Assembly: GCA_965203375.1 (NCBI GenBank)
Contig: OZ241886.1
Span: 2,431,249-2,495,248 of the forward strand
Source of the DNA: Candidatus Aldehydirespiratoraceae bacterium
GTDB lineage: Bacteria > Actinomycetota > Acidimicrobiia > Acidimicrobiales > Aldehydirespiratoraceae
Length of the DNA stretch: 64,000 nucleotides
Direction: 5' to 3'
Shown here in pieces: positions 1 to 64,000 of the stretch. The number at the start of each line of letters is the position of its first letter. Within the stretch, counting starts at the first letter, position 1. The translations under genes were made by a program, and so were the position numbers. The notes under the pieces are model-generated. The model had not been told where the DNA came from. It saw nothing but the letters and a program-made list of their open reading frames with translations, and searched no databases.

Positions 1-1
1 C

Positions 2-1162
2 TTGGAGATGAGCGTGGCCCTCACCGGGCCTCTGGCGGTGGCCATGCTGGTGGACCAGGGTGCGGCGGCGGTCAAGGTGGAGACGCCCGGCTTCGGCGAC
101 CAGGGCCGCTACATGGGGGTGGGCGCGGGCGGAATGTCGGCCATGTTCCAGATCTGCAACCGGGGCAAGCGGGCGGTGGCGGTGGACTGCGGCGACCCCC
201 GGGGCCGCGACATCGTGATGGACCTGGCCGCCGGCGCCGACGTGTTCGTCCAGAACATGCGGCCCGGCGCGGTCGAGCGGCTCGGCCTCGGCTATGAGGC
301 GGTGGCCGAGCGCAACCCCGACATCGTCTACGCCTCCATCACCGGCTTCGGGCCCGACGGCCCCTACGCCCACCGCCGGGCCTACGACTCGGTGCTGCAG
401 GCCCAGGCCGGCCTGGCCGCCAACCAGACCGGGCTCAGCGACGACCGGCCCAAGTTCCTCCGCCAGGCCGCGGCCGACAAGATCACCGCCCACACCGCCT
501 GCCAGGCCATCACCGCCGCCCTGTTCGCCCGGGCCCGGGGGGCGGGCGGCCAGCATGTGGAGCTGTCCATGCTCGACGCGACGGTGGCCTATCTGTTCCC
601 CGACTCGGCCGGCCATGAGGTGGCCCTGGACAACGAGCAGCCTCACCTGGGCCAGTCGATCGTGGCCAACCAGAGGGCCATGGCCTTCACCGACGGCCAC
701 GCGGTGATCGCCGCCGTGACCGACTCCGAGTTCCACGGCATGGGCCGGGCCTTCGGGGTGGACACCTCCGCCCCGGCCCTGGCCACCATGACCGACCGCT
801 GGAAGAACAAGGAGGCCTACAGCCGGGCGGTGCGGGCCGCCCACGCCGCGGCCGCGTCGATGACGCTGGCCGAGGGGGTGGAGGCCATGGAGCGCGAGGA
901 CGTGCCCTACGGGGTGGTGCTGGCCGTGGAGGACCTGGCCGACGACGCCCAGGTGATGCACAACGCCCTGCTGGAGGAGCACGACCACCCGGCGATGGGC
1001 CGGGTCCGCCAGCCCCGGGTCCCGGCCCGCTTCGGCGGCACCCCGGCCTCGTTGCGGAACCCCTCGGCGCCGACGGTGGGCCAGCACACCGACGAGGTGC
1101 TGACCGAGCTGGGCTGGGGTCACCGCCTGGCCGAGCTGCGGGCCGACAAGGTGGTGGCCTGA
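2..1162 (+). CDS. CoA-transferase family III (CaiB/BaiF-like), 5'-partial at window edge
   Basis: ORF open to position 2; family-III CoA-transferase sequence pattern (GPLAV..LVDQGA.V.KVE.PG.GD, ..ASITGFGPDGPY..). Confidence 0.8.
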   Translation: MEMSVALTGPLAVAMLVDQGAAAVKVETPGFGDQGRYMGVGAGGMSAMFQICNRGKRAVAVDCGDPRGRDIVMDLAAGADVFVQNMRPGAVERLGLGYEAVAERNPDIVYASITGFGPDGPYAHRRAYDSVLQAQAGLAANQTGLSDDRPKFLRQAAADKITAHTACQAITAALFARARGAGGQHVELSMLDATVAYLFPDSAGHEVALDNEQPHLGQSIVANQRAMAFTDGHAVIAAVTDSEFHGMGRAFGVDTSAPALATMTDRWKNKEAYSRAVRAAHAAAASMTLAEGVEAMEREDVPYGVVLAVEDLADDAQVMHNALLEEHDHPAMGRVRQPRVPARFGGTPASLRNPSAPTVGQHTDEVLTELGWGHRLAELRADKVVA

Positions 1163-1167
1163 CCCCC

Positions 1168-2040
1168 GTGACCGACCCGGCACCGGCCGATCGCGGGTCC
1201 GACTTGGCGGTGGCCGCTTCCAGGCCCGGACCAGCGGCATCCGACTCCCGGCCCGGCTCGGCGTCGGCCGCCTCTCAGACCGACCCGGCCGCCGGGTTGA
1301 TGAGCGCATCGGGGCGGCGGTGGCTCGATGTCGTCCGGATGGGGGAATGGGAGCGGCACTTCGAGAGCCGCGGCGAGGCACCGCCCATACCGGCGGCCAC
1401 GGTGGTGCTGCTGCGGGACGGCCCCTCGGGGCTGGAGACCCTGATGCTGCGCCGCAATACCGGGATCGACTTCGGCGGGATGTGGGTGTTCCCCGGGGGC
1501 CGGATCGACCCCGCCGACCAGGACCCGACCGGCGACGCCATCCGGGCCGCCCGCAACGCCGCCGTCCGGGAGGCCCGCGAGGAGGCGGACGCGGCGGTGG
1601 ACCCGCAATCCCTGGTCTACTTCGCCTTCTGGCTGCCGCCCCCCATCGCCCCCCGCCGCTACGCCACCTGGTTCTTCGCCGCCCGGGCCGCCGATGCCGC
1701 CGTGGTGGTGGACTCCGGCGAGATCGTGCGCCACGAGTGGATGGCCCCGGCCGAGGCCATGGACCGGGCGGAGGTGGAGCTGGCCCCGCCCACCTGGGTC
1801 ACGCTGCACACCCTGGGCCGGTTCGCCACCACCGAAGCGGCCCTGGAGGGGCTGGCCCGCCGCCGGCCCCGGCGCTATGAGACCAGCATCGGCGAGGGCC
1901 CCGACGGGCCGGTGGCCATGTGGTTCGGCGACGCCGGCTACGAGACGGCCGACCCGGCCGCGCCCGGCCCCCGCCACCGGCTGACCATGGCGCCCGGCGC
2001 CGGCTACCGCTTCGACGAGTCCGGCTACCGGGACCCTTAG
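1168..2040 (+). CDS. NUDIX hydrolase
   Basis: Nudix box GGMWVFPGGRIDP...AAVREAREEAD; alternative ATG start at 1300 in the same frame. Confidence 0.75.
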   Translation: MTDPAPADRGSDLAVAASRPGPAASDSRPGSASAASQTDPAAGLMSASGRRWLDVVRMGEWERHFESRGEAPPIPAATVVLLRDGPSGLETLMLRRNTGIDFGGMWVFPGGRIDPADQDPTGDAIRAARNAAVREAREEADAAVDPQSLVYFAFWLPPPIAPRRYATWFFAARAADAAVVVDSGEIVRHEWMAPAEAMDRAEVELAPPTWVTLHTLGRFATTEAALEGLARRRPRRYETSIGEGPDGPVAMWFGDAGYETADPAAPGPRHRLTMAPGAGYRFDESGYRDP

Positions 2041-2047
2041 GACCCGG

Positions 2048-3034
2048 TCAGGCCGGGCGGGCCAGGAGGTCCTCGATCAGCCCGGCCAGCTCCAGGGGCC
2101 GGTCGCCCTGGATGGAGTGGCCGGCGCCGTCGACCACCGCGTGGGTCGTCTGCGGACAGCGCCGCATCCACTCGGCCACGTCGGCGTCGTCCACCACGCT
2201 CCAGCGGCCCCCCTGCCACAGGGCCACCGGCATCCCCAGCCTGCCGACCATGTCCCACATGGTCCCGAAGGGCGAATCCCCGCCCACGTCGGTGCCGCCG
2301 TCCGAGCCTCCGCTGTCACCCGAGCCGCCGCCGTCGGCCGAGCCGGAGTACTCACCGCCGGAGCCGGTGCTGCCGGTGTCCTCCCAGTTGCGGATGCGGT
2401 CGTAGTTCCACCGCCAGCGGCCGTCGGGGCCCTCGTGGGCATTGTGGAGCACCCCCCGGCGCAGGGACTGCTCGCTGCGGCCCGGGTTGTGCTCGACGGT
2501 GCGGGCCAGGATGGCCTCGAAGCTGTCGAAGTCGTCGGGGCCGTCGATGAAGGCGACGATGGGGCCGGTCTTGGAGCCGTCCACCCCGGGGGTCACGTCC
2601 ACCACCCCGAGGCGGCGGACCAGGCCGGGGTGCTCGGCGGCCAAGGCGATGGCGGTAAGACCTCCCAGCGACATGCCCACCACCGCCTCGGCCTCGGGGG
2701 CCAGGGCGGCTGCGGCCGCGGCCACGTCGGCGGCCATGCTCGCAGGGCCGTAGCGGTGGTCGGGCCGGTGGTCGGAGTGGCCGTGCCCGGGGAGGTCCAC
2801 CGCCACCAGGGGCCGGTCGAGGGCCAGGGCCACCGTGTCCCAGGTGTGGGCGTTCTGGGCCCCGCCGTGGATGAGCACCAGCTCGGGCGGCCCGACGCCC
2901 CACACCAGCGCCGACAGGCTCAGCCCGCTGTCCAGCGGGACCGAAGCCCGGCGCACCTCCGGCGGGCCGCTCCAGTCGATGGAGTACTCGGCCGCGTTCT
3001 CGGCCAGCATCCCGAACTCGTCGTAGCCGGCCAT
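2048..3034 (-). CDS. alpha/beta-fold hydrolase (with Gly/Ser-rich insertion)
   Basis: LVLIHGG.QNAHTWD...DLPGHGHS...GMSLGG nucleophile elbow. Confidence 0.7.
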   Translation of the reverse strand: MAGYDEFGMLAENAAEYSIDWSGPPEVRRASVPLDSGLSLSALVWGVGPPELVLIHGGAQNAHTWDTVALALDRPLVAVDLPGHGHSDHRPDHRYGPASMAADVAAAAAALAPEAEAVVGMSLGGLTAIALAAEHPGLVRRLGVVDVTPGVDGSKTGPIVAFIDGPDDFDSFEAILARTVEHNPGRSEQSLRRGVLHNAHEGPDGRWRWNYDRIRNWEDTGSTGSGGEYSGSADGGGSGDSGGSDGGTDVGGDSPFGTMWDMVGRLGMPVALWQGGRWSVVDDADVAEWMRRCPQTTHAVVDGAGHSIQGDRPLELAGLIEDLLARPA

Positions 3035-3038
3035 CGCC

Positions 3039-3968
3039 TCAGCCTAGATTTGACCGGGGCGGACCCGGCGCGGCCGACTCGCTCGGACCGGCCCCGGCTG
3101 GCTCGGGTCCCGACGACTCGGGCCCGCTTTGGCCGGACCCGGAGCGGCCGGCTCGGGTCCGCCGGCCGACCACGCCCTCGTCCTGCGAACCCGCCGGCGC
3201 CCAGCGGAACCGGCGGGCTGCCACCAGCGCGGCGGCGGCCAGCCAGGCCCCCATGACGGCGAGATGGCCCCACTCGAAGGCGGGGGCGTCCGAGAAGGGC
3301 GACATGGCCTCCCCGAAGGCGGATGCGAAGTGCTTGAGGGGGAAGAAGTCGCCGATCACCTCCAGCCACCGGGGCGGGTCGCCGGCCGCGCCCAGCGAGA
3401 TGAAGACGTTGGACACGAAGCCCAGGGGTATGAGGGTGGCGTTGGTGATGGACTGGGCCGCGCCCATGGTCTTGGCCAGGGCCGAGACGGCCACGCCGGC
3501 GGTGGCGAAGGCGGCCGAGCCGACGACGAAGGCCAGGACCAGGGCCGGCAGCTTGGCCGCCTCAATGTTCACCCCGTAGGCCAGCACCCCCAGCGCCACC
3601 ATGACCGCCACGGACACCAGGGCGATCCACACCGCCGATCCCACCACCCCGGCCAGGTAGACCCACGGCGGCAGCGGCGTGCCCCGAACCCGCTTGAGGA
3701 TGCCCAGCTCGCGGCGGCTGGTGAGGTTGATGCCGATGTTGGTGTAGGTGGCCGAGGCGGCTGCGAACACGGCCAGGCCCGGGGTGTAGAACTGGCTGGT
3801 GGTGACCGTCCCGTAGGGGGTGTCGAAGCTCTCGTTGCCGAAGAGGGCGATGAACAGCACCAGCAGCATCACCGGGAAGATCAGGGTGAAGAAGGCGCCG
3901 ATCGGCACCCGCCAGAAGATCCGGTTCTGGCTGCGGATCTGCGACAGCACCAGGCCGAGCGTCCTCAC
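3039..3968 (-). CDS. ABC-2 family transporter permease
   Basis: 6 predicted TM segments, ABC-2 type; start overlaps upstream ATPase stop by 4 bp. Confidence 0.7.
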   Translation of the reverse strand: MRTLGLVLSQIRSQNRIFWRVPIGAFFTLIFPVMLLVLFIALFGNESFDTPYGTVTTSQFYTPGLAVFAAASATYTNIGINLTSRRELGILKRVRGTPLPPWVYLAGVVGSAVWIALVSVAVMVALGVLAYGVNIEAAKLPALVLAFVVGSAAFATAGVAVSALAKTMGAAQSITNATLIPLGFVSNVFISLGAAGDPPRWLEVIGDFFPLKHFASAFGEAMSPFSDAPAFEWGHLAVMGAWLAAAALVAARRFRWAPAGSQDEGVVGRRTRAGRSGSGQSGPESSGPEPAGAGPSESAAPGPPRSNLG

Positions 3969-5026
3969 TGCGGCCCCTCCCCGCCCCCGTTTTCGTTGCC
4001 GGCAGCGCTCCCGCCGCGGCTTCCGGCCCTGCCGCCGGTCCCGCCGGTCTCGCCGTCGCCGGCCCTGTCCTCGTCGTTGCCGTCGTCGTCATCGTCATCG
4101 TCGTCGCTTACCAGGGCCAGGTAGGCCTCTTCGAGGGTGGGGCTGGTGACGGTCAGCTCGGCCAGCTCGATCCCCCGGTGGAGGGCCCATCCGGTGAGGT
4201 GGGCCAGATCGGCGGTGGGGGTCTCGGTGGCCACTTCCAGGTGGCGGCCCCGGCCCTTGGCCCGGCCGGCCAGCGGGCCCACCAGCGACTCCACCGAGTC
4301 CGCCCGCTCGGGCAGCCGGAAGCGGATCAGGGTGGTGCCCGAGGCGTCGGCCCGGAGCCGGGCCGGGGTGCCCTCGGCCGCGATCCGGCCCCGGGCCAGC
4401 ACCGCCACCCGGTCGGCCAAGTGCTCGGCCTCCTCCAGGTAGTGGGTGGTCAGCAGCACGGTCCGGCCCCGGGCGGTGAGGGTCTTCACCAAGTCCCAGC
4501 TCCGGCGGCGGGCGGCCGGGTCGAAGCCGGTGGTCGGCTCGTCCAAGAAGATCAGCTCCGGGTCCCCCACCAGCCCCAGGGCCAGGTCGACCCGGCGCTG
4601 CTGGCCGCCCGACAGCGATGTCACCCGGGCCGAGGCCTTCTCGGTGAGCTCCACCATCTCGATCATCTCGTCGGTGGGGCGGGGCCGCCGGTAGACCCGG
4701 CGGTACAGGTCGATGACCTCGCGCACGGTCAGCTCGGGGTCGATCCCCGAGGACTGCAGCACGATGCCGATCCGGTCCCGGAACCAGCGGGGGGCCGAGC
4801 CGGGATCGACGCCCAGCACCTCCACCGACCCGGCGCTGCGGCGGCGGTGGCCCTCCAGGATCTCGACGATGGTGGACTTGCCAGCCCCGTTGGGGCCCAG
4901 CAGGGCCACCACCTCCCCCTCCCCCACCTCGAACGACACGCCGTCCACCGCCCGGACGGCCCCGTAGTCCTTGACCAGGCCGTCCACGGCGATCACGGCG
5001 CTCACGGCGGGCCACCCTACCGACAC
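3965..5026 (-). CDS. ABC transporter ATP-binding protein with poly-Asp C-terminal tail
   Basis: Walker A GPNGAGKST, ABC signature LSGGQQRRV, Walker B IFLDEPT; tail SDDDDDDDDGNDED; true start may be an internal GTG near 4990. Confidence 0.85.
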   Translation of the reverse strand: MSVGWPAVSAVIAVDGLVKDYGAVRAVDGVSFEVGEGEVVALLGPNGAGKSTIVEILEGHRRRSAGSVEVLGVDPGSAPRWFRDRIGIVLQSSGIDPELTVREVIDLYRRVYRRPRPTDEMIEMVELTEKASARVTSLSGGQQRRVDLALGLVGDPELIFLDEPTTGFDPAARRRSWDLVKTLTARGRTVLLTTHYLEEAEHLADRVAVLARGRIAAEGTPARLRADASGTTLIRFRLPERADSVESLVGPLAGRAKGRGRHLEVATETPTADLAHLTGWALHRGIELAELTVTSPTLEEAYLALVSDDDDDDDDGNDEDRAGDGETGGTGGRAGSRGGSAAGNENGGGEGPQ

Positions 5027-5042
5027 CGCGTACCATGGGACG

Positions 5043-5432
5043 ATGAGGCCGATGCGGGGGACGGTGGTGATCGCCGAGTACGCCGACCATCTGGAGGCGA
5101 AGGTGGCCGCGGCCCGCCTGACCGAGGCCGGGTTCGAGTCGACCGTGCTGATCGACCCGGCCGCCGGCGTGGCCCCCCATCACGTGACCGACCCGATGGC
5201 GGCCGTGGTCGTGGCCGAGGGGGCGGCCGAGGAGGCCGCGGCCGTTCTGGCCGAGGTGCCCGCCGACGAGGAGGCCGAGCGGCTCGACGCCGCCTTCCAC
5301 CACCGCCGATTCTCGGACCGCCCGGCCTGGGTCCGCTACGCCACCTGGGCCCTCATCCTGGCCATACCCGGCCCCGTCGCCCTCGCCGCCCTGTGGGTGC
5401 TGTGGCGGCTGCTGCAGGGCCTTTTCCCCTGA
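5043..5432 (+). CDS. hypothetical protein, DUF2007-like N-terminus plus C-terminal TM helix
   Basis: MRPMRGTVVIAEYADHLEAKVAAARLTEAGFESTV resembles putative signal-transducing DUF2007; divergent from ABC operon. Confidence 0.45.
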   Translation: MRPMRGTVVIAEYADHLEAKVAAARLTEAGFESTVLIDPAAGVAPHHVTDPMAAVVVAEGAAEEAAAVLAEVPADEEAERLDAAFHHRRFSDRPAWVRYATWALILAIPGPVALAALWVLWRLLQGLFP

Positions 5433-5464
5433 TCCGCCTCCGTCATCGAAGGGACCCAAGCCCC

Positions 5465-6400
5465 ATGTCCAAGCCAATAGCCGAGAGTCCGCCTGCCGAT
5501 TACTTGCAAATAGACCCACCTCCGCTCGACTCGGTACCGAACCCGTCAACGCCCGGTCCCGGCCCGGCGGCGCCGGCCGGCGGGCTGGCCGATCTGGTCG
5601 GCTACGCGGGCAAGAAGGTGGTGCTCACCGGCGGGGCCAGCGGGCTGGGGGCGGCCGCGGTCGAGCTGTTGGCCGCCTCGGGCTGCACCGACCTGACCGT
5701 GCTGGACGTGAAGGAGCCGACCGGGCCGGCCACCCGCTTCATACCCGCCGACATGAGCGACCCCGACTCGATAGACGCGGCCGCGGCCGAGGTCGGCGGC
5801 GGCACCGACGTGCTGTTCAACAACGCCGGAGTGGCCGGGGTCCACGCCGGCGACTTCGTGCTGCGGGTCAACTACCTGGGCCTGCGCCGCCTCAGCGAGA
5901 GCCTGCTGCCCACCATGAACTCGGGCGGGGCCATAGTCAACACCGCCTCCATCTACGGCTCTCGCTGGCCCGACCGGCTGGACGTGCTCAAAGAGCTGAT
6001 CGCCGTCGAGGGCTGGGACAAGGCGGTGGCGTGGATTCTGGACCGCGCCGAGATGGTGGAGGCCGACTCCTACGCCTTGTCCAAGGAGCTGGTGCAGGTG
6101 TGGACCATGCACAGCTCCCACCGCAGCCTCACCCGGTTCGGGGTGCGGACCAACAGCCTTTGCCCGGGCCCCATTGACACCCCGCTGATGGCCGACTTCC
6201 GCCGCCAGGCCACCGAGAAGGTGATCGACTGGGCCATCGAGCAGTCGGGCGGGATCATCAGCCCCGAGCACATGGCCCGGCTGCTGCTGGTGCTGGGCAG
6301 CGACGCGGCCGCGGCCGTCAACGGCGCCAACCTGGTGGCCGACCGGGGCTTCAGCGCCTGGATGGTCACCGACCACGTGGACTTCTCGGCCCTGGCCTGA
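5465..6400 (+). CDS. SDR family oxidoreductase
   Basis: TGGASGLG Rossmann motif, NNAG, YxxxK-type region; only the C-terminal part of the long 4178..6400 ORF is credible. Confidence 0.75.
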   Translation: MSKPIAESPPADYLQIDPPPLDSVPNPSTPGPGPAAPAGGLADLVGYAGKKVVLTGGASGLGAAAVELLAASGCTDLTVLDVKEPTGPATRFIPADMSDPDSIDAAAAEVGGGTDVLFNNAGVAGVHAGDFVLRVNYLGLRRLSESLLPTMNSGGAIVNTASIYGSRWPDRLDVLKELIAVEGWDKAVAWILDRAEMVEADSYALSKELVQVWTMHSSHRSLTRFGVRTNSLCPGPIDTPLMADFRRQATEKVIDWAIEQSGGIISPEHMARLLLVLGSDAAAAVNGANLVADRGFSAWMVTDHVDFSALA

Positions 6401-6466
6401 GATCAGGCTCGGAGCGCCGGACCGCCGTGAACGCCGCGGCCCCGGCGCTGTGAACCCCCCGGTGCC

Positions 6467-9076
6467 GTGACCACTCCGGCGCTGGGCGAGCGGATGCCGC
6501 CCGGCGGCGGCCCCGACGAGCTGCTGGAGGCCTTCGAGCAGTGGGCGGCCGACGCCGGCTTCGAGCTCTACGAGCATCAGCAGGAGGCGATGCTGCACCT
6601 GCTGGCCGACGACAACGTGGTGCTGGCCACCCCCACCGGGTCGGGCAAGTCGCTGGTGGCGATGGCCGGGATCTTCGCGGCGCTGGCCCGGGGCCGGCGG
6701 GCGGTCTACACCGCGCCGGTCAAGGCGCTGGTGAGCGAGAAGTTCTTCGAGCTGACCGCGGCCTTCGGCGCCGACCGGGTGGGCATGGTCACCGGCGACG
6801 CCACCGTCAACGGCAGCGCCCCGGTGATCGCCTGCACGGCCGAGATCCTGGCCAACCGGACCCTGCGGGCCGGGGCCGCCGCCGGCGCCGACTTCGTGGT
6901 GATGGACGAGATCCACTACTACGGCGACCGGGACCGGGGCTGGGCCTGGCAGGTGCCGCTGCTGGAGCTGCGCCGGGCCCAGTTCCTGCTCATGTCGGCC
7001 ACCCTGGGCGACACCGCCCGGATGCGGGACGACCTGGCCGCCCGGACCGGGCGGGACGCCGCCCTGGTGGCCGCGGCGGAGCGGCCGGTGCCCCTGGACT
7101 TCGAGTACCGCGAGACCCCGCTGCACGTGTCGGTGGAGAAGCTGCTGGAGCAGGGCAAGGCGCCGGTCTACATCGTCCACTTCACCCAGAAGGAGGCCTC
7201 GGCCCGGGCCCAGAGCCTCACCAGCCTCGACGTGCTGGACGCGGCCGGCAAGGCGGCGGTGCGGGAGGCGGTGGGCGGGTTCCGCTTCGACACCCCCGTC
7301 GGCAAGGACCTGAGGCGCTTCGTGACCGCCGGCATCGGCGTCCACCACGCCGGCCTGCTCCCCAAGTACCGGCTGCTGGTGGAGAAGCTGGCCCAGCAGG
7401 GCCACCTGCGTCTGATATGCGGCACCGACACCTTGGGGGTGGGGGTGAACATGCCGGTCCGCACCGTGCTGTTCACCCAGCTCTTCAAGTACGACGGGCG
7501 CCGCACCCGGGTGCTGTCGGTGCGGGACTTCCAGCAGATCGCGGGACGGGCCGGCCGCCGGGGCTTCGACGACGCCGGGAGCGTGTGGGTGCAGGCCCCC
7601 GAGCACGTCGTCGAGAACAAGCGGGCCGAGGTCAAGGCGGCGGCCGCGGCGGCGGCCGGCGGGGGCGGCAAGCGCCGCAAGCCGGTCCGCAAGAAGCCGC
7701 CCGAGCGGGGCTACGCCCACTACGACGGCGACACCCTGGTCCGCCTGGCCGGCGGGGCGCCCGAGACCCTGGAGTCGAGCTTCCGGGTGACCCATGCCAT
7801 GATGCTCAACGTCTTGGACCGGCCCGGCGACGGCTGCGCGGCCATGAAGAAGCTGCTGGTGGACAACCACGAGCCCCGGCCCCGCCAGCGCGACCACATC
7901 CGCCGGGCGGTGAGCGTGTTCCGGTCGCTGACCGACGCCGGGATCGTCGAGGTGCTGGACGAGCCCGACGAGCTGGGCCGCCCGGTGCGGGTCGGCCTCG
8001 ACCTCCAGGACGAGTTCCGGCTCAACCAGCCCCTGTCGCTGTTCGCGGTGGAGGCGGTGGCGGTGCTGGACCGGTCCGCGGCCGACTACCACCTGCAGGC
8101 GCTCAGCCTGGTGGAGTCGATCGTCGAGGACCCGACGGTGGTGCTGATGGCCCAGCTCGACCGGATCAAGGACGGGTTGATTACCCGGATGAAGGCCGAG
8201 GGGATCGAGTACGAGGAACGGATGAGCCGCCTGGCCGAGGTCACCTGGCCCCGGCCCGAGGCCGACTTCATCGAGGGGTCGTTCGAGGTGTTCGCCCGCC
8301 ACCACCCCTGGGTGGAGCGGGACCGGCCCAGCCCCAAGTCGGTGGTGCGGGACATGCTCGAGTGCGCCGACACCTTCAACCAGTACGTGGCCCGCTACGG
8401 CCTGAAGCGCTCGGAGGGGGTGCTGCTGCGCTACCTGTCGGACTGCTACCGGACGCTGACCCAGACCGTGCCGGCCGAGGCGGTCACCGACGAGTTGGAC
8501 GACGTCATCGCCTGGCTGGGGGCGGTCGTCCGCCACGTCGACTCCAGCCTGCTGGACGAGTGGGAGCGGCTCCGCCATCCCGAGGCGCCCGCGGCCTCCG
8601 CGCCGTCCCCCGGCGGCGAAGGAGACGACAGGGGCGAGGGTGGCGAGGAGGGCGACGGCGGCGAGAGCGGCAGGGGTGACGGGGGCGAGGAGGGCCAAGC
8701 CGACATCACCGCCGACCGGCGGGCCTTCGAGGTGATGGTCCGCAACGAGATGTTCGGCTGGGTGCAGTTGCTGGCCCGGCGGGCCCACGGCGAGCTGGCG
8801 GCCCGGCTGGCCGGCGGAGAGTCGAAGACCTGGACCGAGGCCGACCTCGACTCGGCCATGGCCCCGTACTGGGCCGAGCACGACGCCATCGGGATCGACG
8901 GCGAGGCCCGGTCCCGGAACTGGGTCGACATCGACCACGGCACCGGCCGAGTCGCCCAGCGACTGCTCGACCCGGCCGGTCACTGCGAATGGACAGTCGA
9001 GGCCCGCATCGACCGGGCCGCATCTCGGGCCCGCCAGCGGGCAGTGCTGGAGCTAGTCGGGATCAGCCGCCTCTAG
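6467..9076 (+). CDS. Ski2-like SF2 DEAD/DEAH-box helicase (DUF3516-type architecture)
   Basis: Walker A TPTGSGKS, DEIH box VMDEIHYY, helicase C motifs; ~870 aa with acidic low-complexity insert near the C-terminus. Confidence 0.8.
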   Translation: MTTPALGERMPPGGGPDELLEAFEQWAADAGFELYEHQQEAMLHLLADDNVVLATPTGSGKSLVAMAGIFAALARGRRAVYTAPVKALVSEKFFELTAAFGADRVGMVTGDATVNGSAPVIACTAEILANRTLRAGAAAGADFVVMDEIHYYGDRDRGWAWQVPLLELRRAQFLLMSATLGDTARMRDDLAARTGRDAALVAAAERPVPLDFEYRETPLHVSVEKLLEQGKAPVYIVHFTQKEASARAQSLTSLDVLDAAGKAAVREAVGGFRFDTPVGKDLRRFVTAGIGVHHAGLLPKYRLLVEKLAQQGHLRLICGTDTLGVGVNMPVRTVLFTQLFKYDGRRTRVLSVRDFQQIAGRAGRRGFDDAGSVWVQAPEHVVENKRAEVKAAAAAAAGGGGKRRKPVRKKPPERGYAHYDGDTLVRLAGGAPETLESSFRVTHAMMLNVLDRPGDGCAAMKKLLVDNHEPRPRQRDHIRRAVSVFRSLTDAGIVEVLDEPDELGRPVRVGLDLQDEFRLNQPLSLFAVEAVAVLDRSAADYHLQALSLVESIVEDPTVVLMAQLDRIKDGLITRMKAEGIEYEERMSRLAEVTWPRPEADFIEGSFEVFARHHPWVERDRPSPKSVVRDMLECADTFNQYVARYGLKRSEGVLLRYLSDCYRTLTQTVPAEAVTDELDDVIAWLGAVVRHVDSSLLDEWERLRHPEAPAASAPSPGGEGDDRGEGGEEGDGGESGRGDGGEEGQADITADRRAFEVMVRNEMFGWVQLLARRAHGELAARLAGGESKTWTEADLDSAMAPYWAEHDAIGIDGEARSRNWVDIDHGTGRVAQRLLDPAGHCEWTVEARIDRAASRARQRAVLELVGISRL

Positions 9077-9097
9077 CCCCGTTCAGCCCCCCTCCCC

Positions 9098-9153
9098 CGG
9101 GTTTTCTGAGCAAAAATCGTCGCTATACGCCAACTATTTGCTCAGAAAAACAG
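9098..9153. terminator. long AT-rich inverted repeat, putative bidirectional terminator between convergent genes
   Basis: GTTTTCTGAGCAAA ... TTTGCTCAGAAAAAC perfect 14-bp stems (extended imperfectly by CCCCTCCCCC / GAGGGGG), in the only AT-rich patch locally. Confidence 0.4.
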
Positions 9154-9162
9154 AAGAGGGGG

Positions 9163-9894
9163 TCAGCCGGACTCGGCGTCGTCGCCCTCGGTGTCGACAT
9201 CGGCGGCGTCGTCGCCCTCGGTGTCGACATCGGCGGCGTCGTCGCCCTCGGTGTCGACATCGGCGGCGTCGTCGCCCTCGGTGTCGACATCGGCGGCGTC
9301 GTCGCCCTCGGTGTCGACATCGGCGGCGTCGTCGCCCTCGGTGTCGACATCGGCGGCGTCGTCGCCCTCGGTGTCGACATCGGCGGCGTCGTCGCCCTCG
9401 GTGTCGACATCGGCGGCGTCGTCGCCCTCGGTGTCGACATCGGCGGCGTCGTCGCCCTCGGTGTCGACATCGGCGGCGTCGTCGCCCTCGGTGTCGACAT
9501 CGGCGGCGTCGTCGCCCTCGGTGTCGACATCGGCGGCGTCGTCGGACGAGGAGTCAGCGTCGGCGGCTTCGTCCGTGTCGGTTGAGCCGGCGGCTTCACC
9601 TGCGTCGTCGGCGTCGTCGGCGTCGTCGGTCCGGTCGACCGCCCGGCGCACGACATCGGGGACCCGGCCGCCGGTGAGGTCGTCGATCTTGTCGACCACG
9701 GCCTCGGCCACATCGCCGGCCTTGTGGGCGGCCTTGCCCGCCACATCGCCGGCCTTGTCCCAGACATCACCGGCCACGTCGCCGGCCTTGCCGACCAGGT
9801 CCCCCGCCTTGTCGCGAGCCTTGCTGGCCAGATCGCCCATCACGCCTTTGGCCTTGTCGGCAAAATCCTTGTCGTCCATGTCGTCCTCTCCCAT
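9163..9894 (-). CDS. acidic repeat protein: N-terminal KAGD-repeat (CsbD/LEA-like) region + (DDAADVDTEG)x12 C-terminus
   Basis: ATG at 9894 preceded by GGAGAG RBS; N-term DKAKGVMGDLASKARDKAGDLVGKAGDVAGD...; plus-strand ORFs over the same DNA are mirror frames. Confidence 0.65.
   Translation of the reverse strand: MGEDDMDDKDFADKAKGVMGDLASKARDKAGDLVGKAGDVAGDVWDKAGDVAGKAAHKAGDVAEAVVDKIDDLTGGRVPDVVRRAVDRTDDADDADDAGEAAGSTDTDEAADADSSSDDAADVDTEGDDAADVDTEGDDAADVDTEGDDAADVDTEGDDAADVDTEGDDAADVDTEGDDAADVDTEGDDAADVDTEGDDAADVDTEGDDAADVDTEGDDAADVDTEGDDAADVDTEGDDAESG
9184..9543. repeat. perfect tandem repeat, 30 bp x 12 (coding, in-frame)
   Basis: gccctcggtgtcgacatcggcggcgtcgtc repeated 12 times with no mismatches. 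Confidence 0.95.
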
Positions 9895-9971
9895 CGTCGA
9901 TTCTCTCCTGCCGGGCAAAGCTAACGGGCCCGGAGCCCGATCAGTTCCCCTCGATGCGGCGAGGGCCGAAC

Positions 9972-12884
9972 TCACTCGTCGGGGCTCTCCGCGGACGCCG
10001 GAGGGGGAACGGGGGCGAAGTATCCGACGATCAGCAGAAGGACGCCCACCCCTATGAACGAGACCACCCGGCCGAGGGCGTTCTGATCGCTGAGCTCGAC
10101 GAGAAACAGCTTGAGCACCACCACGCCCATGAACGAGGCGCCCGCCACCCACACGGCCCGGCGGGCGGAGCGCACGCCGACGACCATGCCCGCCAGGGCG
10201 ATCGCCGCCCAGAGGATGGACAGCGAAACCTGCAGCGCGGTGGAGTCGAACAGCGATTCGCCGTCGAAGGGAACGCCCAGCCAGTGGTGGACGGTGCGGG
10301 CCGCCGACATGGTGGCGAGGACGGTGCCCGCCGCGGCCATCGCCGGGGCCCACGGGGCCTCGACGAGGTCTTTGAACGGGTGGTCCCCCTCTTCGAACGC
10401 GGCCAGCCTCCTCCACCCGAGCGCCACCGCCAGCAGCAGGGCGGCGAGCAGCCCCAGCGGGTTAAGCAGGGGCAGGTGGGGCAGCGGCGAGAAGTCCCCG
10501 TCGGAGAGAACTGCCGCCAAGAACACCAGGGTGGCCAGCAGCACCAGCACCGGGCCGGCGCAGGCGGTGACGTAGCGGCGCCGATGCGCCCCCAGCGGCC
10601 ACGCGGATGAGCGCAGGCCCCCGAGGGTTCCCCCCACCAGGGCCAGCACCGCGGCCAGCGCGGCGACGGGCGGCCAGGCGCCGTCGGCGATCTGGTCCGT
10701 CTGCCAAAGCACTTCGACGCCGATCAACACGGCCATCACCCAGTAGCCGCCCGCGTGCAGCGCGGTCTGGAGCTTGGGGAACTCGCCCTCCCGCAGCCGC
10801 AGGAACGCGTAGTAGGCGGCGACGGACACGGGCCATGCGGCCCATCCGTAGTCACCGAGCGGATGGGTCTGCCCGACGACCGAGGCGTAGAGCGCCACGA
10901 CCATGGTCGGGAGGATCAGGGGCCCCAAGGCGCCGAGGTGCGGCCACCGGAGCCGCCGGGCCGACAGGCCCGCCGCGGCGAAGGAGAGCGCGGCGAAGGC
11001 GAGCGAGGCCGACAGCGTCCCGGCCGAGGCCTGGTAGCCGATCTCCATGAGCCCGCCCGCGAGCCACCAGAGGACCCCCCAGGCCAGCGCCAGCCAACAG
11101 ACCGATTCATCGGCGCCGATGCGGTCCCCGGACCGGTGCAGCAGCCAGCCCGACACCAGGCCCGCGCCGGCCAGCACGACGGCGCCCAAGAAGTACTCGT
11201 TGACGATCACCGGCGCGTCGGGCGGATACGGGAGGGACTCGCTCAGATGCGAGCCGAGCGAGGAGCCGGCCAGCGCCTGCAGCACGCCGCCGGCGACGAC
11301 GGCGAGCAGACGGGATCGGCGGAGGCCGAACCAAACCAGCAGTAGGCCCTGCAGCGCCCAGACGGTGGCGGTGTAGTAGGCGTCCAGCGCGAACGGGACG
11401 GCGATGACGGCGAACGCCGCGCCCAGGCCGACGTATGACTCCGTCAGCGCCCGTCCCCCTCCGCCCAGCTTGCGGGCGACCGCGGCCAAGCCGCCGTGGA
11501 CCAAGGCCAGCGCCAGCGCGCTCGCGGCCAGGCCGTACTCGGTGTGGCCGATCAGGATGGCCTGAAGGCCGAACCCGATGAACGGCGTGCCGAAGACGAG
11601 CGGCGCCGTCCGCACGTCCTTCAGGTCGGGGGCCGCCCGAGCGGCGAACAGCACCGGTATCGCCGCGTACATCAGCACGAACAGGGCGATGAACGGCTGG
11701 ATGGAGGCCCAGTCGTCAGACGTGTGGCGGTCCAGGAGCCAATAGGCGGAGATGGCGAACGTGAAGCCGAGGCCGGCCAGGTTGAGCTCGGGCCAGACCT
11801 TGAACCAGGCGACTCCGACGATGGCGGCGTTCAGCACCGCGTAGAAGCTGAAGACCCAGATGTGGTCCTCGGGCCGCGAGTAGGCCAGCACCGGGGCGAG
11901 GAATCCGCCGACGATGCCGAGAAGGGCCAGGGTCCGCGAGTCTTGGGTGACGGCGAGGACTCCCGCGCCGACCGTGACCGCCACGACGGCCGCCGCCGCG
12001 GGGGCGGGCGCCAGGACGTCGTACACCGCGAAGGCGGCGTACGTCGTCAGGTACAGCACGGCGATGCCCCCGCCTTGGAGGCTCAGGCCGTACACGGGGC
12101 GCCGGGCGCGGAGGCGCCAGCCCACGACGAGCAGCGCCAGGCCGAACATCGTGACGGCGGCCAGGATCATCTCGACGGTCAACTCGATGAGGCCGCGCTC
12201 GTTGGCCTCCCGAATCAAAAAACCCAGCCCTATGAGCGAGATCAGGACGCCGACCTTCACGGGCACGTTGCCGGTCAAGGCCCACGTCTTGACCGCGTCG
12301 GCGAACCGCGTCAGGGGATCGGCGAGTGCGGCCGGAGAGACGGAGGGCACCGGGGCGGGTTCGGCCGCGGGGCGGAACGTCCGCACCGCCTCCGCGGGCT
12401 TCTCCGAAGAGGCGGCCGGCGCCGGGGCGGGTTCGGCCGCGGCCGGCTCGGCCTGAGGGGAGGCAGGCGCCGACTGAGCCTCCTCCGACACCCAGGGAGA
12501 GACAGTCGGCTGAGCCTCCTCCGAAACCCACGGTGACACAGGCGACAACGCCTCCGGGGCCGGCCTTGAAATATCTGCAGGGCCGGCCGCCTCCGCCGGT
12601 GCGGCCTCAGCCTCCTCGCCCCCTTCGCGGGGGTCGGCGGCGGCCGGCTGCTCAACGGTCACCGGCGGCCGGGCCTGAGCCTCTTCAAACCAGGCCTGAG
12701 CGCTTCCGAACCAAGACTGGGCCCTTTCGAACCAGGCCTGAGATTGTTCGAACTCGTCGAGTCGTCGCCGCAAATCCCGGCACCGGCTTAAGAGAAAGCC
12801 GATGGCGCCGCCGAAGAAGACGCCCGGGAACTGATCGATGATCCCGCCCAGCACCGCGCCGACGACAACGAACAGGCCGGTCAA
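9972..12884 (-). CDS. DUF2339-family polytopic membrane protein
   Basis: N-terminal TM, AWFE repeats and Pro/Ala-rich linker, then ~20 TM helices; ~970 aa typical of actinobacterial DUF2339. Confidence 0.7.
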   Translation of the reverse strand: MTGLFVVVGAVLGGIIDQFPGVFFGGAIGFLLSRCRDLRRRLDEFEQSQAWFERAQSWFGSAQAWFEEAQARPPVTVEQPAAADPREGGEEAEAAPAEAAGPADISRPAPEALSPVSPWVSEEAQPTVSPWVSEEAQSAPASPQAEPAAAEPAPAPAASSEKPAEAVRTFRPAAEPAPVPSVSPAALADPLTRFADAVKTWALTGNVPVKVGVLISLIGLGFLIREANERGLIELTVEMILAAVTMFGLALLVVGWRLRARRPVYGLSLQGGGIAVLYLTTYAAFAVYDVLAPAPAAAAVVAVTVGAGVLAVTQDSRTLALLGIVGGFLAPVLAYSRPEDHIWVFSFYAVLNAAIVGVAWFKVWPELNLAGLGFTFAISAYWLLDRHTSDDWASIQPFIALFVLMYAAIPVLFAARAAPDLKDVRTAPLVFGTPFIGFGLQAILIGHTEYGLAASALALALVHGGLAAVARKLGGGGRALTESYVGLGAAFAVIAVPFALDAYYTATVWALQGLLLVWFGLRRSRLLAVVAGGVLQALAGSSLGSHLSESLPYPPDAPVIVNEYFLGAVVLAGAGLVSGWLLHRSGDRIGADESVCWLALAWGVLWWLAGGLMEIGYQASAGTLSASLAFAALSFAAAGLSARRLRWPHLGALGPLILPTMVVALYASVVGQTHPLGDYGWAAWPVSVAAYYAFLRLREGEFPKLQTALHAGGYWVMAVLIGVEVLWQTDQIADGAWPPVAALAAVLALVGGTLGGLRSSAWPLGAHRRRYVTACAGPVLVLLATLVFLAAVLSDGDFSPLPHLPLLNPLGLLAALLLAVALGWRRLAAFEEGDHPFKDLVEAPWAPAMAAAGTVLATMSAARTVHHWLGVPFDGESLFDSTALQVSLSILWAAIALAGMVVGVRSARRAVWVAGASFMGVVVLKLFLVELSDQNALGRVVSFIGVGVLLLIVGYFAPVPPPASAESPDE

Positions 12885-12885
12885 G

Positions 12886-13518
12886 TCACTCCCCTTCGGC
12901 CCGCCTCCTGGGCACCGGGCCCACTCGCTCCAGCACGGCCAGCAGGCCCGGAAACCCCTCGACGGACGACAGGCGGCGGTCCATGTACAACAGCGCCCCG
13001 GCGATGAGGACGAAGGAGACGACGTAGTTCACCACCGACCGGGTGGCCAAGAAGAAGCTCACCCCCGAGTTGTTGAACAGCCAGATGTCCCACACCGACG
13101 AGCCGACCTCGTAGACCACCACCAGCCAGGTGACGTTGCGCATGACGGACCTGAACCTCTGGTCGGCCAGCACCGACTCGGGCAGGTCGGCCACCTTGCG
13201 GGCCGCCCACAGCATGAAGGGCCGGCCGACGACGATGGTGGCCGCCGCGGCCAGACCGATCAGGAACTTGGTGCCTATGCCTATCCCGAAGTACACCGCC
13301 TCGGAGCTGACCCCGAAGTCCACCAGCTCCCGCTCAGCCGCGATGGTGACGGCCGCCCTGACCAGCAGATAGGCGGTTATGGCCGGCAGCCATTTCCCTA
13401 TGGGCAGGCCCCGGGCCTTCCGGCTGTAGGCCGCCTTGACCGACCATGCGGTGGCGGCCAGCACCGCCGCCTCCGTGTTCACCAGGTTGTACAAGACGAT
13501 GAACAGCACCACCGGCAT
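12886..13518 (-). CDS. hypothetical membrane protein (4-5 TM)
   Basis: start chosen at MPVVLFIVLY; upstream 144 codons of the ORF are Arg/Pro-rich and probably not coding, though a PLPEGQ-repeat extension cannot be excluded. Confidence 0.45.
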   Translation of the reverse strand: MPVVLFIVLYNLVNTEAAVLAATAWSVKAAYSRKARGLPIGKWLPAITAYLLVRAAVTIAAERELVDFGVSSEAVYFGIGIGTKFLIGLAAAATIVVGRPFMLWAARKVADLPESVLADQRFRSVMRNVTWLVVVYEVGSSVWDIWLFNNSGVSFFLATRSVVNYVVSFVLIAGALLYMDRRLSSVEGFPGLLAVLERVGPVPRRRAEGE

Positions 13519-13766
13519 GAGCTGGTCGAGGTTGCCTCCGCCCCGCCGCCGCTTGTCCGGCCGGCGGGTCCTGTCACGGGCGCGGATTTCGCCGCGGAGG
13601 CGGCGAAATCCTTGCCCCCGTGCCACCCCCCGGCCTGGCGGATCGCCCGCGGGGGATTCGCCCTCCTGGAGCTGCTGGCCCTCTGGGAGCGGCTGGTCTT
13701 CCGTCGGCGGCTGGCCTTCTGGGAGTGGCTGATCCAGCGGTGAAGAGCCTTGTGAGGGAGGGGAGC

Positions 13767-14498
13767 TCACGGGGAGAAGTTGATCCAGCTCTGGGCTGTG
13801 GCCTCGTCGCCGAACAGCTCCAGTTCGCTCACCGGCACCCGGCCCCACATGGCCAGGCACAGGGCACCGCCGGGGCCGCGCAGGGCAGCGTCGCCTTTGG
13901 CGTGAACGTGCTCGACCGAGACGGCTCCGCCCTCGCTGGTCAGCATCCACTCCCCGGGGCCGTCGGTCCGGTGCAGGTGCAGCGAGCCGGCGGGCAGGAC
14001 CCGACCCCGGGCCAGCATGGCCGGCGCCAGCACCTCGAACAGCTCGTCGATGCCGTCTGCGCCCTGATCGCCGTCGATGGCGAAGTCACGCCCGGCCGCG
14101 GCCTCGGCGTCCCAGCGGTGTACGGCCGTCTCGTGCCACAGGCGCCGGAACCAGAACGCGGCGTCGCGCCGGGCCGTCCAAGTCCACACCGCCTCGGCCG
14201 GGTCGATACCGCCGAGAGCGTCCAACAGCGCATCGAGGGCAGCAGAAGCGTACCCCATCAGAGCACCTTCGTCTGAGGCGTCAGGCGGGTTGGGAAGCTC
14301 CGAGTCCGACACCATCTCAGTGGCCCGCCGGGACATGACGACAGCGACCCGATTGTGTATCCGACCCATGTGCGCCACCAAGTCCCCGACCGTCCAGTCG
14401 CCGCAGGCGGCCACCGGCGCGTCGAGGTTGCCCCGGGCCGCCACCAGCAGCCCTCGGCCGTCGGCGGCGATGCGGCCGATCATGTCACGCTCGTTCAT
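13767..14498 (-). CDS. maleylpyruvate-isomerase-like / mycothiol-dependent enzyme family protein (DinB/YfiT fold)
   Basis: N-terminal GDWTVGDLVAHMG...H motif characteristic of the TIGR03083 family. Confidence 0.6.
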   Translation of the reverse strand: MNERDMIGRIAADGRGLLVAARGNLDAPVAACGDWTVGDLVAHMGRIHNRVAVVMSRRATEMVSDSELPNPPDASDEGALMGYASAALDALLDALGGIDPAEAVWTWTARRDAAFWFRRLWHETAVHRWDAEAAAGRDFAIDGDQGADGIDELFEVLAPAMLARGRVLPAGSLHLHRTDGPGEWMLTSEGGAVSVEHVHAKGDAALRGPGGALCLAMWGRVPVSELELFGDEATAQSWINFSP

Positions 14499-14628
14499 AC
14501 TGAAAGGGTAAGCCGATCTCGCCTAGTTCAACCGAGTCGCGGAAAGCTCAATCCCGATCGGCCCAGAGTGGTCGCCAAAACGGCGCAGACCCAGCGTGCC
14601 GCGGTCGAAGTCGGCCTACCTCTCGCGC

Positions 14629-17037
14629 TCAGCCGCCGGTCGCGTTGAGTTCGCTTTGCCATGTCTGTCCCCGATGGGTGAACTGGCCGGTGCTGATGCT
14701 GGCAATGTCGTAGTCGGGCAGCTTGACCTCCGCTGTGCATCTTCGGCCGTCGATGGATCCGCGCTCAATGAAGGCGAAGTCGAAATTGTCGAATCCGGAT
14801 TGTCGGCGGTGGTCGGGCAAATCCATTCTGTCGACTGGGAATACGTGTACGAAGAAATCGTCGCTGATATCACCGTTGTGGCATTGCTCTCGAATGTACA
14901 TCAAGGTTCTATCGCTGGTGAGATAGACATCAAAGCGGCCGCGAACAGCCGCAGTTGTGGGGAGGTTGATGACTTGATCCGCCCGTTGGTGCAACTCGGC
15001 ATTGGCTACATGGTCAGGCCCGAAGAATCTCCCACCCCAGATAGGTCCTCCACTGCTGGACTGGCCGGTGCTGATGCTGGCAATATCATAATCAGGCAGA
15101 TCAAAAATCACAACATACCGCTCGGCATCCATAATAAGCCGATCGAGCGGAGTGAAGCCGTAAGATTCGTGATCCTGGCTGGAATCCACAGGGTGGACTA
15201 TCAAATCGATAGGGCTTGACAGCAGCAGCGGATTTTCTGTGCAGCGATTCCCTATATATATGAGTTTTCTGTCATCGGTGAGGTAGACGTCAAAATCACC
15301 CCGAACCGCTGGCCTACTCCTTTCAACAATTTTGTTTATGCGTTCCTCATATGCATGCCGATCATACAGGTACATCACCTGATTGTCCGGCGTCAACAAA
15401 CCTCGAGCATCGTTTAGCTTGGGCTGAAGAATGAAATCAACTCTGTACGAATTGATGCGACAATCACGGCTATCAAATATGAGGCCACTGCCATGCAGAT
15501 AATAGAACAAGCCGTCATACGGCCAGACATAAGGATACCAGTCCCAGCCGTGGGGGTCGTATATGGGGATATCAGGGCGAGTATAGACAAGAATATTCCT
15601 TCCGTCGGTGAACGAGCGTATCATTTCAATATCATCTGCTATCAACTCTTCTATGTCCATAAACTCGGCACTAGGATCTTCAACCTCAGCATAGGCCACC
15701 CTATAGCTAGAGGTCACAAACAACACAAATGCACCCACTGCACTTAGCGGTAACAACTCTTTACCTTTGCCCGACCATTTATATAATAACGACAGAATCA
15801 AAGTATAAAAAAACAAGACCGCACCTACATAATACAAACTTTCAAATCCGTACGGATCATGTTGATGAATATTATATCGCATTGGAATTGACCAGCAGAA
15901 CCCGGAAAGAACTGCGGTCAAAGCCAGCAAACGATGACGCCTGAGATGAACCGCCCCGACTACACACACCCCGACCATGCCGATTCCCGCCAATGCAGCC
16001 TGAGGCACCGTCCGACCCGAGCCAGACCATGAACCGAATGGCAAAGCGAAAGGGATTGCCAGATACGACAATCTCTCCAACTGTGAATAAAGAAACGCAT
16101 CCCACCGTATCCTATAATCATCTGCCAGCCACTCATCCACGCTCCGCAGGTCTATTCCGGTGCGTCTCAACGCGGAGTCGACCGACGGCAGGTTTGATAA
16201 TGCTAATTGATCGCCTGCCCTAAAGTTGAGGGCATAGTATTCATTGGCGATATTGTAGGTTAATATCAATATCCCGAACCCCAGGGCAACAAACCCTAGA
16301 GTAAAATAGCGGCTAGTCATCACTCTCGATAAATAGAGTGAGAGTGAAAATCCTTGAATCGTCTTTGCCTTCTGCGCTTGGATGATCTCCTTGGCCAAGC
16401 CGAGAAGCACGAAAGGCAATAGCAACGCCAATACATGCCAGCCCAACAACAAAGCAAGACAGGCCTTAACCACTAACTGCCGAAAACGGCCATCTTGGGA
16501 GAAGATCACCATGCCATGGAAGGTAAGGGCGAACCCGAAAAGGTCGGGCATAAGTTCTGGCATTGTCGCGGTAGAATATGTCAACACTGTAGAGGATGCA
16601 AACCCCAGTAGAACTGCCGTGGAAGCAATCCATCGGTTTGAGATAAGCCGACATAGCGACCAATAGGCTAACACCACAGTACCGGCGAAGAACGCCACCA
16701 TAAGCATTTGAACCGCGGCGATACGAGTAGACAGGCCGTCACCCACAACCAAAGTGACTAACTTCATCAGCATATAGCCACCAGGAGGGAATCTATTATA
16801 TGCCACATAATCGATACCACCAGATACGTCGTAAATCTGATTAAAAAACCCCAGGAAATAGTGACTAGGGGAAAGATTGACGGCCACCGTTAAGTGCTGA
16901 TAATTCGAACGATATCCTTCGTTTAGAGTGCCAGTTATCCTGCCGAAGAAAAAAAACGTGGACAACCCGATCAACAACAAAACAAGCGGCAACGACCTCA
17001 GCCACAAGGCCGACCGATTATGACGCAAGAGAGCCAC
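14629..17037 (-). CDS. large polytopic membrane protein, paralog A (N-terminal ~10-12 TM + C-terminal duplicated soluble domain); possible GT-C-like glycosyltransferase
   Basis: low-GC gene; GTG start after GGTAGGAGA RBS; internal duplicated motifs LPDYDIASISTGQ and RG.FDVYLT.DR.L.YI; function not recognised. Confidence 0.65.
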   Translation of the reverse strand: MALLRHNRSALWLRSLPLVLLLIGLSTFFFFGRITGTLNEGYRSNYQHLTVAVNLSPSHYFLGFFNQIYDVSGGIDYVAYNRFPPGGYMLMKLVTLVVGDGLSTRIAAVQMLMVAFFAGTVVLAYWSLCRLISNRWIASTAVLLGFASSTVLTYSTATMPELMPDLFGFALTFHGMVIFSQDGRFRQLVVKACLALLLGWHVLALLLPFVLLGLAKEIIQAQKAKTIQGFSLSLYLSRVMTSRYFTLGFVALGFGILILTYNIANEYYALNFRAGDQLALSNLPSVDSALRRTGIDLRSVDEWLADDYRIRWDAFLYSQLERLSYLAIPFALPFGSWSGSGRTVPQAALAGIGMVGVCVVGAVHLRRHRLLALTAVLSGFCWSIPMRYNIHQHDPYGFESLYYVGAVLFFYTLILSLLYKWSGKGKELLPLSAVGAFVLFVTSSYRVAYAEVEDPSAEFMDIEELIADDIEMIRSFTDGRNILVYTRPDIPIYDPHGWDWYPYVWPYDGLFYYLHGSGLIFDSRDCRINSYRVDFILQPKLNDARGLLTPDNQVMYLYDRHAYEERINKIVERSRPAVRGDFDVYLTDDRKLIYIGNRCTENPLLLSSPIDLIVHPVDSSQDHESYGFTPLDRLIMDAERYVVIFDLPDYDIASISTGQSSSGGPIWGGRFFGPDHVANAELHQRADQVINLPTTAAVRGRFDVYLTSDRTLMYIREQCHNGDISDDFFVHVFPVDRMDLPDHRRQSGFDNFDFAFIERGSIDGRRCTAEVKLPDYDIASISTGQFTHRGQTWQSELNATGG

Positions 17038-17052
17038 TGATCTCCTACCTCA

Positions 17053-19500
17053 CTAGCCGCCAGTGGGGTTGAGTTCGCTGCGCCATATTTGTCCTTGATT
17101 GGTGAACTGTCCGGTGCTGATGCTGGCGATATCATAGTCGGGCAGTTCGATCTCCCCTACGCATCTTTGGCCGTCGATGGATCCGTATTCGGTGAAGGCG
17201 AAGTCGAAATTGTCGAATCCGGATTGTCGGCGATGGTCGGGCAGGTTCATTCTGTCAACTGGGAATATATGCACGAAGAAGTCGTCGCTGATATCACCGT
17301 TGTGGCATTGCTCTCGAATGTACATCAAGGTTCTATCGCTGGTGAGATAGACATCAAAGGGGCCGCGAACAGCCTCGATCCGTGAGAGACTGATGACTTG
17401 ATCCGCCCGTTGGTGCAACTCGGCATTGGCTACATGGTCGGGCCCGAAGAATCTCCCACCCCAGATAGGTCCTTCACTGCTGGACTGGCCGGTGCTGATG
17501 CTGGCAATATCATAATCGGGCAGATCAAAAATCACAACATACCGCTCGGCATCCATAATAAGTAGCTCGTGCATAGTGAAACCGTATAATTTGTAATCCT
17601 GACTGGAATCGGAGAGAACATTAGTATCCACAGGATAGACCATCAGATGAACATGATTTGACAGCAATAACGGGTTTATTGTGCAGCGATTTCCGACATA
17701 CAGGAGCTTTCGGTCATCGGTAAGATAGACATCAAAATCACCCCGAACCGCTGGCCCGATTTTTTCGACTATTTTATCTATACGTTCCTCATAAACATGC
17801 CGGTCATACAGGTACATCACCTGATTGTCCGGCGTCAACAAGCCTTGAGCGTCGTTCTGCTTAGGCTGAAGAATGAAATCCACTCTGTACGAACTGATGC
17901 GACAATCACGGCTATCAAATATAAGTCCACTGCCATGCAGATAATAGAACAACCCGCCATACGGCCAGATATAGGGATACCAATCCCAGCCGTGAGGGTC
18001 GTATATAGGGATATCAGGGCGAGTATAGACAAGAATATTCTTTCCATCACTTAACTGTCGGATAGTTTCAACATCATCTACTATCAAACTCTCTATATCA
18101 ATAAAAGCTTTGTCATTAGGACGCTCGATTTCAGCATAGGCTACCTTGTAGCTGGAGGTCACAAACAACACAAATGCACCTACTGCACTTAGCGGTAACA
18201 ACTTTTTACCTTTGCCCGACCATTTATATAATAACGACAGAATCAAGGTATAGAAAACCAAAATTACACCTATATAGTACAAACTCTCAAAAAAGTGCGG
18301 GCCAGTATTGTATCGCATAGGAATCGACCAGCAAAACCCGGAAAGAACCGCGGTCAGAACCAACAGACGATGACGCCTGAGGTGAACCGCCCCGATCACA
18401 CATACCCCGATCATGCTGATTCCCGCCGATGCAGCCCAAGGTATTGTTTTAACCAAGACCGTCCTATCCAAGCTAGACCATGAACCGAACGGCAAGGCAA
18501 AGGGAATCGCCAAGTACGACAATCTCTCCAACTGCGAATAAAGAAAAATATACCACTGCACCTGATATTCGCTGCTCAGCCATCTCCCTATTTCATCCGG
18601 GTTCCCTATGTCTGTTCCGGTGCGTCTCAACGCGGAGTCGATCGATGGCATATCTGATAATGCCAATTGATCGCCCGCCCTAAAGTTGAGGGCATAGTAT
18701 TCATTGGCGATATTGTAAGTTAATATCAATATCCCGAACCCCAGGGTAACAAACCCCAAGGTGAAATAGCGACTAGTCACCGCTCTCGATAAATAGAGTG
18801 ACAATGAGAATCCTTGAATCGTCTTTACCTTCCGAGCTTGGATGATTTCCTTAGTCAAGCCGAGAAGTACGAAAGGCAAGAGCAACGCCAATACATGCCA
18901 ACCCAACAACAAAGCAAGACATGCCTTAACAACCAACTGCCGGAAACGACCATCCTGAACGAAAATCACCATGCCATGAAAGGTGAGCGAAAACCCGAAA
19001 AGGTCGGGCATGATTTCCGGTATCGTCGCGGTAGAATATATCAACACCGTAGAGGATGAGAACCCCAACAAAACTGCCGTCGAAGCAATCCACCGGTTTG
19101 AGATAAGCCGACATAGCGACCAATAGGCCAACACCGCGGTTCCAGCGAAGAACGCCACCATAAGCATTTGAACAGCCGCGACACGAATAGACAAGCCATC
19201 ACCTACAACCAAAGTGATCAACTTCATCAGCATATAGCCACCAGGAGGAAATTTATTGTAGGCCGCATAATCGATACTACCAGATACGTCATAAACCTGA
19301 TTCAGGAACCCCAGGAAATGGTGACTGGGAGAAAGATTGATCGCCGCTGCCATATGTTGATGAGAAAGAAAATAGTTTTCGTTTAGGGTGCCAGTTATCC
19401 TGCCGAATAAAAAAATCGTGGACAACCCGATCAACAACAAGATGAGCGGCAACAACCTCAGCCTCGAAGCCAACCGACCTTGACCTAACGGAGCCACCAA
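17053..19500 (-). CDS. large polytopic membrane protein, paralog B (same architecture as A)
   Basis: TTG start after GGTAGGGGA RBS; same TM and C-terminal motif layout as A, with near-identical nucleotides over the 3'-terminal ~450 bp. Confidence 0.65.
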   Translation of the reverse strand: MVAPLGQGRLASRLRLLPLILLLIGLSTIFLFGRITGTLNENYFLSHQHMAAAINLSPSHHFLGFLNQVYDVSGSIDYAAYNKFPPGGYMLMKLITLVVGDGLSIRVAAVQMLMVAFFAGTAVLAYWSLCRLISNRWIASTAVLLGFSSSTVLIYSTATIPEIMPDLFGFSLTFHGMVIFVQDGRFRQLVVKACLALLLGWHVLALLLPFVLLGLTKEIIQARKVKTIQGFSLSLYLSRAVTSRYFTLGFVTLGFGILILTYNIANEYYALNFRAGDQLALSDMPSIDSALRRTGTDIGNPDEIGRWLSSEYQVQWYIFLYSQLERLSYLAIPFALPFGSWSSLDRTVLVKTIPWAASAGISMIGVCVIGAVHLRRHRLLVLTAVLSGFCWSIPMRYNTGPHFFESLYYIGVILVFYTLILSLLYKWSGKGKKLLPLSAVGAFVLFVTSSYKVAYAEIERPNDKAFIDIESLIVDDVETIRQLSDGKNILVYTRPDIPIYDPHGWDWYPYIWPYGGLFYYLHGSGLIFDSRDCRISSYRVDFILQPKQNDAQGLLTPDNQVMYLYDRHVYEERIDKIVEKIGPAVRGDFDVYLTDDRKLLYVGNRCTINPLLLSNHVHLMVYPVDTNVLSDSSQDYKLYGFTMHELLIMDAERYVVIFDLPDYDIASISTGQSSSEGPIWGGRFFGPDHVANAELHQRADQVISLSRIEAVRGPFDVYLTSDRTLMYIREQCHNGDISDDFFVHIFPVDRMNLPDHRRQSGFDNFDFAFTEYGSIDGQRCVGEIELPDYDIASISTGQFTNQGQIWRSELNPTGG

Positions 19501-19541
19501 TCCCCTACCTCACTGCCTTCCCCATAGGCCAGGTCCGGCTC

Positions 19542-20078
19542 TCAACTCAGACGGTCGCGGAGTTGTGCCACCAAGTGGCGCAGATCCTGCGCGCATCGGT
19601 CGAAGTCGGCCTGCTCCCCGGCACCCGGGTCGGCCACCTCCTCCCACGGCTCGGGCCGGACCCCGGCCAAGTCCAGCGCCGCGACCCGCTCCGCCAGCGT
19701 TGAAGGGCGGGCCGGCTCGGGTCGGGGCAGGTCCCGGGCCAGCCTCCGCAGCGATCCGACGACGGCCGCCGCAGCCGGGAAACGGGATCGAATCCACGAT
19801 AGGTGGGCCGGCTCCATGACCGCGATGAGGTCGGCGCCAGCCTCGCCATCCGAGAACTGCCGGGACCGGTGGCCGGGGTCGGCCAAGCCGCAGCCGGCCA
19901 GAGCCGTCCGGGTCCTCACCCCCATGGGCTGGCCCTCCACCACATGGGTGCCGGCGCTTAGCACCTCCAGATCCGGCGCCAGGGCCCGCAGCATGGCCGC
20001 GGCCATGACCGAGCGGGCCGCGTTGCCGGTGCAGACGAAGCACACCACCGGCCTCTCCGGGGCCGAATCCGGGCTCAC
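19542..20078 (-). CDS. low-molecular-weight phosphatase family protein (LMW-PTP/ArsC-like)
   Basis: P-loop VCFVCTGNAARS (CX4-AR-S); 41 bp upstream of paralog B on the same strand. Confidence 0.75.
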   Translation of the reverse strand: MSPDSAPERPVVCFVCTGNAARSVMAAAMLRALAPDLEVLSAGTHVVEGQPMGVRTRTALAGCGLADPGHRSRQFSDGEAGADLIAVMEPAHLSWIRSRFPAAAAVVGSLRRLARDLPRPEPARPSTLAERVAALDLAGVRPEPWEEVADPGAGEQADFDRCAQDLRHLVAQLRDRLS

Positions 20079-20138
20079 CGCGGAAGCCGTCCTAACGGGG
20101 CCGAGCCCGCGGGCATCGACGTCGGGGCCGGACCGGAC

Positions 20139-20924
20139 TCACGGGCGGGAGCGGAAGTCGGCTTTGCGGGCCCCGCCGGGGTCGATCACCGACCGGATCA
20201 AACCGATCTCGGCTTCGGTGGGAAGCCGGCTGACGGGCACCTCGTCGGGCACGGCCAGCTCGAAGGGGGCGGCGGCCGCCGCCTGGTCGACGGTGACGCC
20301 GGGGTGGACCGAGCGCAGGCGCATCCCCCGATCGGGAGTCTCGAAGTCGTAGACGCCCAGATCGGTCACCACCCGGCGCACCTCATGGAAGCGCCGACTC
20401 GGCTCGGCCAAGGCCGCCACCCGGTCATACCCCGGCCCCGACACCACGTCCACCGAGGCCGCGAAGGCGCGGGGCTGGTTGGGCACCCAGTAGCTAACGG
20501 TGTGGTTGATGACGTTGCCCGGAGCGCCCCTCATGCCCAGCAACTGGGCTTTGGGTCTCCGGTAGTCGCCGATGGCGGCGATGTTCTGGTTGCCGTGCCG
20601 GTCGATCTGGCTGGCCCCCATCACCACGTGGCGGCGCCCCGACCACACCTGGTCGAACACGGTGCGGAAGGGCATGTAGCCCTCCACCGCGGCCAAGTCG
20701 GGCTCGGCCCCCCACGGCAGGGTTCCGGTGACGGCGTAGGCGATGGTGTCGGTGAGCATCAGGTCGGGCTCGAAGCTGGCCCGGGCCAGCCGGCCCGCGA
20801 TCACCGGCACCGGCCCCATGGGATGGGCCAGGATCTCGCCGTCGCCCCGGAAGGCCTCGGCCAGCGCCACCACGCAGATCTCGTCCAGGGTGGCGGCCAC
20901 ATCGCCGGCCGCGGAAGGGCTCAC
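20139..20924 (-). CDS. CoA-transferase family I, subunit B
   Basis: SQIDRHGNQN motif; GTG start overlaps subunit A stop (GTGA). Confidence 0.8.
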   Translation of the reverse strand: MSPSAAGDVAATLDEICVVALAEAFRGDGEILAHPMGPVPVIAGRLARASFEPDLMLTDTIAYAVTGTLPWGAEPDLAAVEGYMPFRTVFDQVWSGRRHVVMGASQIDRHGNQNIAAIGDYRRPKAQLLGMRGAPGNVINHTVSYWVPNQPRAFAASVDVVSGPGYDRVAALAEPSRRFHEVRRVVTDLGVYDFETPDRGMRLRSVHPGVTVDQAAAAAPFELAVPDEVPVSRLPTEAEIGLIRSVIDPGGARKADFRSRP

Positions 20925-21766
20925 GAGGCCCTCCAGCGGGCCAGCCGATGCCGATAGGCACCGTGGGACTCGAACTCCAGCCATTCGGCCCGGAACTGAT
21001 CCCAAGTTTCGGGGTCGCGGGCCGCAGCCGCGTAGGCGCGCTGGAAGGCCTCGTCCCGGCCGTAGTCGGGCGGGCACTCGGTGAAATGCGCCCCCTCGGG
21101 GGCTTCCACCACCCCGTCGACGTGAAGGCGGGGCATGCGCAGGGTGTGGACCGGCCCCTCCTCCAGCAGGCTCTCGGTGGGGACGATCCTCTCGCACGAC
21201 ATGAAGGTGCGCTCGGCGGCCATGGCGAACAGGTCGTCGAAGTACAGGTCAGGCCCAAGGAACTGGCCGTTGCCCCGGGCGTCGGCCCGGTTCATGTGGA
21301 CCAGCGAGACATCGATGTCGAAGGCGGGCACCGCCACCAGCTCCTCGCCGTCGCCATAGGGGCTCCTCACCGTCTTGAGGCCGGGGTTGACGGTCAACAT
21401 GTCGGACCCCAGCCCGGCCCGGGTCGGATAAAACGGCATGCGGTGGGAGGCGGCCAGCAGGCCCAGGTAGAAGGCGCCCTCGTCCAGCTCGAACGCCTCG
21501 ACTGCGCCGGTCTGGCGGGCGGTCCGGAAATGGGGCTCCAGCGGGATCGAATCCAACGACACGAACCCGTAGCTGACCTTGCGGACCCTGCCGGCCGCGC
21601 AGAGCAGGCCCACATCGGGCCCGCCGTAGGAGACCACATGCAAATCGTCCACCCCGCGGCGCAACAAGGCCCGCACCAAAGACATGGGCTTGCGGCGGGA
21701 CCCCCAGCCGCCGATGCCCACCGTCATGCCGCTGGCGATCTCGCCGACGACCTCGTCTTCGGTCAT
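20921..21766 (-). CDS. CoA-transferase family I, subunit A
   Basis: MTVGIGGWGSRRKPMSLVRALL; start at MTEDEVVGEIASG leaves a 92-bp divergent gap to the SDR gene. Confidence 0.8.
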   Translation of the reverse strand: MTEDEVVGEIASGMTVGIGGWGSRRKPMSLVRALLRRGVDDLHVVSYGGPDVGLLCAAGRVRKVSYGFVSLDSIPLEPHFRTARQTGAVEAFELDEGAFYLGLLAASHRMPFYPTRAGLGSDMLTVNPGLKTVRSPYGDGEELVAVPAFDIDVSLVHMNRADARGNGQFLGPDLYFDDLFAMAAERTFMSCERIVPTESLLEEGPVHTLRMPRLHVDGVVEAPEGAHFTECPPDYGRDEAFQRAYAAAARDPETWDQFRAEWLEFESHGAYRHRLARWRAS

Positions 21767-21858
21767 CACCTTGTCGGCCACGGCCCAATCGTACGCGACC
21801 GCCGGGCCGTCACGGGCCGCGCTAGCTTCAACCGGGTTGCCGACACCAGGGGGGCAGG

Positions 21859-22704
21859 GTGCAGGCCTATCCATTCGACATGACCGGGCGGACCGTGATC
21901 GTCACCGGCGGCACCGCCGGCCTGGGCCGGGCCGCGGCCGGGGCCTTCCTGGACCACGGCGCCGACGTGGTGATCTGCGCCCGCCGACCGCCGGACGGGC
22001 CGGTGACCGGGCCGGGCCGGACGGACCGGACCGCCCGCTTCGTGGCCGCCGACGTCCGAGACTCCGAGCAGATCGCGGCGGTGGTGGCCGCGGCCACCGA
22101 AGCGACCGGGCGCATCGACGTGCTGGTAAACAACGCCGGGGGCGCCCCCCCGACCGACTCGGCCGCGGTGTCGCCCCGCTTCAACGAGAAGGTCGTGGCC
22201 TTGAACCTGCTGGCCCCGCTCGCCTTCGCCCAGGCCGTGCGGCCGGTGATGGCCGCCCAGGACGACGGCGGCGTGATCGTCAACATCTCGTCGCTGTCGG
22301 GGACCCGGCCCAACCCCACCGGCGCCGCCTACGGCGCGTCCAAGTCCGGGCTGGACAACCTGACGCAGACCCTGGCCCACGAGTGGGGGCCGGCCATCCG
22401 GGTGGTCAGCGTGACGGTGGGGTTCGTGCTCACCGAGCAGGCCCGCCTCTACTACGGCGACGACGCCGGCATCGAGGCGGTGGGCCGCACGGTGGCCCTG
22501 AAGCGGCTGGCCGACCCGGCCGAGGTGGCCAATGTGGTGCTGTTCCTGGCCTCGCCGCTGGCCTCCTACGTCACCGGCGCCACCGTCCCGGTACACGGCG
22601 GCGGCGAGGTCCCGGCCTATCTGGCCGCCTCCACCGGCGCCGTCGCCCGCATCGCCCGCCGCCCTGAGCCAGGCAAGACGCCGCCAGGCGAGTCGCAAAG
22701 ATGA
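21859..22704 (+). CDS. SDR family oxidoreductase (FabG-like)
   Basis: TGGTAGLG, NNAG, S...Y..SK catalytic pattern. Confidence 0.8.
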   Translation: MQAYPFDMTGRTVIVTGGTAGLGRAAAGAFLDHGADVVICARRPPDGPVTGPGRTDRTARFVAADVRDSEQIAAVVAAATEATGRIDVLVNNAGGAPPTDSAAVSPRFNEKVVALNLLAPLAFAQAVRPVMAAQDDGGVIVNISSLSGTRPNPTGAAYGASKSGLDNLTQTLAHEWGPAIRVVSVTVGFVLTEQARLYYGDDAGIEAVGRTVALKRLADPAEVANVVLFLASPLASYVTGATVPVHGGGEVPAYLAASTGAVARIARRPEPGKTPPGESQR

Positions 22705-23210
22705 GGCGCAGCCGGGGAAGTCACAGACCAGGAAGCAGCAGCCGGGAGAATCGCAATCCAGCCAGTCGACGCCAGCTTGCCGGGCGGCGCGCGGTCAGTG
22801 CAGCCGTCGGCGCGCTCGCGGTCTGCGTCTGGCTGGCCGCGCCCGCCGGTCCAACTCAGGCGTCGGCGGGCGTCGGCGGGCCCCTCTATCACCACCCCGA
22901 CCACGACGACCTTCCCGACACCACCTTCGTGCCCCAGTCGGACGTGACCGAGGCCGACTTGGCCGATGAGGCCGAAGTCGGCGACCTCCCGCCGGGCGCG
23001 GGGCGGATCATCGGCTCGCCCGACCCCGGGCCCGAGCCCCAGCATTCGGGGGACCGGGGCGGCTGGCGCCAGCTCGCGTTGCTGGGCGCGCTGGCCGCGG
23101 CGGTGGCCGCCATCATGGTCCGGATCCTGCTGGCCGCCCGCCGCCAGCAGGACCGGGCCGGGTCGGATCAGCCTCAGCCGGCGAGAGCAGCCACCGGCAC
23201 CGAGACCTGA
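22701..23210 (+). CDS. hypothetical small membrane protein (2 TM)
   Basis: ATG overlaps SDR stop (ATGA); two hydrophobic helices; no recognisable domain. Confidence 0.35.
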   Translation: MRRSRGSHRPGSSSRENRNPASRRQLAGRRAVSAAVGALAVCVWLAAPAGPTQASAGVGGPLYHHPDHDDLPDTTFVPQSDVTEADLADEAEVGDLPPGAGRIIGSPDPGPEPQHSGDRGGWRQLALLGALAAAVAAIMVRILLAARRQQDRAGSDQPQPARAATGTET

Positions 23211-23273
23211 CCCGCGTCGCGCCCGAGTCCGACCGGCGCGACCCGATCCACGTCAGGCCCAGCGGCTGAAGCC

Positions 23274-24281
23274 TCAGCGGGCCGAGGGGGCGGCCACCGG
23301 CACCGGATGGTGACAGGCGACGAAGTGGTCGCCGTCGCCCACCCGGGCCGCGGTCGGCTCGGTGCTGCGGCACAGCTCGTCGGCCCGGGGGCAGCGGGTG
23401 TGGAACCGGCACCCCTCGGGCGGGGTCACCGGCGAGGGCAGCTCTCCGGCGATGTCGCCCTCGGCCGGGTCCACGGTGGCGGCGGGATCGGGTATTGAGG
23501 CCAGCAGTGCCCGGGTGTAGGGGTGGACCGGCCGCTCGTAGAGCTCGTCGGCCGCCCCGATCTCGCACACCTTGCCCGCGTACATGACCACGATCCGGTC
23601 GCTCACGTTCTTGACCACGGCCAAGTCGTGGGAGATGAACAGCACGGTCAGCCCGTAGCGGCGCTTCATGTCCTGGAGCAGGTTCAGGATCTGGGCCTGG
23701 ATCGACACGTCGAGGGCCGACACCGGCTCGTCGCAGATCAGCACCTCGGGGTCGAGGGCCAGGGCCCGGGCGATGCCGATGCGCTGGCACTGCCCGCCGG
23801 AGAACTGGTGGGGGTAGCGGTCGCCGAAGCGGGGGTCCACCCCCACCGCCTCCATCAGCTCGTCGATGCGGTCCCGGCTCCACGTTCCCCGGTCGTCGCC
23901 CCAGACGGCCAGGCCCTCGCCGATCACGTCCCGCACCCGGCGGCGAGGGTTGAGCGAGGAGATCGGGTCCTGGAAGATCATCTGCAGGTTGGGCCGCACC
24001 CGGCGCAGGGCCTCGCCCTCCAGCTCGGCCAGGTTCTGGCCCCGGTAGGCCACCCGCCCGGAGCGGATCGGGTTGAGCCGGATGATGGACCGGGCCACGG
24101 TCGATTTGCCGCACCCTGACTCGCCCACGATGCCCAGGGTCTCGCCCTCGGCCACGTCGAAGCTCACCGACGAGACGGCATGCACTACCTGTTTGCGCCC
24201 CGCCGGGAACTCCACCACCAGGTCCTCCACCCCCAGCAGGGCCTCGTCGCCGCGGAGCTGGGCCCGGCCCGAGCCGGCCAT
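23274..24281 (-). CDS. peptide ABC transporter ATP-binding protein (DppF/OppF-like)
   Basis: Walker A GESGCGKST, LSGGQ, C-terminal oligopeptide-ABC extension; start overlaps DppD stop. Confidence 0.85.
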   Translation of the reverse strand: MAGSGRAQLRGDEALLGVEDLVVEFPAGRKQVVHAVSSVSFDVAEGETLGIVGESGCGKSTVARSIIRLNPIRSGRVAYRGQNLAELEGEALRRVRPNLQMIFQDPISSLNPRRRVRDVIGEGLAVWGDDRGTWSRDRIDELMEAVGVDPRFGDRYPHQFSGGQCQRIGIARALALDPEVLICDEPVSALDVSIQAQILNLLQDMKRRYGLTVLFISHDLAVVKNVSDRIVVMYAGKVCEIGAADELYERPVHPYTRALLASIPDPAATVDPAEGDIAGELPSPVTPPEGCRFHTRCPRADELCRSTEPTAARVGDGDHFVACHHPVPVAAPSAR

Positions 24282-25432
24282 CAGCCCGTCACCTCGCGGG
24301 TCTCGGTCAGGGACAGGCCCATGGCGTTTTGGCCGGCGGCCTGGTTGGCGGCCAGCGCGGCCCGGCCCCGGTCGGTGCCCACCGGGTGGTAGCAGGAGAA
24401 GCGGTGCAGACCCTCCAGCCCGGTCAGCTCGGGCACCGCCTCCAGGCAGTCCCGGCGGGCGTAGCGGCAGCGGTCGGCGAAGCTGCACCGCGGGGGCGGG
24501 TCGATCAGGTCGGGGGGCCGGCCGCCGATGGGGTCGAGGCGATGGCCGCTGGGGTCGTCGATGCGGGGGATCGACCGCAGCAGGGCCTCGGTGTAGGGGT
24601 GGCGCATCTCGGTGAACAGCGAGACGGTGTCGGCCAGCTCCACGATGCGGCCGGCGTACATGACGGCCACGTCGTCGGTGCGGCCCTTGGCCACCCCCAG
24701 GTCGTGGGTGATGAGGATCATGGCCATCTCCCGCTCGGCCCGCAGCCGGTCCAGCAGGTCCAGCAGGTGCTTCTGCACGGTCACGTCCACCGCGGTGGTG
24801 GGCTCGTCGGCGATGAGCAGCCGGGGCCGGCAGGCCAGGGCCATGGCGATCACCACCCGCTGGCGGAGCCCGCCCGACAGCTCGTGGGGGTACTGGGCCA
24901 CCCGGCGGGCCGGCTCGGGCACCCCGACCTGGCCCAGCAGGTCGGCGGCCTCGGCCAGGGCCTCGCCCCGGCTCCGGCCCAGGTGGTAGCGCAGCGTCTC
25001 CGCGATCTGCTCGCCCACCTTCTTCACCGGGTTGAGCGAGGTCATGGGGTCCTGGAACACCATGGTCATCTCGACGCCCCAGAAGTGCTTGGCCCCGGCT
25101 GCGGCCAGGTCTCGCACGTCTTTGCCCTCATAGAGCACCTCGCCGCTCACCAGGGCGGTGCGGGGCAGCAGGTTCATCAGCGTGCGGGCGGTGACCGACT
25201 TGCCCGACCCCGACTCCCCCACGATGCCCAGGGTCTGGCCCGGCCGCAGGTCGAAGCTCAGCCCGTCGACGGCGTGGACGACGCCTCGGGGGGTGGGGAA
25301 GCGGACCCGCAGGTCGCGGACCTCCAGCAGCGGCCGGTCGGCCATACCGCCGTCGGACCGGCTGACGCCCGTCTGGGTCCCGGCCATCCCGCCGCCGCCG
25401 GACCGGCTGACGCCCGTCTGGGTCCCGGCCAT
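24281..25432 (-). CDS. peptide ABC transporter ATP-binding protein (DppD/OppD-like)
   Basis: Walker A GESGSGKS; ATG at 25432 overlaps permease stop (TGATG); N-terminus carries tandem MAGTQTGVSRS duplication. Confidence 0.85.
   Translation of the reverse strand: MAGTQTGVSRSGGGGMAGTQTGVSRSDGGMADRPLLEVRDLRVRFPTPRGVVHAVDGLSFDLRPGQTLGIVGESGSGKSVTARTLMNLLPRTALVSGEVLYEGKDVRDLAAAGAKHFWGVEMTMVFQDPMTSLNPVKKVGEQIAETLRYHLGRSRGEALAEAADLLGQVGVPEPARRVAQYPHELSGGLRQRVVIAMALACRPRLLIADEPTTAVDVTVQKHLLDLLDRLRAEREMAMILITHDLGVAKGRTDDVAVMYAGRIVELADTVSLFTEMRHPYTEALLRSIPRIDDPSGHRLDPIGGRPPDLIDPPPRCSFADRCRYARRDCLEAVPELTGLEGLHRFSCYHPVGTDRGRAALAANQAAGQNAMGLSLTETREVTG
25341..25432. repeat. 42-45-bp in-frame tandem duplication at the 5' end of dppD
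   Basis: encodes MAGTQTGVSRSGGGG / MAGTQTGVSRSDGG immediately before MADRPLLEV. Confidence 0.7.
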
Positions 25433-26349
25433 CAGAAGGCCAGCTCGCGCACGTCGAAGTACTCCCGGATGCGGTCGCCCACGAAATTGAGGGCCAGAAC
25501 GGTGAGAAACATGGCGGCGATCGGGAACATGGCCACGTGGGGAGACTGCTGGAGGTCGCGGAGCTGGGCCCCGTCCACGATCATCTTGCCCCACGAGATG
25601 GCCTCGTCGCCCGCCACCGACAGGCCCAGAAAGGCCAGCGCCCCCTCGGCCACCACGGTCACGGCCATGCCCAGCAGGGTCAGGGCCCCCATCGGGATCA
25701 GCACGTTGGGGAGCAGCTCCCGCACGATGATGCGGGCCCGGCGGGCGCCCAGCACCCGGGCCGCGGTCACGAACTCCCGCTCGGCGTACACCAGGGTGGT
25801 GGCCCGGGCCAGCCGCCCGACCGGGGCGATGGCCAGGATGCCGAGGGTGAGGCTCACCACCAGCAGGGTCCGGTCCAGGGTGGCGGTGATCAGGATGGCC
25901 AGCACCAGGGCCGGGAACGACAGCAGCACGAAGAAGACGAAGCCGATGAGCTGGTCGAGGCGGCCCTTGAAGAAGCCGGCCAGGATGCCCAGCCCGCCCC
26001 CGAAGACGATCCCGAAGCCGATGGCGAACCCCCCCACGGCCAGGCTGATCCGGGCCCCGTGGACGGTGCGGGCGAACACGTCCCGGCCCAGCGAGTCGGT
26101 GCCGAAGAACCAGTCTGTTGACGGCGCCAGCCGGGGGCCGCCCGCCCCCACGTCGGTGGGGTCGGTGAGCGGCAGGACCGGGGCCAGCACCGCGGCCCCC
26201 ACGACGGCCGCCACCCAGCCCGCGGCCAGCCAGAAGCCGAGCCCGAGCCGGCGTTGCTTCCCGCCGCCCGCGCCGCCCGCGCCGTCCGCCATCTCCTGAC
26301 CGGCGGAGGTCATGGCACCCGCGCCGTCGGTTGAACCGGCGGGGGTCAT
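25432..26349 (-). CDS. peptide ABC transporter permease (DppC/OppC-like)
   Basis: 6 TM, ABC transporter permease (EAA-loop-like) region; ATG overlaps DppB stop (ATGA). Confidence 0.8.
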   Translation of the reverse strand: MTPAGSTDGAGAMTSAGQEMADGAGGAGGGKQRRLGLGFWLAAGWVAAVVGAAVLAPVLPLTDPTDVGAGGPRLAPSTDWFFGTDSLGRDVFARTVHGARISLAVGGFAIGFGIVFGGGLGILAGFFKGRLDQLIGFVFFVLLSFPALVLAILITATLDRTLLVVSLTLGILAIAPVGRLARATTLVYAEREFVTAARVLGARRARIIVRELLPNVLIPMGALTLLGMAVTVVAEGALAFLGLSVAGDEAISWGKMIVDGAQLRDLQQSPHVAMFPIAAMFLTVLALNFVGDRIREYFDVRELAF

Positions 26350-27347
26350 GCCGCCCGCACCCTGGGGTCGAGCCACGAGTAGAGCAGGTCCACCACGAAG
26401 TTGACCACCACGAAGCCGACCGCGATCACCACCACCGCGGCCAGCACCACCGGGAAGTCGTCGCGGATCACCGCGGTGACGATCTCCCGGCCGATGCCGG
26501 GTATGCCGAAGATCTGCTCCACCACCAGCGAGCCCCCGATGAGGGTGCCGGTGTTGAGGCCGAACACGGTCACCATCGAGAACATGGAGGGCCGCAAGGC
26601 GTGGCGGAACATGATCCGGACCGGGGTGAGCCCCTTGGCCCGGGCCATGTGGACGAAGTCCTCTTGGAGGGTGGTGATGAGGTCGGTGCGCAGCAGCCGC
26701 TGGTAGGCGGCGGCCAGCGGCAGCCCCAGGGTGACCGCGGGCAGGATCAGCGACCGGAGCCGCACCAGCAGGCCGGCGTCGTCAAAGGCGGAGGGGAGGA
26801 CGCTCCAGCGCAGGGTGAACAGGTACAGCAGCACCACGCCCATGGCGAAGACCGGCACCGACAGCAGCCCGAAGGACCCGATGGTGGAGGCCCGGTCGAA
26901 GGAGCGGTTGGCCCGGTAGGCCGAGGCCACCCCCCAGGGGATGGATACCCCCAGCGCCACGGCCTGGGCCATGGCCATCAGCAGCAGCGACTCGGGGAAC
27001 TTCTCCCGGAGCACCTCGCCCACCGGCTGGTTGTTCTGGAACGAGGTGCCGAAGTCGCCCCGGATCAGATCGCCGAGCCACAGGAAGTAGCGGGGGGCCA
27101 GGGGTCGGTCGAGGTGGTATTCGGCCCTGGCCTCGGCGATTATCTCGCAGTCGCCCTTGGGGTTGAGCGACGTGGACCGGTCCTCGGCCGCGCCGGCGTA
27201 GACCTCGGTGCAGTCCTTCTCGGCCAGCGGGCCGACGATGTTGACCAAGGGGTCGCCCAGCACGTTCAGGGCCGCGAAGGCGGTGAAGGTGACGGCCAGA
27301 AGGACCAGCACCAGCATGGCTGCTCGCCGGGCCACGAACCCGGTCAC
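26346..27347 (-). CDS. peptide ABC transporter permease (DppB/OppB-like)
   Basis: typical DppB N-terminus and TM layout. Confidence 0.85.
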   Translation of the reverse strand: MTGFVARRAAMLVLVLLAVTFTAFAALNVLGDPLVNIVGPLAEKDCTEVYAGAAEDRSTSLNPKGDCEIIAEARAEYHLDRPLAPRYFLWLGDLIRGDFGTSFQNNQPVGEVLREKFPESLLLMAMAQAVALGVSIPWGVASAYRANRSFDRASTIGSFGLLSVPVFAMGVVLLYLFTLRWSVLPSAFDDAGLLVRLRSLILPAVTLGLPLAAAYQRLLRTDLITTLQEDFVHMARAKGLTPVRIMFRHALRPSMFSMVTVFGLNTGTLIGGSLVVEQIFGIPGIGREIVTAVIRDDFPVVLAAVVVIAVGFVVVNFVVDLLYSWLDPRVRAA

Positions 27348-27354
27348 GGCGACG

Positions 27355-27500
27355 GCCCCCGCCGGGCGAACCCGGTCCGGGCGACGAACCTGGTCACGGC
27401 GCTGACCGGGGCCGGGCGAACCCGGTCACGGCGACGGCCCCCGCCGGGCGAACCCGGTCACGGTGCTGACCCGGGCCGGGCGGACCGGGATGTGCCCGTC
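27355..27500. repeat. intergenic array of ~42-bp hairpin-containing repeats (x3.5) between SBP and permease genes
   Basis: GACCGGG-GCCGGGCGAA-CCCGGTC units at ~27362, 27404, 27446, 27478. Confidence 0.6.
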
Positions 27501-27521
27501 ACGGAGCGGCGGCGGGCGGGG

Positions 27522-29333
27522 TCACTCCTGGCTCAGCCAGACGCCCTGCAGCCAGATCCGGCCCTGGTTGTTGCAGAACAGCTCGTCGCCGTCGGGGCCC
27601 CTCTGGCCGCAGATGCCCCGGACGTTGTCGCGGGCGCCGACGGTCCAGTTGGCGTGGTTGAAGAAGATGTAGGTGTAGGAGTCCCGCATGTTCTCCTGGA
27701 CCTGGCGCCAGACCTCCACCCGCCGGTCGAGGTCGTCGCTGGACCGCTGCTCGAACATGAGCGCGTCCCGCTCCGGGTCGCAGTCGCGGGGCCAGTTGAT
27801 CGAGATGGGGCCGACGGTGGAGCACTGGAGCCACACCACGTCGTTGTCGGGGTCGGGCTCGCCGAACTGGCGCCAGGTGACCACGTTGTACTGGCCGGTG
27901 GCCACCTCGATGATGTGCTGGTCTTGGAGCAGCTCCTGTTGGGTGACGTTGAAGTAGTCCTCCCAACTGTCGCTCAGCAGGTCGGCGATGCGGGTCTGGA
28001 TCACCGAGGGGCCCGAGTACTGGAGCTCCACGTTGATCTTGCCGCCGGTGCAGTTCTCGGGGAAGTCGCCGCAGTATCCGGCCACCAGCGGGGCGGCCCT
28101 ATCTGGCTGGTTGGTCTCCTGCACCACGTCGGGGTTGTGCCAGATGAGGTCGGGGTGGAACATGGTGTCGGCGGCCGGGGCGGTGCCCTGGCGGATGAGC
28201 GACAGGTAGGCGTCCCGGTCGGTGGCGAAGGTGATGGCCTGGCGGGCCCGGATGTCGTCGAAGGGGGGCACCTGGACGTTCAGCATGGCGAACTCCTCGC
28301 TGGAGCGAAGGTTCTCGATGGTTCTCACCCCGTCGCCGCCCCTCAGGGTCAAGATGGCCTCGGAGCTGCTGGTGACCACCACGTCGAGATCGCCGGCGAT
28401 CAGGCGCTCGGAGGCCACGACCGAGTCGGTTATGGGGTAGATCTCGATGCGGTCCAGATAGGCGTCGACCATGTCGGCGGCCCAGTAGTCGGGGTTCTTC
28501 GCCAGCACCGTCGACTGGTCCTGGGTCCGGCTCTCGATCATGTAGGGCCCGGTGCCGATCGGCATCTGGTCGAGGCTGGGGTCCTCGGCCCGGAGGGCCA
28601 GCCACTCCGACGGGAGTATCTGGCCGAGCTGGCTGGTGAGGCTCTGGGGGAAGAAGGCGAAGGACCGGACGGGATTGAACTGCACCGTGTAGTCGTCGAT
28701 CTTCTCGATGGCGTCTTCCTTGAACACCCCGTCCACCGTGTAGGTGGGCCTCACCGCCAGGCTGACGACCAGGCTGGCGAGCTGGGCCTGGAAGGTGGCC
28801 ACCACGTCGTCGGCGTCGAGCTCGGTGCCGTCGTGGAAGCGGATCCCCTCCCGCAGCTTGAGCTGCCACGACGAGCCGTCGCCGATCTTGGTGAACGACT
28901 CGGCCAGGTGCGGCACCCAGTTGCCGTTGACGTCCCAGTAGGCCACCGGCTCGACGACCGGGAAGGTCATGACGTAGGCCGAGACGGCGAAGTTGTTGGC
29001 GGTGGGGTTCAGGCCGTCGGCTTCGGCCTCCACCCCCACCCGCAGGGTGCCCCCGAACTGGGGCGCCTCCTCGACCGGATCGGCCGGCTCGGCCGGCACC
29101 GTGTCGGTGGGCGCGGTCAGCTCGCCCGGGTCCTCCTCTTGGGTGGTGGTGGGTTCGGGCTCGGGTGCGGGGGCGGGGGCGGTTTCGGTGTCGCCCCCCA
29201 CTTCAGCCTGGCCCCCGCCGGGGTCGGGGGCGGTTTCGCCGTCGCCGCCGCCCCCGCAGGCCGCGGCGGCGAGCCCCAGCACGATCAGAGTGGCGGACAG
29301 CGCCGACCGGCTCGTTCGGTGAGATCGGATCAT
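27522..29333 (-). CDS. ABC transporter substrate-binding lipoprotein, family 5 (DppA/OppA-like)
   Basis: lipobox LGLAAAAC, then family-5 SBP sequence; long upstream ORF extension rejected. Confidence 0.8.
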   Translation of the reverse strand: MIRSHRTSRSALSATLIVLGLAAAACGGGGDGETAPDPGGGQAEVGGDTETAPAPAPEPEPTTTQEEDPGELTAPTDTVPAEPADPVEEAPQFGGTLRVGVEAEADGLNPTANNFAVSAYVMTFPVVEPVAYWDVNGNWVPHLAESFTKIGDGSSWQLKLREGIRFHDGTELDADDVVATFQAQLASLVVSLAVRPTYTVDGVFKEDAIEKIDDYTVQFNPVRSFAFFPQSLTSQLGQILPSEWLALRAEDPSLDQMPIGTGPYMIESRTQDQSTVLAKNPDYWAADMVDAYLDRIEIYPITDSVVASERLIAGDLDVVVTSSSEAILTLRGGDGVRTIENLRSSEEFAMLNVQVPPFDDIRARQAITFATDRDAYLSLIRQGTAPAADTMFHPDLIWHNPDVVQETNQPDRAAPLVAGYCGDFPENCTGGKINVELQYSGPSVIQTRIADLLSDSWEDYFNVTQQELLQDQHIIEVATGQYNVVTWRQFGEPDPDNDVVWLQCSTVGPISINWPRDCDPERDALMFEQRSSDDLDRRVEVWRQVQENMRDSYTYIFFNHANWTVGARDNVRGICGQRGPDGDELFCNNQGRIWLQGVWLSQE

Positions 29334-29560
29334 CGAGATGCACCCCCGAGGTGAGAGCTTCCGGGAGCGGGGCCGCGGGTCCCGAGGGGGCCGCGCCGCC
29401 GCCGCTCGCCGTTGGTGGATGCCACCACTTTGGCCGCAAAAAGCGCCGCCCGCCACTCCCACCGACCAGCTTTCTTGCGGCAGCCCTCTCCGTGGCAGCT
29501 CAGCCCGTGGCCAGAGCGAGGACTAGCACCACCGTGGACGAGGATTCGCTGGCCGTGGCG

Positions 29561-30308
29561 TCAGGGGTGCTGGCTGCTGACCGACACTGCCTCGCCGGTC
29601 ATGTAGCCGGACAGGTCGCTGGCCAAGAACACCATCACGTTGGCCACCTCCCAGGGCTCGGCCGCCCGCCCGAAGGGCTCCAGGGCGGCCAGCTCCTCCA
29701 GCTTGGCGGGGTCCATCACCCGGTCCAGGAACGGGTGGCGGGCCAGGCTGGGGGCCACGCAGTTGACCCGGACGCCGTGCTCGGCCGCCTCGGCCGCCGC
29801 GCAGCGGGTTAGGGCCATCACCCCGGCCTTGGCCGCGGCGTAGTGGGCCTGCTCGGGCTGGGCCCGCCAGCCCAGCACCGAGGCGTTGTTGACGATGGCT
29901 CCCCCGCGGCCCTGGTCGATGAGCAGGCGCAGCGCGGCCCGGGTGCAGCGCATGGTCCCCTCCAGGGTGACGCCGACCACGGCCGACCACTGCTCGTCGG
30001 TCATGTCCACCAGCCGGACCGAGCCTCCCAGCCCGGCGTTGTTGACCATCACGTCGAGGCCGCCCAGCTCGGCGGCGGCCGCGGCCATCAGCGCCTGCAC
30101 CTGGGCCTCGACCGTCACGTCGCACAGGGCGGCGGCGGGGCGCGACCCGGTGGCGGCCTCGAGCTGGTCGGCGGCTTCGTGCAGCCGGCGCTCGTGGATG
30201 TCGGAGATCAGCACCCGGGCCCCCTCCAGCAGAGCCCGGCGGGCGACGGCCGAGCCGATGCCCGCGCCGGCCGCGGCGGTGACCACCACCCGCTTGTCCT
30301 CCAGCAGG
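29561..30308 (-). CDS. SDR family oxidoreductase (start codon unresolved, no canonical start near LLEDKRVVVT)
   Basis: VVVTAAAGAGIGSAV Rossmann motif, NNAG, Y..AK; nearest in-frame candidate is a CTG. Confidence 0.6.
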
Positions 30309-30342
30309 CCCCGCCCCGGCGGCTCCGCGGGCAGTGGTTCGG

Positions 30343-31269
30343 TCAGGACCCGCCCCCGGAGGTCTCGGCCTGGGCGGACATGCGGCGCTCCAAGTCGACG
30401 ACGAAGGGGTGGGGCTCCTGGCCGACGGCGCCCGGGAGCATCTCGGCTATCTCCGCCGGGGTCCAGCGGTCGCCCGGCGCCCACATCGACCGCAGTTCGG
30501 CCGGCTGGTTCCACACCGAGATCCGCCGTCCCACCACGGTGTAGATCTGGGCGTTGACATCGCGGCCGGCGTCGCTCATCAGATAGACGGCCATGGGGGC
30601 CACGTCGGCGGGGTCGCCGGTCTCGATCTCGAAGGGCACGTTCTCGCTCATGCGGGTGCGGGCCACCGGGGCGATGCAGTTGGCGTTGATGGGCGGGCCG
30701 CCCCGCAGCCTCAGGCTGGCGGCCAGCAGGGCGGCCGAGCGGGTGAGGCTCACCACCCCGCCCTTGGCCGCGGCGTAGTTGGCCTGGGCCACCGAGGCCA
30801 CGAACGCCCCCGAGGCGAAGCCCACCAGCGACCCGCCGGCGGGCTGCTTGCGCATCCGGGCCAGCCCGGCCCGGTAGAGGTTGAAGTGGCCCTTGAGGTG
30901 GACGGCCACCACGTGGTCCCACTCCTGTTCGGCCATGTTGAACAGCATCCGCTCCCGCAGCACCCCGGCCGGGCAGGCGATCCCGTCGATGGCGCCCCAG
31001 TTGTCGCAGGCCGCGGCCACGATCTCCTCCCCCACCCCGAAGACCGAGACGTCGCCGGCCACGGCCACCGCCTCGCCCCCGGCCGCGGCGATCTCGTCGG
31101 CCACCTGCTGGGCCCGCTCACTCGACGGGTTGGACCCGTCGAGGTCCACCCCGTAGTCGGCCACCACCACGTTGGCCCCCTCGGCCGCGCAGGCCAGCGA
31201 AACGGCCCGGCCGATGCCGCTGCCGCCGCCGGTCACGGCGATGCTCTTGCCCTCGAGGTGCCCGCTCAT
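30343..31269 (-). CDS. SDR family oxidoreductase
   Basis: ATG at 31269 (MSGHLEGKSIAVTGGGSGIGRAV); Y..AK catalytic pair. Confidence 0.75.
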   Translation of the reverse strand: MSGHLEGKSIAVTGGGSGIGRAVSLACAAEGANVVVADYGVDLDGSNPSSERAQQVADEIAAAGGEAVAVAGDVSVFGVGEEIVAAACDNWGAIDGIACPAGVLRERMLFNMAEQEWDHVVAVHLKGHFNLYRAGLARMRKQPAGGSLVGFASGAFVASVAQANYAAAKGGVVSLTRSAALLAASLRLRGGPPINANCIAPVARTRMSENVPFEIETGDPADVAPMAVYLMSDAGRDVNAQIYTVVGRRISVWNQPAELRSMWAPGDRWTPAEIAEMLPGAVGQEPHPFVVDLERRMSAQAETSGGGS

Positions 31270-31316
31270 CCGAACCACCGGCGCCGTACGGCCAGCCAGC
31301 CGATCAGCGGCGGCGC

Positions 31317-32684
31317 TCAGTCGGCGGCGTCTTGGGCAACCAGATCGTCGGCCCGGGCCCCGGCCGGGTGTCGGGCGGACGCAGACCGCTGCACACCCTG
31401 GCCGGCGCCCCCTCGGTTGCGCAGGGAGGCGAGGAGGTCCACGCCGGTGGCGGCCTCGATCTGCTCGGTCATCGACACCAGCGAGGCCGGGAGCTGGCTC
31501 AGCAGCCCGGGGATGCCCCCGGCCGACCCGCCGCCGTTGCCGCCGGACGATCCGGCGCCGCTGTCCACCACCGCCACCCGGTCGATGCTCACGCCCTGCA
31601 CCGTGGCCACGATCTTGTCGACCAGCTCGGGCAGCATGTTGAGCACCAGCAGGTCGTGGCCGTCCGCGCCGGCGGCCTGGTACTGCTCGGTGAGGCGGCG
31701 GAACACCTCGACCTGGGCCTTGCCGTCCTCGACGATCCGGGCCGCGTCGGCTTGGGCCTGGAGCTGGCGGGCCTCGAGATCGGCCCGGGCGGGGATGACC
31801 ACGTCGGCCTCCACCCGGCGCTTCTCCAGCTCGATGCGCTCCTGCTCGAGCTGCTGGCTGGCCACCGCCTTGGCCGTCTCGCCGGCCACCAGCGCCTCCT
31901 CCTCCCGGGCCTTGGAGATGGCCTCCAGCTCGGCGGTGCGCACCCGCAGGGCGTTCTGCTCCTCGACGATGGCCTTGTCGGCCTCGATGGTGGCCACCTG
32001 GGCGGCCCGCCGGGCCTCGGCCTCGGCCTGCTCGGACTCGGAGGTGCGGTTGGCCTCGGCCACCCTGGCGTCCTTCACCACCTCGGCGGTGAGCCGCCGC
32101 CCCACCGACTCCAGGTAGTTCACGTCGTCGGTGACGTTCTGGATCTTCAGCACGTCCAGCTCCAGGCCCAGGGTCTTGATGTCGTCGTCGGCCTCGTCGA
32201 TGAGCTGCTGGCTGAACTTGAGCCGGTCCTCGTTCACCTCTTCGGGCGACAGGGTGGCCAGCACGCCGCGGAGGTTGGCCTCGAGGGTCTCCTTGGCGAT
32301 CTGGCCGATGGCCTGGTGCGGGACGTTCAGGAACCGCTCGGCCGCGTTCTCCAGCAGGCTCTCGGTGCTCGACACCTTCACGTTGGCGATGCCCTGGACG
32401 TTGAGTGGGATGGTGCCCCTGGAGTAGGCGTTTGACACCGAGACCTCCAGCGGGATGGTGTTGAGGTCCATCCACGAAACCTTCTCGATGATGGGGATGC
32501 GCATGGTCCGGCCCCCCCGCAGGACGCGGTAGCCGACCAGCCGACCGTCGGACAGCGCCCGCTTGCGGCCGGAGATCACCGCCACCCGGTTGGGGGGGCA
32601 GATGATGATCAGCCGCTTGATGATCAACACGATGAAGATCACGATCAGGGCCAGGATCAGCCCCAGCGTTGTTGGAGTGTTCAC
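31317..32684 (-). CDS. flotillin/SPFH (band 7) family protein
   Basis: N-terminal TM, SPFH domain, long Ala/Glu-rich coiled coil. Confidence 0.85.
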   Translation of the reverse strand: MNTPTTLGLILALIVIFIVLIIKRLIIICPPNRVAVISGRKRALSDGRLVGYRVLRGGRTMRIPIIEKVSWMDLNTIPLEVSVSNAYSRGTIPLNVQGIANVKVSSTESLLENAAERFLNVPHQAIGQIAKETLEANLRGVLATLSPEEVNEDRLKFSQQLIDEADDDIKTLGLELDVLKIQNVTDDVNYLESVGRRLTAEVVKDARVAEANRTSESEQAEAEARRAAQVATIEADKAIVEEQNALRVRTAELEAISKAREEEALVAGETAKAVASQQLEQERIELEKRRVEADVVIPARADLEARQLQAQADAARIVEDGKAQVEVFRRLTEQYQAAGADGHDLLVLNMLPELVDKIVATVQGVSIDRVAVVDSGAGSSGGNGGGSAGGIPGLLSQLPASLVSMTEQIEAATGVDLLASLRNRGGAGQGVQRSASARHPAGARADDLVAQDAAD

Positions 32685-32763
32685 GTTGATGTCCTCGCTT
32701 TCATTCCTCGAGCTCGTTGTCGGCTCTCGTTCTTCGAGCGCTTTCGAGTCCTCATTCCCCGAG

Positions 32764-33324
32764 CTATTCCTCGAGCTCGTTCATGCCCTCGAGCTCGGGG
32801 GCCAGCCGGGTCACCAGCGCGACGCCGTCCTTGACCCCCACCACGATGACCCGGGCGCCCGCCTCGATCTCGCCGCCCTCGCCCTCGTCGACGGGGGCGG
32901 CGGTCATCCGGGCCTGCGACCCGCCGACGTCGAGCACGATCCGGCCCCGGTGTACCGATGAGACGGGCAGGGCCACCCGGGCGATGGTCCCCTCCAGCTC
33001 CTTGTCGGTCACCTCGCTGGACACCTCGGTGCGGCGGAGCCAGGCGAACACGGTGCTGTTGAGGACGCCGGCCACCACCCCGACGGCCAGGGCCAGGCCC
33101 AGCGCGGTCACCGGCCCCGAGCCGGCCCAGCGGGTCAGCAGCCCGGTGACGCCGAAGAAGGTGAGCACGAAGGCCAGGGTGCTCAAGGGGATGACCGACA
33201 TGACTCCGCCGCCGTCGCCGTCGGCGTCGGCGTTGCCGCCCAGGTCGGCGTCTCCCCCGCTGAAGGCGAACCACACCAGCAGCGGGGCCCCGGCCATCAG
33301 CGCGAAGAGGAACAGCCCGTTCAC
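32764..33324 (-). CDS. NfeD-like membrane protein (flotillin partner)
   Basis: TM helices plus C-terminal OB-like domain, immediately upstream of flotillin; GTG start after AGGAGA. Confidence 0.6.
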   Translation of the reverse strand: MNGLFLFALMAGAPLLVWFAFSGGDADLGGNADADGDGGGVMSVIPLSTLAFVLTFFGVTGLLTRWAGSGPVTALGLALAVGVVAGVLNSTVFAWLRRTEVSSEVTDKELEGTIARVALPVSSVHRGRIVLDVGGSQARMTAAPVDEGEGGEIEAGARVIVVGVKDGVALVTRLAPELEGMNELEE

Positions 33325-33367
33325 TCTCCTGAAGCTAGTGTCTGGCCGTGGATTCTGCTCGCCCAGT

Positions 33368-33505
33368 GCCTGAGTTCTCTGCTGTCTTCGGACTCGCCGT
33401 CCCGAGGCGGCGCCGTGAGTTCTCCGTGAGCCCCAGCCCCGTCGTCCCGGGGCGGCGCCGTGAGTCGTCGGTGGGCTTCGGACTCGCTTACCCGGCGGCG
33501 GCGCC
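33368..33505. repeat. ~46-bp imperfect tandem repeats (x3-4) each containing GTGAGT, running into the cyclase start codon
   Basis: units at 33370, 33415, 33460, 33506. Confidence 0.6.
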
Positions 33506-33509
33506 GTGA
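33426..33509 (+). CDS. candidate upstream mini-ORF (27 codons) whose TGA overlaps the cyclase GTG
   Basis: GTG 33426 ... TGA 33507-33509; preceded by a 4-codon ORF (33415-33429) with the same GTGA overlap. Confidence 0.3.
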   Translation: MSPSPVVPGRRRESSVGFGLAYPAAAP

Positions 33510-34468
33510 GTTTCAGCCCGGCTTTCTTCGAGGTCAGGGACCGGGTCCGCAACTGGGGGCGGTGGGGGGACGACGACCGGCTCGGCACCTTGAACCTGAT
33601 CGACGACGCGGCGGTGGCCCATGCCGCCTCGCTGGTGCGGTCCGGGCGGCGGGTGTCGTGCGCCCTGGAACTGAAGCACGAGGGCGGGGTGCAGATCGGG
33701 CAGATGCACGGCCGGATCAACCCGCTGCACGCCATGGTGAAGATCGACAGCCCCGACCTCGGCGACCCCGACGGCAAGGGGCTGGTCGCCCACTTCTCCG
33801 ACGACATCGTGACCATGGCTCTGCAGGCCGCCACCCACTGGGACGGGCTGTCCCACGTGAGCTACGAGCACACCCTCTACAACGGGGTGTCGGTCGACAC
33901 CATCACCGCGGTGGGCGGGGCCACGGTGCTGGGCATCGAGAACGTCCGCTGGCTGACCGGGCGGGGCGTGCTGCTGGACGTGGCCGCGGCCCGGGGGGTG
34001 GAGCGGCTGCCCAGCGACTGCGAGGTCACCGGGGCCGACCTCGACGAGGCGGCGGAGTTCGGGGGGGTGGAGATGCGGCCGGGCGACATCGTGCTGCTGC
34101 GGACCGGGCGGATGCAGGTGTTCCGCGAGATGGGGGCCACGGAGTACGTCGCCGGCCCCGACCGCGACGGCACCAGCCCCGGGCCGGGCCTGGACGCGGT
34201 GGAGTGGTTCCACCGCCGCGACGTGGCCGCCGTGGCCAACGACACCTACATCTTCGAGGCGTTCCCCGGCCCCAGATGGGACGACGCCCTGGCCGTTCAC
34301 TGCCTGCACGTGGTGGACATGGGCATGACCCAGGGCCAGAACTGGGACCTGGAGGAGCTGTCGGCAGCCTGCGCGGCCGAGGGCCGCTACGAGTTCCTGT
34401 TGGCCGCCAACCCCGAGCCGTTCGTCGGCGGCTGCGGCTCCCCAGTCAACCCGGTGGCGATCTTCTAA
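33506..34468 (+). CDS. cyclase family protein (kynurenine-formamidase-like fold)
   Basis: cyclase family (PF04199)-like sequence with His-rich metal-site residues; GTG start. Confidence 0.75.
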   Translation: MSFSPAFFEVRDRVRNWGRWGDDDRLGTLNLIDDAAVAHAASLVRSGRRVSCALELKHEGGVQIGQMHGRINPLHAMVKIDSPDLGDPDGKGLVAHFSDDIVTMALQAATHWDGLSHVSYEHTLYNGVSVDTITAVGGATVLGIENVRWLTGRGVLLDVAAARGVERLPSDCEVTGADLDEAAEFGGVEMRPGDIVLLRTGRMQVFREMGATEYVAGPDRDGTSPGPGLDAVEWFHRRDVAAVANDTYIFEAFPGPRWDDALAVHCLHVVDMGMTQGQNWDLEELSAACAAEGRYEFLLAANPEPFVGGCGSPVNPVAIF

Positions 34469-34617
34469 CCAGAGGTTGTTTCGGCGACGGGCTCGGCCGC
34501 CGACTCGCAGCTCGACCGCAGTCTCCTCGTGTCCGACCCACAGTGTCCGCCGAGTGGTGGGCTTTGCGGTAGCCGCAGGGGTCCGCCCCGAGTGGGCCAT
34601 CGGCGAGGTGTACGCTG

Positions 34618-35844
34618 GTGACAATGGGGGGAGGAGCCATCGGTGCCCAGATCCGGGGGCTGAGGGAGGCTGTGGGTTGCGAGCGATCGGCTCTGGCTGA
34701 GGCGCTGGGGCTCGATCCCGCCGAGATGGCGGAGATGGAGTTCGGCCGCCGGGCTGTCCGGGCGGAGGATGTCGCGGCCGCTGCTGAGTTCTTGGGCGTC
34801 TCACAACTGGCGATCCTGCAGCCGGGGTCGCTGCTCGGACGGCTCGCGGTGGCTGCCCGCACGAACGGTCACGGTGAACCGGACCGGGGGGCGGTGATGC
34901 GCCTGACGGCTCTGGCGGAACTGAGCCATGTGCTGACCCAAGGCGGCCACCCCCCTCCTCTTGCCCCGTCCGGCACCGACGGGGCACCTGAGGGTAAGCC
35001 GGGCCAGTCGTGGCTGAGCCGCGCTCGCGACCTGGCCGAATGGGCCGTCGGGCAGTTCGGCTCAGGTTGGAGGCAGGGCCACCCGCTGCCCGATCTGGCC
35101 GAAGCCATAGAGGACAGCCTGAGCGTTGATGTGATGGTGGAGGGCCTCGGCGGCACCGGGGCGCCGCTAGGCGTTTCCATAACCGACGCGGATTTCCCCT
35201 TCATCATGGTCAACGCCGATCAGCCCACCCCTCGGGCGCTGTTCTCCCTGGCCCACGAGTTGGGCCACGTTTTGAGCCGAGACGGCTACGCGCTGCGAAT
35301 CGACAACCACTTTCGGGCGCCCAACGACAGCGAACGGGCAGCCAACGCCTTCGCCGCCAGCCTGCTGATGCCCGAGGACGACGTGCGCCGCACCGTCGCC
35401 CAGCACGGTCGCACTGCCGAGTCTTTGGCCCGGATGCTCATTGACTTCGGTGTGAGCTATGAGTCGCTCATCTACCGGTTGCACAATCTGAGACTCATCA
35501 ACGCCAACGGCCGAGACCGTCTCAAAGCCGTGGGCTGGGCTGGCCTCATGAACGCCGTCAACGACGCCGGTGTCACCAAAGCGTTGCTCTCTGCTCGGGG
35601 CACTCGACCGGCGCGACGGCCTCCCATCCTGCTGGCGAGGCGATGTCTGCGCGGAGCGCTGGACGGAACGGTGAGCGCGGCCCCGCTGGCAAGGCTGCTC
35701 AACGCCGACATCGACGAAATAATCGACAAGATCGACTCGATAGGACCTGAATCCGCTGCCGCGATCAACGATAACTACTCGTCGCCACCCGATCCTGACG
35801 ATGTCGCCCACTCGGCTTTAGACGACGATCCCTTAGCCGTGTAG
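34618..35844 (+). CDS. XRE-family HTH fused to ImmA/IrrE-family zinc metallopeptidase
   Basis: HTH region IRGLREAVGCERSALAEALGL...; HEXXH as LAHELGHVL. Confidence 0.8.
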   Translation: MTMGGGAIGAQIRGLREAVGCERSALAEALGLDPAEMAEMEFGRRAVRAEDVAAAAEFLGVSQLAILQPGSLLGRLAVAARTNGHGEPDRGAVMRLTALAELSHVLTQGGHPPPLAPSGTDGAPEGKPGQSWLSRARDLAEWAVGQFGSGWRQGHPLPDLAEAIEDSLSVDVMVEGLGGTGAPLGVSITDADFPFIMVNADQPTPRALFSLAHELGHVLSRDGYALRIDNHFRAPNDSERAANAFAASLLMPEDDVRRTVAQHGRTAESLARMLIDFGVSYESLIYRLHNLRLINANGRDRLKAVGWAGLMNAVNDAGVTKALLSARGTRPARRPPILLARRCLRGALDGTVSAAPLARLLNADIDEIIDKIDSIGPESAAAINDNYSSPPDPDDVAHSALDDDPLAV

Positions 35845-35860
35845 GCCCGATCGGGCTTCG

Positions 35861-36424
35861 GTGGCGACGATGAAACCGGTGCTGCACGACGCGGTCACCT
35901 TGCGCCACTTTGCCGCTGTATCTAGAATCGATATTCTAGAAGCCCGGCACGGACAACGGCCGCCGCCTCTGTGGGCAGAAGCCGTGCATGAAGAAATACG
36001 ATCTGGCGTGGAAGCGGGCAACGCATACTGTTCTGATGTGCTTGAAGCCTCATGGCTTGGGAACCCTGCGCCTGTGCAAGAAGCCGACTTAGAGCCTATC
36101 TTCTTCTTACAGGTGGGCATAAATCAAGGTATCTATCCTCCCGATATGAAGCGTAACCGAGGAGAGGCAGAAAGCATCTATTTTGCTGAAAGACACGACG
36201 GACAATTCGCCACTGACGACAACGCGGCTTACAAGTTCGCCTGTCGGCGGCCTTCACTCGGCCCTGGCAGAGTGATCGACTCCATCGACATCTTAAGAAC
36301 CGCCGTCGCCCTAGGAGAGATCACCGCGACTGACGCCTTCACCGTCGCTGAAAACATAGAAGCAGAAGGGCGATTCTTCCGACCAGAACATCGCATCCCC
36401 AGAAAACCCAGCTACTTCACCTAA
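35861..36424 (+). CDS. hypothetical protein, possible PIN-like nuclease partner of ImmA/IrrE (DUF4411-like)
   Basis: 17 bp downstream of the ImmA/IrrE gene; low GC; N-terminal VLHDAVTLRHF strand and later acidic residues are compatible with a PIN fold; fold assignment is inference. Confidence 0.5.
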   Translation: MATMKPVLHDAVTLRHFAAVSRIDILEARHGQRPPPLWAEAVHEEIRSGVEAGNAYCSDVLEASWLGNPAPVQEADLEPIFFLQVGINQGIYPPDMKRNRGEAESIYFAERHDGQFATDDNAAYKFACRRPSLGPGRVIDSIDILRTAVALGEITATDAFTVAENIEAEGRFFRPEHRIPRKPSYFT

Positions 36425-37377
36425 GAGCATGCGCGGATTGCTCAGGGGTTTGGGTTCCAGCGGTTGCGGTGGTTGATGAGTTTGGCGGTGAGGATGCAGG
36501 CGATGGCGAGGGCGAGTTGGGCTCGTCGGTGGTGGGGACGGCGGTCGGTGTTGCGTCGGAGTTGCCCGAAGTTCGACAGCCATGAGTTGGTGCGTTCGAT
36601 GCTCCAGCGCCGGCCGAGGGGCACGGGCCGGGGCCCGGCGGCGCCTGGGGAGCGTCTTTGGGGGCAGGCGACGTCGGCGATGCCCGCGTCGGCGCACAGG
36701 CGGCGCGCAGTGGCGCTGTCATAGCCGCGGTCTAGGTGCAGGGTCTCGATGCCCTGGAGCAGTCCCCGCCGGCCGGCGGCTCGCAGGGTGGGTTCCAGCA
36801 GGGTCAGGTCACAGCGGTTGGCGCCGTCGAGCGCGGCTACGGCCGGTATGCCCCAACGGTCGGTCAAAAGCGACCACTTGAACCCGAGTTTGCCCCTGTC
36901 AACAGGGCTTTTGCCGGTTCCTTCGCCTCCGCAGGGGGCCTTGTGGATTGACCCGTCGATGCAGGCTTCGGTCAGGTCCAGCCCCACGATGCGGTCATAG
37001 GCCTCGACGGCTTCGTCTTCGAGGTCCTCGAACACCCCCGCGGCGATCCATTCGTCGCGGCGGGCCCGCATGGTGGTGTCAGACACCCGGCCCCCCAACA
37101 GCTTCTCCGCGGTGACCCATGAGCAGCCGGTGACCAGCCGGGTGAGCATCCCCCAAAAACAGATCCGGTCCGGGATCCGCGGCCTGTGCCCCCGGGTTGA
37201 GGGTCTCTGTGCCCGGACCGGGACCCGGGACTTGATCGCGGCCCACACCGCATCCACCACCTCAGGAACCAACGCGCGCATGATGTAGCCGGCCTCCACG
37301 GTCGTCTTGTTGCTGACACCCCGACATACAAGCCGGGACAACCAGACGACCCGTGGATGGTCAATCCGCGCGCGCTC
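36425..37377. mobile_element. IS5-family insertion sequence (IS1031-like), intact
   Basis: 16-bp terminal inverted repeats GAGCATGCGCGGATTG / CAATCCGCGCGCGCTC with 14/16 matches; 3-bp TAA direct repeats at 36422-36424 and 37378-37380. Confidence 0.8.
36442..37281 (-). CDS. IS5-family DDE transposase
   Basis: HLDRGYDS and RWSIERTNSWL motifs; ~280 aa single ORF. Confidence 0.8.
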   Translation of the reverse strand: MRALVPEVVDAVWAAIKSRVPVRAQRPSTRGHRPRIPDRICFWGMLTRLVTGCSWVTAEKLLGGRVSDTTMRARRDEWIAAGVFEDLEDEAVEAYDRIVGLDLTEACIDGSIHKAPCGGEGTGKSPVDRGKLGFKWSLLTDRWGIPAVAALDGANRCDLTLLEPTLRAAGRRGLLQGIETLHLDRGYDSATARRLCADAGIADVACPQRRSPGAAGPRPVPLGRRWSIERTNSWLSNFGQLRRNTDRRPHHRRAQLALAIACILTAKLINHRNRWNPNP

Positions 37378-37752
37378 TAAGCCGGGCGACATCGTGCTGC
37401 CGCAGAAGGCGGAAGCAGTAGCCGTGGATCGTGCCCACGAACAGGCCCCCGATCCGTGAGATGGCCACCTCGGTGCTTGACAGCGGCCAGTGCGTCGCCC
37501 TCCAGGGTTGGCACGTCCATCCGCTCATTGTGCCGGGAGGATGCTCTACCCGCCGCAGCCTCAAAGATTTTTCCGAACGGGCGTTGTGACTGTCACAGGG
37601 GTCTGATACATTGTCGCTACCGGTCGTGGAACCTCGCAGGCGGAATCGTCAGCGGGTTCCGGCGCTTCCCCGGACCGGTGAAATCGCCAGCGCAGGCCGG
37701 CCCCAGGACCGACCCGGCTCCTTCGGGAGTTGGGCTTGCGAGGAAGCGCAAC

Positions 37753-39090
37753 ATGTTCGAAGCATTCAAGACCTTCATCGACACACTGAACGGCTCCGAT
37801 GTGGGGGCCTTGGACCGGGCCGGGCTGGACGAAGCCGCCGGCTGGACCAAGCGGGCCCGCTCGGCCCTCGACGCCTACGAAGCCCGGCTGCTGACCGCCG
37901 CCAACCGGGCCTTCGACGGCGGCGCGGCCGGCGCCGAACTGATGCGAACCGCCGCCGGATGCTCCCAGCGCGAGGCCCGCCGCCGGGCCCGCCGAGCCGA
38001 AACCCTGGCCGACATGCCCGCCGTGGCCCAAGCCCTGTCGGATGGCGCCATCACCGCCGAACACGCCGACGCGTTGGTGAAGGCCGCCGAGGCCACCTCG
38101 ACAGCGGCGGTGGACGCCGACCCGTCCCTGCTGGCCAAGGCCGAGTCGCTGCCCGCCGATTTGGCCGCCCGAGAGGTCGCGGATTGGGCTCACCGCCGCC
38201 AATCCGAACAAGACCGCGAAGCCAAGCTCCGCCGCCAGCGGGCGCTGCGCAGCCACCGAACCTGGATCGACGCCGACGGCATGTTCAACACCAGAGGCCG
38301 CTTCGACCCCGTCACCGGCGCCAGCATCCGAGCCGTCATCGACGACACCGCCAACCGCCTCTACCGAACCGACGGAGGCCGAGACGGCGGCAACAAAATC
38401 CGCACCTGGGACCAGCGCAACGCCGACGCCCTAGCCGCCGCCCTAGGAGTGATCCCCACCCCCGTGACAGGACCCGCCGGCCGGGACAACCCGCAACCCG
38501 CCAGCCGAGATGAACACCAACTTGCCATCACGAACCGGCACGGCCCCAGCCTGCGCAACCAGATCCTCGTCATCGCCCACACCGACGCCATCACCGGCGC
38601 CGACCCCGACGCCCCCTGCGAAATCCCCGGAACCGGCCCCATACCCCGCTCTGAACTCGAACGGCTTGCCTGCGAGTCGGAATTGTTCGGAATCCTCTTC
38701 GACGGCCGCGGCCTGCCCCTATGGCACGGACGACGAACCCGAACCGTCACCCCCCAGCAATGGCGAACCCTGGTAGCCCGAGACCGCGGCTGCGTCCTCT
38801 GCGGCACCAACCCCTCCTACTGCCACGCCCACCACATCGTGCCATGGACCGCCCCCGCCGAAGGCCCCACCGACATCGACAACCTCGTGCTGGTCTGCAA
38901 CCGGCACCACCACCACATCCACCAACACCACCTCACCCTCACCCGCCACCCCGACGGCCACTGGACAACGGCCGACTCCAGCCACCGAAAACCCGCCCAC
39001 AGCAACCACCACAACAACGGCACGAGACCGGCTAGCCGCGACCACACTCCGGCAGCCAAGCCGCCAACCGGTATCAGAGCCGGACCATGA
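37753..39090 (+). CDS. DUF222 + HNH endonuclease (REP13E12-family-like)
   Basis: N-terminal DUF222-like region; C-terminal HNH (CVLCGTNPSYCHAHHIVPW...DNLVLVCNRHH). Confidence 0.8.
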   Translation: MFEAFKTFIDTLNGSDVGALDRAGLDEAAGWTKRARSALDAYEARLLTAANRAFDGGAAGAELMRTAAGCSQREARRRARRAETLADMPAVAQALSDGAITAEHADALVKAAEATSTAAVDADPSLLAKAESLPADLAAREVADWAHRRQSEQDREAKLRRQRALRSHRTWIDADGMFNTRGRFDPVTGASIRAVIDDTANRLYRTDGGRDGGNKIRTWDQRNADALAAALGVIPTPVTGPAGRDNPQPASRDEHQLAITNRHGPSLRNQILVIAHTDAITGADPDAPCEIPGTGPIPRSELERLACESELFGILFDGRGLPLWHGRRTRTVTPQQWRTLVARDRGCVLCGTNPSYCHAHHIVPWTAPAEGPTDIDNLVLVCNRHHHHIHQHHLTLTRHPDGHWTTADSSHRKPAHSNHHNNGTRPASRDHTPAAKPPTGIRAGP

Positions 39091-39127
39091 CCACCGAGGC
39101 CCCGGGGCCGGGTTTGGCAGCCGATCC

Positions 39128-39225
39128 GCCAGGCCGGGGGTGGCACGGGGGCAAGGTTTTTGCCGCCCCGCGGCGAAAACCGCGCCCGTGACAGGACCCG
39201 CCGGCCGGGACGAACGGCAACGACC
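39128..39225. repeat. ~110-bp dispersed repeat, copy A
   Basis: 5' box GCCAGGCCGGGGGTGGCACGGGGG, G(T)nGCCGC...GCGGC(A)nC hairpin, 3' box CCCGTGACAGGACCCGCCGGCCGGGACGA (also present inside the HNH gene at 38462-38490). Confidence 0.6.
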
Positions 39226-39302
39226 TACACGGAACAGCCGCCTCAGCCGGGACCAGCCCCCCGGCCGGAGCGGACAGCGGCCCGGCGGTTTAGTCTTGGC
39301 CC

Positions 39303-40265
39303 GTGAGCAGCAGCGTCGTCGCGGCTCCGGTGTGCGCCGATCCGGTGGCTTTGAACCTGTGGCATCCGGTGGCGGCGGTGACCGACACCGCCCCCGGCGT
39401 CGTGCATGAGACCCGGCTGCTCGAAGAGCCCCTGTCTTATGCGGTGACCGCCGGCGGCGAGGTCTGCGCCTGGCGGCCGGTCCCGCCGCTGGCGCCGGGC
39501 TCGCCGTTCGAGGCCGCCCCGGTGGCCGAGCCGCTTCCCGCCGTCACCCGGTACGGCTACCTCTGGGCCAGCTACGGCACACCGCCCGACAACCTCTTCG
39601 ACCTGCCCGAATTCCACGAACCCGACCGCCACAACGTCTGCGGCGCCACCATCGGAGTCCGCACCTCCGCCCCCCGGGCAGTGGAGAACTTCCTGGACAT
39701 GGGCCACTTCCCCTACGTCCACACCGGCTACCTCGGCATCGAGCCCCACACCGAGGTGGCCGACTACGACGTGAACCTGAGCCCCGACGGCTCACAGATC
39801 GTGGCCACCCGCTGCCAGTTCTTCCAGCCGATGGGCGCGGTCAACTCCTCCGGCGGAATGATGGTGGGCTACGTGTACCGGGTGCCCCACCCCTACTGCG
39901 CCATCCTCTACAAGTCAAACCCCCTCGACACCTCCCGCAGCGACGTCATAGCCCTCTTCTGCCAGCCAGTCGACGAAGTGACCATCCGGGCCCACATGCT
40001 GATGTCAATGCTCGACGACAGCGACCACCGGCTCATCAAATGGTTCCAATTGCTCATCTTCGGCCAAGACAAGCCCATCCTCGAAAACCAACACCCCCAA
40101 CGCCTGCCCCTGCACCCCCGAGCAGAAACACCAATCCGCGCCGACAAAATGGCCATCGCCTACCGGCGCTGGCTGACCGACATGGGCCTCGCCTACGGCG
40201 TCATCCCGGCCGAGGTGACAGGCAACGGGCACCGCGGCACCTGGCCGTTGCCGACCCGGAAGTGA
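39303..40265 (+). CDS. ring-hydroxylating-oxygenase alpha-subunit-like protein without recognisable Rieske ligands
   Basis: catalytic-domain-like ENFLDMGHFPYVHTGYLG; no CxH...CxxH in the N-terminal region. Confidence 0.5.
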   Translation: MSSSVVAAPVCADPVALNLWHPVAAVTDTAPGVVHETRLLEEPLSYAVTAGGEVCAWRPVPPLAPGSPFEAAPVAEPLPAVTRYGYLWASYGTPPDNLFDLPEFHEPDRHNVCGATIGVRTSAPRAVENFLDMGHFPYVHTGYLGIEPHTEVADYDVNLSPDGSQIVATRCQFFQPMGAVNSSGGMMVGYVYRVPHPYCAILYKSNPLDTSRSDVIALFCQPVDEVTIRAHMLMSMLDDSDHRLIKWFQLLIFGQDKPILENQHPQRLPLHPRAETPIRADKMAIAYRRWLTDMGLAYGVIPAEVTGNGHRGTWPLPTRK

Positions 40266-40282
40266 GACCCACAGCGAAAGCC

Positions 40283-41251
40283 GTGGTGAAACCCGCAACC
40301 GCGCCAGCCGCGGCCCCCACCCCGCTCGCCGGGGGGCCGGAGGTGGCCGTGGTGGGCAGCGCCAACCTGGATCTGGTGGTGGAGGTGGAGGCCGTCCCGG
40401 TGGCGGGCCAGACGGTGATGGGCGGCGACCTGGCCCGGATTCCCGGCGGCAAGGGGGCCAACCAGGCCGTGGCCGCGGCCCGGCTGGGCCGCCGGGTGGC
40501 CATGGTCGGGCGGGTCGGCGACGACGAGGCCGGGGCCATGCTGCGGGAGGCGCTGGCCGCCGCCGGGGTGGACGTCGCCTGCCTGCGGACTGCGCCCGGC
40601 GCCCCCAGCGGGGTGGCGCTCATCGCGGTGGCCGCCGACGGTGACAACGCCATAGTGGTCAGCCCCGGCGCCAACGGCCGGGTGGCCCGCGGCGACGTGA
40701 TCTCGGCCGGGTCGGTTCTGGCCCGGGCCAAGGTGACCCTGCTGCAGCTCGAGATCCCCCTCGACGCGGTGGCCGACGCGGCCTCGGCCTCGGCCGGGAC
40801 GGTGGTGCTGAACCCGGCCCCGGCCACTCCCCTGCCCGACGGCCTGCTCGAACGGGTGGACGTGCTGGTCCCCAACCAGACCGAGCTGGCCGCGCTGGTC
40901 GGCCACGACGGGCCGGTGGACGCCGAGGCGGCCGCCGCCCTGGCCCGCCAGCTCCCGACGGCCGCCGTGGTCGTCACCCTGGGGGCCGAGGGCGCGCTGG
41001 TGGTGGCCGACGGCGACGCCACCCTGGTGCCGGCGCCGCCGGTGACCCCCAAAGACACCACCGCAGCCGGCGACGCCTTCTGCGGCGCCTTGGCCGACGC
41101 GCTGGTGGACGGCGCCGATCTGGTGGAGGCAACCCGCTGGGCCGTGCGGGTGGGCGCGGCCGCCACTCTGCGCCCCGGCGCCCAGCCCTCGCTCCCCACC
41201 CGCCCCGAAGTAGACCGCCTACTAACAGAAGCCGCCAACGACCGTGCCTGA
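40283..41251 (+). CDS. rbsK: ribokinase (PfkB family)
   Basis: VAVVGSANLDLVV..., GGKGANQA, C-terminal DTTAAGDAF; GTG start just after previous stop. Confidence 0.8.
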   Translation: MVKPATAPAAAPTPLAGGPEVAVVGSANLDLVVEVEAVPVAGQTVMGGDLARIPGGKGANQAVAAARLGRRVAMVGRVGDDEAGAMLREALAAAGVDVACLRTAPGAPSGVALIAVAADGDNAIVVSPGANGRVARGDVISAGSVLARAKVTLLQLEIPLDAVADAASASAGTVVLNPAPATPLPDGLLERVDVLVPNQTELAALVGHDGPVDAEAAAALARQLPTAAVVVTLGAEGALVVADGDATLVPAPPVTPKDTTAAGDAFCGALADALVDGADLVEATRWAVRVGAAATLRPGAQPSLPTRPEVDRLLTEAANDRA

Positions 41252-41299
41252 ATGAGCTAAACCCGAGATGCGGCGGCAGAGGTGAGCGGTACGGGCTGC

Positions 41300-41743
41300 C
41301 TACTGTCGGTTCGGGTTGCGATCGAGCCAGATCTGGAGCGTTTCGGTGGTCCAAGTAGGCACGCCAGTACCCAGGTAGTCGTTGTCGTTGGTCCAGATAC
41401 CCGCCGACAGCACCAACGCGCAGGCGACCGCGGGCCAGTCGTCGGGGTCGCGCCGTGACCGGGCGAGAGCCTCGTCCTCGGCAGCGGCGTAGACGGCCTT
41501 GTCAATCACGGTGATGTTGGCTCGGACAGTCCCGAGGCAAATGGAGGTCAACTCTTCGACGATCTCGTATCGGAGCTGCCGAGCGCGCCCGAACGCTGCG
41601 GCCCGCCGGGGCAGTTCCACGGTTGTCTCAATCCACATCTGGTCAGGCAAGAACAATTCGAGCCGGTCATCCTCTAGACGTTGACGGCCCTTGACGCGAA
41701 GCAACTCGCCGACGAGCACGCTGGTGTCGACGACCAGTCGCAT
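41300..41743 (-). CDS. vapC: type II toxin VapC (PIN domain)
   Basis: MRLVVDTSVLVGELL N-terminus; ATG overlaps antitoxin stop (TGATG). Confidence 0.75.
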   Translation of the reverse strand: MRLVVDTSVLVGELLRVKGRQRLEDDRLELFLPDQMWIETTVELPRRAAAFGRARQLRYEIVEELTSICLGTVRANITVIDKAVYAAAEDEALARSRRDPDDWPAVACALVLSAGIWTNDNDYLGTGVPTWTTETLQIWLDRNPNRQ

Positions 41744-41985
41744 CAACACCAGCCGCGGGTTACCTCTTCGACCAACTCGTCTTCGTTGAGGCCGGTCCTG
41801 GCCAGGATGTCCTCGACCACATCGCCCAAACGCTCGAGAGCTTCCCGGCCAGCGCGTCGGTCTTTCGCCGAGATGGGGACGAAGAACCCGATGGGCTCGC
41901 CGCGGCGCTCTATGACAAGCATCTCTCCCGCGCTCATCATCCGCGTCGCCCCGTCTCTGAACTCTCTCACTCCGACGGTCCTCAT
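41743..41985 (-). CDS. Phd/YefM-family antitoxin
   Basis: MRTVGVREFRDGATRMM...; 80 aa; translationally coupled to vapC. Confidence 0.7.
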   Translation of the reverse strand: MRTVGVREFRDGATRMMSAGEMLVIERRGEPIGFFVPISAKDRRAGREALERLGDVVEDILARTGLNEDELVEEVTRGWC

Positions 41986-42072
41986 AGAACACTCCTCAAC
42001 GGTTGTGGTCACCAATGTAGCCACAACATGAATGTAACAGCGATGCCGGGTGATCCCGTTACTTGAATCCCA

Positions 42073-42185
42073 TGCGCCAGGCCGGGGGGTGGCACGGGGG
42101 TTAGCGTCGGCGCCGCTCGCGGCGACGACCGCCCCCGTGACAGGACCCGCCGGCCGGGACGATCCGCAACCGCCCGCGACGGACA
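42073..42185. repeat. ~110-bp dispersed repeat, copy B
   Basis: same 5' box, hairpin and 3' box as copy A. Confidence 0.6.
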
Positions 42186-42239
42186 ATCCCAGAAGTCGAA
42201 TCTCCGAGAGATCGGCGACCCGGCACCTAGGCTCAGACC

Positions 42240-43193
42240 ATGAGCGCTGGGTCTGGCGATCGGCCCCGGATGCTGCTCGACTGCGATCCGGGGCTCGACG
42301 ACGCCGTCGCCATCCTGACCGCCGCCCATTACGGCGACTTGGTGGGTATCACCACCGTCAGCGGGAACGTGGGGCTCGACCACACCACCCGCAACGCCCT
42401 GGCCGTCGCCGAACTCGCCGGACTCGACGTGCCGGTGCATCGGGGCGCGGCCCGGCCCCTGGTGGCCCCGGCCCAGGACGCGGCCCGCGTCCACGGACCC
42501 ACCGGGCTGGGCGACGCCGTCCTGCCCGAGCCCGTCCGGTCGGCCGGCCCCGGAAGTGCCGCCGACTTCATATCCGAGACGGCCCGGACGGTCGACGGCC
42601 TTCACCTGGTGGCGATCGGCCCGTTCACCAACGTGGCGCTGGCGCTGCGCAACGACCCCGACTTGGCCGGGCATCTGGACGGGATCACCGTCATGGGCGG
42701 GTCGGCCGCCGGCGGCAATGTCACCGCGGCCGCCGAGTTCAACGTCTGGGCCGACCCCGAGGCGGCCGCCATCGTCTTCGCCGACGCCGCCCCGACCACC
42801 CCGGTCACCATGGTCGGGCTCGACGCCACCGGCCAGGTGCTGTTCGGCCCGCCCGAGGCCGACCGGATGCGGGCTTCGGGCATCCCGGCGGCCGCCTTGG
42901 CCGCCGACTTGGTGGACTACGCCCACCGGCGGTGCCTGGAGGCCGGGCGCCCGGCCACCCCCCTGCACGACGCGGTGGCCGTCATCGCCGTCACCCATCG
43001 GGGCCTGTTCACCACATCGCGCCGCCCGGTGGAGGTGGAACTGCGGGGCGAGCACACCCGGGGCATGACCGTGGTGGACGACCGTCCCGGTGCCGAGGGC
43101 ACAGGAGCCTGCGACGTGGTGCGCGAAGTTCAAGCCGACCGGGTCAAAGAACTCATAATCGAGGCGGTGACCGCAGCGCCAGCCACCCCGTAG
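42240..43193 (+). CDS. nucleoside hydrolase (IUNH family)
   Basis: LLDCDPGLDDAVAIL aspartate cluster. Confidence 0.85.
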   Translation: MSAGSGDRPRMLLDCDPGLDDAVAILTAAHYGDLVGITTVSGNVGLDHTTRNALAVAELAGLDVPVHRGAARPLVAPAQDAARVHGPTGLGDAVLPEPVRSAGPGSAADFISETARTVDGLHLVAIGPFTNVALALRNDPDLAGHLDGITVMGGSAAGGNVTAAAEFNVWADPEAAAIVFADAAPTTPVTMVGLDATGQVLFGPPEADRMRASGIPAAALAADLVDYAHRRCLEAGRPATPLHDAVAVIAVTHRGLFTTSRRPVEVELRGEHTRGMTVVDDRPGAEGTGACDVVREVQADRVKELIIEAVTAAPATP

Positions 43194-43300
43194 AGGGCAA
43201 CCGGCTATGGCATCCGATGTGATCCCCGGCGCGAGCCCGCGTTAGAGATTGCCCGTGGCGAGCTTCCCTTCAGAGGCGGTTAACCCAGAACCGCTCTCAG

Positions 43301-43723
43301 TCAGAGCGAGTCGAGCCCCGAAGGGTCGATGCGGCGGCGGGCCCGCTTGGTCTCGGACCGGCGGCGCTTCCCGTCGAGCCGCCGCCGACGGGCCCGGCCG
43401 GACGGGCGAGTAGGCCGTCTCGGCTCGGCAGAGGCGAGGCCGTCCCGCAGCCGCTGCTCCAGCCGGTCAAGGGCAATGTCGCGGTTGCGGGCCTGCGAGC
43501 GGGTGTCGTCGACTGCCACCCGCAGGTCGGGGCCGTACTGCTCGACCAGTTTGCGGCGGGTCTCGGGCGACATGGACCCAGCCTCGCCCAAGTCGATCAC
43601 CGCCTCCGCCCTGGTGCTCGAGCGGTTGGCGTGCTGCCCGCCCGGCCCGCCGGAGGGGCTGAACCGCCAGGAGACCTCCGCGGCCGACACGCTCCCGCCC
43701 GAAAAAGTGAGCACGCGTTCCAC
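43301..43723 (-). CDS. arfB: alternative ribosome-rescue factor ArfB (peptidyl-tRNA hydrolase, GGQ)
   Basis: GPGGQHANRSST motif and basic C-terminal tail. Confidence 0.8.
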   Translation of the reverse strand: MERVLTFSGGSVSAAEVSWRFSPSGGPGGQHANRSSTRAEAVIDLGEAGSMSPETRRKLVEQYGPDLRVAVDDTRSQARNRDIALDRLEQRLRDGLASAEPRRPTRPSGRARRRRLDGKRRRSETKRARRRIDPSGLDSL

Positions 43724-43756
43724 CCACCCGAACCTACCGGTGCGCTCCGACCCCAG

Positions 43757-44203
43757 TCAGCGGGGGCGGTGGATTTCGGCTAGCCAGTTGTCGTCGATCT
43801 CGATTGGGCACAGCGACCAGCAGGCGCTCACCAGCCAGGCCACCACCTCGGCGGGGCCGGTGCCGGAGGCAACTTCGGCCACGATCCCCCGCTTGGCGTG
43901 GTCCTGCACCTTCCGCCAGCCCGTGGGCAGGTCCAGTCCGGCGTCCCGCAGCCGGTCCAGGGCTTTGGGCCCGGCCCCGTGGGCGACGCCGACCACGGCC
44001 GGCGACGGCTTCCGGCCCGCCCGGCCCCCGGCGGGCTCACCGGTCTTCACCGCCGGGGTCCAGGTGCCCATGGGCACGACCGGGCCCCGGCCCGAGAACC
44101 ACCGGCCCAGCGCGGACGGCGCCGGAAGCCGGTCGATCTGGTCGTCTCGCAGCCCCGGCCCCAGGTTGATCCAGCCCCGGCCCAGGGCCTCTAGTTCGAT
44201 CAT
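43757..44203 (-). CDS. hypothetical protein (doubtful)
   Basis: ORF with ordinary composition but no recognisable domain; the listed ORF upstream of 44203 overlaps the metY leader. Confidence 0.25.
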   Translation of the reverse strand: MIELEALGRGWINLGPGLRDDQIDRLPAPSALGRWFSGRGPVVPMGTWTPAVKTGEPAGGRAGRKPSPAVVGVAHGAGPKALDRLRDAGLDLPTGWRKVQDHAKRGIVAEVASGTGPAEVVAWLVSACWSLCPIEIDDNWLAEIHRPR

Positions 44204-44297
44204 GGCCGCCTCGACCGGCCCCGGCGACGCCGAGGTGAAGGCAACCGTCTCGGTCTCGAACGATCTCACCGCCGCCGACGGTACCCTCCGACCTGCT

Positions 44298-45593
44298 ATG
44301 GCCGACCGATCCTGGGGCTTCAGGACCAGGGCCCTGCACGCCGGCGCCCCGCCCGATCCCACCACCGGGGCCCGGGCCCTGCCCATCTACCAGTCGACCA
44401 GCTTCGTGTTCGAGGACACCGCCGACGCCGCCGACCTGTTCGCCCTCCAGAAGTACGGCACCATCTACACTCGCATCTCCAACCCCACCACCGCCGCCTT
44501 CGAGGAGCGCATGGCCAGCCTGGAGGGGGGCATCGGGGCGGTGGCCACGGCCAGCGGCCAGGCCGCCGAGTTCCTCACCGCCACCGCCCTGGCCTCGGCC
44601 GGCGACCACATGGTGGCCTCAGCCGGGCTCTACGGCGGCACCTACACCCAGTTCGACGTGACCCTGCGCCGCCTCGGCATCGACACCACCTTCGTGGACG
44701 GCACCGACCCGTGCGCCTTCGCCGCCGCGGTCCGGCCCGAGACCAAGCTGCTGTACACCGAGATAATCGCCAACCCGTCGGGGGCCATCGCCGACGTGGA
44801 GGCCCTGGCCGAGGTGGCCCGGGCCCACAAGCTCCCCCTGGCCGTCGACTCCACCTTCGCCACCCCGTATCTGTGCCGGCCCCTCGATCACGGGGCCGAC
44901 ATCGCCCTGCACTCGGCCACCAAGTTCCTGGGCGGCCACGGCACTTCCATCGCCGGGGTGATCGCCGAGGCGGGCCGGTTCGACTGGGCGTCGGGCCGGT
45001 TCCCGGAGTTCACCGAGCCGATACCGAGCTACAACGGCCTGCGGTGGTGGGGCAACTTCGGCGAGTACGCCTTCTGCACCAAGGTGAGGGCCGAGCAGCT
45101 GCGGGACGTGGGGGCCTGCCTGTCGCCGTTCAACGCCTTTCTGCTCATGCAGGGGCTGGAGACGCTGGCGCTGCGCATGGACGCCCACGTGGCCAACGCC
45201 CGGGCTGTAGCCGAGTGGCTCGACGCCGACCCCAGGGTGACCTGGGTGAAGTGGGCCGGACTGGAGGACCACCCCCACCACGAGCTGGCCCGCCGCTATC
45301 TGCCCAAGGGTCCGGGGGCCGTCTTCACCTTCGGGGTGAGGGGCGGGCGGGCGGCCGGGGCGCGCTTCATCGAGTCGCTGCAGCTCATCTCTCATTTGGC
45401 CAACGTGGGCGACGCCAAGTCGCTGGTGATCCACCCGGCCTCCACCACCCATCAGCAGCTCTCCGACGACGAGCTGGCCGCGGCCGGGGTGGGCGAGGAC
45501 ATGGTGCGCATCTCAGTCGGGCTGGAGGACATCGACGACATCCTGTGGGACCTCGACCAGGCACTGACCGCCGCCGCGGCCGACCGAGGCTGA
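44298..45593 (+). CDS. metY: O-acetylhomoserine aminocarboxypropyltransferase (PLP-dependent)
   Basis: Cys/Met-metabolism PLP enzyme motifs incl. PLP-lysine context HSATKFLGGH; first ~320 codons of the long ORF rejected. Confidence 0.85.
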   Translation: MADRSWGFRTRALHAGAPPDPTTGARALPIYQSTSFVFEDTADAADLFALQKYGTIYTRISNPTTAAFEERMASLEGGIGAVATASGQAAEFLTATALASAGDHMVASAGLYGGTYTQFDVTLRRLGIDTTFVDGTDPCAFAAAVRPETKLLYTEIIANPSGAIADVEALAEVARAHKLPLAVDSTFATPYLCRPLDHGADIALHSATKFLGGHGTSIAGVIAEAGRFDWASGRFPEFTEPIPSYNGLRWWGNFGEYAFCTKVRAEQLRDVGACLSPFNAFLLMQGLETLALRMDAHVANARAVAEWLDADPRVTWVKWAGLEDHPHHELARRYLPKGPGAVFTFGVRGGRAAGARFIESLQLISHLANVGDAKSLVIHPASTTHQQLSDDELAAAGVGEDMVRISVGLEDIDDILWDLDQALTAAAADRG

Positions 45594-45668
45594 CCGTGGC
45601 TGACCAGCCCAGACGCCGGGCCGTGGCTGAGACCCGAAACAAGGCCGGAACCGCCCCGAGAGCAAACC

Positions 45669-46199
45669 ATGGCTGACCGCACCGACGAACTGCGCCCCGA
45701 GGAGGCCGAGGCCGTCGAGGGCTGGGCGCCGCCCACCGCCCAGCAGCGGCGGGCGATCCTGCGGCGGTCGAAGTCGGTGGCCATGGTGGGGGCGTCGTCG
45801 AACCCGGCCCGGGCCAGCAACTTCGTGGCCACCTACCTGCTGTCGTCCTCCACCGACTACGACGTGTACTTCGTCAACCCCCGGGAGAGCGAGATCTACG
45901 GCCGGCCGGTGTACGACTCCCTGGAGGACCTGCCGGTGACGCCCGACATCGTCGACGTGTTCCGCCGCTCCGAGGACCTGCCCGAGGCGGCCGACGCCGC
46001 CATCGCGGCCGGGGCCCGCACTTTCTGGGCCCAGCTCGGCCTGTGGAGCCCCGAGGCCGTCCGCCGGTGCGCAGCCGCCGGCCTGGACGTGGTGATGAAC
46101 CGCTGCCTGAAGATCGAGCACGCCCGCTTCGCCGGCGGGCTGAACCTGGCCGGCTTCGACACCGGAGTCATCACCTCCCGCCGCTTCGCCCGCCTCTGA
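45669..46199 (+). CDS. CoA-binding domain protein (YccU-like)
   Basis: VAMVGASSNPARASNFV Rossmann-like CoA-binding pattern. Confidence 0.65.
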   Translation: MADRTDELRPEEAEAVEGWAPPTAQQRRAILRRSKSVAMVGASSNPARASNFVATYLLSSSTDYDVYFVNPRESEIYGRPVYDSLEDLPVTPDIVDVFRRSEDLPEAADAAIAAGARTFWAQLGLWSPEAVRRCAAAGLDVVMNRCLKIEHARFAGGLNLAGFDTGVITSRRFARL

Positions 46200-46214
46200 C
46201 CGCGCCATGACGCA

Positions 46215-47219
46215 ATGACCGGCAACAAGTCGCCCGAAGACGCCCGCGACGCTGAAACTGCCGTAAGCGAAGCATCAAGCGAAGCATCAACAGATGAAGC
46301 ATCAACAGACGTTGACCGCATACAAGGCGGTGAGCATCCAAACGACCGGGTTGTCTTCAGCGACAACATGGAAGTGCTGCCCTCGCTGCCCGCCGCCTCG
46401 GCCCGGCTGATCTACATCGACCCGCCGTTCAACACCGGCACGACCCGGGTGAGGCGAACGCTGGAGACAGTGCGCAGCGACGACGGCGACCGCACCGGCT
46501 TCGGGGGCCGCAGCTACCGGTCCGCCGAACTGGGACGCACCGAGTACGGCGACAGCTTCGACAGCTTTCTCGACTTCATCGGGCCCCGCCTGCGCCAGGC
46601 CCGCCGCCTGCTAACCGACGACGGCACCCTCTACCTGCACCTCGACTACCGCGAGGCCCATTACTGCAAGGTGCTGCTCGATCAAATCTTCGGGCGGGAG
46701 TGCTTCATAAACGAGATCATCTGGGCCTACGACTACGGCGGGCGCTCCAAGCGGCGCTGGCCCGCCAAACACGACACCATCCTCATGTACGCCAAGGACC
46801 CGGACCGCTATTTCTTCGACCAAGACGCCATCGAGCGCATCCCCTACATGGCGCCGGGGCTGGTGTCGGCCGAGAAGGCCAGCCGGGGCAAGCTGCCCAC
46901 CGACGTGTGGTGGCACACCATCGTCGCCACCAACGGCTCGGAGAAGACCGGCTACGCCACCCAGAAGCCCGAAGGAGTGCTACGCCGCATAATCATGGCG
47001 TCCTCGCAGCCCGGCGACCTAGTGGTGGACTTCTTCGCCGGATCGGGAACCACCGGGGCGGTGGCCCGCCAGCTAGATCGCTCGTTCCTGCTGGTCGACA
47101 GCAACTGGACGGCGATCGAGACCATCGCCCGCCGGCTGGGCCTCGCCGGCATCGCCTACACCGACGCCGCCGGCCGCCCCATCGACGACAAACACCTTCT
47201 CTCGCTGGGAACGACTTAG
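46215..47219 (+). CDS. beta-class DNA methyltransferase (probably N6-adenine), orphan
   Basis: motif IV DPPF precedes motif I FAGSGTT; acidic Ser/Glu-rich N-terminus. Confidence 0.8.
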   Translation: MTGNKSPEDARDAETAVSEASSEASTDEASTDVDRIQGGEHPNDRVVFSDNMEVLPSLPAASARLIYIDPPFNTGTTRVRRTLETVRSDDGDRTGFGGRSYRSAELGRTEYGDSFDSFLDFIGPRLRQARRLLTDDGTLYLHLDYREAHYCKVLLDQIFGRECFINEIIWAYDYGGRSKRRWPAKHDTILMYAKDPDRYFFDQDAIERIPYMAPGLVSAEKASRGKLPTDVWWHTIVATNGSEKTGYATQKPEGVLRRIIMASSQPGDLVVDFFAGSGTTGAVARQLDRSFLLVDSNWTAIETIARRLGLAGIAYTDAAGRPIDDKHLLSLGTT

Positions 47220-47377
47220 AGCGTCACTCCGCGATCCTCGTCAAGCACATCCGCGGTGCGTCGCTTGGCCTTGCATCGAACGACCGGTTCCAAGCGATGG
47301 CGCTTCGGAGGGGTGATCCACCCCTCTTCGATTCCCCGGTCGAGTATTGAGCCGTCGGAATAGTCGATCTGCTTCAT
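47216..47377 (-). CDS. small basic ORF (53 aa) with strong Shine-Dalgarno, convergent on MTase
   Basis: GAGGTGA 6 nt upstream of ATG; the RBS overlaps the map stop codon; below the ORF-track length cutoff. Confidence 0.3.
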   Translation of the reverse strand: MKQIDYSDGSILDRGIEEGWITPPKRHRLEPVVRCKAKRRTADVLDEDRGVTL

Positions 47378-47385
47378 GGATCACC

Positions 47386-48351
47386 TCATGGAAGAGTCAA
47401 GGCATCGGCCAACATATCGTGGGCGCATTCGCCGGCGGGGGTGGCGGTGAGGATCTGGGCCCCGCCGTCGACGCAGGCCAGGGTGTGCTCGAACTGGGCG
47501 GTGCGGCGGCCGTCCCGGGTGACCGCGGTCCACTGGTCGTCCCAGATCACCACCTCGGGCGAGCCGAGGGTGAGCATGGGCTCGATGGTGAAGGTCATAC
47601 CCTCGGCCAGGGCGGTGTCGGCGAAGCGGTCGTAGTAGTGGGGTATCTGCAGGCTGGCGTGGAACTCGGTCCCGACTCCGTGGCCGATGAACTCCCGCAC
47701 CACCCCCAGGCCGGAGCGGCCGGCGCGGGTCTCGATGGCCCGGCCGATGGCCGACACCGGCGCCCCCGGCCGCACCGCCTCGATCCCGGCGTAGAGCGCG
47801 GCCCGGGTCTCGGTCACCAGCCGCCGGGAGTGCTCGTCCACGTCGCCCACCATCACCGTGACCGAGGTGTCGCCGTGAACCCCCTCGCGGTACACGGTGA
47901 CGTCGATGTTGACGATGTCGCCGTCGGCCAACTCGCGGGAGTCGGGGATGCCGTGGCAGATCACCTCGTTCACCGAGGTGCACACCGACTTGGGGAACCC
48001 CCGGTAGCCGAGCGGGCTCGGGTAGGCGCCGGCCGCCACCGCCGCGTCGTGTACGAAGCGGTCCAGCGAATCGGTGGTGACCCCCGGCGCCGCCCGCTCG
48101 CAGGCCCGGATGAGTATCTCCGCGGCCAGCGCCCCGGTGCGGGCCATGGCCTCCAGCTCCGCCGGGGTCCGCACCGGTGAAGATGTCGGCCGGCCGGGTT
48201 CGCCCGAGGGGGCCAGGGCGTAGGGGGGCCGGTCGATCCCCCGGGGAACCGGCCGGCGGGGGCTGACCAGGCCGGCCCGCACCGGCGGCTCCGACGGCGG
48301 AATGCGGGCCGCGCCCGCCGGCACTGCAGGCCGCCGCTTGCGCTTAGCCAC
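47386..48351 (-). CDS. map: methionine aminopeptidase, type Ic (N-terminal extension)
   Basis: pita-bread metal ligands (D, D, H, E, E pattern), PxxP-rich N-terminal extension. Confidence 0.85.
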   Translation of the reverse strand: MAKRKRRPAVPAGAARIPPSEPPVRAGLVSPRRPVPRGIDRPPYALAPSGEPGRPTSSPVRTPAELEAMARTGALAAEILIRACERAAPGVTTDSLDRFVHDAAVAAGAYPSPLGYRGFPKSVCTSVNEVICHGIPDSRELADGDIVNIDVTVYREGVHGDTSVTVMVGDVDEHSRRLVTETRAALYAGIEAVRPGAPVSAIGRAIETRAGRSGLGVVREFIGHGVGTEFHASLQIPHYYDRFADTALAEGMTFTIEPMLTLGSPEVVIWDDQWTAVTRDGRRTAQFEHTLACVDGGAQILTATPAGECAHDMLADALTLP

Positions 48352-48565
48352 AGCCGCTCTCAGCCACGGTTGCGCTCGCCGGTTCTATTCGGCTCCAGCC
48401 GCGCTCACGCCCGGTCAATTGATCGCGCTCCGGCTGGCATGCTCCAGCGAGTGCGTGGCGCGTCCCGGCTTGGCACGCTCCGACGTAGGCGCTCTCAGCC
48501 ACGGCCGCGCCTGGTCATTCATCGCGCTTGGCGCGGCGAACTCGGCCATGACTCAAGGGTAGGAC

Positions 48566-49072
48566 TCAGGGCAGGAACCGGCTGACCGACTCGACCACGC
48601 AGGCCGGCTTCTCCGCGCCCTCGATCTCCACGGTGATGGTGATGACCGCCTGCACTCCCCCGCCGGGCAGTTCGGATACCTCGGTGACCACGGCCGAGCC
48701 CCGAACCCTAGACCCCGCCGTCACCGGATGCGGGAACCTCACCCGGTTGACGCCGTAGTTGATCCCCATCGAGATCCCCTCCACCCGCATGACCTCCGGG
48801 AGGAAGAGGCTGGTGAGGGCCAGGGTCAGATAGCCGTGGGCGATAGTGGCCCCGAACGGCCCCTTCGCCGCGGCCTGCGGATCGACGTGGATCCACTGGT
48901 GGTCGCCGGTGGCCTCCGCGAACAGGTTTATGCGGTCCTGGTCGATGGTGATCCAGTCGCTGTTCCCGAGATGGCGGCCGACGGCGCCGAGCAGTTCCCG
49001 GGGGGAGGCGAACACGGCAGTCACCCGCCCGACGCTACCGGGCCACCGGCCGAGGTCACCGGCCGAGGTCAC
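48566..49072 (-). CDS. MaoC-like (R)-hydratase / hot-dog fold protein
   Basis: hot-dog fold, ...DHQWIHVD...GATIAHG. Confidence 0.75.
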   Translation of the reverse strand: MTSAGDLGRWPGSVGRVTAVFASPRELLGAVGRHLGNSDWITIDQDRINLFAEATGDHQWIHVDPQAAAKGPFGATIAHGYLTLALTSLFLPEVMRVEGISMGINYGVNRVRFPHPVTAGSRVRGSAVVTEVSELPGGGVQAVITITVEIEGAEKPACVVESVSRFLP

Positions 49073-49095
49073 CGGCCGAGGTCACCGGCCGCCCT
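49041..49095. repeat. 13-bp direct repeat x3.5 (ACCGGCCGAGGTC) in divergent promoter region
   Basis: four consecutive units overlapping the putative MaoC start. Confidence 0.7.
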
Positions 49096-49207
49096 GGCCC
49101 GACCAAGCGAGGCACCACCGCCGCCTAACCTCGAACAGGCGGACCGCCGCCCGGCCGCCCAGCCCGGATCACCAACGACCGAGCGGGCGGCGCTACCCTG
49201 GCCCGGC

Positions 49208-50305
49208 GTGGCGGCAGGCGGAGGCACCAAGGCGATCCTGGCCGCCCTGTTCGCCAACCTCGGGATAGCCATCGCCAAGTTCGTCGCCTTCGCCTTCACC
49301 CGGTCGTCGTCGATGCTGGCTGAGGCCATCCACAGCGTGGCCGACACCTCCAACCAGGCCCTGCTGCTGCTGGGCGGCCGCCTGGCCCGCCGGGACGCCA
49401 CCGACGAGCACCAGTTCGGGTTCGGGCGGGAGCGCTACTTCTGGTCCTTCGTGGTGGCCTTGGTGCTGTTCTCGGTGGGATCGCTGTTCGCCCTCTGGGA
49501 GGGCGTGGAGAAGATCCGCCACCCCCACGAGATCGACTCGCCCCTCTGGGCCATCTCGGTGCTGTCCATCGGCATCGTGCTGGAGGGCTTTTCCTTCAGA
49601 ACCGCCATCGTCGAGTCGAACCGCATCCGGGGCTCGGCCTCCTGGACGGCCTTCATCCGCCGATCCCGGACCCCGGAGCTGCCGGTGGTGCTGCTGGAGG
49701 ATCTCGGCGCCATGATCGGCCTGGTTTTCGCCCTGACCGCGGTGAGCATCGCCACCGTCTTCGACGCCCCGGTGTGGGACGGGATCGGCACCCTGTCCAT
49801 CGGCGTGCTGCTGGGGGCCATCGCCGTGGTGCTGATGGTGGAGATGCGCAGCCTGCTGCTGGGAGAGTCGGCCGGCAAGGCCGACGCCGCCGCCATCCGG
49901 GCCGCCATCTCCTCCACCGAGGGGGTGGAGAGGCTGATCCACCTGCGCACCCAGCACCTCGGGCCCGACGAGCTGCTGGTGGCGGCCAAGGTGCAGTTCG
50001 ACCCCGGCTACACCACCGCCGAACTGGCCGCGGCCATCGACCGGGTGGAAACCAACACCCGCCGGGCCGTGCCCATCGCCAGCCCCATGTACGTGGAACC
50101 CGGCATCGGGCAGGTCGAGGGCTCCGAGGAAGAGCACTCCGAAGGCGACGGCCCCGAAGGCGAACACTCCGAGGACGGCCAAGCCCGGGGCAGCGAAGGC
50201 AGCGGTTTCGCAAGCGAGAGCCCCGAAGGCGGCGAGGACGACGGCCCCGAAGGCGGCGAGGACGACGGCCCCGAAGGCGGCGACCGGGCCCGAGACCGGG
50301 AATGA
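49208..50305 (+). CDS. cation diffusion facilitator (CDF) transporter with acidic C-terminal tail
   Basis: 6 TM + C-terminal cytoplasmic domain; GTG start; tail EGSEEEHSEGDGPEGE... Confidence 0.8.
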   Translation: MAAGGGTKAILAALFANLGIAIAKFVAFAFTRSSSMLAEAIHSVADTSNQALLLLGGRLARRDATDEHQFGFGRERYFWSFVVALVLFSVGSLFALWEGVEKIRHPHEIDSPLWAISVLSIGIVLEGFSFRTAIVESNRIRGSASWTAFIRRSRTPELPVVLLEDLGAMIGLVFALTAVSIATVFDAPVWDGIGTLSIGVLLGAIAVVLMVEMRSLLLGESAGKADAAAIRAAISSTEGVERLIHLRTQHLGPDELLVAAKVQFDPGYTTAELAAAIDRVETNTRRAVPIASPMYVEPGIGQVEGSEEEHSEGDGPEGEHSEDGQARGSEGSGFASESPEGGEDDGPEGGEDDGPEGGDRARDRE

Positions 50306-50970
50306 CCGAGCTTCACGCCACAACCACCGGCTCGGGGCCGCCGGTGGTGCTGCTGCACGGCATGGGCGACGACTCGTCGGTGTGGGACCAGACGGTGGCC
50401 GACCTGGCCGGCGACTTCGCCTGCACCGCGGTGGACCTCCCGGGCCACGGCCGCTCCCCCGTCCCCGACGACCCCGACGCCTACCGGCGCGAGGCGGTGC
50501 TCGAAGCCCTCGACGCGGTGCTGGAGCAAACCGGCCCCGCCCTGGTGGTGGGCCACTCCCTCGGCGGCTACCTGGCCCTGGCCCACCGGATCACCCGCCA
50601 GGACGGCCCGACGGCCGCCGGTCTGGTGCTGGTCTCGACCGGCCCCGGGTTCCGGGACGCCGACTCCATGGCCCAGTGGAACGACCGGGTGAACGCCAAC
50701 GCCCCCAATCTCTCCGTGCCCCCCGCCGCGGCCATCGGCCTCCACGTCGATTCGATGGTGATCGACCGGCTGGAGGAGGTGACGGTCCCGGTGGGGCTGG
50801 TGGTGGGCGACGGCGACCGCAACTTCATGGGGGCCAACGACTACATGGAGGCCCGGCTGTCCGACGTGAGGCGGGTGACCGTCGAGGGCGGCCGCCACCG
50901 GGTGATGCTGACCCATCCCGGCGAAGTGGCGGCCATGGCCCGCCGAGTGGCCGCCGCGGCCGGCATGTGA
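50302..50970 (+). CDS. alpha/beta-fold hydrolase
   Basis: VVLLHGMGDDSSVW...GHSLGG; ATG overlaps CDF stop (ATGA). Confidence 0.65.
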   Translation: MTELHATTTGSGPPVVLLHGMGDDSSVWDQTVADLAGDFACTAVDLPGHGRSPVPDDPDAYRREAVLEALDAVLEQTGPALVVGHSLGGYLALAHRITRQDGPTAAGLVLVSTGPGFRDADSMAQWNDRVNANAPNLSVPPAAAIGLHVDSMVIDRLEEVTVPVGLVVGDGDRNFMGANDYMEARLSDVRRVTVEGGRHRVMLTHPGEVAAMARRVAAAAGM

Positions 50971-51131
50971 GCACCCGGACTGTGACATGGGACGAAGACT
51001 GACACCGGGGTGTGACAGCGCAGGCCGCGGGGCCGCCGAGAACTGACGCGAACAGGCAGGAGGCATCGGGGTGAGACATCGCAAGACCCTCATCAAAGGT
51101 TGAACACGGAGACGGACGTAACACCGACAAC

Positions 51132-52103
51132 ATGAGCACAAATGACATGGGCTTAGACACGGACACATTCGGGCCGGTAGTAGCTGCCGGCTGGCTGGCC
51201 GACAACCTCGACTCGGTGGTGGTCGCCGACGTGCGGTGGTACCTGGACGGCCGCTCGGGCCGGGACGCCTACGACCGGGGCCACCTGCCGGGGGCCCGCT
51301 TCGTGGACCTCGACACCGACCTATCCGGGCGCTCCACAACCGTCGGGGGCCGCCATCCCCTGCCCGACCCCAACCGCTTCGCCGAGGCCATGGGCCGCCT
51401 CGGCATTGGCGACGGCGACCCGGTGGTGGTCTACGACGACGCCGGCGGGGTGATCGCGGGTCGGATGTGGTGGATGCTCGACTCGCTGGGACATCCCGCG
51501 GCGGTGCTCGACGGCGGCATCGGGGCCTGGGCCGGGCCGCTGGAGACGGCCCCGGCCGCCTGGGCGCCGGCTGAGTTCACCCCCCGGCCCTGGCCCGAGA
51601 ACCGCTTCGTCGGCATCGACGAGATGGACCGCCTCCGGGACCGGCCCGGCGCCGTGGTCATCGACGCCCGCTCGCCCGAGCGCTACCGGGGCGACCCCAA
51701 CCCCATCGACCCCCGCTTCGGCCATGTGCCCGGGGCGCTGAACATGCCCGCCACCGCCAACCTGGCCGCCAACGGCAGGCTGCTGCCCGCGACCGAACTG
51801 CGGGCCCGCTACACGGCCATCGGCGCCGCCGAACCGGGCGCAGAAACACCAGGCGCCGAGGCGGAAACATCGGGCGCAGAAACACCGGGCGCAGAATCCC
51901 CCGACCCAGGGGCGTCCAACTCCTCCAACATCATCGCCTACTGCGGCAGCGGCGTGTCGGCCTGCTGCGATCTGCTGGCCCTGCGCCGGGCCGGACTGGG
52001 CAACGGGCGGCTGTTCGTGGGGTCGTGGTCGGCCTGGGGCGCCGATCCCGCCCGGCCCGTCGAAACCAGCCAGCCTGCGGTCGGCGGCAGCCACGGCGGT
52101 TGA
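51132..52103 (+). CDS. two-domain rhodanese sulfurtransferase (3-mercaptopyruvate-ST-like)
   Basis: active-site loop CGSGVSA; low-complexity PGAE insertion. Confidence 0.8.
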   Translation: MSTNDMGLDTDTFGPVVAAGWLADNLDSVVVADVRWYLDGRSGRDAYDRGHLPGARFVDLDTDLSGRSTTVGGRHPLPDPNRFAEAMGRLGIGDGDPVVVYDDAGGVIAGRMWWMLDSLGHPAAVLDGGIGAWAGPLETAPAAWAPAEFTPRPWPENRFVGIDEMDRLRDRPGAVVIDARSPERYRGDPNPIDPRFGHVPGALNMPATANLAANGRLLPATELRARYTAIGAAEPGAETPGAEAETSGAETPGAESPDPGASNSSNIIAYCGSGVSACCDLLALRRAGLGNGRLFVGSWSAWGADPARPVETSQPAVGGSHGG

Positions 52104-52159
52104 TGCCGCCAGCCGCCACCGACACCGGCGCCGACCCGCTGCGCCCAAACCCCGCCTGA
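52103..52159 (+). CDS. leader mini-ORF 1 (18 aa, MPPAATDTGADPLRPNPA), copy of the Ppx N-terminus
   Basis: ATG shares A with rhodanese TGA; its own TGA shares A with the next ATG. Confidence 0.4.
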   Translation: MPPAATDTGADPLRPNPA

Positions 52160-52215
52160 TGCCGCACCCAGCCACCGACACGGGCGCCGACCCGCTGCGC
52201 CCAAACCCCGCCTGA
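52159..52215 (+). CDS. leader mini-ORF 2 (18 aa, MPHPATDTGADPLRPNPA)
   Basis: second 56-bp tandem unit; TGA overlaps Ppx ATG (TGATG). Confidence 0.4.
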   Translation: MPHPATDTGADPLRPNPA

Positions 52216-53966
52216 TGCCGCACCCCGCCACCGACACGGGCGCCGACCCGCTGCGCCCAGACCCCAAACCGCTGGCCGCCATCGACGTGGGCACCAACTC
52301 GGTACACATGGTGGTGGCCCGGCCCGTTCCCGGCGGTCCGCCCGACTTCCTGGCCACAGAACGCATGCCGGTGCGGCTGGGCTCGGGCGGCAACGACATG
52401 AAGCGGCTCCACCCCGACGCCGTCGACCGGGCCGTGGCCGCCCTCGACGAGTGCCGCCGCATCGCCGAGGCCCACCAGGCCGACGTGGTGGCGGTGGCCA
52501 CCAGCGCGGTGCGCGAGGCGGCCAACGCCGCCGACTTCCTGCGCCGGGCCCGCACCGAGGCCGGCGTGGCGGTGGAGGTGGTGTCGGGGGTGGAGGAGGC
52601 CCGCCTGATCCACCTGGGGGCCATGAGCGCGGTGCCCATCGCGGGCCGGCCCCATCTGGTGATCGACATCGGGGGCGGGTCCACCGAGGTGATCGCCGGC
52701 ACCGGCACCGAGCCGGCCCTGGCCCGCAGCCTGAAGCTGGGCCACATCCGCCTCACCGACCGGTTCTTCCCCGGCGGAGTCGTCAAGCCCGGGGCGGTGA
52801 AGTCCTGCCGCCGCCACATCCAGTCCTTCATCGCCCCGTTCCTGCGGGAGATGCCCGAGTTCGAGACGGCGGTGGGCTGCTCGGGCACCATCGAGGCCCT
52901 GGCCCTGATGGGGGCGGCCCGCCGGGGCGCGCCCCTGCGGACGGTGGGCAACGCCGCCCTCGCCCGCGGTGACCTCGACGCGGTGGTGGCCGACCTCGTG
53001 TCCCGTCCCCGCCCGGCCGACCGGGCCGGGGCGCCCGGACTCGACCCGGGCCGGGCCGAGGTGATCGTGGCCGGCGCCGTCCTGCTCCGCCAGATGTTCA
53101 AGGCCCTGGGCATTCGCACCCTAACCGTGTCCACCGGGGCGCTGCGGGAGGGGCTGCTGCTGGACAGGTTTCACCGGAGGGACCGGTCGCCGGCCCGCGG
53201 GCTGCACCACCTCAACGACCTGCGGCGGTCCAGCGTGCTGGCCGTCGCCCGCCGCTACGACCAGGACCTCGCCCACGCCGAGCACTCCACCAACCTGGCC
53301 CTGGAGCTCTTCGACGAGACCCGGCCGATCCACGGGCTGGACGAGGCCGAGCGGGAGGTGCTGGAGGCGGCCGGGCTGCTGCACAACATCGGGCGGTTCG
53401 TGGCCCACGCCGCCCACCACCAGCACTCCTACTACCTGATCCGCCACAGCGAGCAGCTCGCCGGGTTCACCGAGAACGAGCTGGAGCTGATCGCCCAGGT
53501 GGCCCGCTACCACCGCAAGAGCGCCCCCCGCAAGTCCCACCCGAGCTTCGCCGGGCTGGACCGGGCCGATCAGCGGCGGGTCCGGCTGCTGGCCGGGATG
53601 CTGCGGGTGGGGATCGCCCTGGACCGCACCTACCGGCGTGCGGTGCGCCACGTCTCCGCCGACACCGACGACCGGGGCCTGCGGATCGCAGGTCCACACG
53701 ATCGCCGGCACCGACGCCGAGCTGGAGATGTTCACCGCCCGGGACCGCTGCGGCCTGCTGGCCGACGCCCTGGACCGCCCGGTGCGCTTCGAGATAACGC
53801 CATACGGCCTCGGGCAGTCCGGGCAAACCGAAGCCGCCGCGGCGACCGAGACCGCGCCGTCGGCCCTCAGCCGCAGAGCCGGATGACGCCACCGGACCGC
53901 CCCGGCGTGCTTTCCAGGCTGGTTCCAGGCCGGGCGCGATCCCAGCTCAGCCGCAGGGCTGGATGA
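52215..53966 (+). CDS. Ppx/GppA exopolyphosphatase with C-terminal HD domain; probable frameshift near 53687-53692
   Basis: AIDVGTNSVHMVVAR actin-like ATPase fold N-terminus, HD region HN.G..V....HH; after ~53690 the +1 frame (53638..53886) reads protein-like while frame 0 becomes Arg/Pro junk. Confidence 0.75.
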   Translation: MPHPATDTGADPLRPDPKPLAAIDVGTNSVHMVVARPVPGGPPDFLATERMPVRLGSGGNDMKRLHPDAVDRAVAALDECRRIAEAHQADVVAVATSAVREAANAADFLRRARTEAGVAVEVVSGVEEARLIHLGAMSAVPIAGRPHLVIDIGGGSTEVIAGTGTEPALARSLKLGHIRLTDRFFPGGVVKPGAVKSCRRHIQSFIAPFLREMPEFETAVGCSGTIEALALMGAARRGAPLRTVGNAALARGDLDAVVADLVSRPRPADRAGAPGLDPGRAEVIVAGAVLLRQMFKALGIRTLTVSTGALREGLLLDRFHRRDRSPARGLHHLNDLRRSSVLAVARRYDQDLAHAEHSTNLALELFDETRPIHGLDEAEREVLEAAGLLHNIGRFVAHAAHHQHSYYLIRHSEQLAGFTENELELIAQVARYHRKSAPRKSHPSFAGLDRADQRRVRLLAGMLRVGIALDRTYRRAVRHVSADTDDRGLRIAGPHDRRHRRRAGDVHRPGPLRPAGRRPGPPGALRDNAIRPRAVRANRSRRGDRDRAVGPQPQSRMTPPDRPGVLSRLVPGRARSQLSRRAG

Positions 53967-54810
53967 CCGAGCGGCCGAAGTCGGCCAGGGCCTCCTCGGT
54001 GTGGCGGAAATAGCGGAAGGCCGGCGCCAGCAGCCGGTGTACGCCCCACGACTCGGCCTCAGCCACCGCGGCGGACGGGTCGTCGCCCAGCAGCCCGGGA
54101 TGGAACGTGGTCACCTCGATCGATGCGGGGTCCCGGCCGGCCTCGGCCGCCTCGGCCCGGGCCATCTGGGCCAGGGAGGCCACGTCCCCCTCGGCCGGGA
54201 AGAAGCCGTCGCCCACCCGGCCAGCCCGGCGGGCCGAGGCCGGGCTATGGCCGCCGATGTGGACCGGCACCCGGCCCGCGGCCGGCTTGGGGTTGGAGCT
54301 GACCCGCTCGAACGACACGAACTCGCCCTCGAAGGACACGTCGTCCTCGGCCCACACCCGCCGCATCACCTCCAGGTACTCCTCGGTGCGGGCCCCCCGC
54401 CGGGCCCAGGGCACGCCCAGTGCCTCGAACTCCTCCCGCAGCCAGCCCACGCCGATCCCCAGCTCCACCCGTCCCCCCGACATGGAGTCGACGGTGGCCA
54501 CCTCCTTGGCGAAGACGAGGGGGTGGCGCTCGGCCAGCAGCGAGATGCCGGTGGCCAGCCGGATTTCGGAGGTGGCGGCGGCCACGTGGCCCAGCCAGGC
54601 CAGCGGGTCGGGGATGGGGTTGCGGCCCGACCCCGGCATCTTCCCGCTGGGCCCGTAGGGGTACACCGACTCGTACCCCTCGGGGTAGACGACGTGCTCC
54701 ACCGTCCACAGCGACTCGAACCCGGCCGCCTCGGCCGAGGCGGCCAGCTTGACGGCCCCGGGCCCGGAGGCGAAGGGCCCGGTGTTGGCGAACCCGATGC
54801 CGAACTTCAC
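53947..54810 (-). CDS. LLM-class (luciferase-like) F420-dependent oxidoreductase
   Basis: MKFGIGFANTGPFASG...; LLM fold. Confidence 0.8.
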   Translation of the reverse strand: MKFGIGFANTGPFASGPGAVKLAASAEAAGFESLWTVEHVVYPEGYESVYPYGPSGKMPGSGRNPIPDPLAWLGHVAAATSEIRLATGISLLAERHPLVFAKEVATVDSMSGGRVELGIGVGWLREEFEALGVPWARRGARTEEYLEVMRRVWAEDDVSFEGEFVSFERVSSNPKPAAGRVPVHIGGHSPASARRAGRVGDGFFPAEGDVASLAQMARAEAAEAGRDPASIEVTTFHPGLLGDDPSAAVAEAESWGVHRLLAPAFRYFRHTEEALADFGRSVIQPCG

Positions 54811-54863
54811 CGCACCCCCGCTCTATCCAATCGCCGCCAATCCGAGCGGTACCCTAACCAGCC

Positions 54864-54938
54864 GTGACCGGACCCGGCCCCCTCACCGCCTCGACCAACC
54901 ACCCCGGACCAACCTCGATCAAAGACATCGAACCGTGA
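54864..54938 (+). CDS. leader mini-ORF (24 aa, VTGPGPLTAST...) duplicating the aminotransferase start
   Basis: GTG 54864; TGA 54936-54938 overlaps GTG 54935 of the main ORF (GTGA). Confidence 0.35.
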   Translation: MTGPGPLTASTNHPGPTSIKDIEP

Positions 54939-56206
54939 CCGGACCCGGCACCCTCAACCACGTCGACACCGAAGCCGACTCGGCTGCCCTTGACCGCGGA
55001 GACAGCAGGGCCGACCCGACCGCCTTCCACCGCGCCGACGCCGGAGCCGACCCGGTCGCCTTCGATCACGTCGACGTCGGGGGCAAGCGCAGCCCCCACA
55101 ACGCCAAGTGGTCCCAATACGGCCCCGACGTTCTGCCGGCCTGGGTGGCCGAGCACGACTTCCGCCAGCCCGACTCGGTGATAGAGGCCATGCGGGCCAC
55201 GATCGACCGGGGCGAGCTGGGCTATCACCGCCGCGACTCTGAGGTGGCCGAGGCCTTCGGGGGCTGGGCCCGGTCCCGCTACGGCTGGGACCCCGACCCG
55301 GCGCTGGCCGCGGTGTGCGTGGACGCCCTCCAGGGCGTCGTCGCCGCGGTCACCGCACTGGCCGGCCCCGGCGAGGGGGTGATCCTGACGCCGCCCGTCT
55401 ACCACGTGTTCTGGCAGATCTGCCCCACCTCGGGGCGGCGGCCGGTGGAGTGGCCGATGCGGCAAGGCCCCGGCGGATGGCGCCTCGACCCCGACGACCT
55501 CGAAGCGGTGGCCGCGGCCGACCCCGGCGCCAAGGTGCTGTTGCTGTCGCACCCCCAGAACCCCACCGGCCGGGTGGCCGACCGAGACACCCTGGCCCGC
55601 ATCGTCGAGGTGGCCCGCGATCGCGGCCTCTACGTCGTGTCCGACGAGATTCACGGCGACATGGTGTACCCCCCGGCCGAATTCGTGCCCATGCTGTCGC
55701 TGGACGGCGCCGCCGACCGGGTGATAACCGTGACCTCGCCGGCCAAGACCTTCGCCCTGTCGGGGCTGCGCTGCGCCCTAACCGTCTTCGGCTGCCCGGA
55801 GCTGCGCCGCCGGGTGATCGAGGCCCACCCTCCCCTGCTGCTGGGCCACGCCTCCCGGACGGGCATCGACGCCTCGGTGGCGGCCTGGACCGAGGGCGGG
55901 GCCTGGGCCGACCGGCTGCTCGACCAGCTCCGGGCGAACCGCGACCATCTGGCCCGGCGGCTGGCGGCCGAGGCCCCGGCGGTGCGGATGCACCTGCCGG
56001 AGTCGACGTTTCTGGCCTGGCTGGACGTGTCGGCCTGCGGCCTGGGCCACCGGCCCGCCGCCGCCCTGCTGGAGCGGGCCCGGGTGGCGCTGCTGGAGGG
56101 AACCGAGTTCGGGACCGGCGGCGAAGGCTGCGTGCGGCTCAACTTCGGGACGTCTGAGGCGCTGCTAGACGCCATAATAGACCGGCTCATCCCCCATCTG
56201 CGATGA
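54935..56206 (+). CDS. MalY/PatB-family PLP-dependent C-S lyase / aminotransferase
   Basis: FDHVDVGGKRSPHNAKW (PatB-type N-terminus), PLP-lysine context; start uncertain, GTG 54935 is the only nearby candidate. Confidence 0.75.
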   Translation: MTGPGTLNHVDTEADSAALDRGDSRADPTAFHRADAGADPVAFDHVDVGGKRSPHNAKWSQYGPDVLPAWVAEHDFRQPDSVIEAMRATIDRGELGYHRRDSEVAEAFGGWARSRYGWDPDPALAAVCVDALQGVVAAVTALAGPGEGVILTPPVYHVFWQICPTSGRRPVEWPMRQGPGGWRLDPDDLEAVAAADPGAKVLLLSHPQNPTGRVADRDTLARIVEVARDRGLYVVSDEIHGDMVYPPAEFVPMLSLDGAADRVITVTSPAKTFALSGLRCALTVFGCPELRRRVIEAHPPLLLGHASRTGIDASVAAWTEGGAWADRLLDQLRANRDHLARRLAAEAPAVRMHLPESTFLAWLDVSACGLGHRPAAALLERARVALLEGTEFGTGGEGCVRLNFGTSEALLDAIIDRLIPHLR

Positions 56207-58341
56207 CCGACCACCAGGGCCGTAGGTTCGAAATGCTCTTGCAGCGGTGTCCGTGGCTGGCTTGCGCGCTGTTTGTGGGAGTCGCGCTCGTCCATAACGA
56301 TACCCCCACCCCGCAGGATACAGTCTGGACCGCCCAAGCGACGACACCGGCCGAGACGACGGTGCAAGACTCGGCTAGATTATTAGGATCTATTGCCCCA
56401 GTTGAGGACGATCAAGGTTCGGATAAGGGCTCGATAGTTTTGTCATGGCCTAATCTTGGTGATACTTCAATCACTCATTATCAGTATAGATTCAGGAGTG
56501 CATCAAAGGCAGGGTACGGTCCGTGGATAGATGTTCCCTTCAACTATGAGACCACCACTGTAAATACCATCACCAACCTTAAAACGGATATGGCCTATCA
56601 TATACGATATCGAGCCTGCAGGCCGACCAAATGCGGAATTGCGAGAGTTAAATGGCATGTAAGAGCTTGCAACACGGGCGAATGTAAAGCTAAAAAGCTT
56701 CAAATAAGGGTTCCAGTGTTTCCGTCGGATGTTCCCCCTCCACCTGGTTTCTGGTTCTTAGACGATGACGGCAGTATCCACGAGGGCGCCATTGAGGCAC
56801 TCGCGGCCGTGGGCGTCGCCCGAGGGTGCCGATACGACCTCTATTGCCCCGATGAGGAGGTGACCCGCGGCCAGTTCGCCGCGCTATTGGCGCGGGCCTT
56901 TCCCGGCTTGGTCCCCGACGACGCCGACGACTTCTTCGGCGACGACGACGGCAGCGTCCACGAGGCCGCCGTCAACGGCCTCGCCGCTGCGGGGATCGCG
57001 AGCGGCTGCGGGCCGGGCCGTTACTGCCCCGCCGAACCGATGACCCGAGCCCAGATGGCGACACTGCTGGCCCGGGCCCTCCCCGGTTTGGCTTCCCCCG
57101 ACCGGGATCATTTCTCCGATGACGACGGGACCGTCCATGAGGTCGCCATCAACGCGTTGGCCGAAAACGGCATCGTCTCCGGCTGCGGACCGGGCCGGTA
57201 CTGCCCCGACGATCCGATGCGGCGCGATCAGGCGGCGACGCTGCTGGCCCGGGCACTGGACCTGAAGCCGACCCAGCCTGAGCCGAGCCCGTGGCGGCTC
57301 GAGCCGGTGGCCGACGGCATCGACGGCGGCCCCACCGACCTCCAAGCCCCAGACGGCGACGACCGCTTGTTCCTGGCAACCAAACAGGGGGCGATCCTCA
57401 TAATCGCCGACGGCGCCCTATTGACCGAACCGTTTCTTGACTTGACCAGCGAAGTCATGTCCGCGGGCGGCGAACAAGGTCTGCTCGGGATGGCATTCCA
57501 CCCCCACTACGACACCAGCTTCAGGTTCTATGTCTTTTATACCGACTTAGACGGCCATAGCCAAATATATGAGTACCGGACCGACCCCGAGAACCCGAAC
57601 CAGGCCGACGCTTCCACCGCCCGTCACATCATCACCATCGAACAGACCAACGCTATACATATGGGCGGACAGCTTCAATTCGGCGCTGACGGCTACCTAT
57701 ACATAGCCGTCGGTGACGACCTGCTCTCTAACAACGGACAGAACCCCAGAACAGCGCCGGGAACCATCCTCCGCATAGATATAGACGACGTCGACTCCTA
57801 CTCGATTCCTGCCGACAACCCCTTCGCCGACGGCCAAGAAGGTCTACCCGAAGTCTGGGCCTACGGGCTGCGTAACCCCTGGCGATTCAGCTTCGACGGC
57901 TCCAACATCTACATCGCTGATGTAGGGCATAATGAACGAGAGGAAATCAACATCGTCGACACCTCAAGGGGTGGAATAAACTACGGCTGGCCCATCGTGG
58001 GTGATACCCAATGCATCAACTCAAACTCGAACTGCGCCGGACTGTTCACCCCTCAAATCGAATACTACCGCAACGATGGGTTTGCCGTCATCGGCGGCTA
58101 CGTATATCGAGGCACCGCCATAGGTGAGATGACCGGCCGATACTTCTACTCCGACATCAGCGGCCGATGGATCCGCACCTTCGCCTACCAAGACGGCGAG
58201 ATCACCGAGCACTATGACTGGTCCCAGGCGATCGAAGATCTCGGGCAGGTGTGGTCATTCGGCAAAGACGGCCACGGAGAGCTCTACGTGCTGACCAGCG
58301 ACGCCGTCTACAAGATCGCCCCCGCTAGCCTCAACCCATGA
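56203..58341 (+). CDS. surface protein paralog 1: TM/signal + FN3 + 3 SLH-like repeats + PQQ-type soluble sugar dehydrogenase beta-propeller
   Basis: ATG overlaps aminotransferase stop (ATGA); SLH-like FSDDDGS.HE.AI..LA..GI..GC....YCP....TR.Q.A.LLARA x3; propeller motifs GLLGMAFHP, GGQLQFGADGYLY, GLRNPWRFSFD, GGINYGWP. Confidence 0.75.
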   Translation: MTDHQGRRFEMLLQRCPWLACALFVGVALVHNDTPTPQDTVWTAQATTPAETTVQDSARLLGSIAPVEDDQGSDKGSIVLSWPNLGDTSITHYQYRFRSASKAGYGPWIDVPFNYETTTVNTITNLKTDMAYHIRYRACRPTKCGIARVKWHVRACNTGECKAKKLQIRVPVFPSDVPPPPGFWFLDDDGSIHEGAIEALAAVGVARGCRYDLYCPDEEVTRGQFAALLARAFPGLVPDDADDFFGDDDGSVHEAAVNGLAAAGIASGCGPGRYCPAEPMTRAQMATLLARALPGLASPDRDHFSDDDGTVHEVAINALAENGIVSGCGPGRYCPDDPMRRDQAATLLARALDLKPTQPEPSPWRLEPVADGIDGGPTDLQAPDGDDRLFLATKQGAILIIADGALLTEPFLDLTSEVMSAGGEQGLLGMAFHPHYDTSFRFYVFYTDLDGHSQIYEYRTDPENPNQADASTARHIITIEQTNAIHMGGQLQFGADGYLYIAVGDDLLSNNGQNPRTAPGTILRIDIDDVDSYSIPADNPFADGQEGLPEVWAYGLRNPWRFSFDGSNIYIADVGHNEREEINIVDTSRGGINYGWPIVGDTQCINSNSNCAGLFTPQIEYYRNDGFAVIGGYVYRGTAIGEMTGRYFYSDISGRWIRTFAYQDGEITEHYDWSQAIEDLGQVWSFGKDGHGELYVLTSDAVYKIAPASLNP

Positions 58342-60719
58342 CCTCCGATCGAACAGCCCACCCGTCTTGCACGCGCGTTGAAATCATGTGCATCGTTATC
58401 TGCTTCTTGATCTGTGCGCTAGTCGCCGGACTGTTACCACAAATGGTAATTCCCCGTACGGCTCATGCTCAGGCCGCGAACAATGCGGCGGTTCCAGGGG
58501 AACCGTGTGGGTTGTCGGCTGTGGGTAGGAACGGCTCGGGTTCTGGCGATGGTTCAATTGTCCTGTCATGGGATGATCCCGGCGACTCTTCAATCAATGG
58601 TTATCAGTACCGGCTGAGGACCCCTGATACGTCTGAAGAATACGGCTCGTGGATCGACATCCCTGGCAGCGGAGCCTCCACCACCGGCCACACCATCACC
58701 GGCCTTAACAACCACACGCGCTATAATGTGCGGCTGCGGGCTGGCAACACAGCCGGGTGGGGGGCCAGTCGGGTCTATTTTAGTGCTCGGACGACCACGG
58801 TTCCTGCCACCACTGCGACATATGTTCCAAGCCGGCCGGTCCTATTGGCCTCGTCTTTCTACGACGGCACCATTACCATTGCCTGGGATTGCCCGCGGAC
58901 GCAAGACCAAGTCCTCTGGTACCAATACCGATACAAGATCGGGCCCGGCATGTGGTCAGACTGGATTACATTGCCACCGACGGACCGCAGCCTTACCCTG
59001 GCCGTCCTGGACCGTGACACTCGGCACTACGTGGTTCTGCGAGCCGTCAACAGCGCGGGCTTCGGCAGCAGCATCTTAGCCTTTCCCCGGGTTCCCCCTC
59101 CACCTGGTTTTTGGTTCTCAGACGACGATGGGAGCATCCACGAGGGCGCTATTGAGGCCGTCGCCGCCGCGGGCGTCGCCCCGGGTTGCCAGCACAACCT
59201 CTATTGCCCTGCCGATTCGATGACCAGGGCCCAGTTCGCTTCCCTCTTGGTACGAGCCTTCCCCGATCTGATCCCCGAAGACGCCGAAAACTATTTCAGC
59301 GACGACGACGGGACCGTTGACGAGAGTGCCATCAACCGGCTGGCCGCCGCGGGGATAACCGCGGGCTGTGGGCCCCGGCGGTATTGCCCCGACGATTCGA
59401 TGACCCGGGCCCAGGCGGCGACGCTGCTGGCCCGGGCCCTCTCCGGCCTGGCTCCGCCCGACCGGGATCATTTCTCCGACGACGACGGGACCGTCCATGA
59501 GATCGCCATCAACGCGTTGGCCGAAAACGGCATCGTCTCCGACTGCGGGGCGGGCCGGTACTGCCCCGACGATCCGATGCGGCGCGACCAAGCGGCGACA
59601 CTGCTGGCCCGGGCCCTCAACCTGGAGCCGACCCAGCCGGCACCGAGCCCCTGGCAACTCGAGTCGGTGGCCGACGGCATCGACGGCGGCCCCACCGACC
59701 TTCAGGCCCCAGCCAGCGACGACCGCTTGTTCCTGGCAACCAAACAGGGGGCGATCCGCATAATCGCCGACGGCGCCTTATTGCTCGAACCGCTCCTCGA
59801 TTTGACCGGCAAAGTCAATTCCGAGACCGTCGAAGAAGGCCTGCTCGGGCTGGCCTTCCACCCCCACTACGCCACCAACCACAAGTTCTATGTCTTTTAT
59901 ACCGACTTAGACGGTCACAATCAGGTCTACGAGTACAGGACCGACCCCTCCGACCCCAACCGGGCCGACTCCTCCACCGCCCGCCACATCATCACCTTCA
60001 CCCAGGAATGCCTCTGGCACAATGGCGGACAGCTCCAATTCGGTGCCGACGGCTACCTATACATAGCCGTCGGCGACGGAGCATGCTTCAATCTTGGCAA
60101 CAAGCCAGAAACTTTGGACCAAACCCCCCACAACATCCTAGGGACCATCGTTCGCATAGATGTAGACAATGGTGACCCCTACTCGATTCCTGCCGATAAC
60201 CCCTTCGCCGACGGCCAAGATGGCCTGCCAGAAGTGTGGGCCTACGGACTGCGCAACCCCTGGAGATTCAGCTTCGACGGCCCCAACATTTACATCGCTG
60301 ATGTAGGGCACCACGAACGGGAGGAGATCAACATCGCCGACGTCTCAAGGGGCGGAATAAACTACGGCTGGCCCATCGTGGGTGATACCCAATGCATCAA
60401 CTCGAACTCGAACTGCGCCGGACTGTTCACCCCTCAAATCGAATACTATCGCAACGATGGGTTCGTCGTCATCGGCGGCTACGTATATCGAGGAACTGCC
60501 ATAGGTGAGATGGTCGGCCGATACTTCTACGCCGACTACACCGGATGGATACGCACCTTCGCCTACCAAGACGGCGAGATCACCGAGCACTATGACTGGT
60601 CCCAGGCGATCGAAGATCTCGGGCAGGTGTGGTCATTCGGCAAAGACGGCCACGGGGAGCTCTACGTGCTGACCAGCGACGCCGTCTACAAGATCGCCCC
60701 CACTAGCCTCAACCCATGA
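58338..60719 (+). CDS. surface protein paralog 2: signal peptide + 2 FN3 + 3 SLH-like + PQQ-type dehydrogenase propeller
   Basis: ATGA overlap with paralog 1 stop; signal peptide ending AHAQA; same domain order. Confidence 0.75.
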   Translation: MTSDRTAHPSCTRVEIMCIVICFLICALVAGLLPQMVIPRTAHAQAANNAAVPGEPCGLSAVGRNGSGSGDGSIVLSWDDPGDSSINGYQYRLRTPDTSEEYGSWIDIPGSGASTTGHTITGLNNHTRYNVRLRAGNTAGWGASRVYFSARTTTVPATTATYVPSRPVLLASSFYDGTITIAWDCPRTQDQVLWYQYRYKIGPGMWSDWITLPPTDRSLTLAVLDRDTRHYVVLRAVNSAGFGSSILAFPRVPPPPGFWFSDDDGSIHEGAIEAVAAAGVAPGCQHNLYCPADSMTRAQFASLLVRAFPDLIPEDAENYFSDDDGTVDESAINRLAAAGITAGCGPRRYCPDDSMTRAQAATLLARALSGLAPPDRDHFSDDDGTVHEIAINALAENGIVSDCGAGRYCPDDPMRRDQAATLLARALNLEPTQPAPSPWQLESVADGIDGGPTDLQAPASDDRLFLATKQGAIRIIADGALLLEPLLDLTGKVNSETVEEGLLGLAFHPHYATNHKFYVFYTDLDGHNQVYEYRTDPSDPNRADSSTARHIITFTQECLWHNGGQLQFGADGYLYIAVGDGACFNLGNKPETLDQTPHNILGTIVRIDVDNGDPYSIPADNPFADGQDGLPEVWAYGLRNPWRFSFDGPNIYIADVGHHEREEINIADVSRGGINYGWPIVGDTQCINSNSNCAGLFTPQIEYYRNDGFVVIGGYVYRGTAIGEMVGRYFYADYTGWIRTFAYQDGEITEHYDWSQAIEDLGQVWSFGKDGHGELYVLTSDAVYKIAPTSLNP

Positions 60720-60751
60720 CCTCCGATCAACCTGCTCATCCCCCACCTGCA

Positions 60752-62868
60752 ATGACCGACCACCAGAGCCGTAAATTCAAAATGCTCTTGCTGAGATGTC
60801 CGTGGCTGACTTGCGCACTGTTTGCGGGAATCGCGTTCGTCCATAACAATACCCCCCCCCGCAGGATGCGGTCCAGACCGCTCAAGCGGCGACACCGTCC
60901 AAGACGATGACACAAGATTCGGCTAAATTAGTGGGATCAGTTGCCTCAGTTGAGGATGATCAAGGTTCGAATAAGGGCTCGATAGTTTTGTCATGGTCTA
61001 ATCCTGGTAATCCTTCAATCACTCATTATCAGTATCAATTCAGAAGTGCATCAGAGGTAGGATACGGTCCGTGGATTGATATTCCTGACAGCAGAGCGTC
61101 CACTACTGAATATACCATCACCGGCCTTAGAACCAATGCAATATATAATGTAAGACTTAGAGCCTGTAAGAGATCTGTATGTTGGGATTTCAGTAGTTTA
61201 TGGCATGTAAGAGTCTGTGAAATGACCGAATCGACCAAATGTGAAGTTACTGCGATAGGCTACCCAGTGATCGCGCCAACTGTTCCCCCTCCACCTGGTT
61301 TCTGGTTCTCAGACGATGACGGCAGCCGCCATGAGGGGGCCATTGAAGCTCTCGCGGCCGCGAGAATCGCATCTGGGTGCGGACGGCACCTTTATTGCCC
61401 CGCTGAGGAGACGACCCGGGGCCAGTTCGCCTCGCTGTTGGCGCGGGCCTTCCCCGACTTGGTCCCCGACTACACCGGAGACTTCTTCGGCGACGACAAC
61501 GGCAGCGTCCACGAGGCCGACATCAACAGGCTGGCCGCAGTGGAGATCGCGGCCGGCTGCGGGCCGAGCCGGTTCTGCCCCGACGACCCGATACGGCGCG
61601 ACCAAGCGGCGACGCTGCTGGCCCGGGCCCTCCCCGGCCTGGCTCCGCCCGAACGGGATCACTTCTCCGACGACGACGGCAGCATCCACGAGATCGCCGT
61701 CAACGCCATGGCCGAAAACGGCATCCTCGCCGGCTGCGGGCCGAGCCGGTTCTGCCCCGACGACCCGATACGGCGCGACCAGGCCGCGACCCTGCTCGCC
61801 CGGGTCCTCAACCTGAATCGGGCCGAACCTCAACTAAGCCTGTGGCGGCTCGAGCTAGTGGCCGACGGGATTGTCGGCGGCGTCACCGACCTGCAGGCCC
61901 CCATCGGCGACGACCGGGCATTTCTGGCCACCAGACGAGGGATGATCCGTGTGATGGCCGACGGCGCCCTTTTACCCGGGCCATTCCTCGACTTGACCAG
62001 TAAAATCTCAGGGGGCCTGTTCGGGCTGGCCTTCCACCCCCGCTACGACACCAACGGCAAGTTCTACGTCTTCTATATTGCCTTAGACGGCAACATCCGA
62101 ATATACGAGTACCGGGCCGACTCCGAGAACCCCAACCGGGCCGATCCTTCGACCGCCCGCCACATCGTCACCATAGAGCGAGACACAAGTACTCACCACG
62201 GAGGGCAGCTCCAATTCGGTCCTGATGGCTACCTATACATCGGCATCGGTGACAACAACAACCCCGAAAGCAGTCAGAATTTGCAAACCGCGCATGGGAC
62301 CATCCTCCGCATAGATGTAGACAACGGTGAACCCTACTCCATCCCTGCCGATAACCCCTTCGCCGACGGCCAAGATGGCCTACCTGAAGTGTGGGCCTAC
62401 GGGCTGCGCCATCCTTGGCGATTCAGCTTCGACGGCCCCAATATCTACATCGCCGACGTGGGAGATGTCCACATTGAGGAGATCAACATCGCCAAGGCTT
62501 CCCAGGGTGGAATAAACTACGGCTCGCCGGTCATGGACGGCTCCATATGCGTCAGTCCAACCTCAAACTGCGCCGGGCTGTTCACTCCTCAAATCGAATA
62601 CTACCATGCCCAGGGTTTTGCCGTCATCGGCGGCTACGTATACCGAGGCACTGCCTTACCTGAAATGGTCGGCCGATACTTCTACTCCGACTACACCGGC
62701 GCATGGATCCGCACATTCCTCTACAACGACGACGGCGAGGTGACAGAGCACTACGACTGGTCCTCAGCAGTCGAAAACGTCGCGCAGATGCAGTCATTCG
62801 GCAAAGACGGCCACGGAGAGCTCTACGTGCTGACCGGCTACGCCGTCTACAAGATCGTCCCCCGCTAG
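60752..62868 (+). pseudogene. surface protein paralog 3, interrupted by a frameshift at a C9 homopolymer (60852-60860)
   Basis: N-terminal TM segment (60752-60860) and body (ATG 60907 onward) lie in different frames; a C10 tract would restore a full-length reading frame homologous to paralog 1. Confidence 0.6.
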
Positions 62869-62877
62869 CCTCAGCCC

Positions 62878-64000
62878 ATGATCTCCGATCGCCAGGCCCA
62901 CCCGTCCTGCAATCGCCTTCAAATGGGTCGGGGCATAGAAATCCCGGCCGGTTCGGCCAGCATTAGGTCCTGGCCAGCCTCTGGTATTGTCAAGATAGCC
63001 CACGGTGCATGCGATGATCGGGAACGGCGCAAGACCCATATGCCTCGTTTGACTACTTTACTGGTCTGTGCGCTGATCGCTGGACTATTGTCACAAGTGA
63101 CAACTCCCGTAGTAGTCCATGCTCAGGCGGCGAGCAATGCGGCGATTCCAAGAGAACCGTGCATGGTGTCTGCAACCACTGAAGACGTAGTTTCACGGCC
63201 AAGACGACCGGTCCTATTGGCCTCGTCTTTCTACAGCGGCACCATTACTGTCGCATGGGACTGCCCGCGGGCGCAAGACCAAGTCCTCTGGTACCAATAC
63301 CGCTACAAGATCGGGCCTGGCATGTCGTCAGGCTGGATTAAATTGCCACCGACGGCTCGTAGCCTGACCCTGACCGTCCTGGACCGTGACACCCGGCACT
63401 ACGTGGTTCTGCGAGCCGTCAACAGCGCGGGTCCAGGCAACAGTGTCTTAGCCTACCCCCGGGTTCCCCCTCCACCTGGTTTCTGGTTCTCCGACGACGG
63501 CGGGAGCGTCTACGAGGGCGCTATTGAGGCCGTCGCCGCCGCGGGCATCGCCCCCGGGTGCCGACACAACCTCTATTGCCCCGCCGATCCGATGACCAGA
63601 GGCCAGTTCGCTTCCCTCCTGGTACGAGCCTTCCCCGACCTGATCCCCGACGACGCCGAAAACTACTTCTCCGACGACAACGGGACCGTCCACGAGATCG
63701 CCATCAACCGGCTGGCCTCCGCGGGTATAACCGCGGGCTGCAAGCCGGGCCGGTACTGCCCCGCCGATCCGATGCGGCGCGACCAAGCGGCGACGCTGCT
63801 GGCCCGGGCCCTCCCCGGCCTGATTCCGCCCAACGGGGATCATTTCTCCGACGACGACGGGACCGTCCACGAGATCGCCATCAACGTGTTGGCTGAAAAC
63901 GGCATCGTCTCCGGCTGCGGGCCGGGCCGGTACTGCCCCGCCGATCCGATGCGGCGCGATCAGGCGGCGGCGCTGCTGGCCCGGGCCCTCAACCTGGAGA
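62878..64000 (+). CDS. surface protein paralog 4 (paralog-2-like, one FN3), 3'-partial at window edge
   Basis: no stop in frame from 62878 to the window end; alternative start ATG 63040 (MPRLTTLLVCALIAGLL...AQAA signal peptide). Confidence 0.6.
   Translation, partial: MISDRQAHPSCNRLQMGRGIEIPAGSASIRSWPASGIVKIAHGACDDRERRKTHMPRLTTLLVCALIAGLLSQVTTPVVVHAQAASNAAIPREPCMVSATTEDVVSRPRRPVLLASSFYSGTITVAWDCPRAQDQVLWYQYRYKIGPGMSSGWIKLPPTARSLTLTVLDRDTRHYVVLRAVNSAGPGNSVLAYPRVPPPPGFWFSDDGGSVYEGAIEAVAAAGIAPGCRHNLYCPADPMTRGQFASLLVRAFPDLIPDDAENYFSDDNGTVHEIAINRLASAGITAGCKPGRYCPADPMRRDQAATLLARALPGLIPPNGDHFSDDDGTVHEIAINVLAENGIVSGCGPGRYCPADPMRRDQAAALLARALNLE

What the first reader, a model, noticed from the sequence alone, without database searches (positions are those of the whole stretch)
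34618..36424. HTH-ImmA/IrrE protease fusion with a low-GC PIN-like partner: candidate stress- or phage-responsive toxin module
An XRE-type HTH fused to a COG2856 zinc peptidase (HELGH) is followed 17 bp later by a 187-aa ORF whose DNA is conspicuously AT-richer than its surroundings. Its N-terminus (VLHDAVTLRHFAAV, then conserved acidic positions) is compatible with a PIN/DUF4411-like nuclease fold. ImmA/IrrE-type protease/repressor pairs typically guard mobile elements or toxin cargo and de-repress on DNA damage. This pair sits at the edge of an IS/HNH/VapBC cluster.
Basis: partly seen in the sequence, partly recalled or inferred. Interest (0 to 1): 0.7.

Follow-up and report, generated by a model that had tools for sequence, protein, structure and literature searches.

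The report
Repressor-protease gene paired with PIN-like nuclease
This is a two-gene cassette acquired by horizontal transfer, a DNA-binding repressor fused to a zinc protease followed by a very divergent PIN-type nuclease, and it belongs to a long-predicted and partly validated class of toxin-antitoxin or phage-defence modules, so it is a well-supported but fairly ordinary find.

Summary

The pair is tightly linked. Every full-length B in the related genome loci, plus a Streptomyces plasmid, has A directly upstream, and the only exceptions are decayed or fragmentary copies. Both genes are under purifying selection (dN/dS about 0.13). Across the family a palindrome, TTGCG-N5-CGCAA, overlaps A's promoter and co-varies with the HTH recognition helix. 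The window's own site is divergent and tentative. Homologues lie in defence or TA islands (PsyrTA, Bil, Thoeris TIR, Wadjet-like genes, RM).

Most likely this is a RosmerTA-like / COG2856-PIN toxin-antitoxin module: A autorepresses and holds B in check until its protease is triggered. B is neither DUF4411 nor DUF3368 by sequence. I rate it a new member of a known kind, of modest interest.

The parts
34564..34578 (.). Candidate operator, TTGCGGTAGCCGCAG. It is an inverted repeat related to the family palindrome TTGCG-N5-CGCAA. The assignment is tentative in this lineage.
   Evidence: It is the only match with at most 1 mismatch in the 64 kb, lies 54 nt upstream of the GTG at 34618, and is identical in L040. 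The family motif is present upstream of A in 22 of 30 distinct loci, at 7.5 sites per kb against 0.04 per kb elsewhere. The motif co-varies with the HTH recognition helix, but the window's helix (AEMAEME) differs from the SAVSNLE type and the site is displaced from the usual -36 position.
34611..34616 (+). A -10-like hexamer, TACGCT (TAnnnT), 7 nt before the ATG at 34624. This implies a leaderless or near-leaderless mRNA for gene A.
   Evidence: Read from the sequence. Equivalent GATACT or CATACT hexamers lie 7-9 nt before the start codon in most related loci. The simple sigma-70 scan finds no canonical promoter here.
34618..35844 (+). Gene A, a fusion of an XRE-type HTH repressor domain with an M78 (ImmA/IrrE, COG2856) zinc metallopeptidase domain. 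It is 408 aa from the GTG at 34618, and the likelier start is the ATG at 34624 (406 aa).
34639..34806 (+). HTH DNA-binding domain of A (residues 8-63). The recognition helix is at about residues 34-41 (PAEMAEME).
34819..34872 (+). Conserved linker between the HTH and the protease (residues 68-85, QPGSLLGRLAVAARTNGH; family consensus EPDSLLGRLPVAxRTNGD). It is a candidate self-cleavage or pseudo-substrate segment, which is inference only.
   Evidence: P69, S71 and R75 are invariant, and E68, L72, L76, A79, R81, N83 and G84 are at least 90% conserved. The model has a short strand at residues 80-82 and lower pLDDT of 65-78 here. The translation was verified.
35173..35484 (+). M78 peptidase core (residues 186-289). 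HELGH is at 35254-35268, and the third zinc ligand E239 lies in the motif SERAANAFAASLLMPE.
   Evidence: H213, E214 and H217 are present in 43 of 43 homologues, E239 in 38 of 43 and N243 in 42 of 43. The HELGH translation was verified. E239 is equated with IrrE E113 from my own memory of the IrrE motif, not from a tool result.
35503..35841 (+). Family-specific, all-helical C-terminal region of A (residues 296-408) with a conserved acidic tail (DYS-SP-D...FD-DPVAA). Proposed toxin-binding or neutralising part, which is inference.
   Evidence: Conserved across 43 homologues: R342, C343, G346, G350, P356 and L357 are invariant, and S388, P390, D392, D404 and P405 are at least 90% conserved. The model is helical, with no GAF-like alpha/beta domain. 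It is not covered by the Pfam, RmrA or CapP profile matches, which end near residue 300.
35870..36424 (+). Gene B, a divergent PIN-like nuclease and the putative toxin or effector (184 aa from the ATG at 35870; the GTG at 35861 would give 187 aa). Acidic positions, numbered from the GTG: D10 (35888), E45 (35993), E102 (36164), T118-D119-D120 (36212-36220) and D140 (36278).
36425..37377 (-). Context, not part of the module: an IS5-family insertion sequence (DUF4096 + DDE_Tnp_1 transposase) inserted exactly at B's TAA stop codon. B's reading frame is intact.
   Evidence: Pfam. The terminal inverted repeats are GAGCATGCGCGGATTG and CAATCCGCGCGCGCTC, flanked by a (C)TAA(G) duplication. The empty site CACCTAAGTCGGGC is seen in L040.
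34488..34535 (-). Context: a remnant of the 3' end of a HigA-like (HTH_37) gene. About 757 bp carrying a Gp49/HTH_37 TA pair, present in L040, is missing here.
   Evidence: blastn of the window against L040, and the L040 gene table.

Best explanation
Genes A and B form a self-contained, horizontally mobile two-gene toxin-antitoxin-type module of the Xre-COG2856 + PIN class, which is the class RosmerTA belongs to. B is a divergent PIN-domain nuclease, most likely an RNase, that acts as the growth-arresting effector. A has three parts. Its N-terminal XRE HTH binds a palindrome overlapping its own promoter and represses the A-B operon. This step is shown by comparative evidence in the family and is tentative in the window. 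Its C-terminal helical region and acidic tail hold B inactive, which is inferred. Its catalytically intact M78 zinc protease is the switch: on a trigger such as DNA damage, ssDNA or a phage cue, as for CapP, IrrE and ImmA, it cleaves A itself, in cis or between subunits and plausibly in the conserved linker at residues 68-85. That would lift both repression and neutralisation so that B degrades RNA, giving abortive infection or stasis. All of this last step is inferred by analogy. In this window the module is intact and under purifying selection. It lies in a small island of selfish elements, its toxin half has a more AT-rich origin, an IS abuts B's stop codon, and a neighbouring HigBA-like pair has been deleted.
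For: The catalytic residues of both proteins are conserved. The linkage is obligate: in a tblastn of 39 genome loci, A lies directly upstream of every full-length B. The exceptions are a frameshifted remnant, L025, and short fragments (L038, L039). L037 is intact with a 3-nt gap. A distant pair (25% identity) on a Streptomyces plasmid overlaps by 4 nt. Spacers of 3-34 nt in most loci indicate an operon. The palindrome is about 190-fold enriched upstream of A and co-varies with the recognition helix. dN/dS is 0.14 for A and 0.125 for B. Homologues sit in defence or TA neighbourhoods: PsyrTA, VapBC, C5 methylases, Type ISP, Bil/Multi_ubiq, dCTP deaminase, ThsB_TIR, AbiEi, integrases and a Wadjet-like operon. 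The composition is foreign. Published precedent: Xre-COG2856 with PIN was predicted as a three-component TA (PMC2701414, PMC5499597). RosmerTA antitoxins are zinc peptidases and deletion of rmrA could not be obtained (10.1101/2022.05.11.491447). NetFlax notes ImmA-node associations with PIN-like domains (PMC10440598). CapP cleaves CapH on ssDNA or DNA damage (10.1101/2022.04.27.489752).
Against: B matches no PADLOC RmrT model and no PIN-clan HMM. The Foldseek E-values are weak, no better than 1e-2. The 3D clustering of B's acidic residues could not be measured. The fourth acidic position varies in distant relatives. In the window the operator-like site is displaced to -54, against about -36 elsewhere, and A's recognition helix differs from the clade that carries the motif. 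A lacks the GAF domain that CapP and IrrE have, so the trigger may differ. In PD-lambda-2 the Xre-peptidase fusion, not its partner, was the toxic component. S. pneumoniae Xre-COG2856 candidates are the subject of a functional-validation paper that appeared in my search, but I did not read it (PMC4257102, listed).
Confidence: 0.6

Rival explanations
1. A is purely a fused CapH/CapP- or ImmR/ImmA-type switch that responds to DNA damage or phage, and does not neutralise B at the protein level. It represses transcription and inactivates itself by proteolysis on a trigger. B is simply the induced cargo nuclease, and the cassette may also regulate adjacent defence operons such as Wadjet, DISARM or Bil.
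For: The best profile and fold matches of A are to CapP. A conserved operator overlaps the promoter. On the Streptomyces plasmid the pair lies directly upstream of, and co-oriented with, DUF2397/TIGR02678/TIGR02680 genes, which I recognise from memory as Wadjet JetABC. In L046 it is divergent from a Bil operon. Lau et al. report a vapC-like gene plus a CapH-CapP fusion-like gene at a Nocardia DISARM locus.
Against: The only constant neighbour is B, and the flanking systems differ from locus to locus and are often housekeeping genes. In the window nothing regulatable lies downstream except an IS and a DUF222-HNH gene. A carries a 110-residue conserved C-terminal region and tail with no role in a pure repressor-protease model. 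Leaky expression of an unneutralised PIN nuclease would be costly to the cell.
Confidence: 0.2
2. The roles are reversed, as in PD-lambda-2: the Xre-peptidase fusion A is the toxic component and B neutralises or modulates it.
For: In PD-lambda-2 the Xre-peptidase protein alone was toxic and its partner rescued the cells. Makarova et al. originally listed COG2856 as the predicted toxin of the Xre pair.
Against: B keeps a fully conserved PIN catalytic set, which is unnecessary for a mere neutraliser. The gene order, regulator first and effector second, is typical of type II TA systems. RmrA-type zinc peptidases were confirmed as antitoxins.
Confidence: 0.07
3. The pair is a non-toxic stress-response pair. 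A is an IrrE-like damage sensor and regulator, and B is a PIN or FEN-like nuclease used in nucleic-acid repair or processing rather than a toxin.
Against: The distribution is patchy and island-like, the composition is foreign, and some copies sit next to a tRNA or an integrase. The pair co-localises with defence and TA genes. Decayed copies exist. The best structural matches are VapC toxins.
Confidence: 0.08
4. In this particular window the module is a decaying relic that no longer functions. An IS sits at B's stop codon, the upstream region has been deleted, and the operator has diverged.
For: The IS abuts B, and about 757 bp upstream of A has been lost relative to L040. The operator-like site is atypical. 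Fragmentary copies of the module occur in other genomes.
Against: Both ORFs are full length, with all catalytic residues present. dN/dS of 0.13-0.14 against L040 indicates continuing purifying selection. The 77 nt upstream of A, including the -10-like box and the palindrome, are retained and are 96.7% identical to L040.
Confidence: 0.05

Closest known systems
Xre-COG2856 (HTH-DUF955/M78) + PIN-like 'three-component' toxin-antitoxin systems, predicted by Makarova et al. 2009 (PMC2701414) and Matelska et al. 2017 (PMC5499597)
   Same: The architecture is the same: an HTH fused to a COG2856 zinc peptidase with an intact HEXXH motif, followed in the same operon by a single-domain PIN-like protein that keeps its acidic residues. 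The distribution is mobile and patchy.
   Different: B matches none of the Pfam families those papers name for such partners, DUF4411/PF14367 and DUF3368/PF11848. Whether it corresponds to their unnamed clusters PIN_14, PIN_20 or PIN_26 could not be tested. The class itself is a prediction, and no member with a PIN partner is experimentally characterised in the literature I could search.
RosmerTA (RmrT/RmrA) anti-phage toxin-antitoxin systems (Millman et al. 2022; Ernits et al. 2023)
   Same: A matches 15 RmrA profiles, the best at 5.5e-18. Like RmrA it is an HTH plus zinc peptidase protein next to a variable effector. Its homologues sit in defence islands.
   Different: B matches no RmrT model. 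The characterised RmrT toxins cited are of unknown function or depolarise the membrane, not PIN nucleases. The C-terminal 110 residues of A fall outside the RmrA profile matches. No phage-defence data exist for this family.
CapH/CapP (CBASS regulators), DdrO/IrrE(PprI) and ImmR/ImmA repressor-protease pairs
   Different: Here the repressor and protease are one polypeptide. There is no GAF domain, since the C-terminus is all helical. The cassette is not attached to CBASS, an ICE or a prophage in the window. The controlled cargo is a single PIN-like gene. [quoted passage not shown]
VapBC type II toxin-antitoxin systems
   Same: B has the VapC/PIN fold and the acidic residue pattern D...E...T-x-D...D. 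The module is a two-gene operon, regulator first, with autoregulation through an operator.
   Different: The antitoxin is not a small RHH, AbrB or Phd protein but a 406-aa HTH-protease. B is about 50 residues longer than VapC toxins and has no detectable sequence similarity to PIN HMMs or to the window's own PIN_2 toxin.
PD-lambda-2 (Vassallo et al. 2022)
   Same: It contains an Xre-HTH fused to an ImmA/IrrE-type peptidase within a TA-like defence operon. A matches PD-Lambda-2_B only weakly, at E = 0.08.
   Different: PD-lambda-2 has three genes, with a HigB-like partner encoded upstream, and there the fusion protein is the toxic component. Here the partner is a downstream PIN-like protein.

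Membership tests
Peptidase_M78 / COG2856 (ImmA/IrrE family) | A profile match above the curated threshold | tested here: met
   PF06114 scores 67.4 bits against a cut-off of 22, over residues 186-289.
Peptidase_M78 / COG2856 (ImmA/IrrE family) | The HEXXH zinc-binding and catalytic motif plus a downstream Glu ligand in the E-x3-N-x-F-A...LLMP motif | tested here: met
   HELGH is at 35254-35268. H213, E214 and H217 are present in 43 of 43 homologues and E239 in 38 of 43. E239 is equated with the IrrE third ligand from my memory of the IrrE motif.
Peptidase_M78 / COG2856 (ImmA/IrrE family) | The fold of the protease core | tested here: met
Peptidase_M78 / COG2856 (ImmA/IrrE family) | Site-specific cleavage of an XRE-type repressor | not testable with these tools
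   This needs biochemistry. The conserved linker at residues 68-85 is only a candidate cleavage site.
XRE-family HTH (HTH_31 / HTH_3) | A profile match above threshold, the HTH fold, and a cognate palindromic operator | tested here: met
PIN domain-like superfamily | The three-layer alpha/beta/alpha PIN fold | tested here: met
PIN domain-like superfamily | Conserved acidic active-site residues: Asp after strand 1, Glu in a helix, T/S-x-D after strand 3, and a fourth acidic residue | tested here: met
   D10 follows strand 7-9, E45 lies in helix 40-51, T118-D119-D120 follow strand 115-117, and D140 follows a strand. All are invariant in 52 close homologues. In 51 distant ones they are at least 90% conserved, apart from the Thr/Ser (43 of 51) and the fourth acidic position (25 of 51).
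PIN domain-like superfamily | A sequence-profile match to any PIN-clan family | tested here: not met
   B has no hit even at E up to 10. Among about 100 relatives there are only isolated sub-threshold hits (PIN-TPR-GreABC 0.005, PIN_5 0.004, PIN 0.017). hhalign against the window's PIN_2 toxin gives probability 0.1.
DUF4411 (PF14367) | A match to the family profile | tested here: not met
   There is no PF14367 hit for B or for 102 close and distant homologues.
DUF3368 / COG2405 (PF11848) | A match to the family profile | tested here: inconclusive
RosmerTA | An RmrA-type antitoxin containing a zinc peptidase | tested here: met
   Fifteen RmrA profiles match, the best at 5.5e-18.
RosmerTA | An adjacent toxin that matches an RmrT model | tested here: not met
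   B has no PADLOC hit.
RosmerTA | A toxic effector neutralised by the peptidase protein, and phage defence | not testable with these tools
   This needs toxicity, neutralisation and phage-challenge assays.
CapH/CapP regulator pair | A separate CapH repressor gene, a CapP with a C-terminal GAF domain, and a position upstream of CBASS or another defence operon | tested here: not met
   The HTH and protease are fused in one ORF. The C-terminal region is all helical. No CBASS genes are adjacent. The CapP profile and fold matches show relatedness of the protease core only.
NCBIfam spr1629 family repressor/antitoxin (NF052239) | A score above the equivalog cut-off | tested here: not met
   44 bits against a cut-off of 335.
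Type II toxin-antitoxin module (generic) | A conserved two-gene operon with co-inheritance of both partners | tested here: met
   A lies directly upstream of every intact B in the genome loci and on one plasmid, with spacers from -4 to 34 nt in most. The identities of A and B fall together across loci.
Type II toxin-antitoxin module (generic) | Toxicity of one partner and neutralisation by direct binding of the other | not testable with these tools
   No complex prediction or experiment was available.

The most novel reading that the evidence does not exclude
The A-B cassette may not be merely another TA pair. It could be a portable, self-enforcing sensor cassette: a single-chain CapH-CapP-like repressor-protease that switches on whichever defence system lies next to it (Wadjet, DISARM, Bil, PsyrTA) when it senses damage or infection. 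The PIN nuclease would serve as an addiction or back-up effector that keeps the regulator from being lost. Self-cleavage at the conserved linker EPDSLLGRLPVAxRTNGD would make A a LexA-like autoproteolytic repressor built on a metalloprotease scaffold.
Probability: 0.12. Interest if true: 0.6.

Novelty: new member of a known kind. Interest (0 to 1): 0.3.

Why it matters
If the inferred mechanism holds, this family would be a tractable example of the long-predicted but still unvalidated Xre-COG2856 + PIN "three-component" TA class. The family has about 800 representatives at 50% clustering, mostly in Acidimicrobiia and other Actinomycetota. It comes with three testable handles: a clearly defined operator that co-varies with the recognition helix, a strongly conserved candidate self-cleavage linker, and a PIN-like effector family that current Pfam, NCBIfam and PADLOC models miss. 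A profile for B would improve TA and defence annotation in actinobacterial metagenomes. For this particular window, the result mainly annotates two genes and shows that they sit in a small, recently rearranged island of selfish elements.

Tried and rejected
**Sequence-profile identification of B.** Pfam, NCBIfam, PADLOC, PHROGs and PDB phmmer/hmmsearch, with the single sequence and with two alignments, all gave nothing. Only structure prediction resolved it.

**DUF4411 membership.** Rejected.

**DUF3368 membership.** Left open. The precomputed hits could not be reproduced with the current Pfam.

**AFDB fold search.** The library was unavailable.

**Translational-coupling hairpin.** An RNA hairpin pairing A's 3' end (35779-35791) with B's ribosome-binding site and start (35858-35870) folds somewhat better than shuffles (z = -2.3). 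It exists only in the window/L040 lineage and is not conserved elsewhere, so I do not claim it as a feature of the system.

**Low GC as a family trait.** Rejected. It is lineage-specific.

**Canonical promoter or terminator.** No sigma-70 promoter or terminator is found around the operon, and there are no Rfam hits in the window.

**tRNA-linked integration.** The window has no tRNA. Only one clade (L007, L009, L028) has tRNA-Val immediately upstream of A.

**Phage carriage of B.** No hit in 50,697 phage records.

**hhalign of the B profile against the window's PIN_2 toxin.** No signal.

**The L025 exception (B without A).** It turned out to be a frameshifted remnant.
Full report
**1. The observation**

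A carries HTH_31/HTH_3 (residues 8-63) and Peptidase_M78 (residues 186-289; 67.4 bits against a cut-off of 22). The HELGH motif translates from 35254-35268. B has GC 0.546 (GC3 0.557), against 0.684 for the whole window. The flanking cyclase gene has GC3 0.93-1.0, while A has 0.70-0.88 and B 0.45-0.72. Both genes are therefore compositionally foreign, B more so.

There are two small corrections. Homologues of B begin at MKPVLHD, so the ATG at 35870 (184 aa) is the likelier start. A probably starts at the ATG at 34624, 7 nt after a TACGCT -10-like box, which implies a leaderless mRNA, as in most related loci.

**2. What B is**

B matches nothing by sequence. I tried Pfam, NCBIfam, PADLOC, PHROGs and the PDB, with the single protein and with profiles of close and distant relatives. 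It has 140 relatives in the word-indexed search and about 800 cluster representatives in the exhaustive profile search. Most are from Acidimicrobiia MAGs (Ca. Aldehydirespirator, Ca. Poriferisodalis), with outliers in Nocardia, Pseudonocardiaceae, Streptomyces, Thermomicrobiales, Dormiibacterota and a Burkholderiales MAG.

The invariant residues D10, E45, E102 (in a GEAES motif), T118-D119-D120 and D140 sit at the ends of strands or in helices, in the order expected of a PIN active site. In 51 distant relatives they remain at least 90% conserved, apart from the Thr/Ser position (43 of 51) and the fourth acidic position, which varies (25 of 51). So B is a catalytically plausible but highly divergent PIN-like nuclease, about 50 residues longer than VapC toxins.

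**3. What A is**

Two further regions are strongly conserved within this family only. One is the linker between the HTH and the protease (residues 68-85; consensus EPDSLLGRLPVAxRTNGD). The other is an all-helical C-terminal region (residues 296-408) ending in an acidic tail motif, DYS-SP-D...FD-DPVAA. There is no GAF domain like the one in CapP and IrrE.

**4. Linkage**

In a tblastn of 39 genome loci recovered with B, a homologue of A lies directly upstream of every full-length B. Spacers are 3-34 nt in most loci. The exceptions are a frameshifted remnant, L025, and short B fragments (L038, L039). L037, which at first looked partial, is intact with a 3-nt gap. A pair only 25% identical on a linear Streptomyces plasmid overlaps by 4 nt and is annotated "ImmA/IrrE family metallo-endopeptidase" plus "hypothetical protein". 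The identities of A and B decline together across loci. Against the 95-97% identical contig L040, dN/dS is 0.139 for A and 0.125 for B, so both genes are maintained by selection.

**5. Operator**

Upstream of A, 22 of 30 distinct loci carry one to three copies of the palindrome (C)TTGCG-N5-CGCAA(G). It usually ends about 7 nt before a GATACT or CATACT -10-like box, so it overlaps the promoter. The density is 7.5 sites per kb in the 120 nt upstream of A, against 0.04 per kb elsewhere in the loci.

The motif tracks the HTH recognition helix. All loci with S-A-(V/M)-S-N-(L/I)-E or close variants have it, including Nocardia, where A is only 27% identical. The Poriferisodalis clade, with an EELSAIE-type helix, has a different palindrome, CAAGCATCCGATACTTG. 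Loci with other helices have neither. This is good comparative evidence that A binds its own promoter.

In the window, the only match with at most 1 mismatch in 64 kb is TTGCGGTAGCCGCAG at 34564-34578, which is 54 nt upstream of A and identical in L040. About two such matches are expected by chance somewhere in 64 kb, so what is notable is its position. However, this lineage's recognition helix (AEMAEME) is divergent and the site is displaced, so I treat the window's operator as tentative.

**6. Context**

Homologues of the pair lie among defence and TA genes:
- PsyrA/PsyrT (PsyrT E = 3e-274) and VapBC in the Aldehydirespirator clade.
- HicB, AbiEi_4, ThsB_TIR, HNH, an IS and an integrase in Poriferisodalis.
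- A divergent Bil (BilA/B/D) operon, a dCTP deaminase and an integrase in L045/L046.
- C5 methylases, a Type ISP enzyme, DUF5615 and Multi_ubiq elsewhere.
- DUF2397/TIGR02678/TIGR02680 genes immediately downstream on the Streptomyces plasmid. I recognise these from memory as the Wadjet JetABC operon.

Some flanks are ordinary metabolic genes, and the PsyrTA contexts are syntenic among related genomes, so they are not independent observations. One clade has tRNA-Val immediately upstream of A. In L014 the pair has GC 0.53-0.56 within a locus of GC 0.69. No phage carries B.

In the window the module lies between a cyclase gene and a DUF222-HNH gene. Compared with L040, the window has gained an IS5-family element exactly at B's TAA stop codon; the empty site in L040 reads CACCTAAGTCGGGC. 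It has also lost about 757 bp carrying a Gp49/HTH_37 (HigBA-like) pair just upstream of A, leaving remnants. A PIN_2 toxin with an upstream ORF, a VapBC-like pair, lies at 41.3-42.0 kb.

**7. Mechanism**

Shown here:
- The domain identities and folds.
- Conservation of the catalytic residues of both proteins.
- Obligate gene linkage and operon geometry.
- A promoter-overlapping palindrome that co-varies with the recognition helix.
- Purifying selection on both genes.
- Horizontal mobility and a defence or TA neighbourhood.

Inferred by analogy with ImmR/ImmA, DdrO/IrrE, CapH/CapP and RosmerTA:
- A represses the operon and neutralises B, probably through its family-specific C-terminal region or tail.
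- A trigger related to DNA damage or infection activates the M78 protease.
- The protease cleaves A itself, and the conserved linker is the obvious candidate site.
- The freed and induced B then cleaves RNA and arrests growth.

The main rival is that A is only a transcriptional switch, a single-chain CapH-CapP, possibly also controlling neighbouring defence operons. Lau et al. note a vapC-like gene with a CapH-CapP fusion-like gene at a Nocardia DISARM locus, and the Streptomyces pair sits directly upstream of the Wadjet-like genes. A second rival is role reversal, as in PD-lambda-2, where the Xre-peptidase fusion was the toxic partner. I could not run a complex prediction, which would be the most informative computation.

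**8. Comparison and novelty**

The architecture was predicted in 2009 (PMC2701414) and catalogued in 2017 with several PIN-like partner clusters (PMC5499597). The zinc-peptidase antitoxin principle was validated for RosmerTA (10.1101/2022.05.11.491447; PMC10440598), and NetFlax notes ImmA-node links to PIN-like domains.

This locus is therefore a new member of a known kind. It is new in three respects. Current HMM libraries miss its PIN-like partner family. I found no experimentally characterised HTH-M78/PIN pair in the searchable literature. And the operator, linker and tail motifs are defined here. I rate the interest as modest (0.3).

Noticed in passing
window 36425-37377 (-): An IS5-family insertion sequence of about 953 bp (DUF4096 + DDE_Tnp_1 transposase). 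Its inverted repeats are GAGCATGCGCGGATTG and CAATCCGCGCGCGCTC, and it is flanked by a (C)TAA(G) duplication. It inserted exactly at the stop codon of gene B, and the empty site is present in the 95-97% identical contig L040.
   Followed up: yes
window 34469-34540; L040 1644-2504: Relative to L040 the window lacks about 757 bp encoding a divergently oriented Gp49 (HigB/RelE-like) + HTH_37 (HigA-like) TA pair between the cyclase gene and gene A. Short remnants of both gene ends remain, for example at 34488-34535.
   Followed up: partly
window 14629-17037 (-) and 17053-19500 (-): Two tandem paralogues of 802 and 815 aa, 81% identical, with strikingly low GC (down to 0.42 in a 0.68 genome). Their sequences look hydrophobic and membrane-like. 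Neither has a Pfam or PADLOC hit. This is clearly a foreign island of unknown function.
   Followed up: partly
window 38445-38497, 39121-39221, 42069-42170: A GC-rich repeat of 53 to about 100 nt (core CCCGTGACAGGACCCGCCGGCCGGGAC; 91% identity between the second and third copies). One copy lies inside the DUF222-HNH gene, one just downstream of it, and one upstream of the VapBC-like pair. L040 also has extra copies. It may be a remnant of, or a target for, REP13E12-like DUF222 elements.
   Followed up: no
window 37456-39090 (+): A DUF222 + HNH endonuclease gene, immediately downstream of the IS. From memory this is the type of the mycobacterial REP13E12 repeat family. It is present at the same place in L040.
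   Followed up: no
window 41303-41743 (-) and about 41746-41985 (-): A VapBC-like pair. The toxin is a PIN_2 domain protein (E = 6e-30). The 80-aa upstream ORF (MRTVGVREF...) looks Phd/YefM-like to me but matched no PADLOC model and was not scanned against Pfam. Its stop overlaps the toxin's start. Neither protein matches a PADLOC model.
   Followed up: partly
window 56203-62868 (+): Three consecutive paralogous genes (712, 793 and 653 aa) encoding SLH + glucose/sorbosone dehydrogenase (GSDH) beta-propeller proteins, two of them with fn3 domains. Their GC is lower than the surroundings (GC3 about 0.7).
   Followed up: no
window 35779-35791 with 35858-35870: A stem of 11-13 bp pairs the codons for the SSPPDP tail motif of A with the ribosome-binding site and start region of B (MFE -45 kcal/mol for the 126-nt junction region (35765-35890), z = -2.3). 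It is present in the window and L040 only and is not conserved in other loci.
   Followed up: yes
L007 2275-2351, L009 2646-2722, L028 2645-2721: In one clade of related genomes a tRNA-Val(GAC) gene lies immediately upstream of the A-B pair, which suggests insertion of the cassette at a tRNA locus.
   Followed up: partly
L047 (Streptomyces sp. BB1-1-1 plasmid NZ_CP134205) 3811-10510: A distant A-B pair lies directly upstream of, and co-oriented with, DUF2397/TIGR02678/TIGR02680 genes, which I recognise from memory as the Wadjet JetABC operon. SbcCD-like genes lie on the other side.
   Followed up: partly
L014 2774-4543: In this Acidimicrobiales genome the A-B pair has GC 0.56 and 0.53 inside a locus of GC 0.69, a clear case of recent horizontal acquisition of the whole cassette.
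   Followed up: no

What the first reader, a model, noticed from the sequence alone, without database searches (positions are those of the whole stretch)
37753..42190. REP13E12-like DUF222-HNH gene and two ~110-bp derived repeats bracketing a 3-kb block
The 27-bp core CCCGTGACAGGACCCGCCGGCCGGGAC occurs inside the HNH gene (38462) and again at 39190 and 42140. The latter two are each preceded by GCCAGGCCGGGGG(G)TGGCACGGGGG and a G(T)n-GCCGC...GCGGC-(A)nC hairpin. The two full repeats flank oxygenase-like, rbsK and vapBC genes. In mycobacteria the REP13E12 family (DUF222-HNH) provides phage attachment sites, so these may be decayed gene copies, att-like sites, or a MITE-like repeat family.
Basis: partly seen in the sequence, partly recalled or inferred. 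Interest (0 to 1): 0.55.

Follow-up and report, generated by a model that had tools for sequence, protein, structure and literature searches.

The report
Dispersed hairpin repeats beside HNH gene
The two repeats are ordinary members of a large family of about 85-base hairpin-forming repeats scattered through the genomes of Acidimicrobiia and some other soil and marine bacteria; they do not mark a movable gene block, but in this lineage they cluster strikingly around a poorly understood multi-copy nuclease gene.

Summary
The 27-mer is exact at 38461, 39185 and 42134 (0 expected by chance).

The repeats are not decayed HNH gene copies and not locus-specific. They belong to a REP-like family found in Acidimicrobiia (at least 22 blocks of 8 kb in one 3.27 Mb MAG), Solirubrobacterales and some Acidobacteriota. 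Each copy folds on one strand into two near-invariant GC helices, an invariant GG/ACAGG internal loop and a freely varying apical hairpin. No Rfam family matches.

Copies A and B and the genes between them are present at the same sites in relative L090. L091 shows A and the first two genes before its contig ends. So the repeats do not delimit a variable block. Copy C is orthologous in three relatives.

The copy inside the gene is the 3' half of an element translated in frame in the disordered DUF222-HNH linker. Sister strain L091 has the whole element there. In-frame copies also sit in nuoG and a Wzy-like gene, as with Rickettsia palindromic elements.

In this lineage DUF222-HNH genes are multi-copy, and many are bracketed by inverted copies of the element. 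This suggests, but does not prove, an HNH-based analogue of REP-RAYT.

The parts
37753..39090 (+). DUF222-HNH (13E12-family) nuclease gene, 445 aa
   Evidence: Pfam DUF222 E 2.4e-23; HNH 22.2 bits against a cut-off of 21.4. The AlphaFold model has a confident helical N-domain (aa 1-230) and a disordered linker at aa 240-270. The family is multi-copy: 328 and 451 homologues were found for the two subfamilies.
38461..38487 (+). In-gene core: the 3' half of an element, translated in frame as PVTGPAGRD (aa 237-245), followed by a tail and a degenerate partial repeat up to about 38515
   Evidence: Exact 27-mer. L091, the orthologous gene in a sister strain, has 159 extra nucleotides ending exactly at the 5' edge of this core; they supply the 5' box and hairpin. 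Of the 120 best homologues, 45 carry the full in-frame element, 21 carry the core only and 54 carry none.
39128..39211 (+). Full element A (5' box, apical hairpin GGTTTTTGCCGC/GCGGCGAAAACC, core), 38 nt after the HNH stop codon
   Evidence: Covariance-model hit of 81.1 bits, E 5.3e-13. RNA fold -59.4 kcal/mol, z -4.4. Present at the same site in L090 and L091; in L090 it has a different apical hairpin and a different right flank.
42076..42160 (+). Full element B (different apical hairpin), between the antitoxin gene (-) and the nucleoside hydrolase gene (+)
   Evidence: Covariance-model hit of 82.3 bits, E 3.2e-13. Fold -61.4 kcal/mol, z -4.0. Present at the same site in L090.
42161..42190 (+). 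Tail of element B (GATCCGCAACCG) plus a degenerate second core (CCCGCGACGGAC)
   Evidence: Read directly from the sequence. The same layout, full element then tail then extra core, is seen in L036, L059, L060, L001 and L034.
13554..13639 (-).
   Evidence: Covariance-model hit of 91.2 bits, E 7e-15. Fold -64.6 kcal/mol, z -5.8. Orthologous full copies occur in L139 and L141; only the 3' half remains at this site in MAG CATQHS (L143).
37568..37752 (+). Conserved upstream region of the HNH unit, including the palindrome GTGACTGTCAC (about 37588-37598)
   Evidence: DNA homology with paralogue L036 begins at window position 37568. Similar CTGTCAC-containing leaders precede DUF222-HNH genes of other lineages. 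Its function is inferred only.

Best explanation
What it is. A, B and C are three members of a large family of REP-like palindromic elements, about 85 nt long and sometimes followed by a 15-40 nt tail. On one strand each folds into a long hairpin with four parts.
- Helix P1: (GG)CCGG[G/C/T]GGGT paired with ACCCGCCGG(CC).
- An invariant asymmetric internal loop, GG opposite ACAGG.
- Helix P2: C[A/G][C/T]GGG.. paired with ..CCCGTG.
- An apical hairpin that is free to vary in sequence and length.

The copy in the gene. It is the 3' half of an element that sits in frame in the disordered linker of the DUF222-HNH protein.

Age and stability (shown). The copies in this window are old and vertically inherited. 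They do not bound a mobile block.

How it most likely works (inferred). The elements are non-autonomous hairpin DNA that multiplied through a structure-specific nuclease acting in trans on the conserved helix-loop-helix module. They are kept uniform, and their apical hairpins shuffled, by break-induced gene conversion among copies. Breaks would fall preferentially at the junction between the hairpin and the core.

The candidate enzyme (inferred). In this lineage the best candidate is the DUF222-HNH nuclease itself. Its multi-copy gene units are bounded by inverted copies of the element, the way RAYT transposase genes are flanked by REPs.

Confidence. About 0.85 that this is a dispersed REP/RPE-like family and not a block boundary. 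About 0.3 that the HNH protein is the enzyme acting on it.
For: Dispersal. Hits include at least 22 blocks of 8 kb in Acidimicrobiales MAG CATQHS010000001.1, at least 10 blocks in one Ca. Aldehydirespirator MAG, and many Solirubrobacterales and Acidobacteriota MAGs. Nearly all have the matching 5' box. A reciprocal scan of JGI metagenomes with the 5' box gave 47 matches, 44 of them followed by the canonical core.

Structure.
- 99% of cells are paired in P1 and P2, against 36-52% when the partner columns are slid.
- Nearly all one-sided changes give wobble pairs: AU to GU in 10 sequences, CG to UG in 6, against 4 mismatched cells. So the structure forms on the element's own strand.
- The top strand folds better than the bottom strand: -59 to -65 kcal/mol, z -4 to -5.8.
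- Apical stems show compensatory changes: GGTTTTTGCCGC/GCGGCGAAAACC, GGATTTCGCCGC/GCGGCGAAATCC and GGGTTTTGCCGC/GCGGCAAAACCC.

Not a block boundary. L090 keeps A, B and all the genes between them. L091 keeps A and the first two genes before its contig ends.

Old and vertically inherited.
- Site C is occupied in L139 and L141, and by a 3' remnant in CATQHS.
- Orthologous copies are 96-100% conserved, while their immediate flanks are 72-89% conserved.

In-frame copies. They occur in the HNH gene, in NuoG and in a Wzy_C-like gene, always in the frame PVTGPAGR.

Gene conversion and breakpoints.
- Element A has one apical hairpin in the window and L091 and another in L090. The L090 hairpin is identical to the one inside the L091 gene.
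- The in-gene indel ends exactly at the 5' edge of the core.
- Extra cores start at CCCGTG in six loci.

Link to HNH.
- 12 of 22 core-containing blocks of CATQHS hold a DUF222-HNH gene, 11 distinct genes in all.
- Five subfamily-2 units share 77-82% identity; in those that keep an upstream copy (L059, L034, L085) the homology runs from that inverted upstream element to the downstream element, while L079 lacks the upstream copy and L001 and L085 are cut by the block end.
- The same layout is seen in another genome, L094.
- In M. tuberculosis, REP13E12 loci are among the most frequently gene-converted loci (PMC13061034).
Against: No transposition event, empty site or target-site duplication was found. 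Every copy that could be compared between relatives is orthologous, so present-day mobility is not shown.

The HNH link is specific to one lineage.
- In sponge/marine Acidimicrobiia, 42 element-bearing metagenome loci (332 kb) hold a single HNH homologue, and it lies 5 kb from the element.
- None of the Aldehydirespirator blocks has an HNH gene.
- More distant DUF222-HNH genes (L092, L093) and one subfamily-2 gene (L096) have no such element.

In CATQHS the copies next to HNH genes are mostly of one hairpin type, and the solo copies are mostly of other types.

The strong conservation at orthologous sites could equally reflect a host function of the RNA or DNA.

HNH enzymes are not known to act as transposases.
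Confidence: 0.6

Rival explanations
1. The element is a structured RNA (or a protein-binding DNA site) with a host function. It might stabilise mRNA 3' ends, act as a processing site, or bind a conserved protein through the GG/ACAGG loop. On this view the HNH genes merely accumulate next to it.
For: The module is invariant across classes and in some Acidobacteriota. Orthologous copies are conserved more than their flanks. Nearly all one-sided changes give wobble pairs on one strand. Location is biased towards gene 3' ends and convergent intergenic regions: 14 convergent against 4 divergent cases. These features are also reported for transcribed REPs (PMC3733652).
Against: No Rfam family matches. 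There are tens of copies per genome, in either orientation relative to the neighbouring genes. Copies also occur inside open reading frames, as tandem arrays (L029) and as truncated halves. This is not the behaviour of a single-purpose RNA gene. The elements have no U-tract and are not called as terminators.
Confidence: 0.2
2. The DUF222-HNH genes are homing-type selfish genes that use a pre-existing repeat family as landing pads or portable homology. The element would be the target of the HNH units, not something they mobilise.
For: HNH genes are multi-copy and lie next to elements. Elements are abundant in genomes and loci with no HNH gene nearby. REPs are known targets of some insertion sequences (general knowledge).
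Against: The HNH genes are flanked by complete elements in a constant inverted arrangement, not by split halves. Homology between paralogues includes the elements, which are of one hairpin type. So the elements are copied together with the gene rather than met afresh at each site.
Confidence: 0.15
3. The two repeats are attachment or recombination sites (att- or attC-like) that delimit a 3 kb mobile cassette carrying the oxygenase, rbsK and vapBC genes.
For: A and B are direct repeats in the same orientation with an identical 27-nt core. The hairpin, with an internal loop and a variable tip, superficially resembles an integron attC site. [quoted passage not shown]
Against: The block and both repeats are conserved in L090. 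L091 shows A and the first two genes before its contig ends. There is no integrase or recombinase in the block. The same repeat occurs next to unrelated housekeeping genes in many genomes. The attC R-box triplets AAC and GTT are absent (sequence). B separates functionally linked PfkB and nucleoside hydrolase genes.
Confidence: 0.03
4. The repeats are decayed fragments of former DUF222-HNH gene copies.
For: They share the 27-nt core and about 15 nt of tail with the gene.
Against: Nothing else in the gene matches the repeats. The 5' box and hairpin are absent from the window's gene. The shared segment lies in a hypervariable, disordered linker in which the element is polymorphic among close homologues. 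The element occurs in taxa and loci with no HNH gene.
Confidence: 0.02

Closest known systems
REP / REPIN elements with RAYT transposases (Proteobacteria)
   Same: Short hairpin-forming repeats in tens to hundreds of copies. They are mostly intergenic, with a bias to gene 3' ends and convergent regions, frequent G-T pairing and occasional copies inside genes (PMC3733652). They persist for a long time by vertical inheritance. The associated enzyme gene is flanked by inverted copies of the repeat (PMC3337134 and PMC3116915, listed; flanking stated in the abstract of PMC3733652).
   Different: This element is longer (about 85 nt against 20-40 nt). It has two invariant helices, an invariant internal loop and a variable tip. 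It has no consistent GTAG or CGTC tag. No Y1/HUH transposase was seen near it. The associated gene is a DUF222-HNH nuclease present in many diverged copies, not a single-copy RAYT. Solo hairpins, not inverted doublets, are the common form.
Rickettsia palindromic elements (RPE)
   Same: Palindromic repeats of about 100 nt that are found in frame inside protein-coding genes as well as between genes (general knowledge; MITE review PMC10969869, listed). Here the host genes are HNH, NuoG and a Wzy_C-like gene, always in one frame.
   Different: The sequence and the hosts are unrelated (high-GC Actinomycetota). The architecture differs. No enzyme partner is known for RPEs.
REP13E12 / 13E12 repeat family of Mycobacterium tuberculosis (DUF222-HNH genes)
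   Same: The window's gene has the same domain architecture, DUF222 plus HNH. It is also multi-copy within a genome and lies in recombination-prone loci (PMC13061034).
   Different: No small hairpin element has been described with the mycobacterial repeats, and this could not be checked here. No phage integration is seen at this locus. More distant homologues (L092, L093) carry other tandem repeats and not this element.
Integron attC sites
   Same: A single-strand hairpin with two conserved paired boxes, an unpaired central region and a variable terminal structure.
   Different: There is no AAC/GTT core, no integrase, no cassette array, and copies occur in both orientations and inside genes.
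IscB with its omega RNA (HEARO)
   Same: An HNH nuclease encoded next to a conserved structured non-coding element. The HNH domain gives its only NCBIfam hit to IscB.
   Different: The hit is 24.9 bits against a cut-off of 175 and covers the HNH domain only. There is no RuvC domain. Rfam's HEARO model does not match. The element is dispersed as solo copies with no recognisable guide segment.

Membership tests
REP / REPIN-RAYT system | Short imperfect palindrome present in many dispersed copies, mostly extragenic | tested here: met
   Three copies in 64 kb. At least 22 core-bearing 8 kb blocks in one 3.27 Mb MAG. Hairpin supported by 99% pairing.
REP / REPIN-RAYT system | Conserved GTAG (or CGTC) tetranucleotide at one end | tested here: not met
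   No GTAG. The complement of GACG follows the core in A and B but not in C or in most other copies.
REP / REPIN-RAYT system | A RAYT (Y1/HUH transposase) gene flanked by the repeats | tested here: not met
   No such family appeared among the recurrent neighbours. The flanked gene is DUF222-HNH. Whole genomes could not be searched.
REP / REPIN-RAYT system | Inverted doublets (REPINs) as the replicating unit | tested here: not met
   Most copies are single hairpins. Inverted pairs were seen only around HNH genes and around an IS3 remnant in L065.
Rickettsia palindromic elements (behaviour only) | In-frame insertion of the palindrome in protein-coding genes | tested here: met
   HNH gene (L036, L081, L091), NuoG (L007, L043, L047) and a Wzy_C-like gene (L042, L053, L082).
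MITE (classical) | Terminal inverted repeats with target-site duplication, related to an autonomous IS with a known transposase | tested here: inconclusive
   The whole element is one palindrome. No target-site duplication or empty site was found. The only candidate autonomous unit carries an HNH nuclease, which is not a known transposase.
13E12 / REP13E12 protein family | DUF222 (PF02720) N-terminal domain followed by an HNH nuclease domain | tested here: met
   DUF222 83.4 bits (cut-off 24.4); HNH 22.2 bits (cut-off 21.4); HNH_2 22.8 bits (cut-off 21).
13E12 / REP13E12 protein family | Serves as a phage attachment site (phiRv1 in M. tuberculosis) | not tested
   No prophage or integrase lies next to the gene in the window. 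The mycobacterial attB could not be compared with these tools.
Integron attC | R''/R' boxes with AAC...GTT, an IntI integrase, and a cassette array in one orientation | tested here: not met
   The triplets are absent from the paired boxes. There is no integrase. Copies occur in both orientations and within genes.
Intrinsic terminator | GC-rich hairpin followed by a U-tract | tested here: not met
   No terminator-like site was called at A or B. The elements also occur inside open reading frames.
Any Rfam 15 RNA family | Score at or above the family's gathering threshold | tested here: not met
   No match in the window. Only tRNAs matched in 18 loci. The best sub-threshold hits were microRNA models with E about 1.
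IscB / omega RNA (RNA-guided HNH nuclease) | RuvC plus HNH nuclease with a PLMP domain and an adjacent omega RNA | tested here: not met
   NCBIfam guided_IscB scored 24.9 bits against a cut-off of 175, over the HNH domain only. The PDB phmmer search gave only an IscB HNH stretch at E 0.3.

The most novel reading that the evidence does not exclude
The DUF222-HNH (13E12-family) nuclease is the dedicated enzyme of this hairpin element. It would recognise the invariant helix, GG/ACAGG loop and helix module, nick or cut at the junction between hairpin and core, and so drive copying and gene conversion of both the solo hairpins and its own gene units, which are bounded by inverted copies. This would be an HNH-based counterpart of the REPIN-RAYT partnership. 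It would give the first mechanistic explanation for why REP13E12-type loci are multi-copy and recombination-prone, including in M. tuberculosis.
Probability: 0.25. Interest if true: 0.8.

Novelty: new variant of a known kind. Interest (0 to 1): 0.55.

Why it matters
REP-like repeats are among the most abundant non-coding features of bacterial genomes. A dedicated enzyme, the RAYT transposase, is known only for the GTAG class. PMC3733652 states that CGTC REPs lack one.

This family has four features worth attention:
- its module is conserved nearly base for base across Acidimicrobiia, Solirubrobacterales and some Acidobacteriota;
- no Rfam family matches it;
- copies can sit in frame inside conserved genes such as nuoG;
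- in one lineage it is physically tied to the uncharacterised DUF222-HNH (13E12) family.

If the nuclease acts on the hairpin, this would be a new enzyme class for repeat propagation. It would also give a testable hypothesis for the REP13E12 gene-conversion hot spots of M. tuberculosis.

If there is no such link, the family is still useful. It needs masking in annotation and assembly of these high-GC MAGs, because it creates spurious long ORFs and in-frame insertions, and it can serve as a lineage marker.

Tried and rejected
Searches that found nothing useful.
- Rfam at gathering threshold on the window and on 18 loci, and at E <= 10 on element A: only tRNAs and chance microRNA hits.
- JGI metagenome search for relatives of the subfamily-2 HNH protein: none.
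- Sequence search of the PDB: only an IscB HNH stretch at E 0.3.
- Foldseek of the AlphaFold model against the PDB: nothing below E 0.8, so the DUF222 domain has no solved relative.
- PADLOC: only marginal generic endonuclease hits.
- Exact look-ups of a window protein and of P0147: not on record.
- Terminator and promoter scan: nothing at A or B.

Ideas tested and dropped.
- A recurrent partner gene next to the elements in other taxa. The recurrent neighbours are housekeeping genes (nuo operon, rplU/obg, gamma-glutamyltranspeptidase and others).
- The inverted pair in L065 as a deletion derivative of an HNH unit. It encloses what reads as an IS3-type transposase remnant (judged by eye, no domain search).
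- An unbiased look at variation in the 3' strand, by scanning with the 5' box. The core proved as invariant as the box, so no new covariation was gained.
- The CTGTCAC motif shared between the element's loop and the conserved leaders of DUF222-HNH genes, as a possible common binding site. It is too short to be significant and is kept only as a lead.
- An RNA-guide reading, with the element as a scaffold for an HNH-only nuclease. No evidence for it was found.

Method caveat. My crude GC3-based calls of flanking-gene strand are approximate.

Full report
OBSERVATION

The 27-mer CCCGTGACAGGACCCGCCGGCCGGGAC is exact at 38461, 39185 and 42134 on the + strand. A fourth match, with 3 mismatches, lies at 13554-13580 on the minus strand. 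None is expected in shuffled sequence.

The gene at 37753-39090 is DUF222 plus HNH. The genes that follow are VanA_C-like (39303-40265), PfkB (40286-41251), a PIN_2 toxin and its antitoxin on the minus strand (41300-41988), and a nucleoside hydrolase (42240-43193).

Aligning the copies shows that the minus-strand match is a third complete repeat. It also shows that the gene shares only the core and a short tail with the repeats. A covariance model built from related copies finds exactly three full elements in the window: A at 39130-39208, B at 42078-42157 and C at 13557-13637 on the minus strand. All score E <= 5e-13, and nothing else scores below E 0.009.

ANATOMY

The 5' box is the pairing partner of the core, so each repeat is one long hairpin.
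- Helix P1: (GG)CCGGNGGGT pairs with ACCCGCCGG(CC).
- Internal loop: GG opposite ACAGG.
- Helix P2: CACGGG(GG) pairs with (CC)CCCGTG.
- Apical hairpin: differs between A, B and C.

The top strands fold at -59 to -65 kcal/mol (z -4.0 to -5.8). This is better than the complementary strands, which fold at -51 to -59 kcal/mol.

I aligned 42 diverse copies from other genomes. In P1 and P2, 99% of cells are paired, against 36-52% when the partner columns are slid. The top two pairs of P2 show changes on both sides. Nearly all one-sided changes give wobble pairs: A-U to G-U in 10 sequences and C-G to U-G in 6, against four mismatched cells (C opposite C, at two P1 positions). This puts the structure on the element's own strand, as RNA or as single-stranded DNA.

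There is a caveat. The copies were collected with the exact 3' strand as the query, so the invariance of that strand is partly imposed. A reciprocal scan with the 5' box returned the same invariant core in 44 of 47 matches.

Apical stems of one subtype differ by compensatory changes: GGTTTTTGCCGC/GCGGCGAAAACC, GGATTTCGCCGC/GCGGCGAAATCC and GGGTTTTGCCGC/GCGGCAAAACCC.

No Rfam family matches. No terminator-like site is called at A or B.

DISTRIBUTION

The hits include:
- 22 blocks of 8 kb of one 3.27 Mb Acidimicrobiales MAG, CATQHS010000001.1;
- at least 10 blocks of one Ca. Aldehydirespirator MAG;
- other Acidimicrobiia;
- many Solirubrobacterales;
- several Acidobacteriota/Vicinamibacterales MAGs.

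All of these have the same P1-loop-P2 module, with apical parts of 30 to 70 nt. The window itself is not from any of these genomes. Its closest relatives are metagenome scaffolds at 91-97% identity.

Neighbouring genes are mostly housekeeping genes: the nuo operon, rplU/obg, gamma-glutamyltranspeptidase and others. A crude strand call on the flanks gives 14 convergent and only 4 divergent contexts. This is the pattern reported for REPs (PMC3733652).

Some copies lie in frame within genes, always reading PVTGPAGR through the core. The host genes are NuoG (three genomes), a Wzy_C-like protein (three genomes, plus a core-only remnant in a fourth) and the HNH genes. This is the behaviour known from Rickettsia palindromic elements.

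IS THE 3 kb BLOCK MOBILE? NO.

Two relatives were recovered through homologues of the HNH protein.
- L090 (91-92% identity) has HNH, A, VanA_C, PfkB, PIN, antitoxin, B and IunH in the same order, with both elements in place.
- L091 (95-97% identity) has HNH, A, VanA_C and PfkB up to the end of its contig.

Site C is likewise occupied in L139 and L141. In the more distant CATQHS genome only the 3' half of the element remains at that site.

At two sets of orthologous sites in other Acidimicrobiia, the element is 96-100% conserved while its immediate flanks are 72-89% conserved.

So these copies are old and vertically inherited. They are held constant either by selection or by concerted evolution.

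THE COPY INSIDE THE GENE

The core is translated as aa 237-245, at the start of the linker that the AlphaFold model predicts as disordered (pLDDT below 50 for aa 240-270; about 30-40 on average over aa 241-270).

In L091 the orthologous gene has 159 extra nucleotides. They end exactly at the 5' edge of the core and contain the 5' box and a hairpin. So L091 has a complete in-frame element where the window and L090 have only the 3' half.

Among the 120 best homologues, 45 contain the full element in frame, 21 contain only core peptides and 54 contain neither. The gene copy is therefore a remnant of an element inside the gene. It is not the source of the repeats.

SIGNS OF RECOMBINATION AMONG COPIES

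- Element A has one apical hairpin in the window and L091, but another hairpin and another right flank in L090. The L090 hairpin is identical to the one inside the L091 gene.
- Many copies are followed, 15-40 nt downstream, by a second core that starts exactly at CCCGTG. Examples are L036, L059, L060, L001, L034 and L062, and B in the window in degenerate form.
- A 39-40 nt unit of core plus tail can be repeated in tandem, both in DNA (L079) and in proteins (PVTGPAGRDNPQ repeats).
- Truncated copies that keep only the 3' half recur: the window's gene, L057, L089 and L143.

THE HNH CONNECTION

In CATQHS, 12 of the 22 core-bearing blocks contain a DUF222-HNH gene, 11 distinct genes in all. If roughly 13-20 such genes were spread evenly over the 409 blocks, about 5% of blocks would contain one.

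There are two subfamilies.

Subfamily 2 is 36-39% identical to the window protein.
- It forms units of about 2.2 kb, in this order: an inverted element, an AT-rich promoter region with a palindrome, the gene, a CAACC-rich tail, then a direct element with extra cores.
- In the units that keep an upstream copy, homology (77-82%) runs from element to element. Of the five units, L059 and L034 show both flanking elements. L085 and L001 are cut by the block end. L079 has no upstream copy.
- The same layout occurs in another genome (L094). It is partial in L095 and absent in L096.

Subfamily 1, the window's type, carries the element inside the gene (L036, L081, L060, L015) or just downstream of it (window, L022).

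Each genome of this lineage holds many diverged paralogues of both subfamilies.

Against a general link:
- 42 element-bearing loci from marine/sponge metagenomes (332 kb) contain one distant HNH homologue, 5 kb from the element;
- no Aldehydirespirator block has an HNH gene;
- more distant DUF222-HNH genes have other tandem repeats and not this element.

The protein itself gives no further clue. The HNH domain resembles that of IscB only weakly (24.9 bits against a cut-off of 175). The DUF222 domain has no solved structural relative.

I found no published mechanism for DUF222-HNH. In M. tuberculosis, REP13E12 loci are among the most frequently gene-converted loci (PMC13061034).

INTERPRETATION

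Shown:
- a new REP/RPE-like family of hairpin elements;
- three ordinary members of it in this window;
- an in-frame remnant in the HNH gene;
- no mobile block.

Inferred:
- the family spread as non-autonomous hairpin DNA;
- it is homogenised by gene conversion, with breaks near the junction of hairpin and core;
- in this lineage the DUF222-HNH nuclease, whose gene units are bounded by inverted copies, is the best candidate for the enzyme. I put this at about 0.3.

Rivals:
- a host-functional structured RNA or DNA site (about 0.2);
- HNH genes that merely home to the repeats (about 0.15);
- att sites or cassette boundaries, and decayed gene copies (both contradicted).

VERDICT

Novelty: a new variant of a known kind. 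Interest is moderate, and would be higher if the HNH link proves functional.

Noticed in passing
window 36425-37377: A 953-nt IS5-family insertion sequence (DUF4096 plus DDE_Tnp_1 transposase on the minus strand). Its terminal inverted repeats are GAGCATGCGCGGATTG and GAGCGCGCGCGGATTG, and it is flanked by a TAA duplication (36422-36424 and 37378-37380). It sits just upstream of the HNH unit. It is absent from the otherwise 95-97% identical relative L091, so the insertion is recent.
   Followed up: yes
L090 1-9760, compared with window 33000-37400 and L091 1951-5374: Synteny breaks immediately upstream of the HNH gene. L090 has a restriction-modification-like island there (ResIII helicase, N6_N4 methyltransferase, UvrD/PDDEXK nuclease). 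The window and L091 have cyclase and HTH-Peptidase_M78 genes instead. The HNH unit therefore lies at the edge of a variable region. L090 also has 169 extra nucleotides between the HNH stop codon and element A.
   Followed up: partly
window about 37588-37598; L059 about 600-630; L092 and L093 about 4960-4990: DUF222-HNH genes of several lineages share a conserved leader containing CTGTCAC. In the window it is the perfect palindrome GTGACTGTCAC. In subfamily 2 it is followed by a -10-like TAGAGT a few bases before the ATG, which suggests a leaderless mRNA. The same heptamer, as its complement GTGACAG, spans the P2/loop junction of the element. It is too short to be significant, but it could be a common binding site.
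   Followed up: partly
window 9174-9544 (wider array 9084-9713): A perfect tandem array of a 30-nt unit, 12.4 copies at 100% identity, with degenerate copies on both sides. It is probably a repeat within a coding region.
   Followed up: no
window 56300-64000 and 14600-18900: There are four tandem copies of a unit of about 2.2-2.4 kb (73-90% identical) at the right end of the window, and two copies of a unit of about 2.4 kb (82-89% identical) at 14.6-18.9 kb. These are probably tandem paralogous genes of about 800 aa.
   Followed up: no
L029 3235-3514 (Ca. Aldehydirespirator MAG): Three complete elements lie in a head-to-tail array with a period of exactly 100 nt and identical 20-nt spacers. 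L113 and L116 show internal partial duplications of an element. The family can therefore amplify locally in tandem.
   Followed up: no
L092 6690-6900; L093 6870-7100: More distant DUF222-HNH genes are followed by their own unrelated tandem repeats. L092 has units of about 47 nt; L093 has G-rich units of 16-17 nt. Repeat arrays on the 3' side may be a general feature of this gene family.
   Followed up: no
L094 2150-2330: Two sequences that read as tRNA genes (judged by eye, not run through ARAGORN) lie between the upstream inverted element and the subfamily-2 HNH gene in this genome.
   Followed up: no
window 27327-27486: A short array of 32-nt and 50-nt repeats (CGAACCCGGTCACGGCG...). It is unrelated to the element.
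   Followed up: no

What the first reader, a model, noticed from the sequence alone, without database searches (positions are those of the whole stretch)
52101..52217. Three 56-bp tandem units form a chain of overlapping stop/starts (TGATG) linking rhodanese to mini-ORF to mini-ORF to Ppx
The first 56 bp of the Ppx/GppA gene (ATG + 17 codons + TGA) is present three times in tandem. The rhodanese stop TGA (52101-52103) shares its A with ATG 52103. That ORF (MPPAATDTGADPLRPNPA*) ends in TGA sharing its A with ATG 52159 (MPHPATDTGADPLRPNPA*), whose TGA shares its A with the Ppx ATG 52215. Because the unit is 56 rather than 57 bp, each copy is its own 18-codon ORF rather than an in-frame extension. 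This looks like leader-peptide translational coupling or attenuation built by slippage duplication. Similar constructs recur upstream of the aminotransferase and the cyclase, so it may be a general feature of this genome.
Basis: seen in the sequence. Interest (0 to 1): 0.7.

Follow-up and report, generated by a model that had tools for sequence, protein, structure and literature searches.

The report
Variable mini-ORF relay between two genes
The start of a polyphosphatase gene has been duplicated in tandem, making a copy-number-variable chain of tiny reading frames whose stops overlap the next start; this probably lets ribosomes hop from the upstream gene to the polyphosphatase, much as mycobacterial MIRU repeats are thought to do.

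Summary
Window 52101-52265 holds 2.9 tandem copies of a 56-bp unit. Each copy begins TGATG, which gives rhodanese-stop/mini-ORF1/mini-ORF2/Ppx with 1-nt stop-start overlaps.

The array is real. Independent assemblies of the same Acidimicrobiales species carry one, two or at least two complete mini-ORFs. A 95%-identical relative carries three. The 90% relatives carry one or two homologous mini-ORFs of 17-22 codons.

Across 13 distinct units, TGATGCC is invariant, the 56-nt period has no indels, and every ATG-to-ATG spacing is 2 mod 3. The unit interiors diverge fast and equally at all three codon positions. Selection therefore appears to keep the stop-start relay, not the peptides.

There is no Shine-Dalgarno motif, promoter, terminator, significant RNA structure or Rfam match.

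Best reading: a locally generated VNTR of the Ppx initiation region that preserves termination-reinitiation coupling across a spacer that would otherwise abolish it. It is MIRU-like in logic but not a MIRU. Attenuation is not supported. The same construct recurs at five or more other gene starts in the window. All function is inferred; nothing here measures translation.

The parts
51132..52103 (+). Rhodanese (sulfurtransferase) gene. Its TGA stop is at 52101-52103 and is the first stop of the chain.
   Evidence: ORF listing; Pfam PF00581, E = 1.4e-25; GC3 frame plot.
52101..52265 (+). The whole tandem array: a 56-bp unit in 2.9 copies. It is a duplicated Ppx translation-initiation region.
   Evidence: TRF; alignment of the copies, 95% mean column identity; core found 3 times against 0 expected.
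52101..52105 (+). Junction 1, TGATG: the rhodanese stop overlaps the ATG of mini-ORF 1 by 1 nt.
   Evidence: Sequence. Orthologous junctions in relatives are TGATG or ATGA.
52103..52159 (+). Mini-ORF 1, 18 codons plus stop, MPPAATDTGADPLRPNPA*.
   Evidence: Translation. Its 5' part (CCGCCAGCCGCC) is orthologous to the first unit of L021, L029, L030 and L032.
52157..52161 (+). Junction 2, TGATG: the stop of mini-ORF 1 overlaps the ATG of mini-ORF 2.
   Evidence: Sequence. GCCTGATGCC occurs only at 52154 and 52210 in the window.
52159..52215 (+). Mini-ORF 2, 18 codons plus stop, MPHPATDTGADPLRPNPA*.
   Evidence: Translation. This unit is absent in same-species strain L030 and present in L029.
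52213..52217 (+). Junction 3, TGATG: the stop of mini-ORF 2 overlaps the Ppx ATG.
   Evidence: Sequence. ATG 52215 is the only start in frame upstream of the conserved AAIDVGTNS motif.
52215..52271 (+). The repeat-derived N-terminal extension of Ppx (MPHPATDTGADPLRPDPKP). It is 13 residues longer than the usual MT[DG][PS]RALAAIDVG start of the family and is itself a former mini-ORF fused in frame.
   Evidence: N-termini of 60 homologues. Unit alignment shows the unit core GCCGCCACCGACAC.GGCGCCGAC aligned with the Ppx sequence GCCGCCATCGACGTGGGCACCAAC.
52215..53966 (+). Ppx/GppA-HD gene as it reads in the window. An extra C at 53689 shifts the frame, and the ancestral frame ends at TGA 53884-53886.
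   Evidence: Pfam; GC3 frame switch; alignment with L021 and 8 relatives.

Best explanation
The array is a locus-specific minisatellite (VNTR). It was made by repeated tandem duplication, and by unequal exchange or slippage, of the translation-initiation region of Ppx: the stop-start overlap plus the first ~17 codons. The unit contains the TGATG junction and its length is 2 mod 3. Each extra copy is therefore a self-contained 18-codon ORF whose UGA overlaps the next AUG. Inferred mechanism: a ribosome that terminates at the rhodanese UGA reinitiates on the overlapping AUG, translates 18 codons, terminates, reinitiates again, and so reaches the Ppx AUG. That AUG has no Shine-Dalgarno motif or promoter of its own. 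The mini-ORFs would thus act as a relay that keeps Ppx translationally coupled to rhodanese across 112 nt. An untranslated spacer of that length would be expected to abolish coupling. The peptides themselves are irrelevant. Copy number changes quickly, even within the species. Any effect on the Ppx:rhodanese ratio is expected to be a modest loss at each relay step. Shown here: the repeat, its variability, and the pattern of constraint. Inferred: translation of the mini-ORFs, reinitiation, and any quantitative effect.
For: (1) The repeat is real and not an artefact. Independent assemblies carry it with diverged copies. L029 has 3 junctions, L030 has 2, L031 has 3 followed by a scaffold gap, L032/L033 have 2 and L021 has 4, all at exactly 56-nt spacing.
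(2) Constraint falls on the architecture, not the peptide. In 13 distinct units TGATGCC is invariant while only 18 of 53 columns are invariant overall; P = 2e-4 that the first 7 columns would all be invariant. Variable columns number 13/10/12 of 16 at codon positions 1/2/3. The Ppx body between window and L021 shows 12/13/27, the usual coding pattern. There are no indels within the mini-ORF units.
(3) The 90%-identity relatives have homologous mini-ORFs of other lengths: L022 with spacings 50 and 62 nt, L024 with 53, L001 with 68. All overlap stop and start as ATGA or TGATG, and all spacings are 2 mod 3.
(4) Compensatory change: at the rhodanese stop, L024 has CTGATG and L022 has ATGACG. The stop is kept and the start has moved 3 nt in the same frame.
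(5) Mini-ORF start codons can serve as real starts. In L023, and in the window/L021 lineage, a mini-ORF has fused in frame and supplies the only available Ppx start codon.
(6) No SD-like motif lies within 25 nt upstream of ATG 52103, 52159 or 52215. No promoter-like or terminator-like site was found. There is no significant RNA structure and no Rfam match.
(7) Literature. Overlapping ATGA/TGATG gene pairs were strictly coupled in 13 of 14 tested cases (PMC6728339). Intergenic distances of about 20 nt almost abolish coupling, and the last 15 nt of an upstream ORF suffice for reinitiation (PMC10666635). A short ORF can 'deliver' a ribosome, and MIRUs are cited as a natural case (PMC12548453).
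Against: There is no expression or ribosome-profiling data, so translation and reinitiation are inferred only. In L023 the first start is lost (TGATT) and the relay is broken, so it is not indispensable. Relatives at about 73% identity mostly lack the array (L025, L028). Within the window the copies are 91-96% identical, so the window alone says nothing about constraint. Generic stop-start chains are common in shuffled high-GC sequence. The C-rich spacer (52% C) is unstructured and could allow SD-independent internal initiation at Ppx. Two other start-spanning repeats in the window have periods that are not 2 mod 3: 13 nt and 45 nt. The window's Ppx carries a frameshift, so selection on it may be relaxed in this strain.
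Confidence: 0.6

Rival explanations
1. Neutral by-product. The array is slippage junk in a genome prone to tandem duplication. Each copy carries TGATG simply because the junction was inside the duplicated segment. The mini-ORFs are not translated in any way that matters, and Ppx is initiated independently.
For: The window is full of tandem repeats (116 TRF rows in 64 kb), including at convergent 3' gene ends where coupling is irrelevant (80-nt duplication, 53866 and 53946). A period of 2 mod 3 has a 1 in 3 prior. Copy number varies freely, L023 has lost the first start, and distant relatives lack the array. Generic chains are common by chance.
Against: Diverged copies (58-81% identical in L021) keep TGATGCC, the exact 56-nt period and open frames, while the interiors change at all codon positions. 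Five different unit lengths in relatives are all 2 mod 3, and one start codon was relocated without losing the overlap. Gene conversion would homogenise whole units, not only the junction. Ppx has no SD-like motif and no promoter-like site.
Confidence: 0.22
2. Regulatory leader peptides. The mini-ORFs sense translation status and modulate Ppx by attenuation or stalling. Possible signals include proline/EF-P dependence or amino-acid supply.
For: The units are Pro-rich. First units in L021 and L032 encode PPPP and the window's first unit begins MPP. Ppx/GppA acts in stringent-response and polyphosphate metabolism, where control linked to translation would make sense (background knowledge, not tested here).
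Against: No terminator or alternative structure was found and there is no Rfam leader. Peptide sequences are not conserved even within the species, and polyproline is not consistently present. The number of mini-ORFs varies from 0 to 3. The proline richness follows from the 52% C composition.
Confidence: 0.1
3. Insertion of a dispersed mobile repeat of the MIRU type at the Ppx start codon, rather than local duplication of the gene's own 5' end.
For: The architecture matches what is described for MIRUs: intercistronic position, same orientation, and ORFs coupled to the downstream gene by overlap (PMC12548453).
Against: The unit is found nowhere else in the 64-kb window. Other loci with the same architecture use unrelated units copied from their own downstream gene. 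The unit core aligns with the Ppx sequence that encodes LAAIDVGTN. L001's mini-ORF begins MANPRAPAA, like its Ppx MANPRALAA.
Confidence: 0.03
4. Assembly or sequencing artefact that inflates a single copy.
For: Copies 2 and 3 are 96% identical. A short-read scaffold of the same species has a gap inside the array (L031). The window has at least one probable indel error or mutation nearby, at 53689.
Against: The copies differ by fixed substitutions. Five independent assemblies show 2-4 junctions with diverged copies.
Confidence: 0.02

Closest known systems
Mycobacterial interspersed repetitive units (MIRUs; Supply et al. 1997, as summarised in PMC12548453)
   Same: Tandem units of tens of bp sit between co-oriented genes. 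Each carries a short ORF whose stop overlaps the next start, so the downstream gene stays translationally coupled. Copy number is variable. Both hosts are high-GC Actinomycetota. From my own recollection (not checked here), MIRU unit lengths of 77 and 53 bp are also 2 mod 3.
   Different: MIRUs are one dispersed sequence family thought to be mobile and to insert at start codons. Here each locus has its own unit, copied from the 5' end of its own downstream gene (here from the Ppx region encoding LAAIDVGTN). There is no sequence relationship to MIRUs, and the host is an uncultured Acidimicrobiales, not Mycobacterium. Mini-ORFs here also interconvert with N-terminal extensions of the gene.
Termination-reinitiation coupling at overlapping gene pairs, ATGA/TGATG (Huber et al. 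2019, 2023)
   Same: The same -1 (TGATG) and -4 (ATGA) overlaps are used. The downstream start has no SD motif. The steep distance dependence reported in 2023 explains why an untranslated 112-nt spacer would be disfavoured.
   Different: The known cases link two real genes directly. Here two or more non-functional 18-codon ORFs are interposed as relay steps, so reinitiation would have to succeed three times in a row.
Short upstream ORFs that deliver ribosomes to a coupled main ORF (mycobacterial leaderless uORFs, Shell et al. 2015 as cited in PMC12548453; synthetic 'bicistronic design')
   Same: The short ORF's only role is to bring a ribosome to an overlapping start codon. The aminotransferase locus in this window (54864-54938 leading to 54935) looks exactly like this.
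   Different: At the Ppx locus the relay is fed by an upstream gene rather than by a leaderless or SD-led uORF. It is also multi-step and variable in copy number.
Leader-peptide attenuators (trpL-type; polycysteine uORFs of mycobacteria)
   Same: A short ORF lies upstream of the regulated gene on the same transcript.
   Different: There are no regulatory codon runs conserved between strains, no terminator/antiterminator structures, no peptide conservation, and the copy number varies.
Bacterial VNTR/minisatellite loci that alter expression through copy number (contingency-type repeats)
   Same: Copy number differs between strains of one species. There is homogenisation within an array (window copies 91-96% alike, against 58-81% in L021).
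   Different: The period is not a multiple of 3, yet no frameshift ON/OFF switching results. Every unit restores the stop-start overlap, so all copy numbers seen are 'ON'.

Membership tests
MIRU (mycobacterial interspersed repetitive unit) | One sequence family dispersed at many loci of the genome | tested here: not met
   The unit core and junction motif occur only at 52101-52265 within 64 kb. Other loci use unrelated, locus-derived units. The whole genome was not available.
MIRU (mycobacterial interspersed repetitive unit) | Intercistronic position, same orientation as the flanking genes, unit ORFs with stop/start overlapping neighbours | tested here: met
   Rhodanese-TGATG-ORF-TGATG-ORF-TGATG-Ppx, all on the + strand.
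MIRU (mycobacterial interspersed repetitive unit) | Variable number of tandem units between strains | tested here: met
   Window and L029 have 2 mini-ORFs, L030 has 1, L031 has at least 2 complete and a third cut by the gap, L032 has 1 and L021 has 3. Window versus L029-L031 is 96-98% nt identical.
MIRU (mycobacterial interspersed repetitive unit) | Sequence similarity to the MIRU consensus; host genus Mycobacterium | tested here: not met
   Host test: the nearest genomes are Acidimicrobiales MAGs, so the host-genus criterion fails. Sequence test: the unit derives from the Ppx 5' coding sequence, but no direct comparison with a MIRU consensus was run, so that part was not tested.
Termination-reinitiation (TeRe) coupled ORF pairs | Co-directional ORFs overlapping by 1 nt (TGATG) or 4 nt (ATGA) | tested here: met
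   All three junctions in the window meet this. All junctions seen in 9 distinct relative sequences also meet it, except the lost start in L023.
Termination-reinitiation (TeRe) coupled ORF pairs | Translation of the downstream ORF depends on translation of the upstream ORF reaching the overlap | not testable with these tools
   This needs reporter constructs or Ribo-seq. The indirect support is absence of an SD-like motif or promoter-like site and conservation of junction and frame.
Leader-peptide transcription attenuator | Intrinsic terminator and mutually exclusive RNA structures between the leader ORF and the gene | tested here: not met
   There are 0 terminator-like sites in 50800-54100. 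The fold of 52070-52300 gives z = -0.83 against shuffles. There is no Rfam hit above noise.
Leader-peptide transcription attenuator | Conserved leader peptide or regulatory codons | tested here: not met
   Units vary equally at the three codon positions, and the peptides differ between strains and between copies.
Minisatellite/VNTR formed by local tandem duplication | Head-to-tail copies of one unit, copy-number polymorphism, concerted evolution within arrays | tested here: met
   TRF in the window and in L021. Copy numbers of 1-3 mini-ORFs. Within-array identity is 91-96% in the window and 58-81% in L021.

The most novel reading that the evidence does not exclude
In this Acidimicrobiales lineage, tandem duplication of translation-initiation regions may be a general, selected way of building copy-number-variable 'translational relays'. 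Under this reading, arrays of overlapping mini-ORFs at operon junctions and in front of leaderless genes would act as heritable, rapidly mutable rheostats of protein stoichiometry. Their proline-rich, sometimes polyproline units might make the relay sensitive to EF-P or ribosome state. The arrays would also serve as a source of new N-terminal extensions when a unit fuses in frame with the gene.
Probability: 0.15. Interest if true: 0.75.

Novelty: new variant of a known kind. Interest (0 to 1): 0.5.

Why it matters
If the relay reading is right, MIRU-style intercistronic mini-ORF arrays are not a peculiarity of one mobile repeat family in mycobacteria. They could arise de novo at any gene start by local duplication, and they survive because they conserve stop-start overlaps.

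This locus offers a natural allelic series of 0, 1, 2 and 3 relay steps, plus fused and broken variants. That series could be used to measure the per-step efficiency of termination-reinitiation.

It also has a practical side for annotation. Gene callers leave these arrays as 'intergenic' or choose inconsistent starts; called Ppx N-termini in one 90% cluster vary. Short-read assemblers break inside the arrays (L031).

Tried and rejected
(1) A generic count of chains of overlapping start/stop ORFs against dinucleotide shuffles. Shuffles gave more links than the real window (273 vs 192) and more chains, so this statistic is uninformative and was dropped.
(2) A search for the window's own rhodanese by exact sequence found nothing on record.
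(3) The metagenome-contig scan with Ppx returned only distant relatives. Close relatives came from the protein search plus contig look-ups instead.
(4) RNA structure or riboswitch: the fold is not better than shuffles. The only Rfam hit is DicF at 19 bits against a gathering score of 48, E = 0.32, which is noise.
(5) The promoter/terminator scan found nothing. That scan uses an E. coli-type consensus and may miss actinobacterial promoters.
(6) TRF did not detect the older, diverged duplications in L001 and L003. They were found by eye and by ORF analysis.
(7) Literature searches found no earlier description of locally derived relay arrays or of Acidimicrobiia intergenic repeats. The library is limited to open-access text, so absence there is weak evidence.
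(8) Readthrough fusion. Rhodanese and Ppx are in the same frame with only TGA 52101 between them. I judged this a coincidence of 2 x 56 = 1 mod 3, because strains with other copy numbers lose the co-phasing.
Full report
OBSERVATION

Tandem Repeats Finder reports window 52101-52265 as a 56-bp unit in 2.9 copies, with 93% matches and score 282. The copies are 52101-52156, 52157-52212 and 52213-52265. Each begins TGATG.

The rhodanese ORF (51132-52103; Pfam PF00581) ends in TGA 52101-52103, and that A is the first base of ATG 52103. This ORF reads MPPAATDTGADPLRPNPA* and ends in a TGA that overlaps ATG 52159. The next ORF reads MPHPATDTGADPLRPNPA*, and its TGA overlaps ATG 52215. ATG 52215 opens the Ppx/GppA-HD gene, which begins MPHPATDTGADPLRPDPKPLAAIDVGTNS.

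ATG 52215 is the only start codon in frame upstream of the conserved AAIDVGTNS motif. A 36-nt core of the unit occurs three times here and nowhere else in the window, against 0 expected in shuffles.

A caveat I established myself: chains of overlapping start/stop codons, defined generically, are not rare in high-GC DNA. Most stops are TGA, and three quarters of NTGA tetramers read as 'starts'. Shuffled windows gave more such links than the real one. The finding therefore rests on the repeat, its period and comparative conservation, not on the existence of a chain.

WHERE IT COMES FROM

The window is 68.4% G+C. The nearest genomes are uncultured Acidimicrobiales MAGs.

A protein search found Ppx homologues at 99%, 95%, 90%, 83% and about 73% identity. 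I fetched the DNA around 14 of them. L029, L030 and L031 are 96-98% identical to the window at the nucleotide level, which places them in the same species. L021 is about 93% identical. L022 and L001 are about 90%.

COMPARATIVE ANATOMY OF THE RHODANESE-PPX JUNCTION

Same species:
- L029 has the same three TGATG junctions at 56-nt spacing as the window, from an independent assembly.
- L030 has two junctions, i.e. one mini-ORF.
- L031 has three junctions and then a scaffold gap of Ns inside the array.

L032/L033 (96% Ppx identity) have one mini-ORF. Their Ppx extension is shortened by 24 nt, a multiple of three.

L021 (95%) has four junctions at exactly 56-nt spacing: MPPTAFDMSNHPPPPDLA*, MPHPATDTDDHPTRTNHA*, MPDPAINAGADPMRPDPA*, then Ppx. 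Its copies are only 58-81% identical to one another.

In the 90% group:
- L022 reads rhodanese-ATGA, a 17-codon ORF, ATGA, a 21-codon ORF, ATGA-Ppx (spacings 50 and 62).
- L024 reads TGATG, an 18-codon ORF (MPTAADPSADPAPPNPAR*), ATGA-Ppx (spacing 53).
- L001 reads TGATG, a 22-codon ORF, TGATG-Ppx (spacing 68).
- L023 has lost the first start (TGATT), and its second mini-ORF is fused in frame to Ppx (MTNPQLPADDPNADPRALAAIDVG).

All ATG-to-ATG spacings are 2 mod 3: 50, 53, 56, 62 and 68. That is the only class that lets an ORF end on a stop overlapping the next start.

At the rhodanese stop, L024 has CTGATG and L022 has ATGACG. The stop is unchanged and the start codon has moved 3 nt in the same frame. 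This is a compensatory change.

More distant relatives (about 73%) mostly lack an array. L025 has a 6-nt spacer and L028 has no chain. L003 has its own 68-nt duplication with a 23-codon ORF overlapping Ppx by ATGA, behind a different upstream gene.

ORIGIN OF THE UNIT

Aligning all units with the Ppx starts shows a shared unit core, GCCGCCACCGACAC.GGCGCCGAC. It lines up with the Ppx sequence GCCGCCATCGACGTGGGCACCAAC, which encodes AAIDVGTN. L001's mini-ORF begins MANPRAPAA, like its Ppx MANPRALAA. The units are therefore old and new tandem copies of the 5' end of Ppx itself.

Most family members start MT[DG][PS]RALAAIDVG. The window and its closest relatives carry a 13-residue longer N-terminus. 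That extension is a former mini-ORF now fused to the gene, and it was later duplicated again.

In the window the copies are 91-96% alike. The first copy keeps the 5' signature (CCGCCAGCCGCC) of the first copy of L021, L029, L030 and L032. This points to recent homogenisation or re-expansion, which is typical minisatellite behaviour.

WHAT IS CONSTRAINED

Among 13 distinct clean units from six assemblies, TGATGCC is invariant while only 18 of 53 columns are invariant overall. The probability that the seven junction columns would all be invariant by chance is 2e-4.

Variable columns number 13, 10 and 12 of 16 at codon positions 1, 2 and 3. The mean non-consensus fractions are 0.135, 0.130 and 0.135. 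In the Ppx body, window against L021 shows 12/13/27 mismatches over 1300 nt. That is the usual coding pattern, and total divergence there is only 4%.

The unit interiors thus evolve fast and without peptide constraint. The stop-start overlap, the period and the open frame are kept. Gene conversion alone would homogenise whole units, not only junctions.

WHAT IS ABSENT

- No SD-like motif lies within 25 nt upstream of any of the three ATGs.
- There is no promoter-like or terminator-like site in 50800-54100. That scan uses an E. coli-type consensus.
- The predicted RNA fold of 52070-52300 is no more stable than shuffles, z = -0.83.
- There is no Rfam family. The only hit, DicF, is far below threshold.
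- The unit is 52% C, which explains the Pro/Ala/Thr-rich peptides.

MECHANISM (INFERRED)

Published experiments bear directly on this. ATGA/TGATG-overlapping pairs were strictly coupled by termination-reinitiation in 13 of 14 cases (PMC6728339). An intergenic distance of about 20 nt almost abolishes coupling, and the last 15 nt of an upstream ORF are enough for reinitiation (PMC10666635).

A duplication that inserts 56 or 112 nt between rhodanese and Ppx would therefore uncouple them, unless the insert is itself translated and ends on an overlap. That is exactly what a unit of length 2 mod 3 containing the junction provides.

I conclude the array is a relay of mini-ORFs that carries ribosomes from the rhodanese stop to the SD-less Ppx start. 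Duplications arise readily in this genome, and selection filters them for preservation of the overlap. Each step probably loses some ribosomes, so copy number may modulate the Ppx:rhodanese ratio. I have no evidence that this modulation is itself selected.

The fusions in L023 and in the window lineage show that mini-ORF starts can serve as the Ppx start.

RIVALS

- Pure neutrality (no functional translation) remains possible at about 0.2. L023 has broken the relay, distant relatives lack it, and this genome also duplicates convergent 3' ends, where coupling is irrelevant.
- Attenuation or leader-peptide sensing is not supported by structure or conservation. The polyproline runs in some first units (L021, L032) are a lead at most.
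- A dispersed MIRU-type element is contradicted by the gene-derived, locus-specific units.
- An assembly artefact is contradicted by five independent assemblies.

COMPARISON WITH WHAT IS KNOWN

The closest known system is the MIRU. A 2025 review describes MIRUs as short repeats that insert at start codons so that an ORF within the repeat becomes coupled to the gene with -4 spacing, minimising the effect on expression (PMC12548453, citing Supply et al. 1997).

The present array works like that but is not a member. It is not a dispersed family within the sequence available, it derives from its own gene, and its host is not a mycobacterium. It also relates to ribosome-delivering uORFs and to ordinary TeRe gene pairs. 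I found no description of locally generated relay arrays in the searchable literature, but that library is incomplete.

GENERALITY WITHIN THE WINDOW

- Aminotransferase: GTG 54864 opens a 24-codon ORF that ends in the GTGA of the gene start at 54935 (spacing 71). L021 has the same with spacing 80. L022 and L024 have a single copy with TACCCT 8 nt upstream, suggesting a leaderless start.
- ABC transporter: five GTGA-overlapping mini-ORFs of 8, 14, 11, 11 and 17 codons link the solute-binding-protein stop (27522-27524) to the permease start at 27347. Four of them are copies of the permease 5' end (VTGF...).
- DEAD-box helicase (start 6467): preceded by two mini-ORFs.
- Cyclase (start 33506): preceded by a uORF built of 45-nt repeats that ends in its GTGA.
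- MaoC dehydratase (start 49024): preceded by a 13-nt GTGA repeat.

Of seven start-spanning repeat periods, five are 2 mod 3. The binomial P is about 0.045, which is suggestive only.

CAVEATS

Everything about translation is inference. The window's Ppx carries an extra C at 53689 that is absent from eight relatives, so its C-terminus is frameshifted. This is either a sequencing error or a recent mutation. If it is a real mutation, selection on Ppx expression in this strain may be relaxed. Copy number in the window itself could not be checked against reads.

VERDICT

It is of moderate interest, mainly as a natural allelic series for studying termination-reinitiation and as a recurring genome feature of this lineage.

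Noticed in passing
window 53684-53700 (extra C at 53689); true frame ends at 53884-53886: The window's Ppx has a 1-nt insertion (GATCG[C]AGG) that is absent from all eight relatives checked, including strains 96-98% identical. It shifts the last ~90 codons out of frame, so the ORF runs on to 53966. This is either a sequencing error or a recent frameshift mutation.
   Followed up: partly
window 53866-53887 and 53946-53967: An 80-nt tandem duplication lies at the convergent 3' ends of Ppx and the luciferase-like monooxygenase (CTCAGCCGCAG[A/G]GC[C/T]GGATGAC occurs twice). The Ppx C-terminus SALSRRAG* is encoded on the reverse strand of a copy of the monooxygenase 3' end. L021 shows a similar repeat. 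Duplications at gene boundaries are therefore not limited to 5' ends.
   Followed up: partly
window 27344-27525, minus strand: Between the ABC-transporter solute-binding protein (27525-29522) and the permease (26349-27347) lie five GTGA-overlapping mini-ORFs of 8, 14, 11, 11 and 17 codons, starting at 27525, 27502, 27461, 27429 and 27397. The last four are copies of the permease 5' end (VTGF...). Each unit also contains a CCGGG-TTCG-CCCGG hairpin-like palindrome. This is a longer example of the same architecture.
   Followed up: partly
window 54861-54938; L021 5128-5214; L022 4060-4080; L024 3976-3996: The aminotransferase 5' end is duplicated. A 24-codon mini-ORF from GTG 54864 ends in the GTGA of the gene start at 54935 (spacing 71). 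L021 has the same with spacing 80. L022 and L024 have a single copy. A TACCCT box lies 8 nt upstream of the first GTG, which suggests a leaderless transcript that now starts with the mini-ORF.
   Followed up: partly
window 33371-33512: A 45-nt x 3.1 repeat lies upstream of the putative cyclase (start GTG 33506). It forms a uORF of repeated 15-residue units that ends in the GTGA of the cyclase start. A high-GC3 ORF on the opposite strand (32764-33861) overlaps it and was not resolved.
   Followed up: no
window 6427-6470 and 49024-49091 (minus strand): Two mini-ORFs of 8 and 6 codons with GTGA overlaps precede the DEAD-box/DUF3516 helicase start at 6467. A perfect 13-nt x 3.7 repeat (GGCCGGTGACCTC) containing GTGA precedes the MaoC dehydratase start at 49024.
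   Followed up: no
window 9174-9544: A 30-nt unit is repeated 12.4 times at 100% identity. On the minus strand it encodes DDAADVDTEG x 12 at the C-terminus of a small, very acidic protein (ORF 9163-10416). It is either a very recent expansion or an assembly-sensitive region.
   Followed up: no
window 51833-51896; L001 2671-2735: There is an in-frame 15-nt repeat inside the rhodanese linker (GAETPGAEAETSGAETPGAES). The corresponding region in L001 is a different 30-nt repeat, so this linker is also a variable repeat tract.
   Followed up: no
L031 1400-1500: A scaffold of the same species has a run of Ns inside the 56-bp array. The gene caller then chose a false internal start for Ppx (MRPDPKPL...). 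Short-read assemblies evidently cannot resolve this locus reliably.
   Followed up: yes
window 52101-52215: With two extra units (112 nt = 1 mod 3), rhodanese and Ppx are in the same reading frame, and that frame is open apart from the single TGA at 52101. Readthrough would fuse the two proteins. I judged this coincidental, because strains with other copy numbers lose the co-phasing.
   Followed up: partly
window 51012-51135: Three short ORFs of 20, 10 and 11 codons with GTGA/TTGA overlaps chain up to the rhodanese ATG 51132. They are not repeats, and by the shuffle result such chains can arise by chance.
   Followed up: no
L021 2333-2388; L032 1445-1500: The first mini-ORF in these relatives encodes a PPPP run (HPPPPD). 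Several called Ppx N-termini in the cluster carry PPP or PPPP. These are potential EF-P-dependent pause sites, though they may simply reflect the C-rich composition.
   Followed up: no
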